NCBI GenBank assembly: GCA_964534375.1
Contig: CAZHPN010000069.1
Location: forward strand, 1 to 27,532
Length of the DNA stretch: 27,532 nt
From: an uncultured bacterium
GTDB lineage: Bacteria; Lernaellota; Lernaellaia; Lernaellales; Lernaellaceae
Direction: 5' to 3'
Position numbers and translations under genes: made by a program. A model generated the notes under the pieces. The model ran no database searches, was not told where the DNA came from, and was given only the letters and a program-made list of their open reading frames with translations. Of the stretch, positions 1 through 27,532 are shown in pieces; within the stretch, counting starts at the first letter, position 1; every line of letters starts with the position of its first letter.

Positions 1-63
1 CGCCGACCGCGGAAAGGGGGCGATCAAGAAGAAAAATTAGATGCGTTTACCCTGGCTGAAATG

Positions 64-147
64 CCGGCCTGCGGCCGACCTCTCCCAGAGGGAGAGGTGA
101 AGACGGCCTCACCCGGCCTGCGGCCGACCTCTCCCAGAGGGAGAGGT
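64..147. repeat. Two identical 35-bp REP-like palindromic units (period 49 bp)
   Basis: CCGGCCTGCGGCCGACCTCTCCCAGAGGGAGAGGT at 64-98 and 113-147; each contains the hairpin ACCTCTCCC-AGA-GGGAGAGGT; lies just past the stop at 149. Confidence 0.9.
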
Positions 148-148
148 T

Positions 149-1336
149 TCACGGCGATTCCGGTCCCGACCACAGCCAGCCTTCGCTGACCATGCAGCCC
201 TGGTCCGCGCAGTCGGTGACCATCAGGCTGACGTGAATCGCGCCGGCGTCGATCGTCAACGTGCGGCCGTTGTCGGCCGGCTTGACCTGCCCCTGGCCGA
301 AAGCGCGCGTCAATTCCCAGATCTTCTCTTGCACCTGCCGCGGGTTCCACCGTTCGGCGTGCAGCCGCGCGATGGCGGCCAAACCCAATTCGGGCGAGAA
401 ACCGAGGATCAACTCGCGCTTTTTCGCGGCGTCGTTCCAGGCGAGGGATTCGAGACCGGCGAAAAAATCGCTCGCGGCCGGCGTGCCGCCGAGGACGGCG
501 CGGGCGTCGGACGGGCTCGCGCCGAGGCGCAGGCCCTCGATCGAAAACGACTCCTCGGCCTTTTTCTGCATGCGCCGGCGCGAAACGTCCATCGCACGAT
601 ACGCCTCGCGATCGACAAACGCCGTCGCCACATTCTGGTCGCCGCCGCCGGATAGAAACACCTGCGTGTCCGGCGCGCGATATTCCAGAAACAGCCGTTC
701 GCCCTGCGACAGATCGGCCTCGGGGCGATAGCCGCGATCGAAGACTTTTCTGAGTTCCAGCGCCCGCGCGAGGTCGGCGGTCGCATAGTGAAAACGCACG
801 CGCAGCAGGCGCTCATTCCAGAACGTCAGCGAAATGCGTTCGACGCCGGCCGTCAACCATTCCGGCGCCGGCGCCTTGCCGGAGAACGGCCCGACGATCG
901 TCCACGTCTGACCAAGCGGGGTGTCGTAGGCGTCGAGTTGCCGATCCGCGTCGGGAAAGGCCTGCGCCATTTCCGCCACCGTCAAACCGAAATGCAACGG
1001 CCCCACCCGCCACGGCCCGCGTCCGCCGGGCACGCGCGTGCAGGCGGCGGCAAACAGGCACACGAAAATCGCAAGGCGGCAAAGCCGGCGCGAAATTGCC
1101 GATTGCGGATTGCGGATTGCGGAATGAACCGACGCGGCCCTTGCTCGCGGTGCAACGCTGCGAAAGGCGCCAAATTTCGCGGCTTCTTGCCGCGAATTCC
1201 TGGCTGAACAGCCCCTCTCCGCGTCGGCGAGGGGTTGTCCGGATGAAGAATTGCGGCAAGAAGCCGCGAAAGTCGGCAAGTTCAAAGCGACATTGTCGGC
1301 CGCGCCCAAAAAATCTTTTTGCAGAAACAACCTCAT
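149..1336 (-). CDS. Putative lipoprotein with two internal repeats; start uncertain (ATG 1336, or a start nearer 1090)
   Basis: 3' part of ORF 149..2743; hydrophobic stretch plus lipobox-like LAIFVCLFAAAC; repeated motifs VGPLHFGLTVAE and IEGLRLGASPSD; ATG at 1336 overlaps the rtcB TGA (ATGA). Confidence 0.65.
   Translation of the reverse strand: MRLFLQKDFLGAADNVALNLPTFAASCRNSSSGQPLADAERGCSARNSRQEAAKFGAFRSVAPRARAASVHSAIRNPQSAISRRLCRLAIFVCLFAAACTRVPGGRGPWRVGPLHFGLTVAEMAQAFPDADRQLDAYDTPLGQTWTIVGPFSGKAPAPEWLTAGVERISLTFWNERLLRVRFHYATADLARALELRKVFDRGYRPEADLSQGERLFLEYRAPDTQVFLSGGGDQNVATAFVDREAYRAMDVSRRRMQKKAEESFSIEGLRLGASPSDARAVLGGTPAASDFFAGLESLAWNDAAKKRELILGFSPELGLAAIARLHAERWNPRQVQEKIWELTRAFGQGQVKPADNGRTLTIDAGAIHVSLMVTDCADQGCMVSEGWLWSGPESP
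1095..1122. repeat. Heptamer tandem repeat (ATTGCGG)x4, first unit with one mismatch
   Basis: ATTGCCG ATTGCGG ATTGCGG ATTGCGG read directly; encodes SAIRNPQSAI on the minus strand. Confidence 0.9.
1175..1271. repeat. About 97-bp imperfect palindrome (REP/MITE-like or structured RNA)
   Basis: Perfect 19-bp inverted repeat TTTCGCGGCTTCTTGCCGC (1175-1193) / GCGGCAAGAAGCCGCGAAA (1253-1271), with inner arms ACAGCCCCTC (1208-1217) / GAGGGGTTGT (1229-1238). Confidence 0.85.
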
Positions 1337-2772
1337 CCCTTGACGACCGCGAGCGGCCGCAGGCGTGCGACCCGGCGCGCCAGGCCCGCTTCCGCGACGA
1401 CGTGCACCACGGCGTCGACGTCTTTGTAGGCCTCGGGCATTTCCTCGGCGAGCCCGTTGCGGTCGTGGGCGCGCACCACGACGCCCGCGCGGCGCAGTTC
1501 GTCGGCGATCGAGCGGCCCCGCGCGCGCTTCACCGCCGCTTTGCGCGACAGCACCCGGCCGGCGCCGTGGCACGACGAGCCGAACGATTCCTGCATCGCC
1601 CGCTCCGTGCCGGCCAAGACCCAACTCGCGGTGCCCATGTCGCCCGGAATCAGCACCGGCTGGCCGACGTGGCGGTAACGCGCCGGGATCTCCGGCCGGC
1701 CGGGGCCGAACGACCGCGTCGCGCCTTTGCGGTGCACGACGAGCCGGCGCGGCTTGCCGTCGACTTCGTGCGTCTCGAACTTGGCGATGTTGTGCGCGAC
1801 GTCGTAGAGCGTGCGCAGGCCGAGTTCGCGCGGCGACAGCGACAGCGCCTCCAGCAGCGCGCGCGCCGCCCGCGCCATCAGAATCTGGCGATTCGCGAAG
1901 GCGAAATTGGCCGCGGCGGCCATTGCCGACAAATAGCGCCGGCCTTCCGCGCTCGCCGCGTGCGCGCAGGCCAATTGGCGATCGGGCAGCGCGATATTGT
2001 GGTCGCGCACATACCGCGCCATCGTCGCCAGAAAATCGTCGCAGGTCTGGTGGCCGAGGCGGCGGCTGCCGCTGTGCACGAGCACGGTGACCTGCCCGAC
2101 GCGCAAGCCGCACGCCGCGGCGGCCTCGGCGTCGAAAATCTCTTCGACGTATCCGGTTTCGACGAAATGGTTGCCGCTGCCCAACGTGCCGAGTTGGTCT
2201 TTGCCGCGTTCGCAGGCGCGCTCGCTGACCGCGTCGGGGTCGGCGCCCGGAATGACGCCGTTGCTTTCGAGAAATTCGAGGTCGGCCGCGTCGCCCCAGC
2301 CGTCGCGCACCGCCCAGGCCGCGCCGTCCGCGAGCACGCGGTTCATGTCGTGGCGCGAAACCTGGCGGTCGCCGCCGCGCCCGAGCCCCGCCGGCACGAG
2401 GGCGAACAGCGCATCGGCAAGGCGGTCGAGTTCGCGTTCGACGTCGGGTTTGTCCAAGGCGGTGGTCGCCAGGCGCACGCCGCAATTGATGTCGTAGCCG
2501 ACGCCGCCGGGCGAGACGACGCCCTCGTCGGCGTCGAAGGCCGCGACGCCGCCGATCGGAAAGCCGTAGCCCCAATGGATATCGGGCATCGCCAGGCTGG
2601 CGCGGACGATGCCCGGCAGATGCGCCACATTGCGCACTTGCTTGACCGCTTCGTCGTTTTTGATGTCGGGTTCCAGCCGCGCGTCGGCATACACGAGCCC
2701 GTCGACCCGCATGCCGCCGGATTTCGGCAGGCAAACCCGCCATTCATCGAGACGCTGCCAGTCCGCGCCCAT
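1333..2772 (-). CDS. rtcB: RNA ligase RtcB (long, archaeal/eukaryal-like form), 479 aa
   Basis: Motifs MPDIHWGYGFPIGG, SPGGVGYDINCGVRL, GTLGSGNHF, HSGSR, HNIAK, HRKGAT, SSCHGAGR, EEMPEAYKDV. Confidence 0.97.
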   Translation of the reverse strand: MGADWQRLDEWRVCLPKSGGMRVDGLVYADARLEPDIKNDEAVKQVRNVAHLPGIVRASLAMPDIHWGYGFPIGGVAAFDADEGVVSPGGVGYDINCGVRLATTALDKPDVERELDRLADALFALVPAGLGRGGDRQVSRHDMNRVLADGAAWAVRDGWGDAADLEFLESNGVIPGADPDAVSERACERGKDQLGTLGSGNHFVETGYVEEIFDAEAAAACGLRVGQVTVLVHSGSRRLGHQTCDDFLATMARYVRDHNIALPDRQLACAHAASAEGRRYLSAMAAAANFAFANRQILMARAARALLEALSLSPRELGLRTLYDVAHNIAKFETHEVDGKPRRLVVHRKGATRSFGPGRPEIPARYRHVGQPVLIPGDMGTASWVLAGTERAMQESFGSSCHGAGRVLSRKAAVKRARGRSIADELRRAGVVVRAHDRNGLAEEMPEAYKDVDAVVHVVAEAGLARRVARLRPLAVVKG

Positions 2773-2774
2773 CT

Positions 2775-3851
2775 TTATTGCTCGAAATAAAGCATGGCGG
2801 CGATGGCCCGCCCCTGCTCTTCGTCAACGCGGCCGTCTTTGGCGACCGTGATTTTCGCGTCCATCACCAGGCGGTACAGCATCGGGTCGGCCACCAGCAG
2901 GCGCACGATTTTTTGTTCGAGCCGCGAGCACGAGCCGATCGGGTCGATGATTTCGCCGTAGCGGCCGTTCCGCGCCTCGATCGTCACCTGGGCGCCGTCG
3001 ATGACGCCCGTGATGTCGAACGCCCGCGGATGGCGGTACTTCTGCCCCCCGAGCCAATCGACGATTTTCACCTCGACGTCGGTCGCCTCTTGCGGCGGGG
3101 CGCCGTCGGTCACCATCATCAGGCTGCGCGCCGCCTCACCTCCCAGTTTCTTAACACGCACCACCTGCTGAAAGTTGATCGACCGCCGCGCGCCGGCCAC
3201 GTAAAGCGACAGCCAGTTCCGCGAGAAACTGAAATAGGCCCTGTTCGACCAGCAATGGTCGGCGTATCCCCATCCGGCCAATTTAATGCTTTTGCCGCCG
3301 GCGACCACCGTCCCCGACACGCGGCCGCGCGGCGCCGGCATGATCCAGTTCCAACTGTCCTGCCCGCGGCCGACCATCAGGCGGCCGGACCCGCTCTTCC
3401 AAACCGGCGCGGTCGGCGACAAGGTCAGGTCGGCCTGCACAGTCCCTTCCTGCACAAGCAGGCGCACGGCGCCGCCCTCGCGCCAGAGCCGCGCGCCGCC
3501 GATTTGCACGTCGAAGCCGTCGGTCGCCGCATGAAAGCGGCTGTTGTCGATGCGCAATTCGTTGGCGAAGACACTCCCGTCCGGCGCGTAATACGAAACG
3601 CTGAAGCCGGGGTTGTTGTCGTATAGTCCCGCGTTGCTGACCATCATCACGCCGTAAAAAAAACCGCCGTCGTCGGTTTTTGCATGAAAAATCCAATTCT
3701 CCATGTACATTTTTTCCGAGTGCGGATGCCAGCGGCCCGCCTCCGCCGGCGCCAGCGGCGGCTGCCCGATGAAGCCGCCGGAATCGGCGCCGGCCCACAG
3801 GACGCCCGCGCCGCCGAGCAACGCCAGCGCAGCCAGGAGCCACTTACCCAT
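2775..3851 (-). CDS. Secreted AttH/CrtC/Svf1-like (lipocalin-like barrel) protein, 358 aa
   Basis: Signal peptide MGKWLLAALALLGGAGVLWA; ENWIFH and GWGYADHCW motifs typical of the AttH-like/tocopherol cyclase superfamily; start overlaps the upstream thioesterase stop. Confidence 0.7.
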   Translation of the reverse strand: MGKWLLAALALLGGAGVLWAGADSGGFIGQPPLAPAEAGRWHPHSEKMYMENWIFHAKTDDGGFFYGVMMVSNAGLYDNNPGFSVSYYAPDGSVFANELRIDNSRFHAATDGFDVQIGGARLWREGGAVRLLVQEGTVQADLTLSPTAPVWKSGSGRLMVGRGQDSWNWIMPAPRGRVSGTVVAGGKSIKLAGWGYADHCWSNRAYFSFSRNWLSLYVAGARRSINFQQVVRVKKLGGEAARSLMMVTDGAPPQEATDVEVKIVDWLGGQKYRHPRAFDITGVIDGAQVTIEARNGRYGEIIDPIGSCSRLEQKIVRLLVADPMLYRLVMDAKITVAKDGRVDEEQGRAIAAMLYFEQ

Positions 3852-4281
3852 GGTCCTTGTACTCCCGCTCGAGGGCCAGCGCGCGCAACGATTCGATGTA
3901 CTCCCGCGGCGGGCGCTTCAGCGCGCCCGCGCGATTCGTGAAGGCGTGGCGCGTGTACCCCTGGGCGCAGATTTCGCCGGCGCCGCCGTAAATGCGGAAT
4001 TCGAACCGGATTGAAGCGCTGCGCACCCATTTTTGATTGAGCCATACTTCGACCGTCAGCGGTTCGTCGAACCGCGCCGGTTTTTTGTGCTCGAGATGCG
4101 CCTCGACGATGATGATGCAGTATTCCAGTTCCAGAAACATCGCCAGCGGCGGCGTCGAGTATTTGCGGAACCATTCCGTGCGCCCGAGGTCCACCATGCG
4201 CAGGAAATTCGCGTGGTAGACGATGCCCATCGCGTCGGTGTCCGCGAAGATCACCCGATACGGAACACGAATTGCGGCCAT
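3844..4281 (-). CDS. Acyl-CoA thioesterase, YbgC/4HBT hot-dog family, 145 aa
   Basis: RVIFADTDAMGIVYHANFL signature, KPARFD; GGAGG RBS upstream. Confidence 0.92.
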   Translation of the reverse strand: MAAIRVPYRVIFADTDAMGIVYHANFLRMVDLGRTEWFRKYSTPPLAMFLELEYCIIIVEAHLEHKKPARFDEPLTVEVWLNQKWVRSASIRFEFRIYGGAGEICAQGYTRHAFTNRAGALKRPPREYIESLRALALEREYKDHG

Positions 4282-4375
4282 GTCGCCTCCGAGTACGTTG
4301 GAAGCCGGATATTAGCAGAAAGCGGCGGCGGTTTTGCAAGTGGGCGCCGGGGCGCCTCAGGCCCGGGCCGATGGC

Positions 4376-4407
4376 AAAAGAAAGCCCGGCGTTTGGGACG
4401 CCGGGCT
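4376..4407 (-). terminator. Intrinsic terminator of the minor-pilin operon
   Basis: Minus strand AGCCCGGCGT-CCCAA-ACGCCGGGCT (10-bp stem) followed by TTCTTTT, 36 nt after the stop at 4444. Confidence 0.8.
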
Positions 4408-4443
4408 GGTTGGTTGCGATCGCCGCGATTCGGCGCCGTAATT

Positions 4444-7400
4444 CTATGGCGTCGGCGCGGGCGTCGGCGACGGCGGCTGCCCGGGAGGCTGCGAATTCGA
4501 ATTGTTCGGCGCCGGGGTCGGCGAATTCGCGTCCTGCGGCGTTGGGTTGGTCGGCCGCACCGGCAGGCGCGGTCGCTTATTCTCCGGCGTGGGCACGTAG
4601 GGCTTGCGCGTAGGCGGCTGCACCTTATCCGAATCGTTCACTTCGTTTGGCACGTGCGCCAGCGCCGACGGCGAATGCCGGTGCAGCAGTTTGAGTTGAT
4701 CCGCCACTGTCTTCGGGCGAGCGATTTCGACGCCGCGCGGCCAGGGCTTGCCGATAAACGCGCCGGTCGGCTGGTCGGGACCGCGCCGCTCATCGCTGTC
4801 GCGATCTCGGCGACGCGTCGGCGGGTCGGGGTAATTGGGCGGGGACAATCCGGGAGGCGGGCACTCGCCGCAATACGGATGCACGCGAACGTTCGAGAAG
4901 TAGAAGCCGTCGTTTCCCTGTTGGGGATCGGGATTCGAGCCGTGCATGTCTTCGGGGTTCACGTACGGATCGGACCAGAACCCGAGGCGACCGACGCCGG
5001 TCGGGAACGTCGGGCTGAGGCCCGGATCCGCCATCCCCGGCGTCAAGTCCGAATTGTAGAAGTTGCACTGCTCGCCGGCGCAATTGGGCACGTGGCTCGG
5101 CGCGCACGGCACCCCGGAGATCAACGGCGGCACGTATTGTTGCAGGTTGTTCCACGCCCGGTTCGTCGTCGTGTACCCCAACTGCGGTTTGACGTTGGCC
5201 TGGTACATATCGCCGCACTGGCCGTTCATGTCGCTGCAGGTCGGCTTCTGGAAATCGCGGACGCCCGGGTACTGCCAGCCGTTGCCGCCGGACCAGTCGG
5301 GCTCGGACCACCAATACAGGTACATCTGGTTCGTCGTGGCGTTCGTGCAAACGAGAACCTGGTTGACCCACCACTGGTCGTCGTAGCAGCCCGTCTTCGT
5401 TACGCCGGTGTCCCCGTACTTGCAGATGTTCGTTTCGATGTTGAAGTTGCCGCCCGGACAGTCGCCCTGCGTGCAGTTGTACTGCGACGTCGCCTCGACC
5501 TGGTAGTCGGGCCACGCGAGGTAACCGACGCGATAGCCGACGGTGGCGCCGTCGCGCATATCCTGTTCGAGGAACCACGTATCCGGGGCGGTCGACAGGT
5601 CGTAGCTCGGCGACGGCCGACCGCGGACGGCCAGACCCATGCGCCGCTGCACGATATTGCTGCGCCAGTGCCAGTGCATCAGGAAGTTTTGCTGAACCTG
5701 GGCGGTATTGGCGCCGCAGTACGCATTGCCGCTTTGGTCCTGGAAGTTCGACCACAAGAAGGCCCGCGGGAACAACGCCAGCAGATCTGCCGAGCAGTTC
5801 TGGTAGAACCGGTCTTCGTAGAAGAACCGCGTAATGCCATCGTAGCCCGGCCACAGCGGTTGGGGTTCGACCGAGGAGTCGCAGGGGCCGCAATCCGGAC
5901 TGCAACCGCCGCCGAAGGGACCATCGTAATAACAGACGTCGAGGCTGCTGTCATGGCATCCGTTGTCGCCGCACAGGCAGTTATTGCAGTCGTCGCCGGA
6001 GCAGGCGCAAAACACGTTGTAGAACGACGTCAATCCGAGCGTGTAGACGCAGTGGGGAGACAGCGCGAAGAAATCGCCGAGGGTGGTGATGTTGATCGCC
6101 TTGTAAACACTCGGGAACGTATACCGGTCGCCCCGCTGATTCGGCAGCCGGCACATATTCGGATCGAGGTCCAGGAAGCCGTACGGCTCGGGGGCGGCGT
6201 CGTTGACGCCGGGAATGCCCTGGCCGAGCCATAACGGATGTCCGGCCTGACCGTTCGCCGGATCGCTGTAGCAATCCTCCCAGACGATGTTGTGATTGAA
6301 CGGGTAGAAGTAACTCGCGCTGGTTCCGGGCGAGGTGTCCCAGTTCGATTGGTAGAAGTTGTTCGGAATCACGGTCAACCAATTGTTCGGAACCGACCAG
6401 TACGGGTGTGCGCTGTTTAGCTGCAGCGGCACGCCGCAGACGCCGTCAGCGGGATTGCCGCCGCAGTTCGGGCAGACGGGATAGCCCTTGCTCCCGCAAT
6501 ATGCCGCGCCGCTTCCTGGGTACGAGCTGTCGTTCTGCATATTGTCGGGCGTCCACAGATAGGAGAGCCAGCGGTAGTTGCCGCCGCCCGCACGATTGCC
6601 AAAGTCGCCGATTGCGTTGTTCGTCGGAGGCCAATAGGTCAGGCTCCCGGCGCCGCCGTAATCCATGTCCCATGGGCCGGCGCCGGCCGCGCCCGTGTTA
6701 TTCCACCACGGATAGCAAGTGTTCGTGCTGCTGAAATTGGCCACGAGGTAATTGCCCGGGTCGACCAATTCGCGGCAGAACGTCGCCGATGGGCCGATCG
6801 CGCCCGAGGCGCAGGTGTACGGCAACTGGCTGCCGTAGGTCGTTCGCACTTGAACGACATACTTGTAGGCGTAATTGCCGTCGAGATACTCCTTGAACAG
6901 CCAACGCCGGGGGTCTTGCGGATGCGTATCCACTTCTTCAAAGGCGCCGTTGAGGAATTGCTGATAGGCGCCCTGAACGACGCCCGGCTGCGTAGGATCG
7001 AACTGGTAACTCCAGCAGTAGCTAAAGGGATGCCCCTCGGCGCTGGTCGCCACGCACTGCAAGTTCCAAACGTTGTTGCCGCCGAAAGGAGCGAAATTCT
7101 GCGAACTGGCGCCGCCGGCCCACTTGGTGTTCGGCGTCAGCATATATTGCACGGGATTATTTTGCGGCGCGTACGCCGGCGAATTGATGAAGGTATTCCA
7201 ATCGATGACGTTGGACGCCGGCTGCGAGTAACGCTTGACCACCCAGTACAGGCTCGCGTCCTGCGTCTGGCTGCGCTTGTAGCTTGTCTGCGGGCTCGGC
7301 AGCCGATCGTACAGGTAGAAACCGAAGGCGCCCGTCGTGCAGTCCGAGCCGAATTCGTTCGCCGAAACGCCGGCCGCGTTGCATCCGGGCGCGTTCCACG

Positions 7401-10400
7401 GCGGCTCCGCCACGCCGTTGGGCAAGCTGACCGGCGTCGCGTTCGGCGCCGACCCGTTCGGCACGCACGCCCCTGGCGTATTCGGCCGGTCGATAATGAT
7501 GGAAGTCGGTCCGTAGGACTCCGGCGTCGAGATGCCGAGCAAGACCAGCCGGATGCCGCATTCCGTCGACGTCGACGCCAACTCCTGTTGCGGGCACGCG
7601 TACCAGAGGCTGTATTCGTCTTCTTCGCCGACCCGGCCCACCGTCGTTGTGTCCTCAAAAACCGAATTTCCCGCCCCGTCGCCGCCCGGCACCAGACCGC
7701 CAAGGTTCCCCGTCGACCAACCGCCGCCCCCGCCGACAACCCGATACGACAGGAGACCGTTGTCGAACGGCACCGAGCCGTCGGCGATAACGCCCGAAGC
7801 GTAGGCGTAGACATATTCGCCGCTGTTGGCGCCGCTCTGCGCGTTCCCGTTGATGACCGCGGTTCCGCCCTTCGCCGATTGCTGTTCGAGAAAGTCCGTC
7901 GTCGAAGGAATCGGCGCGACGGAGTAGTTCGCGTCCAGCGAGCCCGAGCACACGGAGCTGCAGTCATAGAACACCCGCTGGTTGCACGAGGCGCCGAATC
8001 CCTGCCACGTGCCCGAGTTCGGGAAATAAACGGGGTTGCCGTTGCCGTCGGCATAGAGGGCGGCCGCCACCATGTACACGTAGTTCGGCGTCTGGGAGTA
8101 GTCGTTGTAGGCCGGCGGCAGCGACCCGCCCGACCCCGGCGGAGTGCCGGGAGGAATGGTCGGCTGGTTGGGAGACGGTTGGGGCCAATTGCCCGCAACC
8201 AACTGCCAGTCGTTGTTTGTATCTCGGTTGCCGGCGCTCAAGTTTTGGTCGACCCAGTACGCTTGGAGCTGCGAGTCGTTTTCCGTCCAGGTCCACGAAA
8301 GTTTCGTCTGGGCCGTCATCTGATTCACCTGGAGGGAAAGGTCTGTTGGGAACATAATCAGCGTTCCCTGAGGACCGCCCTGGGTGATGAAGAGACCGGA
8401 ATTGGGATCGGGGATGTTATACGTCGACGGATCCGTGAGAGCGCCCGGCCATTCCCACGTCCGGTACACGAAGTAGTTCGACGGAATCATGAAGGTGTTC
8501 GACGAGCAGAACTGACTCAAGCTCGAATTCCACTGCAACGAGATGGCCACCGATTCGTTCGTCACCAGACTGTCGCCGGGATCGAGTTCGTTGGACGACG
8601 TGTCCGCGCCCGTGAAATAGAGCGGCGGCGAGAACAGCGGCCGCGGTACGCTCGTGTTATTCTTGGTGGCGTCGAACGTTTGTACGACGTAGCCGCCGCA
8701 CTGGGTCACCAGATGGGCCGGCTGCGACAGGCAATCGGCCGGTTCGCCGTCTTCCGGGTTGGCGTGGTACGATTTCACCACGTAGTGGTACATGTTCTCG
8801 GTGCAGGCGTTATTCGTGACGTTGCCCGGTTGGCAAATCCCGAATTGCGAGCCGGTCAGCGGCGGCGGCGAGCCGGCGGATTTGCCGGTTGCGCCCTCTT
8901 CGTCGCGCCAGATGTAATACGTGGCGCCGCCATTGGTCCATTTGAAGAAGCTGAACTGTGCGGCTTGCGGCGATTGCACGGTCGCGTACTCCGCCTCCCA
9001 AATTGTCGTCGGCGATCGAATCACACCGTTGAAGGTAACCATGACGTTGGTGAGATCGAAGGCGGTCGACGGGACGACCTGGGCGATCGGCACCGTCCCC
9101 GTGGTGGTGTCCGGCGAACTGCCGGGACCCGTCTCCGTATTGTACAGACCACGGTAAATCCAGTAGGAATCGACTTCGCTCGCGTTCGGCGCCCCAGTCC
9201 ACTCCAACGTGATGCTGCCGAACATCGTCGGGTTGGACTGCGACGTGCGGCAGGCCGAGGGGAACCCGGTCAGCGCGGAAGGCGTGTTGCCGCCAATGCA
9301 CGCCGTGATGACCAAGGGGCACGGGGTGCTGATGGCGCCCGGCGACTTGGCGTCGCTGCTGACCGCTTCCACGCGGAAACATTGCGAAAAATATGCGAAG
9401 GTGGTAACGCCGTTGACGACGACCGAGTAGGTCGGGGCGTCGTTGGTGGCGTAAGTGTAATCGGGCGTACCGGGGACGTGCCCCCCCGCGGTGCCGTGCG
9501 CCGGCACGATCGCGAGGAACTGGTAATCGCCGGGCTCCGCCGCTCCGCCCTTGTAAAGCTTCCGATCGATTTCGTACCACAGCACGTTGTTGGCGCTGGA
9601 GGGATCGTACGTGTTGCTGTCGTTGAACGCCCCGTCGTCCGGGCTCTTGAACCAAGTGAGCTTGATGTTGGCGTCGCAGCAATCGACGGTGGCGACCACG
9701 TTGGACGGGTCGCGCGGCACACCGCCGGGATTCGGCGGACCGGACTTCACGAGGTTGCGGGGCTCGATGGCCGTCCGGACTTCGCTTTCGTGGAAGTGAT
9801 AACCGACGGCCCGCGGATTGTTGTAGTTTGGATCCGGGTTCTTGGAAATGGTGGTGATCGTCAATTCGATGTGGTGCAGCGCGTAGTCCAGAACGTTGCG
9901 GTCGATCTGGCCGTTCAGGTTATAATCCTGCCAGGTTCCGGAAACCATTTCGTCGTTGGAATTCGCACTGACCAGGAAGACGGCCCCGGCTTCCGGGGTA
10001 TAGGCGCCGCCGAAGTTCGGTTGGTAGCTGTACGAGCCGGTCAGCAGGTTGCCGATTTCCTGGCTGCTCAGGGCGCCGTTGCCGGCCACGTTGCCCCACA
10101 AGGTGTCGGGCTGGGTGGCGTCGAAGTTCCACGCCCCCCAATAGGTGAACATCGGCACGAGCCGTTGCGGCGTCGAATCGCTGGGGTTGTTGGAGGGGAA
10201 ATAGCCAACCTCGGTGCCGTTTTCGACGCCGTCGAAATGCACGCCGTAGGCGACCAACTGATCGTTCAGCACCGGCGTGGTCGCATTGATCTGGCGGCGG
10301 AGCACGCGTTCGTACGGCGAATAACTGAAATTCATGCCCTGGCTGATCGCATCGCCGCCGGGTTGCGGATTCGACATGTAATAGCGGACGGTTTGGGCGT

Positions 10401-10821
10401 TGTTTTGCCAATTGCGCAAATGCTGGTACGAATACTTGGCGCCCGGGCCGTAGTTGAGCTGGTACTGCGGGCCGCCAGTCGACGAGTACGGCATCATCCC
10501 GTCCGTGTTGTCGATCTGGCCGTTGAAGACCAATTCCCACGGCGCGGCGTAAATGAATATCGGTTCGCCGCCCAGAACGTTGACGTTGCGGCCGGCGAGC
10601 ATCACGTCGTTGCGCAACTTGGAAACGGCGCCGCGACCCGCCTGCTGCGTTTCCACGATGTCTTCCTGGAAGCGCACGGTGCGGTTGTAGGCCGTAAACA
10701 CGCCATAAACCGCGGCGACGAGGATCGCGCTCAGGAAGCTCGCGATCAACAGTTCCACCAGCGAAAAACCGCGACGGTTTTGGCCCAGTGTCAGCAGCGC
10801 ACGACGAAACGGCCGAGGCAT
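4444..10821 (-). CDS. Giant PilW-like type IV minor pilin with FN3-like, Cys-rich, lectin-like and Pro-rich C-terminal extension, 2125 aa
   Basis: Class III signal RRG|FSLVELLIASFLSAILVAAVYGVF with Glu5; PilW-type helix QQAGRGAVSKLRNDVMLAG; pilin domain ends at EPRNL; AGGAG RBS 7 nt before ATG 10821, preferred over 10851. Confidence 0.88.
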   Translation of the reverse strand: MPRPFRRALLTLGQNRRGFSLVELLIASFLSAILVAAVYGVFTAYNRTVRFQEDIVETQQAGRGAVSKLRNDVMLAGRNVNVLGGEPIFIYAAPWELVFNGQIDNTDGMMPYSSTGGPQYQLNYGPGAKYSYQHLRNWQNNAQTVRYYMSNPQPGGDAISQGMNFSYSPYERVLRRQINATTPVLNDQLVAYGVHFDGVENGTEVGYFPSNNPSDSTPQRLVPMFTYWGAWNFDATQPDTLWGNVAGNGALSSQEIGNLLTGSYSYQPNFGGAYTPEAGAVFLVSANSNDEMVSGTWQDYNLNGQIDRNVLDYALHHIELTITTISKNPDPNYNNPRAVGYHFHESEVRTAIEPRNLVKSGPPNPGGVPRDPSNVVATVDCCDANIKLTWFKSPDDGAFNDSNTYDPSSANNVLWYEIDRKLYKGGAAEPGDYQFLAIVPAHGTAGGHVPGTPDYTYATNDAPTYSVVVNGVTTFAYFSQCFRVEAVSSDAKSPGAISTPCPLVITACIGGNTPSALTGFPSACRTSQSNPTMFGSITLEWTGAPNASEVDSYWIYRGLYNTETGPGSSPDTTTGTVPIAQVVPSTAFDLTNVMVTFNGVIRSPTTIWEAEYATVQSPQAAQFSFFKWTNGGATYYIWRDEEGATGKSAGSPPPLTGSQFGICQPGNVTNNACTENMYHYVVKSYHANPEDGEPADCLSQPAHLVTQCGGYVVQTFDATKNNTSVPRPLFSPPLYFTGADTSSNELDPGDSLVTNESVAISLQWNSSLSQFCSSNTFMIPSNYFVYRTWEWPGALTDPSTYNIPDPNSGLFITQGGPQGTLIMFPTDLSLQVNQMTAQTKLSWTWTENDSQLQAYWVDQNLSAGNRDTNNDWQLVAGNWPQPSPNQPTIPPGTPPGSGGSLPPAYNDYSQTPNYVYMVAAALYADGNGNPVYFPNSGTWQGFGASCNQRVFYDCSSVCSGSLDANYSVAPIPSTTDFLEQQSAKGGTAVINGNAQSGANSGEYVYAYASGVIADGSVPFDNGLLSYRVVGGGGGWSTGNLGGLVPGGDGAGNSVFEDTTTVGRVGEEDEYSLWYACPQQELASTSTECGIRLVLLGISTPESYGPTSIIIDRPNTPGACVPNGSAPNATPVSLPNGVAEPPWNAPGCNAAGVSANEFGSDCTTGAFGFYLYDRLPSPQTSYKRSQTQDASLYWVVKRYSQPASNVIDWNTFINSPAYAPQNNPVQYMLTPNTKWAGGASSQNFAPFGGNNVWNLQCVATSAEGHPFSYCWSYQFDPTQPGVVQGAYQQFLNGAFEEVDTHPQDPRRWLFKEYLDGNYAYKYVVQVRTTYGSQLPYTCASGAIGPSATFCRELVDPGNYLVANFSSTNTCYPWWNNTGAAGAGPWDMDYGGAGSLTYWPPTNNAIGDFGNRAGGGNYRWLSYLWTPDNMQNDSSYPGSGAAYCGSKGYPVCPNCGGNPADGVCGVPLQLNSAHPYWSVPNNWLTVIPNNFYQSNWDTSPGTSASYFYPFNHNIVWEDCYSDPANGQAGHPLWLGQGIPGVNDAAPEPYGFLDLDPNMCRLPNQRGDRYTFPSVYKAINITTLGDFFALSPHCVYTLGLTSFYNVFCACSGDDCNNCLCGDNGCHDSSLDVCYYDGPFGGGCSPDCGPCDSSVEPQPLWPGYDGITRFFYEDRFYQNCSADLLALFPRAFLWSNFQDQSGNAYCGANTAQVQQNFLMHWHWRSNIVQRRMGLAVRGRPSPSYDLSTAPDTWFLEQDMRDGATVGYRVGYLAWPDYQVEATSQYNCTQGDCPGGNFNIETNICKYGDTGVTKTGCYDDQWWVNQVLVCTNATTNQMYLYWWSEPDWSGGNGWQYPGVRDFQKPTCSDMNGQCGDMYQANVKPQLGYTTTNRAWNNLQQYVPPLISGVPCAPSHVPNCAGEQCNFYNSDLTPGMADPGLSPTFPTGVGRLGFWSDPYVNPEDMHGSNPDPQQGNDGFYFSNVRVHPYCGECPPPGLSPPNYPDPPTRRRDRDSDERRGPDQPTGAFIGKPWPRGVEIARPKTVADQLKLLHRHSPSALAHVPNEVNDSDKVQPPTRKPYVPTPENKRPRLPVRPTNPTPQDANSPTPAPNNSNSQPPGQPPSPTPAPTP

Positions 10822-10831
10822 GAGTTCGCTC

Positions 10832-13450
10832 CTACCACACATTGTCAGCAATCGGTTCGGTGTCCGGCAGCAATTGCCAGGCGGTGATTTCCCAGGCGGC
10901 GTATCCGAAGGGCACGACGTTGGCGGTCGTGGCCGGCCCCTTTTGACCGCCCAAGCCGAGTTCGCCCGGGTACGGCGGCAGCAGAAATTTCAAGCGCGTA
11001 TCGTATTGATAGGTGATGCTGGAAAAACCCATCTTGTTGCAGGTTCCCGACGTGTCATTCGGCCCTCCCCCCGCGCGGCACGTCGACGACACGTCGTCAT
11101 ACGCCAATCGGCCGGCGATATTCTGCACGACCGCGCCGATGATGGTGATGGTCCCGGACCCGTTGCCGCCCAACTGGTCGAAGGCCTGGGCGTTCGGGTA
11201 CGGCGGAAACGACAAGTCGCCGTACCAATTCATGTTGACGGTGCGGGCCTGGGCGTAGAGGCCCGTGCGAAACTGGGCGATGTTCTGCCACGCGGCGCTG
11301 CCGCCCGGGGCCATGTCGGGCGAGATGCAATTGAACGTGCTGGACCGATTGCCGCTGACGCTGCCCCGGGTGCATTGGAAACCGTAGGAGATCAGGACGG
11401 CGTTCAGGTTTTTGTTGCCTTTGTCGTCGAGAACCGGCGGCGTGTCGAGCAGACCGACCGGCGTGTACGGCAGGTTGTTCAGCGTATTGTCGGGATCCGA
11501 CCAGTCGTCGCGCCATTGATGGCGCCAGAGAGCCGGGTTGGCCCACTGGTACGACCCTGGATAGCTGTTCGGAATAATGATATTTCCGCCCGCGATCAGG
11601 GCCAGCATATCGGGCTGCCGCAGGTCGTTGTACATCGGCACCAGCATGAAGGCCGGATTCGTTTCGTATTGAACTTCATGATCGAGATAAATGTCGCCCG
11701 TCGCTACGATCGTGATCTGGCCGCGCACGATGCCGCTGACCAACACGTCGCCTTCCACAAAAATGATGCCGTTGAACTGTTGGTTCGACCCGTCGCCGTC
11801 GACGTTGGGAGGGGTAAAGCCCCGGGCCGGGGCCGCCAGGAACGTATAGCTCGGCGAGATGTCATACGGGTTGTAAGGACCGTGGCAACCCGCCGTGCCC
11901 GGGCAGACCCCCGGGGTGCTGTTGTTGTTGCGCGTCATGATCGCTCGCGCATCGAAGTACGACTTGCCGAAGTCCAGTTGCTGGTCGTTGAAGTCCTGGC
12001 CGCTCACCATGATCGACGGCAGGTTGTGGGAGGTCGCGCCGACCAGCGCTTTGTTCATCGCGTTGTTCCGATTCGACATGTTGTCGCCGTACATCGCCGC
12101 CTGCCACATATCGTTGTCGAGCGGCGTCGGGTTCGCGGGATCCGGGAACGGCAGGCGATACACCATCATCGCGCCGGGATATTTGTCGAAATTGGGGCAG
12201 TTGATCAGCGGGCTTTGACCGCAATTGACCGAGTGCGTAATGCGCGACGTCACCCGGGTCACGGAATTGTCCCCGTTCGCGCACGGCGTGCCATTGTTGG
12301 CCTCATTCGGCCAAATGTCAGTGCGGAACAGGATCTTCCACACCGTTTTTTGATTCGAATAGTTCTGGCTGCCGACGGCGAAATTGAACCTGGTCGGCTG
12401 ATACAGGTAGAGATCCGCCATTTCGCGGTAGGTGGTCATCTGGCCCGTGGGGGGTTGGAGGATGGTTTCCAGGCGCGGCGGCATGATCGGCTTGACGCTG
12501 TTGCGAAAACGTTGGTTCGGTTGCACCGTCTGCTGGACGCTTTGGCCGCCGTAGGTTTGGTTGGTGGCGTTCGTGAAATTCCGCAAGTCGCGCCAACGGG
12601 CCTCGCCGGAGATCGCCGGAACGCCGCGGACGAACAAGGCGGTGGTCTGCCGGTTGGTGTTGGTGCCGTCGAAATATTGCTCCGTGTAATATGTGCCATT
12701 GGAGCCGTTGGTGTTGTTGGGCTCGTAAACCGTATTGCCGATGTAAAGGTCGCCGTTCACTATGTCTTCGTTTAGAAGCACCGTTTGACAGTTCCGCCAC
12801 GTGGTCGACGGCGCGTTGCAGAATTCGTTCGTGGCCGAGTGGTACGTGCGCTGCCAGGGCGTCTGGTTCATGGCGAAGTAGGCGTAATCCCAAATGGAGT
12901 GCGGCCGCACGTACGCGCGAAACACCCGCTGAACCTTCGTGAAATTGTTTCGCACCAAGGCCGTGATCGCCACCGGCCGCGAAATCCCGCGATCGAAATA
13001 CGCCTGCAAATCCTGGGGATCGAGATAGGCCTCGACGTGCATGTTGGGGTTGACGCCGATGGTGTTGTTCGTGCCCGTCGTGGTGAAATACAGTTCTTGG
13101 CGGGAGGAATGCGACGTGTCGCTGTTGTCGGCCAGAACCTGGACGGTCGGCAACAGCAAGTCGGTCGGGTTGTTCGCGGTGTTGATCGGATCGGGGACGC
13201 CGCGGAAGTTCAACCCCAGACCTTTATTGGTCGTAAACAGGCCGCCTTCCAGATACGACAAGTGGGAGATGACGCGATCGATCGACTGCTGCGCGTAAAA
13301 GAACATCAACTGACTTTCGTTGAGGTTCGTGTTGATGGTTTGTTCCGTGCCGCTGGTCACCATCGCCACGATCCCGAGGCCCGTCACCAGGAACAACATC
13401 AGCACCGCCGCGACAATCGCATAACCTTCATTCCGTTGCAGCACGCGCAT
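10832..13450 (-). CDS. Large PilX/GspK-like minor pilin, 872 aa
   Basis: NEG|YAIVAAVLMLFLVTGLGIVAM: prepilin-like helix lacking Glu5, typical of PilX/GspK; C-terminal GIIFVEGDVLVSG..GDIYL..DMLALIAGGNIII and YQYDTRL..PP motifs seen in extended PilX-like proteins. Confidence 0.82.
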   Translation of the reverse strand: MRVLQRNEGYAIVAAVLMLFLVTGLGIVAMVTSGTEQTINTNLNESQLMFFYAQQSIDRVISHLSYLEGGLFTTNKGLGLNFRGVPDPINTANNPTDLLLPTVQVLADNSDTSHSSRQELYFTTTGTNNTIGVNPNMHVEAYLDPQDLQAYFDRGISRPVAITALVRNNFTKVQRVFRAYVRPHSIWDYAYFAMNQTPWQRTYHSATNEFCNAPSTTWRNCQTVLLNEDIVNGDLYIGNTVYEPNNTNGSNGTYYTEQYFDGTNTNRQTTALFVRGVPAISGEARWRDLRNFTNATNQTYGGQSVQQTVQPNQRFRNSVKPIMPPRLETILQPPTGQMTTYREMADLYLYQPTRFNFAVGSQNYSNQKTVWKILFRTDIWPNEANNGTPCANGDNSVTRVTSRITHSVNCGQSPLINCPNFDKYPGAMMVYRLPFPDPANPTPLDNDMWQAAMYGDNMSNRNNAMNKALVGATSHNLPSIMVSGQDFNDQQLDFGKSYFDARAIMTRNNNSTPGVCPGTAGCHGPYNPYDISPSYTFLAAPARGFTPPNVDGDGSNQQFNGIIFVEGDVLVSGIVRGQITIVATGDIYLDHEVQYETNPAFMLVPMYNDLRQPDMLALIAGGNIIIPNSYPGSYQWANPALWRHQWRDDWSDPDNTLNNLPYTPVGLLDTPPVLDDKGNKNLNAVLISYGFQCTRGSVSGNRSSTFNCISPDMAPGGSAAWQNIAQFRTGLYAQARTVNMNWYGDLSFPPYPNAQAFDQLGGNGSGTITIIGAVVQNIAGRLAYDDVSSTCRAGGGPNDTSGTCNKMGFSSITYQYDTRLKFLLPPYPGELGLGGQKGPATTANVVPFGYAAWEITAWQLLPDTEPIADNVW

Positions 13451-13473
13451 GGGACTCACCCTTCTCCCTCGCC

Positions 13474-14154
13474 CTAATATTTCGCGATAAACATGTGCCG
13501 TTCGATTTCGTGAACGCCCGCGCCGGTGGCGCCTTGGACCGCGTTGCCCGTGCCGCCGACGCCCTGGCCCAGCCCGTCGTACCAGGATACGCGGACGCGA
13601 ACCATTTCGAAATCTTCGCCGCGGTATCCGCCGTTGGTGGTGTCCCATTCCCCGACGCTGGCTCCGGTGTTGAGCGACGCCCCCGAAATCGGTTGCCAGT
13701 TATTGTTTTGCGGATTGTTCGGATCCGTCGGATTCGAGATCGCACCCTCATTCGTATTCGTGGACGTGGAGGACCAAATCACGTTGTTGGCAGAACCCAG
13801 GTAGCCGTTGCGCACGACTTCGCTGACCCGCGTAAACGCGCGGCCGCGGTCGTCGTAGACGGTTTCCGTGCCGAAGTACTTGGCGTTGTTCGCCGTGACG
13901 CCCGGGTACTGCGTCGGATTGGTCAGCACGACATCCTGGTAGACCGGCCACGCGTAGATTTGGTCCAGTCGCTGCTGGGCCAGGAAATTCGCAAAGGCGT
14001 AGTCTTTACCCAATGAATTGGCCTTGATCGAAAAGGCCAGCATCGGCACCAGCGCCAGAATTCCCACCGTCAGGATCATGATGGCAATCAACACCTCGAG
14101 CAGCGAAAAACCCGCCTCGCGCCTTCGGTTCGCGCTCTCCTGGATCGCTTTCAC
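13474..14154 (-). CDS. pilV: PilV-like type IV minor pilin, 226 aa
   Basis: AG|FSLLEVLIAIMILTVGILAL, ANFLAQQRLD, C-terminal VRVRVSW; GTG start with AAGGAG RBS. Confidence 0.82.
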   Translation of the reverse strand: MKAIQESANRRREAGFSLLEVLIAIMILTVGILALVPMLAFSIKANSLGKDYAFANFLAQQRLDQIYAWPVYQDVVLTNPTQYPGVTANNAKYFGTETVYDDRGRAFTRVSEVVRNGYLGSANNVIWSSTSTNTNEGAISNPTDPNNPQNNNWQPISGASLNTGASVGEWDTTNGGYRGEDFEMVRVRVSWYDGLGQGVGGTGNAVQGATGAGVHEIERHMFIAKY

Positions 14155-14226
14155 GCCGTCTCGCTCCTTTGCTCGCTGCCGCCGTCGCCGTTGGCAAACC
14201 GTTGCACGTCCGTCTCGCCCCGGGGC

Positions 14227-14796
14227 TTACCGCCACTGGGACGCGTTTGCATAAAACTGCCAATCGCGAATCCGGCCCGTGGTCGCTTCCCAATCGACCG
14301 CCCGTTGGCGATCCGGCCGCATGCCCGTCGTCGACAGGTCCTCAAAGGGAATGATGTACGCGGCCCCGGACACCGACGCCGTGCCATCGCCGTAGAAGAG
14401 AACACTGGTCTGGCCATTCGGAATATCGATGCCCGCCGGATTGGCGGGCCACGGGTGCCCGGGCACGGCGGGGAGCCCTGGGCAAGAGCCGAATTTGATG
14501 CCGCCCTGGAGATAGTACGTCTGAGTCAGATTCGAGACGACGGTGTACGCGCCATCGGGACCATCGAACGCGACTTGCACCGGCTGGCCGTTGCGGACGG
14601 CTTGCGCCCGCGCCACCCGCAGGTGCCCCGCCATGTCGCGCGCCGAAGCGTTGACGCGGATCAACGCCCGGTAATGAAGTATCGACATCCAGCCGATGCC
14701 CGTCAGAATGGCGATCAGACCAATGACCACCATGAGTTCCACCAGGGTGAATCCCTCTTTTTTCTCTGTCTTCTCCGGGCCGTTCATTGGTTCCAT
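14227..14796 (-). CDS. FimT/FimU/GspH-like minor pilin, 189 aa
   Basis: EG|FTLVELMVVIGLIAIL, LRVARAQAV helix, FYGDG and TGRI motifs; AAGGAG RBS. Confidence 0.88.
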   Translation of the reverse strand: MEPMNGPEKTEKKEGFTLVELMVVIGLIAILTGIGWMSILHYRALIRVNASARDMAGHLRVARAQAVRNGQPVQVAFDGPDGAYTVVSNLTQTYYLQGGIKFGSCPGLPAVPGHPWPANPAGIDIPNGQTSVLFYGDGTASVSGAAYIIPFEDLSTTGMRPDRQRAVDWEATTGRIRDWQFYANASQWR

Positions 14797-14829
14797 GCGC
14801 GTGTCTCCTTTTTCGCCGTGGGTAGTGCG

Positions 14830-14845
14830 TGCAATACCTATGCCT
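14830..14845 (-). promoter_or_regulatory. Sigma54 -24/-12 promoter of the minor-pilin operon
   Basis: Minus strand AGGCATAGGTATTGCA = GG-N10-GC with TTGCA; adjacent to a sigma54 activator gene. Confidence 0.85.
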
Positions 14846-14882
14846 TATTTTTCCACTTTTCCGGAACCGTAATTTACCACAG

Positions 14883-14895
14883 TTTCAACTGGTTG
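14883..14895 (+). promoter_or_regulatory. IHF-like binding site
   Basis: TTTCAACTGGTTG, one mismatch to WATCAANNNNTTR, located between the enhancer-like sites and the sigma54 box. Confidence 0.5.
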
Positions 14896-14929
14896 CAACA
14901 GCGGCCGTCGGGCACCCGACCGAACAACC

Positions 14930-14965
14930 GTGAAAACTTTTCACAGTACTAGGAAAACTTTTCAC
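14930..14965. promoter_or_regulatory. Tandem palindromic upstream activator (bEBP) sites
   Basis: GTGAAAA-C-TTTTCAC perfect palindrome (14930-14944) and AGGAAAACTTTTCAC (14951-14965); the 13-mer GAAAACTTTTCAC repeats at 21-bp spacing. Confidence 0.7.
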
Positions 14966-16368
14966 TATTCCGGCGGTTCGTCTCCGTTGGCGGCAGACTC
15001 GATCTGCAGACCGAATTCCTTGATTTTGTACAGCAGCGCGCGAAAGGAAAGGTCGAGCAGCTTGGCCGCCTTGCTCTTGTTCCCCAATGTCCGCTCGAGC
15101 GCGGCGACGATCAACCGGCGCTCCAAGTCCCGCACATTTCGCTTGATCGACAGATCCTCGATCGCCGGTTCCGACGGCGCCGACGGCCGCCGCACCCGTT
15201 CCGGCAGATCCTCCGGCGCAATGACCGGCCCCGCCGCGACCAGCACGGCGCGTTCCACCGCGTTTTCCAATTCTCGAACGTTGCCCGGCCAGGGATACGC
15301 TTCTAGAATTCGCAACGCCTCGGGGCCGATTTCCAGGCCCGGCAAACCGTGCTGGCGCGTAAACTTGCTGATGAAATGGCGGGTCAACAAGGGCAGGTCG
15401 CCCTTGCGGTCGCGCAGCGGCGGAACGCGCAGGTGAAAAACGTTCAGGCGGTAAAACAGATCTTCGCGGAACAGCCCTTGCGCGACCGACTCCTCGAGAT
15501 TCCGCGCCGTGGCCGCGACGACGCGCAGGTCGACGGCGATTTCCTCGTTCGCGCCGAGCGGCCGCAGCCGCTGATCCTGCAGCACGCGCAACATTTTCAC
15601 TTGCAAACGCAACGGCAATTCGCCGATTTCGTCGAGAAACAGCGTCCCGCCGCTGGACGCGGTGAGCAGGCCCGCTTTGGCGGCGACCGCGTCGGTGAAC
15701 GCGCCTTTCGCGTGGCCGAACAATTCGCTTTCCAGCAGGTTCTCGGGAATCGCGCCGCAATTGATCGCGACGAAGGGCGCGTCGGCGCGCGGACTGTTGC
15801 GGTGGATCGAACGGGCGATCAGTTCCTTGCCGGAGCCGGATTCGCCCGCGATCAGCACGGTCGTTTTGAACGCCGCGATCTTGCGAACCAGCGCCAACAA
15901 CTCGTGCATGCGCGGATCGTCGGTGAGCAGTTCGCGATCCGCCGCCGCCCGCGCGGCCTCGCGCAACGACGCGTTTTCCGCGCGCAGATCCTGAATTTCC
16001 GCGGCCCGCCCGAGCACCTTGAGGATCTCTTCTTTCTTGAACGGTTTGCTGACGTAATCGAAGGCGCCCATGCGCATCGCCGCCACGGCTTCTTCGACCT
16101 GCGCATAGGCGCTCATCATGATGATCGGTTTGCGGAAACCGGCCGCCAGCGCGCGTTGCAGAAACGTCATGCCGTCCATTTCCGGCATCCGCAGGTCGCA
16201 CAGGACGAAGTCGGGGGCCAGACTCTGCAACGCGAGCAGCGCGACCTGGCCGTTTTCGGCGGCGGAGACCTTGAAGCCTTTCTTGGACAGCAGCACGGTC
16301 AGGGAAAATCGCAAGCCTTCTTCGTCATCGACCAAGAGCACGTGCTTGTTATCGTTCGGTTTGGTCAT
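14965..16368 (-). CDS. Sigma54-dependent response regulator (NtrC/PilR/AtoC family), 467 aa
   Basis: Receiver LLVDDE..CDLRMPEMDG; AAA+ GESGSGKE, ESELFGH, GAFTDA, LFLDEIGE, FREDLFYRLNV, WPGNVRELEN; Fis-type HTH GNKSKAAKLL. Confidence 0.96.
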   Translation of the reverse strand: MTKPNDNKHVLLVDDEEGLRFSLTVLLSKKGFKVSAAENGQVALLALQSLAPDFVLCDLRMPEMDGMTFLQRALAAGFRKPIIMMSAYAQVEEAVAAMRMGAFDYVSKPFKKEEILKVLGRAAEIQDLRAENASLREAARAAADRELLTDDPRMHELLALVRKIAAFKTTVLIAGESGSGKELIARSIHRNSPRADAPFVAINCGAIPENLLESELFGHAKGAFTDAVAAKAGLLTASSGGTLFLDEIGELPLRLQVKMLRVLQDQRLRPLGANEEIAVDLRVVAATARNLEESVAQGLFREDLFYRLNVFHLRVPPLRDRKGDLPLLTRHFISKFTRQHGLPGLEIGPEALRILEAYPWPGNVRELENAVERAVLVAAGPVIAPEDLPERVRRPSAPSEPAIEDLSIKRNVRDLERRLIVAALERTLGNKSKAAKLLDLSFRALLYKIKEFGLQIESAANGDEPPE

Positions 16369-18025
16369 TGGCTTCCTGTACGGGGAAAATGAGCGTCACG
16401 CACGTTCCCGCCCCTTCCCGACTTTCGACGCGGATCATGCCGCCGGCCGTCGCGGTAAGTTGCTGGCAAACGGCCATGCCCAGGCCTGTGCCCTTGCCTT
16501 GCGGCTTGGTCGTAAAAAACGGGTCGAACATGCGGCCCAAGACCTCGGACGACATCCCCGGGCCCGTGTCGGTCACGTGCAGGCGAACCGTCATCGCGCC
16601 CGCGAACGGTTCGCCCATTTCGGAGAAAATGATGCCACGGCGGCGCAAATCCGTAAAGGGAACCTCGGTTTCGTCCGGCCCGCCGGGCAGGCGGGCTTCC
16701 ATGAGATCGGCCCGGTTGTGGACGGCGGTCTCGGCGAAAATGTCGATCACGCCCCGGCCGTTCATCGCGTCGGCGGCGTTGAGGAGAATGTTGAGCAGGA
16801 TTTGGTTGAAATGCTGTGGATCCATCAACACGCGCGGCAGGCGCTCGGCCGGCGCAAAGCGGATCTCGAGGTTGTCCAGCCCGCGCTGGCCTTTCATCAG
16901 CGACACGGTCTCGGCGGCCCGCGCCGCCACATCGACGGGTTCGGCGAGCGTTTCCTTGACGCGGGCGAAATTCAACAATTCGCGCATGGTGCGATCGATG
17001 CGTTTGATTTCGGTTTCGAGCCGATCGACGACTTTCCGTTCGGCGTCGGGCAGACCGGCGTCGCGCAGGATCTCGACGTAGCCGTAAATGGCGCCCAGCG
17101 GATTGCCGACTTCGTGCGCCACGCCTGCCGCCACGCGGCCGACGTACGCGAGCCGATCCGAATGCAGCAATTGGTCATGGGCGAGTTTCAGTTCTTCGTT
17201 GATCCGCTCCAAGCGTTCGACTTGCCGCCGGCCGACGGCGTCGCGATCTTGCAAGGTCGCCGCCAATTTGCCGAGCGCTCGGCCCAAGCGGCCGATCTCG
17301 CCCGCGCCTTTGGTCTTCAAGGCGACGCGGTAGTCGCCGGTGGACATGTCTTCGGTCGCCGCCACCATCGCGTCGATCGGCTTCACCAGCACCTGCCAAA
17401 GAATGACCGAACCGAACAAGATGATCACCACCGCGTCCAAAAATGCGTACAGGAACAGGAAGTGCCGGGTTTTCGCCAGTGCGTCGATCATGTCGTCGAG
17501 CGGCAGACTGAAGCGCGCGGCCCCGAATACGGCGCCTCCCTGATAAAGCGGGCCGGAAAAAATGACTTCCGGCGCGTTCGATTCCAAGCCCAGAATTCGG
17601 TGGATGAGGAGCCGTTCCGTCATCGCGCGGACGAGATCGGGTTCCGCCAGCGCGAGACCGACCATCGACCCCCGGCTCGACGCGACGATGGCCTCCTCTT
17701 TGTTCACGATGATCAGGCTGCGCAACTCCAGGTTCGTGACCATCGCCTGGACGATCTGGCCGAGCGACACGCGGTCGCCGCCGGGGCGCGTTCGCCATTC
17801 GGCGTTCTCCGACAAATCCAGTTGCGCCTGAATCGCCAACAGCGCGGCGCGACCCTGGGCCCGCTTTTGTTCGATCAAATGGTGCTGCAGCAGACTGGTC
17901 ACCACGGAGCCGAACAAGACGATCATCGCCACGGTCAGGCCGGCGATGAAGAGCACGACGCGCGCCCGCAAACCGGTGAACGGACCGAGCGAAAAATCCT
18001 CGCGAAGTTGCGATTTAGCCGCCAA
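16349..18025 (-). CDS. HAMP-containing sensor histidine kinase, cognate of the regulator, about 558 aa
   Basis: Two TM helices, HAMP, AHEVGNPL H-box, NAADA, DTGPGM, FDPFFTTK, GTGLG; overlaps both neighbours; TTG start uncertain. Confidence 0.94.
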   Translation of the reverse strand: MAAKSQLREDFSLGPFTGLRARVVLFIAGLTVAMIVLFGSVVTSLLQHHLIEQKRAQGRAALLAIQAQLDLSENAEWRTRPGGDRVSLGQIVQAMVTNLELRSLIIVNKEEAIVASSRGSMVGLALAEPDLVRAMTERLLIHRILGLESNAPEVIFSGPLYQGGAVFGAARFSLPLDDMIDALAKTRHFLFLYAFLDAVVIILFGSVILWQVLVKPIDAMVAATEDMSTGDYRVALKTKGAGEIGRLGRALGKLAATLQDRDAVGRRQVERLERINEELKLAHDQLLHSDRLAYVGRVAAGVAHEVGNPLGAIYGYVEILRDAGLPDAERKVVDRLETEIKRIDRTMRELLNFARVKETLAEPVDVAARAAETVSLMKGQRGLDNLEIRFAPAERLPRVLMDPQHFNQILLNILLNAADAMNGRGVIDIFAETAVHNRADLMEARLPGGPDETEVPFTDLRRRGIIFSEMGEPFAGAMTVRLHVTDTGPGMSSEVLGRMFDPFFTTKPQGKGTGLGMAVCQQLTATAGGMIRVESREGAGTCVTLIFPVQEANDQTER

Positions 18026-18794
18026 GGTACCACCGCAAAATCAGCGGACTGAACCAAATCCACAGCACGGCGCCCAACGCCAGAAACGGCCCGAAGGGGA
18101 TTTCGACGCGCCGGTCCTTGCCGAGCAGCAAGATCATCGCGAGCCCGGCCAGCGTGCCGACGAAACTGCCGCACACCATGGTGAACACCACGCCCTTCCA
18201 GCCGATGAACGCCCCAATCATCGCCAACAATTTCGGGTCGCCCATGCCCATGCCCTCGCGCCGGGCCACGAGGTAGTAGCCGCCCGCGACGGCCAGCAAC
18301 GCGCCGCCGCCGAGCAGGATGCCCAGACCGCCGTCGAGCAGACCCTCGCGCCAACCTTCCGACAGGACGAACACGTTCAGCAGCAGTCCGATGGGGATGC
18401 CCGGCAGGCTGATCGCGTTGGGAATGATTTTGAATTGCAAGTCGATCAAGGAGACGACCAGCAGCGCGGCCATCAACACGTACCAAACCAGGCCGGCCCG
18501 CAGCCCGAACCGCAGCAAACTCCCGGCGAGGAGCACGCCGCTGACCATCTCGACCAGAAAATACCGGCCGCTGATCCGGCCCCGGCAACGGCGGCACTTC
18601 CCGTTGAGGAGCAAATACGAGAGCAGCGGAATGTTGTCGTAGAAGCGAATCGGCGCGCCGCAGGTCGGGCAATGACTGCCCGGATAGACAATGGACTCGC
18701 CGCGGGGCAAGCGCCAGACGACGACGTTGAGGAACGAGCCGATCGTGATGCCGAACAAAAAACCGACGATGACGATGAAGACTTGCGGACTCAC
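18015..18794 (-). CDS. pilD: Prepilin peptidase/N-methyltransferase, 259 aa
   Basis: GSFLNVVVWRLP, SHCPTC, GKCRRC, IDL..IIP, GMGMGDPKL, IPFGPFLA. Confidence 0.97.
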   Translation of the reverse strand: MSPQVFIVIVGFLFGITIGSFLNVVVWRLPRGESIVYPGSHCPTCGAPIRFYDNIPLLSYLLLNGKCRRCRGRISGRYFLVEMVSGVLLAGSLLRFGLRAGLVWYVLMAALLVVSLIDLQFKIIPNAISLPGIPIGLLLNVFVLSEGWREGLLDGGLGILLGGGALLAVAGGYYLVARREGMGMGDPKLLAMIGAFIGWKGVVFTMVCGSFVGTLAGLAMILLLGKDRRVEIPFGPFLALGAVLWIWFSPLILRWYLGG

Positions 18795-18828
18795 AAAATC
18801 CCCCGCAAAAACGAAGTTGTTCGCGGCG

Positions 18829-20445
18829 TCACGGCGCCGCCGGGACCGGGCGCACGCGCAAAATCACGACGTCGTCGGCCGACGGCGGCGTCGGGAAGCG
18901 ACGCACCATCGTGAACGAATTCCGCCACTCGGGCTCGGCGAACGCTTCGTACATGGCGATGATCCCCAAATGGTCGACGACGACGTTCACGCCGCGGCTG
19001 CGGAGGTACGCCAGCAATTTCTTCTCCCGAATGGCGCGCGCCGCGTCGGGGTTCACCACGCCATCCAAATCGATCACCGGCAATCCGGAAAACGCCGACT
19101 CGATGCCGCTGTTGAAGGCCGCGGCCCGCAGCCCCGGCTCGGCGGCCGCCATCTGCCGCAACGTCGCCGCCCCGTCCAAATATACTTTCTGCCAATCGTG
19201 AAAGCCATTGCGCAGCAAGCCCGCCCCGGTGCGCGCGAAACCCGCCGCCATGCCCGCGGCCAGCGTCAGCGCCAGCGCGCCGGCGAGCCGCCGCTGGACG
19301 GCGACGCGATCCAAGTAGCCGAGCAGCAACGCCGTCGCCAGCGCAAGCAAAATCTGCGCCGGCAGAAAATACCACATTTTCTGCTGCCAGAAATAAAACA
19401 CGTAAAAAGCCCAAACCGTCGCTCCCCAGAGCAGCGCGGCCGCCGCGCCGCGTTCCCGGGCCTCGAAAACCCGCGTTCCGGACGCCATTTTGCCGGTCAG
19501 CGCCGCCACCGCCAATCCCGCGAGAAAAACGACTGCCAGCGGCGCGCCCGGCAATGACGTGAAACGCAAGAAAAAGTCGAAAACGCCCTTGTTCAACTGC
19601 TGGACGAAAATCGACCATGCCGAATCGCCGGTCAATGCCGCCAGCTTCCGTTGCGTGTAGATCAACGCCGTGAACGAACCTTGCGTCACCGTGCCGAACC
19701 GCGCGAGACTGAAAACCACCCACGGCGAAACGACGGCCACGGCCACGCCGGCGGCGGCGACCGCGCCGACGACCCGCCGCCGCAGGCGCTCCAGATTCCG
19801 CCGCGCCGGCAACCAATGCGCGACCACGACGTCGACCGCCAGCGCGAAGGCGAACAGAATCGCATCGGTGCGCGCCAGCAGCGCCAGGCCGAGCAGCAGC
19901 CCGACCGGCAGCCATTTTTTCGGCGGTGGGTCGCCGCTGCGCAACGGCAGGTAGGCGAGCAAGGTCGCCAGCACGAAGAGAATCATCAGCGGCGCCTCGA
20001 CGCCCATCAACTCGGTGAAGATCGCGAACGGCGAAAGCGCCCAAAAGCCGGCCGCCCACGCGCCGCCGACCGGGCCCGAAACCCGCAGCGCCAATCGCCA
20101 GAGCAAGAAAGCGTTGCCGGCGCCGATGACCGCCAGCGCCAGCGTCAATAACCGGGCCGCGGGGACCGCGCTGCCGGCCAGACGCACGGCCGCCATGGAA
20201 ACCAGCATCCACAGCGGGTGATAGCCGTTGGTGGCCGCGACGCCGTCAAAGGTCGAGCCGTTGCCGGCCAGGATATTTTCGGCGATGCGCAAATAGTAAA
20301 AAGCGTCGTCCGCGAGGCACAGCGGAATCAACCGTTCGGGCGGCTGCGCGGCGAGCGCCAATCGCAGAAAAAAACCGGCCAGGATCAAGGTGACGGCGAC
20401 GAGCGCGAGTCGCCTTTCGCGCCGGTCGGTCGCATTTTGCGCCAT
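18829..20445 (-). CDS. Polytopic GT-C-type (ArnT/PMT-like) glycosyltransferase, 538 aa
   Basis: DDAFYYLRIAENI..G.TFDG..TNGYHPLW first-loop motif, GVE, ARTD, IDLDGVVN; many TM segments; GGGAG RBS before ATG 20445. Confidence 0.75.
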   Translation of the reverse strand: MAQNATDRRERRLALVAVTLILAGFFLRLALAAQPPERLIPLCLADDAFYYLRIAENILAGNGSTFDGVAATNGYHPLWMLVSMAAVRLAGSAVPAARLLTLALAVIGAGNAFLLWRLALRVSGPVGGAWAAGFWALSPFAIFTELMGVEAPLMILFVLATLLAYLPLRSGDPPPKKWLPVGLLLGLALLARTDAILFAFALAVDVVVAHWLPARRNLERLRRRVVGAVAAAGVAVAVVSPWVVFSLARFGTVTQGSFTALIYTQRKLAALTGDSAWSIFVQQLNKGVFDFFLRFTSLPGAPLAVVFLAGLAVAALTGKMASGTRVFEARERGAAAALLWGATVWAFYVFYFWQQKMWYFLPAQILLALATALLLGYLDRVAVQRRLAGALALTLAAGMAAGFARTGAGLLRNGFHDWQKVYLDGAATLRQMAAAEPGLRAAAFNSGIESAFSGLPVIDLDGVVNPDAARAIREKKLLAYLRSRGVNVVVDHLGIIAMYEAFAEPEWRNSFTMVRRFPTPPSADDVVILRVRPVPAAP

Positions 20446-20558
20446 CTGTTCTCCCGATAAGCTGGCACTTTCGGCGCATCCTATCATCCGCGGAAGTTGA
20501 GTGTCCATCAAAACCTGGAAAGCGCGCCGCCCTGATTTTTCGGCGCGCGCTCAATTCC

Positions 20559-20587
20559 TTGAATCCAAATCGGCGCGAGGCTACGAT
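20559..20587 (+). promoter_or_regulatory. Sigma70-type promoter for the methyltransferase gene
   Basis: TTGAAT-17 nt-TACGAT. Confidence 0.5.
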
Positions 20588-20679
20588 GTCCGTCAAATGG
20601 AGAGCGGATTCTCAACCAGCCGAACGAAACCCGCGGCAGCCGACCGCGGGAGCGCGGGGAAAGCGAGAACGCGCGGTCG

Positions 20680-21570
20680 ATGAAACTTTGCCTGCAATGC
20701 GAACGGCAATTCGCTTCGCCGGATTGGCGCTGCCCCAATTGCGGCTGGACGCCGGCGCGAGTTGCCGGCCGTATTTCTTTCGCCCCGGAGCTCGCGGCAG
20801 CGGACGGCAGTTTCCCGCCGGACCAGTTTCCGCATCTGGCCGCCCTCGAGGAAAACTACTTCTGGTTTCGCGCGCGCAACGCCTTGTTGATTTGGGCGCT
20901 GCGAAAGTATTTCGGGCGCGCACGGAGTTTTTTGGAAATCGGCTGCGGCACGGGGTACGTGCTGAAAGGGCTGGCGGAGGCCTTTCCCGATTTGTCCGTT
21001 TCCGGCGCCGAACTCCTCGATCGAGGACTGGCCATCGCCGAACGTCGCGCGCCGCGGGCGACTTTTTTTCAGGCGGACGCGCAGCGCCTGCCGTTCGCGG
21101 AGGAATTCGACGTGGTCGGCGCGTTCGACGTGCTCGAACACGTGAATGACGATCGGGCGATCCTGCGTCAAATGCATCAAGCCGTGCGTCCCGGCGGCGG
21201 CATTCTGGTCACCGTGCCGCAACATCGCTGGCTCTGGGGCGCCGTCGACGACCAGGCCCGTCATCGGCGGCGGTACGACCGCGGCGACCTCGTACGCAAA
21301 GCAGCGGATGCCGGTTTTCGCGTTCTCTTCGTGACGTCGTACGTCGCAGCGCTGCTGCCGTTCATGTTTTTGTGGCGAAATAGGCGCCGGCCGCCGGCAA
21401 GCCTCGCCGATCCGATCGCCGAGTTTCGCATCCACCCGCTGCTGAACCGGTTCTTCGAGATCGTCCTGGCCGGCGAGCGTTTCGCCATCAAGCGCGGCGT
21501 GCGGTTCCCGGTCGGCGGTTCGCTGCTGCTGATCGCGGCGCGACTTGACGCCGGGTTCGCGAGGCCATGA
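20680..21570 (+). CDS. Class I SAM-dependent methyltransferase with N-terminal Zn-ribbon-like CxxC/CxxC, 296 aa
   Basis: CLQC..CPNC; LEIGCGTG motif I; FDVVGAFDVLEH; RPGG..VTVP; HRRRY. Confidence 0.9.
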   Translation: MKLCLQCERQFASPDWRCPNCGWTPARVAGRISFAPELAAADGSFPPDQFPHLAALEENYFWFRARNALLIWALRKYFGRARSFLEIGCGTGYVLKGLAEAFPDLSVSGAELLDRGLAIAERRAPRATFFQADAQRLPFAEEFDVVGAFDVLEHVNDDRAILRQMHQAVRPGGGILVTVPQHRWLWGAVDDQARHRRRYDRGDLVRKAADAGFRVLFVTSYVAALLPFMFLWRNRRRPPASLADPIAEFRIHPLLNRFFEIVLAGERFAIKRGVRFPVGGSLLLIAARLDAGFARP

Positions 21571-21604
21571 GATATCTCGCCGTGGCAATCCCCGGCGACT
21601 TCGT

Positions 21605-21634
21605 TTGACCCGATGAAATCCCATATCGTATAAT
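21605..21634 (+). promoter_or_regulatory. Near-consensus sigma70 promoter
   Basis: TTGACC-18 nt-TATAAT, 29 nt before ATG 21664. Confidence 0.7.
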
Positions 21635-21663
21635 TTTCGCTCCACGTCTGGGCGGAGAGCGGC

Positions 21664-22866
21664 ATGCCCGGCAGCCTGAAGTGTGTAAATTCGTTCCTGG
21701 TCCTGGCGGCCCTTTTGCTCGGCCTCGCCGCTTGCCAGACGCCGGGTGCGCCCCGCTCCCGCCCCGACGATTCCTCGCCGTCCGACGACGATACCTCGCC
21801 GGACGAACCAAGCCCGACGCCGGACGAGCAATGGGGCCTTTGGCACGGCGTGTGGCAGACCAACGAATTCGTCTTCGAGGCGGCGCCGACGCCCGCGACG
21901 TTGTCGCCGGTCATGGCCGCCCTCGCCGACGGCTCGATCGTCGTGGTCAGCACGAGCAAGACGCAAACCGTCGTCGCCGGCGTCGATGTGTACGCGCAAA
22001 CGCTGTATCTCGCGCACAAGCTCGCCGACGGCCAATGGCGTCCGTATCTGGCGCTCGACAGCTTCGGGTGGACCACGCAAAATTCGTCGCTCGCCGTCGA
22101 CGCCGCGGGAGATGTGAACGTCTTATATTCGCGCGAAGGCGCGCCCGCGCATCTGACCGTCGTCGACAACCAGGTTACGCGCGATTCATTAGAAACCGGA
22201 CCGTCGCCGCCGGCCAACGTTTCGCTGGGCTTCGACGCCCTGGGCGAATTGCACGCGGTGTTCGGCGATTGGAGCCTTTCGCATCAAGTGTTGACGACCG
22301 GCGGCTGGCAGGTCGCGGACACCAACGACAACCTGAGTTTTCCGGATATCGTGTTTTACACCAGAGACCAATCCGACCCGGCCGCGCGGCTGATTTGCCT
22401 GCAATACAACGAAACAGGCGTCGGCTATACGCTGATGCACTTCGTTCACGGCGACGCGGGGTGGCAAGGCGGGCCGGTCATGCCGGCCATCGATTTTTAC
22501 GAAGCGCCGCACGCCGTGATCGACTTGACCGGACGAACGAACATTCTCGTGCCGAGCGGGCAAGGGTTGATGTACTTGGTGCAAGATCCCGACGCGGCGG
22601 GCGGTTGGCAAACGGAGATCGTCGCCGGCCAGGACTCGGAAATGGGGTATCAGTCGGCGGCAATCGCTTTGATCGGCGATTCGCCGGTCGCTGTCTTCCG
22701 CGATGAAAGCGAGGCCGACGGGTACGTCAGCTTCCGGACCGCCGGGACGTGGAACACGAGCAAAATCGCCGGATTCAACGGCGGTTTCCTCGGTTTCGGG
22801 CTGGCGGTCGACCCGTCCCAAAACCTCCACGTGATCTTCGCCGGCTACCGCGAAACGCCGGATTGA
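21664..22866 (+). CDS. Lipoprotein, probable beta-propeller, about 400 aa
   Basis: Lipobox LAAC; Asp/Pro/Ser tether; repeated blade-like motifs SLAVDAAGDVNVLY, SLGFDALGELHAVF, AVIDLTGRTNIL, GLAVDPSQNLHVIF. Confidence 0.75.
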   Translation: MPGSLKCVNSFLVLAALLLGLAACQTPGAPRSRPDDSSPSDDDTSPDEPSPTPDEQWGLWHGVWQTNEFVFEAAPTPATLSPVMAALADGSIVVVSTSKTQTVVAGVDVYAQTLYLAHKLADGQWRPYLALDSFGWTTQNSSLAVDAAGDVNVLYSREGAPAHLTVVDNQVTRDSLETGPSPPANVSLGFDALGELHAVFGDWSLSHQVLTTGGWQVADTNDNLSFPDIVFYTRDQSDPAARLICLQYNETGVGYTLMHFVHGDAGWQGGPVMPAIDFYEAPHAVIDLTGRTNILVPSGQGLMYLVQDPDAAGGWQTEIVAGQDSEMGYQSAAIALIGDSPVAVFRDESEADGYVSFRTAGTWNTSKIAGFNGGFLGFGLAVDPSQNLHVIFAGYRETPD

Positions 22867-22923
22867 CGCGACGCCGGCGACCCACGGCGAGGACCGGCGC
22901 TTGCTGCGCCGCCGGCGCGGAAC

Positions 22924-22951
22924 TTGCTTTTGACCGTTGCGCCGTTAAAAT
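22924..22951 (+). promoter_or_regulatory. Possible sigma70 promoter for the kinase-Nudix pair
   Basis: TTGCTT-16 nt-TAAAAT. Confidence 0.4.
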
Positions 22952-23032
22952 GCGAGCGACCAACGTCGAACCGGACCGCGCGCCGCAACCCAGTTGCCTT
23001 GCGGCGTTTTTTCCGTGGAGAACGAACGCGCC

Positions 23033-24469
23033 ATGTTCGAACCGGGCGTCATCCTGTCGGGCAAATACGAGATCATCGAGCAGATCGGCATGGGCGGCAT
23101 GGGCGCCGTGTACCGCGCGCGCGAAACCGACTTCGACTTCGACCGCAGCGTGGCGATCAAGGTGCTGCCGCCCCATTTGATGACCGACGAAAAATTGGTG
23201 CAGCGGTTTCACGAAGAAATCAAGATTCTCGCCAAACTGGAGCACCCGAACATTGTCCCCGTGTACGCCATCGGCAAAGAAAACGGCTGTCTTTTTTACG
23301 TCATGAAATTCTTGAGCGGCGAGACGCTCAAGGCGCGCCTGCGCCGCACCGGGGCGCTGGCGTCGGCGACCGTCGCGCGGGTCGGAACCCAATTGGCGCG
23401 CGCCATCGACCACATCCATCGCGCCGGCGCGATCCACCGCGACATCAAGTCGGTGAACGTCATGCTCGACGACCAGGACAACGCCACGTTGATGGATTTC
23501 GGCATCGCCAAAATCGCCGGCGGCGCCAACCTGACCGCCGCGGGCGAAGTGCTCGGCACGGCGCCGTACATGGCGCCGGAGCAATGGGAAGGGAAAAGCG
23601 ATCCGCGGTCCGATTTTTACGCGCTCGGCGTCATGATGTACGAGGCGCTGGCCGGGTCGCCGCCGTTCTCCGGTTCGAGCCTGTCGGACATCATGGCGGC
23701 CCACCTGCGGCAGCAACCCCCGCCCCTGCGGACGGTGCGCCCGCAGACGTCCGAGCCGCTGGCGGAGGTCGTGCACCGCTGCCTCGCCAAAGACCCGGCC
23801 GACCGCTATGCGACGGCGGCCGATTTGGTCGCGGCGCTCGAGTTTGTCGAGCGTTCGGCGCCGCCCGCGGCGCCGGGCCGGACCGCGCCGGCCCACGTTT
23901 CCGTTTCCGTCCCGGCTCTCGATTCGACGACGGGTTCGCTTCCGTCATCCGCGGCCATCGCGGCGACGGAGGAGTCAAGCACCGAGGCGCCGGCGCCGGC
24001 GCCGCCCGCGCCGTCGGCCTCGGACGCGAGCCCGGCGGCGGCGTTGACGACCGTCGGCCCGGTCGCGCCGGCCGAAAAACGCCGCACGGGATTTCTGTTC
24101 GGCCTCGTCGGCGGCGCGGCGGCGCTGCTGGTTTTCCTGGGCCTGGTCGCCGGCGGCATCCTCGGCGGCGAGACCCTGAGCGAGTTTTTCACCGGTTGGG
24201 GCAATCATTTCTACGCGACGCAGAACTACGGTTCGCCGCCGCTGTTCAACGCGGTGACCTGTTACGAGTTGGCGTTGTTCTACGACCCGCGCAACCCGGC
24301 CGCCTTGAAGGCGCGCCGTAGCGCGGCCGAGAACCTCGCCGCAATGGGCGAATCGTACGCGCGCACCGACGCGGTCCTGGCCGCGAAATATCTCCAATGG
24401 GCGCTCGAATTGGAGCCCGATCCGAATTGGGCGAAACGATATCACAAAATACAGGAGGGCCGCCGGTGA
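23033..24469 (+). CDS. Hanks-type Ser/Thr protein kinase with Ala/Pro/Ser linker, TM helix and TPR-like C-terminus, 478 aa
   Basis: [45 protein letters not shown]-terminal [11 protein letters not shown] and [13 protein letters not shown] upstream of ATG 23033. Confidence 0.95.
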
Positions 24470-24873
24470 GGCCTTTGCCGGAGACGCCGCTGCTGACGGT
24501 CGATATCATCATTAGCCTGCCCGACGGCCGCATTGCGCTCATCGAGCGGAAAAATCCGCCGCCGGGTTGGGCCATCCCCGGCGGGTTCGTCGACCGCGGC
24601 GAAACGGTCGAAGCCGCGGCGGTCCGCGAGGCGAAGGAAGAGACGTCGCTCGATGTCGCCCTGGTGCGGCAGATTCACGTCTACTCCGACCCGCGGCGCG
24701 ACCCGCGGTTTCACACCACGTCGGTCGTCTTCGAGGCGACGGCGGTTGGCGAACCGCACGCGCAGGATGACGCCAAAAACGTCGGCCTGTTCACGCCGGC
24801 CCAAGCCCTCGCCCTGCCCCTGGCGTTCGATCATCGTCAGATTCTCGAGGATTACTTTCAAAGAAAATACTAG
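24466..24873 (+). CDS. Nudix hydrolase, 135 aa
   Basis: Nudix box [44 protein letters not shown] overlap with the kinase stop. Confidence 0.93.
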
Positions 24874-24971
24874 GCGGGCCGCAGCCGGCCGCGAAAACAG
24901 CCCCGCGTCGCCCGAACGCTCCGGCGCCGCGTGAATTTTCGCCCCTTCCCGGCGGCCAATGCGCGCGATTC

Positions 24972-25000
24972 TTGGTGTTATTATCAGATATAAGTATTAT
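24972..25000 (+). promoter_or_regulatory. Possible sigma70 promoter in an AT-rich patch
   Basis: TTGGTG-17 nt-TATTAT upstream of the structured region. Confidence 0.4.
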
Positions 25001-25006
25001 TGTTCG

Positions 25007-25104
25007 CGGCGCAGCCCCAGGGATGGACGGTCGCTTCGGCAAGCCGTCTATTTGCGGGGTCGAAACCCGCATCACTCTGAGAAGACGACTGTTCTCGTTT
25101 TTTT
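25007..25104 (+). ncRNA. Candidate structured RNA or leader; family not recognised
   Basis: Stem ATGGACGG/CCGTCTAT capped by C(UUCG)G; stem TGCGGG/CCCGCA with a 7-nt loop; closing CAGGG/CTCTG; then GAGAA/TTCTC hairpin and T7. Confidence 0.4.
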
Positions 25105-25125
25105 CGCGCGTGAAATAATTTCCGC

Positions 25126-25170
25126 TTGACTTCGTGGGGAAAAGTGGGGATTAATGGCGAACAGTGTGGA
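25126..25170 (+). promoter_or_regulatory. mraZ promoter with MraZ-box direct repeats
   Basis: TTGACT -35 followed by 10-bp-period GTGGGGA (25134), GTGGGGA (25144), ATGGCGA (25154), GTGTGGA (25164), matching the known GTGGG-type MraZ operator repeats. Confidence 0.85.
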
Positions 25171-25205
25171 TGCCACCAAAAAACAGCGAGTGAAAGGGCC
25201 GGCGC

Positions 25206-25661
25206 GTGTTGTTCCAAGGCGTACTCCCGATCAAGGTCGACAGCAAGGGGCGAGCGGGCGTACCCAAGGAATATCGCGAGCTTTTCGCCAAGGAAGGCCA
25301 GGATTCGTTGGTGCTGACCAGCTTCATGGTCAAGAATGCGCCTTGCCTGGACGCGTTGCCGGTTCCGGTCTGGGAAAAGTTCCTGCGCAAGTTCGAAAAA
25401 CAGCCCCAGTTCGACGAGCAGGTCGAAATTTTCGGCACGTTTTACGTGAACCCGGCGCGGACGGTCGCATTCGACACGGCCGGGCGCATTTTGATCCCGC
25501 AGCCGTTGCGGGAATGGGCGCAGCTCGATCACGAAGTCGTCGTGGTCGGCGCGCTCGATCGGTTCCGGTTCTGGAACGCGGAACTGTGGACGAAATTCCA
25601 CCAGGAGACGGCAAAACAGTTCCCGGCCGCCAAGCAAGCCTTGGCGTCGGTGCTGAGTTGA
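25206..25661 (+). CDS. mraZ: Division/cell-wall cluster transcriptional regulator MraZ, 151 aa
   Basis: VDSKGR and FDTAGRILIP motifs, VVVGALDRFRFW; directly upstream of rsmH. Confidence 0.93.
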   Translation: MLFQGVLPIKVDSKGRAGVPKEYRELFAKEGQDSLVLTSFMVKNAPCLDALPVPVWEKFLRKFEKQPQFDEQVEIFGTFYVNPARTVAFDTAGRILIPQPLREWAQLDHEVVVVGALDRFRFWNAELWTKFHQETAKQFPAAKQALASVLS

Positions 25662-26587
25662 TGCCCGCGCATTTGCCGGCGCTGGCGGATGAAACGATCG
25701 AAATTCTCTCGTTGCGGCCGGGCGGAATTGTTGTCGACGCGACTTGCGGCGCGGGCGGACACACGGAGCGAATGGCGAAAGCGGTCGGCGAAAGCGGCAC
25801 GGTGATCGCGCTCGATCAGGATGAAGCGGCGTTGGCGCTGGCGCGGGAACGGCTCGGCGAGGCGCCGCAGCTTCGTTTCGTCCAGGCGAATTTTCGCAAT
25901 TTGCCGGCGGTGTTGCGTGCTTTCCCCATCGACCGGGTCGACGCGATTTGCGCCGATCTCGGGATGGGCAGCTTCCAGATCGACGCCCCCGAGCGCGGCT
26001 TTTCGTTCCGGGGCGAAGACGAACTCGACATGCGGATGGATCGGCGAAAAGGGCCGACCGCCGCGCAGCTGCTGCGGACGCTGCCGGAGGACGAACTGGG
26101 CCGCATCTTGCGCAATTGGGGCGAAGAGCCACGCTGGCGGCGCATCGCCCGCGCGATCGTCGCCCATCGCGAGGCCGACGGCGCGTTTACGGGCGTCGCG
26201 TTGCGCGAGGTCGTTCACCGGGCCGTCGGCGCGGCGCGGCGGCGCGGCGTGGATTCGGCGACGCTGGCGTTTCAGGCCATGCGGATCGCGGTCAACGACG
26301 AACTGGGCGCGTTGGTCCAGTTCCTGCCCGCGGCGATCGAGGCTCTGCGCCCGGGCGGCCGGCTGGCGGTGATTTCGTATCACAGCCTGGAGGACCGGGA
26401 AGTGAAGAGTTTCCTGCGCGCCGAGGCCAAAGGCTGCATCTGTCCGCCGGAGTTGCCGCGGTGCGTGTGCGGCCGGCTGCCGCGGCTGCGCGTCCTGACG
26501 CGCAAGCCGATCGCGCCCGGCGAGGCGGAAGTGCGGCGCAACCCGCGGGCGCGCAGCGCGCATTTGCGGGCGGCGGAACGAATCTGA
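25661..26587 (+). CDS. rsmH: 16S rRNA C1402 N4-methyltransferase RsmH (MraW), 308 aa
   Basis: DATCGAGGH, DLG..S.QID..ERGFSF, LDMRMD, FQAMRIAVNDEL, ISYHSLEDR, NPRARSA; ATG overlaps the mraZ TGA. Confidence 0.97.
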   Translation: MPAHLPALADETIEILSLRPGGIVVDATCGAGGHTERMAKAVGESGTVIALDQDEAALALARERLGEAPQLRFVQANFRNLPAVLRAFPIDRVDAICADLGMGSFQIDAPERGFSFRGEDELDMRMDRRKGPTAAQLLRTLPEDELGRILRNWGEEPRWRRIARAIVAHREADGAFTGVALREVVHRAVGAARRRGVDSATLAFQAMRIAVNDELGALVQFLPAAIEALRPGGRLAVISYHSLEDREVKSFLRAEAKGCICPPELPRCVCGRLPRLRVLTRKPIAPGEAEVRRNPRARSAHLRAAERI

Positions 26588-26615
26588 AAAGAATCGGCGA
26601 CGAAGGGCGACAGCG

Positions 26616-26990
26616 ATGGCGGAACTGGTTCTCTCGCGGACGCGGGCCGCTCGCCGGAAGCGGCCTGGCGGCGGGCAACTCCGTCGCTCGGCGCTCGCGG
26701 CCTTGGACACGTGGCTGGGCTGGAGCGGCGTGTTCGTCGCGGTCGGCGCACTGGTCATGGCGGTTTGTTACGTGGTGTCGTTGATTCACGTGCGCAGCGA
26801 GGTGGTGCAGCTCGGGCGGCAGATTTCCGTGTTGAACGAGCAGGCCCACGCGTTGGAAACGGACGTCGAGGAGGTTCGCTTGCGCTGGCAGGAACTCGAC
26901 AATCCGAAACGGCTCGAGAAGATCGCGGCGACGCTCAAGCTGGCGAAGCCCAAAACCGAACAGTTGGTGGTGTTGGGTGAATCTCGCTGA
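26616..26990 (+). CDS. ftsL: Cell division protein FtsL, 124 aa
   Basis: Basic N-terminus, one TM helix, coiled coil, LDNPKRLEKIA; lies between rsmH and ftsI. Confidence 0.85.
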   Translation: MAELVLSRTRAARRKRPGGGQLRRSALAALDTWLGWSGVFVAVGALVMAVCYVVSLIHVRSEVVQLGRQISVLNEQAHALETDVEEVRLRWQELDNPKRLEKIAATLKLAKPKTEQLVVLGESR

Positions 26991-27532
26991 CCGAAAAATT
27001 CACTACCTGAACCGGCGTCCGCGCACGCGGTTCGAAGCGCGCCCGTGGAACCGGTCCGCCCGCCCCACGCAGACGTTCCATCTCGAGGAAACGCGCCAGG
27101 TCCGCGTCGGCCTGCTGCTGATCTTTTTCATTCTCGGGTTTGCGGTCCTGGCCGTCCGCGCCTTTCAAATCACGATTCTCAAGCACGCGGAACTGACCCG
27201 CGAGGCGGAAAACAACTATCGCGCCGCGTTCGGCCTGACCAAGCCGCGCGGCGAAATGCTGGACTGCAACGGCGAGCGGCTGGCGATCACCGTCGAACTC
27301 GATTCCGTTGACGCCGACCCGAAAATCGCCGCGGCCTGCCCGGTCTTCGAAGAGGGCGTCGCGGCTATCGCCAAGGCGCTGTCGCTCGACCCGGGCGCCG
27401 TGCGCGCCGGCGAAACTTTGACCGAGGCTGACGCCCATCAGGACTGTCTCGATTACCTGATGCTGGACTCGGGCGCGAAAGGACCCCCGTATGCGGGCGC
27501 GACCGGCGAGACTCACGACTGGTCGGTCAGCC
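26977..27532 (+). CDS. ftsI: Penicillin-binding protein FtsI/PBP3, 5' part (runs off the window; absent from the ORF track)
   Basis: Open frame from GTG 26977: TM VGLLLIFFILGFAVLAVRAFQI, then PRGEMLDCNGERLA (RGxIxDRNG-like) and SVDADP; position after ftsL; start codon uncertain. Confidence 0.82.
   Translation, partial: MNLADRKIHYLNRRPRTRFEARPWNRSARPTQTFHLEETRQVRVGLLLIFFILGFAVLAVRAFQITILKHAELTREAENNYRAAFGLTKPRGEMLDCNGERLAITVELDSVDADPKIAAACPVFEEGVAAIAKALSLDPGAVRAGETLTEADAHQDCLDYLMLDSGAKGPPYAGATGETHDWSVS

Follow-up and report, generated by a model that had tools for sequence, protein, structure and literature searches.

According to the text available of three papers (PMC8179133, PMC9934059, PMC12075869), modular pilins, in which an adhesin or lectin module is grafted onto a pilin and displayed at the tip of the pilus, have been described and are widespread. 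One of them, PilC of S. sanguinis, is proposed to sit in a minor-pilin tip complex and binds glycans (PMC9934059, PMC8179133), while KilN, from the Tad-like Kil pili of Myxococcus, belongs to the large modular minor pilins as presented in PMC8179133, PMC12918778 and PMC12075869. PilY1 is not itself a pilin and docks by a C-terminal β-strand that is added to the K pilin, according to the part of PMC12918778 available. Here we describe a pilin from a stretch of 27,532 nucleotides of an uncultured bacterium (the window), encoded in one open frame of 2,125 codons at positions 4444-10821 of the minus strand (ATG at 10821, TAG at 4444-4446). While the first-pass annotation regarded such a pilin-adhesin fusion as unusual, this view is out of date: the architecture class is known, which that annotation had itself named as speaking against its proposal. 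As modular pilins are already described, the giant pilin is a very large variant and not a new kind, and no description of its family or of such a size was found in the literature searched. We favor, at somewhat better than even odds, the reading that the protein is a giant modular minor pilin that takes the PilW/GspJ position in the tip (priming) complex of a type IVa pilus. It most likely would serve as an adhesin that is integral to the J-position subunit, is displayed at the tip and binds glycans.

Like PilC (PDB 7oa7/7oa8), the protein has an N-terminal pilin module followed by a linker, which is short in PilC, and a concanavalin-A-like (ConA-like) lectin-fold module, with no detectable sequence similarity between the two proteins. 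The solved PilC chains, however, have 350 and 376 residues versus 2,125 here, and PilC is bimodular, whereas in our protein the pilin and the head are separated by ~1,300 residues, made up of the stalk and unassigned sequence. Furthermore, PilC comes from a monoderm without a secretin, whereas secretin genes, which mark diderms, are present in the host here, and our pilin module is of the core GspJ/PilW type. CofB/TcpB, ComZ, GspK, TadG/CpaL (~600 aa) and KilN likewise combine a pilin-like module with extra domains for tip specificity, and they share with our case the occurrence of paralogous tips in one genome: two paralogous large pilins with true fn3 matches are encoded in the same genome, which brings its large pilins to at least three. 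These proteins, by contrast, come from filaments of other classes (T4b, Com, T2SS, Tad) or occupy other slots of the complex, and by description none is near 2,000 residues or has the domain set of the giant pilin.

We found the N-terminal part to be a genuine prepilin, as the first-pass annotation had claimed. Its class III signal is intact (...QNRRG↓FSLVELLIA, with Gly-1, Phe+1 and Glu+5; cut site G18↓F19), and N_methyl (27.7 bits versus a cut-off of 21.2) and TIGR02532 (20.9 versus 16.3) both exceeded their thresholds. The proposed end of the pilin module near 9750 was recovered as well, with EPRNL at residues 353-357 (9751-9765), followed by VKSGPPNPGGVP and, where about 1770 further residues had been claimed, by 1,768 in one uninterrupted, adhesin-like frame. 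A model of the first 357 residues (pLDDT 85.6, pTM 0.83) placed the α1 helix with Glu5 at residues 21-74, and the mature module contains no cysteine. Upon structure comparison, the top eight rows were all pilins, with Thermus TTHA1219 as the closest solved fold (Z 9.5 and 9.3) and six GspJ-family chains (XcpW/EpsJ) at Z 6.9-8.6 over residues ~50-360, a Z of 7-9 being middling on the scale of the tool itself; the rows beneath matched the helix only. Foldseek returned GspJ-type folds as its top four, the best at E 7e-3 and none at ≤1e-3. The earlier label "PilW-type" hence stands by fold and by operon context but not by profile, as neither the PilW nor the GspJ HMM matched in the profile search. 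Like GspJ/XcpW/EpsJ and PilW, the module combines a class III signal, Glu5 and a two-sheet head without a disulfide, in an operon with GspH-like, PilV/GspI-like and PilX/GspK-like genes; unlike them, it lies in a gene order H-I-K-J versus the usual H-I-J-K, and the protein is ~10 times longer than the solved GspJ chains of 152-198 residues.

Table 1. Features of the giant pilin gene and its cluster in the window
Feature	Coordinates	Strand	Evidence
Intrinsic-terminator-like hairpin and T-run, operon end	4383..4407	-	1 found vs 0.3 expected
Pro/Arg/Lys-rich low-complexity tail, residues 1993-2125, and TAG stop	4444..4845	-	sequence, alignment
C-terminal Cys-rich domain, residues 1350-1992	4846..6774	-	family alignment, model
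Near-invariant CGxCPP motif closing the head (C1984, G1985, C1987, P1988, P1989)	4855..4872	-	family alignment
Confident head core, residues ~1684-1984, ConA-like lectin/jelly-roll fold	4870..5772	-	structure comparison
Residues 963-1349, conserved in family	6775..7935	-	alignment, profile search
Modules 2 and 3, residues 513-962, weaker sandwich-like candidates	7936..9285	-	alignment, hhalign
Module 1, residues 367-512, FN3-like β-sandwich	9286..9723	-	inferred from sequence, hhalign
Pro/Gly linker VKSGPPNPG, residues 358-366	9724..9750	-	sequence; pLDDT <50 at 362-366
Mature pilin module, residues 19-357, GspJ/XcpW-type two-sheet head, end EPRNL	9751..10767	-	model, structure comparison
Asp/Asn-rich loop in pilin head, DxNxNGxxD, candidate EF-hand-like Ca2+ site	9886..9957	-	invariant alignment columns
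Prepilin leader peptide, residues 1-18, last Gly18	10768..10821	-	N_methyl, TIGR02532
Shine-Dalgarno AGGAG, 7 nt before ATG 10821	10829..10833	-	sequence read directly
PilX/GspK-position gene, 873 aa from Met66 of the ORF	10832..13453	-	PilX_N-like N-terminus, no Glu5
PilV/GspI-like minor pilin	13474..14154	-	TIGR02523 E 2e-11, below cut-off
GspH/FimT-like minor pilin	14227..14796	-	PF12019 33.9 bits vs cut-off 21
Sigma-54-type -24/-12 element AGGCATAGGTATTGCA, upstream of first minor-pilin gene	14830..14845	-	sequence pattern
Palindromic 13-mer GTGAAAAGTTTTC, two copies	14930..14965	-	3 matches vs 0.04 expected
PilR-like sigma-54 response regulator	14965..16368	-	profile search
PilS-like histidine kinase	16349..18025	-	profile search
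Prepilin peptidase (Peptidase_A24)	18015..18794	-	sole family match found in genome

A loop of the pilin head, in which N289, E291, D299, N301, N303, G304, D307, N309 and L311 are invariant in the family alignment, may form a Ca2+ site, its motif being presumably of the EF-hand type of PilY1 and of dockerin-type loops. PilY1/PilC tip adhesins and MshQ are, as would hold for the giant pilin, large (>1,000 aa), adhesive and borne at the tip by minor pilins; unlike PilY1, the adhesin here is covalently joined to the J pilin, it shows no conservation at its extreme C-terminus, and the loop sits in the pilin head. A separate PilY1, which the first-pass annotation had named as the usual tip adhesin, was not found in this lineage: PF05567 matched in 0 of 17 genomes of the class by profile search, nor did it match the giant pilin protein itself or the genome that encodes it. 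As 1 of 24 other genomes exceeded the cut-off, the search was able to find the PilY1 family. In this lineage the adhesin would be part of a core minor pilin.

Among relatives, there were matches in 22 of 41 genomes (G000 included) and, leaving G000 aside, in 7/7 genomes of the same family and 7/7 of family f3. Using the first 1,000 residues as a query against 1.84 billion proteins, we obtained 18 representatives at E≤1e-30 (797-2,125 aa, query protein included). Adhesin-type Pfam domains (SdrD_B, FG-GAP, Big_1/Invasin_D3, Big_2, cadherin-like and fn3) exceeded their cut-offs in 9 of the 24 scanned matches of this library search, and all of these but P0044 also carry N_methyl.

Within the extension, module 1 aligned with the C-terminal module of a pilin paralogue that carries FN3 (hhalign probability 89%, E 2e-6), from which we infer indirectly that it is FN3-like, further leads being weak; no other module gets such support. 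The profile check for FN3 proposed in the first-pass annotation gave no match, Pfam fn3 failing to match the giant pilin at any threshold tried. Modules 1, 2 and 3 have a common "ITLxW...EYWIYRS" motif, with hhalign probabilities of 51% (modules 1 and 3) and 44% (modules 2 and 3), while profile search recognized no family in residues 963-1680 (~720 residues), nor was a fold recognized for residues 963-1349. The Cys-rich C-terminal domain has 643 aa here versus 361-463 aa in nine homologues, and window-specific insertions sit in its residues 1350-1680, which were modeled at pLDDT <50. The tail beyond it is conserved neither in length nor in sequence among homologues. Although the head model has an overall pLDDT of 44, its usable part of only ~300 residues is, as modeled, a ConA-like lectin fold. 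This fold had not been foreseen in the first-pass annotation.

The closest match of the head core was the DUF1080 protein 4jqt_B, a putative glycosyl hydrolase (Z 12.3), followed by CBM66 (Z 11.2) and galectins (Z ~10) among 55 chains at Z≥8, with the lectin module of S. sanguinis PilC at Z 9.0 (7oa7_A) and 8.6. Since its best matches are putative hydrolases, the jelly-roll could instead be a catalytic DUF1080/3-keto-disaccharide-hydrolase or GH16-like module that the pilus delivers to polymers, and further DUF1080 entries (3imm, 3u1x, 3hbk, 3h3l) as well as GH16/GH32 modules occur among the matches; modular pilins with peptidase modules are also noted by Raynaud et al. in the available part of PMC8179133. 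We nonetheless consider an enzyme improbable, as no hydrolase HMM matched even at E≤10, and galectins, CBM66, L-type lectins and PilC follow closely in score, differences below 1 Z being a tie by the rule of the tool. The load itself could point to another role, in which the J-position pilin nucleates assembly while the extension stays periplasmic or becomes caught beneath or inside the secretin, where it could serve as a stopper or gate instead of an exposed adhesin. An extension of 1,768 residues with a ~640-residue head and 55 cysteines is far above the normal load of a pilus-width channel, and the secretin, with 495 aa in L019 and 534 aa in the own genome, is a small one. Moreover, among the ten full-length homologues, that of G004 (1,236 aa) has a stalk but no head, indicating that the head is dispensable to the family and that the conserved role could sit in the pilin and stalk. 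We think this unlikely, because the lectin-type heads and the adhesin-type Pfam domains that related pilin modules carry suit the cell exterior, and because size alone is no bar where PilY1/PilC-type adhesins reported from the tips of pili exceed 1,000 residues (available text of PMC12918778).

The setting of the gene points to a type IVa pilus. It is the last of a cluster that runs pilD, kinase, sigma-54 regulator, GspH-like, PilV-like, PilX-like (873 aa) and giant pilin. The PilX-position protein reached only E 0.048 with PilX_N here but has a strongly conserved C-terminus, and its L011 orthologue scored 27.2 bits versus a cut-off of 25.5. Equivalent -24/-12 elements were found by eye in 11/11 upstream regions inspected, while the window-wide count of the element was not above chance; transcription of the operon probably starts from a sigma-54 promoter controlled by the adjacent PilSR-like pair, for whose activator the GTGAAAAGTTTTC palindromes are candidate binding sites. 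In three relatives (L011, L019, L020), pilM lies directly downstream of the giant pilin homologue, followed by Pfam matches to PilN, PilO and PilP in L011 and to PilP and a secretin in L019, which assigns the giant pilin to a type IVa pilus. In L013, the ORFs agree with this arrangement in both size and order. In the own genome the gene does not adjoin pilMNOPQ, pilM and a secretin being located on contig C23, alongside several PilB/PilT-type ATPases in the genome. A type II secretion-like pseudopilus or other non-pilus type IV filament, with the extension as a periplasmic or secreted-cargo adaptor, could account for the T2SS pseudopilins XcpW and EpsJ among the nearest solved folds and for the presence, on contig C62, of a second secretin beside a GspE/PilB-type ATPase. 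We judge this very unlikely given the position directly upstream of pilM in the three relatives, as the Pfam families found there are those of type IVa pili and not GspL/M/C, and as the cluster adjoins pilD and the PilSR-like pair.

For the favored tip-displayed adhesin, we propose that the inner membrane takes up the prepilin, which would be cut after Gly18 by the prepilin peptidase of the same cluster. By the T2SS GspHIJK and T4aP FimU-PilVWX paradigms, and in line with the modeled pilin fold, the synteny and the machine genes, the α1 helix with Glu5 and the GspJ-like head would then join the GspH-like, PilV-like and 873-aa PilX-like proteins in a complex that primes pilus assembly on the PilMNOPQ machine. 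As the tip complex is proposed to leave the cell first, it would carry the extension outward through the secretin, that is, a stalk of one FN3-like and two weaker sandwich-like modules, the ~720 unassigned residues and the disulfide-rich ConA-like head. The lectin fold and the example of S. sanguinis PilC suggest that the head may bind a glycan ligand, upon which PilT-type retraction would pull on it.

That two genes were fused by sequencing or assembly error, or that the frame is a shadow ORF, is practically out of the question as far as sequence data reach: while the window has ~63% G+C and many long spurious ORFs (e.g., 6850-10887(+), 1,345 aa), and the N-terminal region is split over two open frames of 457 and 451 aa in G016 (77% complete), the pilin fold is confident, and in 10 other genomes full-length homologues (1,236-1,767 aa) align end to end, each as a single ORF without stops, which shows the frame to be more than chance. 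Neither of the first-pass concerns, a split into two genes among homologues or a stop or chimera near 9750, was encountered. R355 and N356 at the junction are invariant and followed by a conserved CGxPPxPPTN in 11/11 aligned sequences, and an independent contig of DNA run X2, which comes from another sample, covers 9666-10961, crossing 9751 with 0 differences from the window. Contigs of two other DNA samples are ≥99% identical over the region with 0 indels, and those of the RNA libraries X5 (8 pieces) and X6 (5 pieces) match at ≥99%, which is not proof of transcription; no indel or joint was seen in contigs of X2, X3, X5 and X6. The ORF is genuine and encodes a type IV pilus subunit of 2,125 residues. 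A longer TTG start at 10851 would overlap the upstream gene, and the AGGAG of the giant pilin overlaps the TAG stop (10832-10834) of that PilX-like gene.

The giant pilin gene is real, conserved and no chimera. Its minus-strand frame comprises 2,125 open codons from an ATG at 10821 to a TAG at 4444-4446; the ORF listing allows an extension to a TTG at 10851, but that start falls within the upstream gene. Translation and two family models, Pfam N_methyl (27.7 bits against a cut-off of 21.2) and TIGR02532 (20.9 against 16.3), confirmed the uninterrupted frame, the class III signal and the Glu5 that the first-pass annotation had read there: the signal runs MPRPFRRALLTLGQNRRG/FSLVELLIA... (also given as RRG/FSLVELLIASFLSAILVAAVYGVF), with a short basic leader ending in Gly, a hydrophobic stretch and Glu at +5. 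Since the window DNA is G+C-rich (~63%) and yields long shadow ORFs, ORF length alone is no proof of a gene. Upon searching 41 genomes in six frames, we obtained matches in 22 (the window's own genome, G000, included) and, with G000 left out, in seven of seven genomes of the same family and seven of seven of a second family of the class, all of them in stop-free open frames. Ten full-length homologues of 1,236-1,767 aa could be aligned with the giant pilin from the signal peptide through a near-invariant C-terminal CGxCPP; homologues thus run end to end instead of being split into two genes, as had been considered possible. EPRNL occupies residues 353-357; VKSGPPNPGGVP and a further 1,768 residues come after it, which agrees with its earlier placement near residue 357 ahead of a long in-frame extension. 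At this supposed fusion point R355 and N356 are invariant, and CGxPPxPPTN comes next, conserved on the far side too. Two DNA runs on other samples gave contigs that match the gene at ≥99% without indels, one of them covering 9666-10961, and this span, together with the conserved junction residues, excludes an assembly chimera or stop near 9750.

Two RNA libraries from different studies yielded contigs that match the gene in 8 and 5 pieces, again at ≥99%, which is compatible with expression but no proof of it; the contigs reach 14 (X5) and 10 (X6) of 30 bins, bare bins not being read as untranscribed. When residues 1-1000 were searched exhaustively with HMMER, 381 proteins were returned at E<=1e-3, and the 18 at E<=1e-30 span 797-2,125 aa, with the giant pilin as the longest member ahead of one of 2,024 aa. 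A word-indexed homologue search with the full protein, too insensitive for a family of ~40% identity, gave the self-match only, and a search of genome contigs for related loci gave at least one full-length relative and at least 62 loci matching the N-terminal helix alone. In one relative's genome (G016, 77% complete), the N-terminal region is split over two open frames (457 and 451 aa), perhaps because of a frameshift, decay to a pseudogene or misassembly.

Judged by gene content, the giant pilin belongs to a predicted type IVa pilus cluster. Genes of the H, I and K types of the GspH/GspI/GspJ/GspK-type minor-pilin tip complex (GspH, PilV/GspI-like and PilX_N-like) are encoded upstream of it, in the order H-I-K-J if the giant pilin is read as J and the PilX-like protein as K. 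Relatives keep the cluster order of the window, and PilX_N passes the Pfam cut-off there (27.2 bits against 25.5). Directly behind the giant pilin gene, three relatives' loci carry pilM (L011, L019 and L020), with Pfam matches downstream to PilN, PilO and PilP in L011 and to PilP and a secretin in L019, aroB lying beyond; in a fourth locus, L013, ORFs of corresponding sizes follow the giant pilin homologue in identical order. G000 itself holds Peptidase_A24, PilM, a secretin and T2SSE-family ATPases, with pilM and the secretin on a contig other than the window. The PilM/N/O/P genes in the relatives' clusters argue for a type IVa pilus and against a type II secretion system. The GT-C/PMT_2 gene by the prepilin peptidase and a second PMT-family gene near pilM (contig C23 of G000) are candidate pilin glycosyltransferases. 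In another relative (G008), the PilV-like gene is doubled, with identical N-terminal sequences. Past the pilus genes, the window carries a Ser/Thr protein kinase gene and the start of a dcw (cell-division) cluster, both unrelated to the giant pilin.

Ahead of the minor-pilin genes, a GGCAY-N5-TTGC element was seen by eye in 11 of 11 orthologous upstream regions inspected. Across the window the sigma-54 consensus (two mismatches) is not enriched (8 matches against 7.1 expected), so that the promoter call for the operon rests on position and on conservation judged by eye, not on the window count. The palindromic 13-mer GTGAAAAGTTTTC has 3 matches against 0.04 expected and is present in relatives' loci L011, L012, L013 and L015 as well. 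The arrangement suggests that the adjacent PilSR-like pair drives the minor-pilin operon.

Coordinates of the giant pilin gene, its neighbours and related features (G000, the window's own genome; L087 and L088, further G000 loci; L013, L018 and G016, relatives)
Feature	Sequence	Position	Strand	Remark
GT-C/PMT_2-family glycosyltransferase	window	18829-20511	-	adjoins prepilin peptidase gene
Prepilin peptidase (Peptidase_A24)	window	18015-18794	-	sole Peptidase_A24 match found in G000
HAMP histidine kinase	window		-	after prepilin peptidase in cluster order
Sigma-54 response regulator	window		-	after HAMP histidine kinase
GspH-like pilin (PF12019)	window		-	after sigma-54 response regulator
PilV/GspI-like pilin	window		-	after GspH-like pilin
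PilX/GspK-slot protein, 873 aa	window	10832-13453	-	PilX_N-like N-terminus without Glu5; directly before giant pilin
Giant pilin	window	4444-10821	-	
GTGAAAAGTTTTC, palindromic 13-mer, two copies	window	14930-14965		upstream of AGGCATAGGTATTGCA
AGGCATAGGTATTGCA, sigma-54-type -24/-12 pattern	window	14830-14845	-	~35 nt before GspH-like gene start
AGGAG	window	10829-10833	-	7 nt before giant pilin ATG; overlaps stop of upstream gene
CGxCPP	window	4855-4872	-	directly after last strand of head; near-invariant in family
Hairpin and T-run	window	4383-4407		3' of giant pilin stop
Ser/Thr protein kinase	window	22994-24469	+	
dcw cluster start	window	24397-26587	+	RsmH methyltransferase, Pfam 323 bits
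Paralogous pilin, 1,159 aa	L087	6423-9902	-	Pfam fn3 and Ig-like matches
PilX_N protein, 376 aa	L087	11272-12402	-	
Second paralogous pilin ORF, 1,316 aa	L087	13918-17868	-	Pfam fn3 and Ig-like matches
Second PMT-family gene	L088	2399-4678	-	
PilV-like genes, doubled	L018 (G008)	15009-15551, 16511-17053	-	
Giant pilin orthologue, 1,236 aa	L013 (G004)	7316-11026	-	
Split N-terminal region	G016, contig C12	80386-81802		

The pilin module was modeled with AF2 (residues 1-366, alignment of 28 rows; pLDDT 85.6, pTM 0.83) as a helix at 21-74 and, after it, two sheets whose last strand lies at 345-352. This is the pilin 'lollipop', in which a long alpha-helix at the N-terminus packs against a head of beta-sheet. 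In the VIA fold search its best eight matches were all pilins, namely two chains of the Thermus pilin TTHA1219 (Z 9.5 and 9.3; 153 and 149 residues aligned) and six GspJ-family chains (XcpW/EpsJ) that are mutually consistent, at Z 6.9-8.6, a range that the search tool grades as middling (136-180 residues aligned within ~50-360, rmsd 3.6-4.4). All lower rows (Z <=5.3) covered the N-terminal helix alone or were poor matches at Z <=2.3. Foldseek gave no match at E<=1e-3, its best four being GspJ-type pseudopilins (XcpW, EpsJ; best E 7e-3). Family models for PilW or GspJ did not match: Pfam returned N_methyl alone at E<=0.01, and NCBIfam returned TIGR02532 and PRK10557 alone, the latter at E 0.045 (13 bits; cut-off, 120). 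Hence, the 'PilW-type' label proposed earlier is supported by operon context and, tentatively, by fold, not by family membership, and of the domain models named in the first-pass annotation N_methyl was found, while PilW and, in the extension, Pfam fn3 were not. Apart from one weak chitinase match given below, matches to PDB sequences (phmmer and family profile) fell on the N-terminal helix, with Geopilin, at E 0.0077-0.48. A predicted complex of the module (19-362) with the PilV-like pilin, run without controls, reached a score of 0.08 where the mark is 0.32, and weighs neither for nor against their binding. The module has no cysteines, all 55 of the protein lying in the extension. It contains an Asp/Asn-rich loop, DxNxNGxxD (residues 299-307), that is invariant in the family and resembles loops of dockerin type and the EF-hand-like site at which PilY1 binds calcium, making it a candidate site of this kind.

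At the opposite end, the protein carries a C-terminal head (residues 1350-1992) whose core, in a model of low overall confidence (pLDDT 44), is predicted to adopt a concanavalin-A-like lectin/glucanase fold. Residues 1350-1680 of this model are unusable (pLDDT under 50), and ~1684-1984 form a two-sheet beta-sandwich with pLDDT 65-89. In a VIA-wide search with the head, 55 of 48,161 representative chains reached Z>=8. The highest-ranking ones were almost all concanavalin-A-like jelly-rolls, and the rows shown were mainly lectins, CBMs, DUF1080 proteins and GH accessory modules: the DUF1080 protein 4jqt_B (Z 12.3, 172 residues aligned, rmsd 3.9), CBM66 and a thrombospondin C-terminal domain (both Z 11.2), ERGIC-53 (Z 10.5-10.6), galectins (Z ~10) and the minor pilin PilC of S. 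sanguinis (Z 9.0 and 8.6). Sequence-family models such as Laminin_G_3 and DUF1080 gave no Pfam match at E<=10 for residues 1350-1992 or the orthologous segment of L011. The domain has 643 aa in the giant pilin, compared with 361-463 aa in nine homologues, the surplus being due to Cys-rich insertions; the head of the L011 orthologue has 411 aa. The G004 orthologue ends past the middle region without a head, and a pilM-sized ORF follows it directly, indicating that the head is a dispensable module. The last 133 residues form an unconserved Pro/Arg/Lys-rich tail.

Between the pilin module and the head, module 1 (367-512) shows a bacterial-FN3 sequence pattern, and its profile matched the FN3-patterned C-terminal module of a 1,159-aa paralogous pilin with 89% probability (E 2e-6). 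Pfam fn3 found no match in the whole giant pilin, its segments or any of 10 module-1 orthologues, in which Pfam gave isolated weak matches (best, NDNF Fn(III), E 0.038). An Atlas search with residues 367-1349 pointed, as no more than a lead, to clusters that bear fn3 (scores 0.89-0.91, low recognition), and the family profile matched, weakly, the chitinase A1 chain 1k85_A (E 0.67), an FN3 domain. Modules 2 and 3 (513-962) have a short motif in common with module 1, with weak statistics: compared with the paralogous pilin, their profiles scored 21% and 0.3%, respectively. The hhalign pair scores (modules 1 and 3, 51%; modules 2 and 3, 44%; remaining pairs <=2%) are too weak for the stalk to be taken as a repeat array. 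Residues 963-1349 and 1350-1680 are conserved within the family and matched nothing in Pfam or Atlas. At E<=10, Pfam had nothing relevant for five segments of the middle region, for the head or for two segments of L011, and the best Atlas score for residues 963-1700 was 0.77, nothing usable.

Pilins carrying additional domains are an established principle. As excerpts of PMC8179133 describe, modular pilins were defined by Raynaud et al. 2021, with more than 1,200 in InterPro in 264 architectures and display at the pilus tip proposed, and an excerpt of PMC12075869 presents KilN, large pilins that act as interchangeable tips on Myxococcus Tad-like pili. In the sense of those PMC8179133 excerpts the giant pilin is a modular pilin, with a pilin module at 19-357, a Pro/Gly linker and 1,768 residues with a ConA-like end, although its extra module is recognized by fold only and bears no InterPro or Pfam signature. 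Of 24 HMMER matches scanned (query residues 1-1000), nine carry SdrD_B, FG-GAP, Big_1/Invasin_D3, Big_2, cadherin-like or fn3 domains that pass the cut-off, and N_methyl accompanies these in eight of the nine. The earlier observation was confirmed and its reading as a pilin-adhesin fusion supported in part: a pilin anchor with a predicted lectin-fold cargo is present, and the class of architecture is already known, modular pilins being described in those same excerpts. The novelty lies in the size, in a cargo borne by a core J-type pilin of a diderm type IVa pilus, in its occurrence alongside an 873-aa K-slot protein, in a family that databases do not cover and in an apparent lack of PilY1 across the whole class. 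No description of the family was found in the main-text literature searched; Dataset S1 of PMC8179133, on modular pilin architectures and lengths, could list pilins of similar length. Among the papers listed on large pilins, none deals with such a protein, and the excerpted text of one Lernaellota paper, PMC9324843, makes no mention of pili for the phylum.

The PilY1 beta-propeller model PF05567 had no match in the giant pilin, in G000 (94% complete) or in any of the 17 genomes of the class; one of 24 others passed its cut-off and none of 14 reference genomes used as a control was positive, the absence claim thus resting on a single positive among unrelated genomes. Excerpts of PMC12918778 present a recent model in which PilY1 licenses the tip by lending the K pilin a C-terminal beta-strand, and K pilins of PilY1-less systems bear that strand themselves. 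The K-slot protein (778-804 aa in three relatives; 36-42% identity across the class) ends in a strongly conserved stretch of ~30 residues that, by analogy, would fit a self-supplied strand. As the C-terminus of the giant pilin is variable, donation of a strand by the giant pilin to the K pilin is unlikely.

Most likely, the giant pilin would act in the J slot as a minor pilin, priming the pilus and bringing to the tip a stalk and lectin-type head of its own, in place of a separate PilY1-type adhesin. For secretin passage the stalk could travel as a string of small domains, the head being the critical part. More tentatively, and with less than even confidence, we propose that the type IVa pilus of this candidate phylum may have dropped the separate PilY1 adhesin and built its tip wholly from outsized core minor pilins, a J of 1,200-2,100 aa with a long stalk and lectin head and a K of ~800-870 aa completing its own fold in cis. 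If so, a tip of ~3,000 residues would have to pass a small secretin before the fibre does, the stalk would serve to catch glycans like a retractable 'fishing line' of long reach, and the paralogous large-pilin sets (at least three in G000) would provide interchangeable tips.

Modular pilins account for the many functions that simple pili have come to serve, and the giant pilin family stretches this principle ~fivefold in size, with the cargo placed on a core priming-complex subunit of a diderm. It offers a test case for the size limit of folded, disulfide-rich cargo through a type IVa secretin, as well as for a tip adhesin supplied in cis instead of by PilY1. The family adds ~18 representative clusters in which Pfam coverage is the 27-residue N_methyl motif alone, and ~720 of its conserved residues have no recognizable fold. 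For the host, an uncultured wetland lineage, the ecological reading would be attachment to plant or microbial glycans.

Large pilins occur elsewhere in the same genome, where contig C38 (locus L087) holds a second minor-pilin region with two of them and a PilX_N protein; Pfam fn3 matched the two pilins at 65 and 74 bits, and pilins of this type, ~1,100-1,300 aa in length, recur in most relatives. Furthermore, the K-slot protein of the window contains a repetitive 'GIIFVEGDVLVSG...ITIVATGDIYLD' stretch, which looks beta-helical from its sequence.
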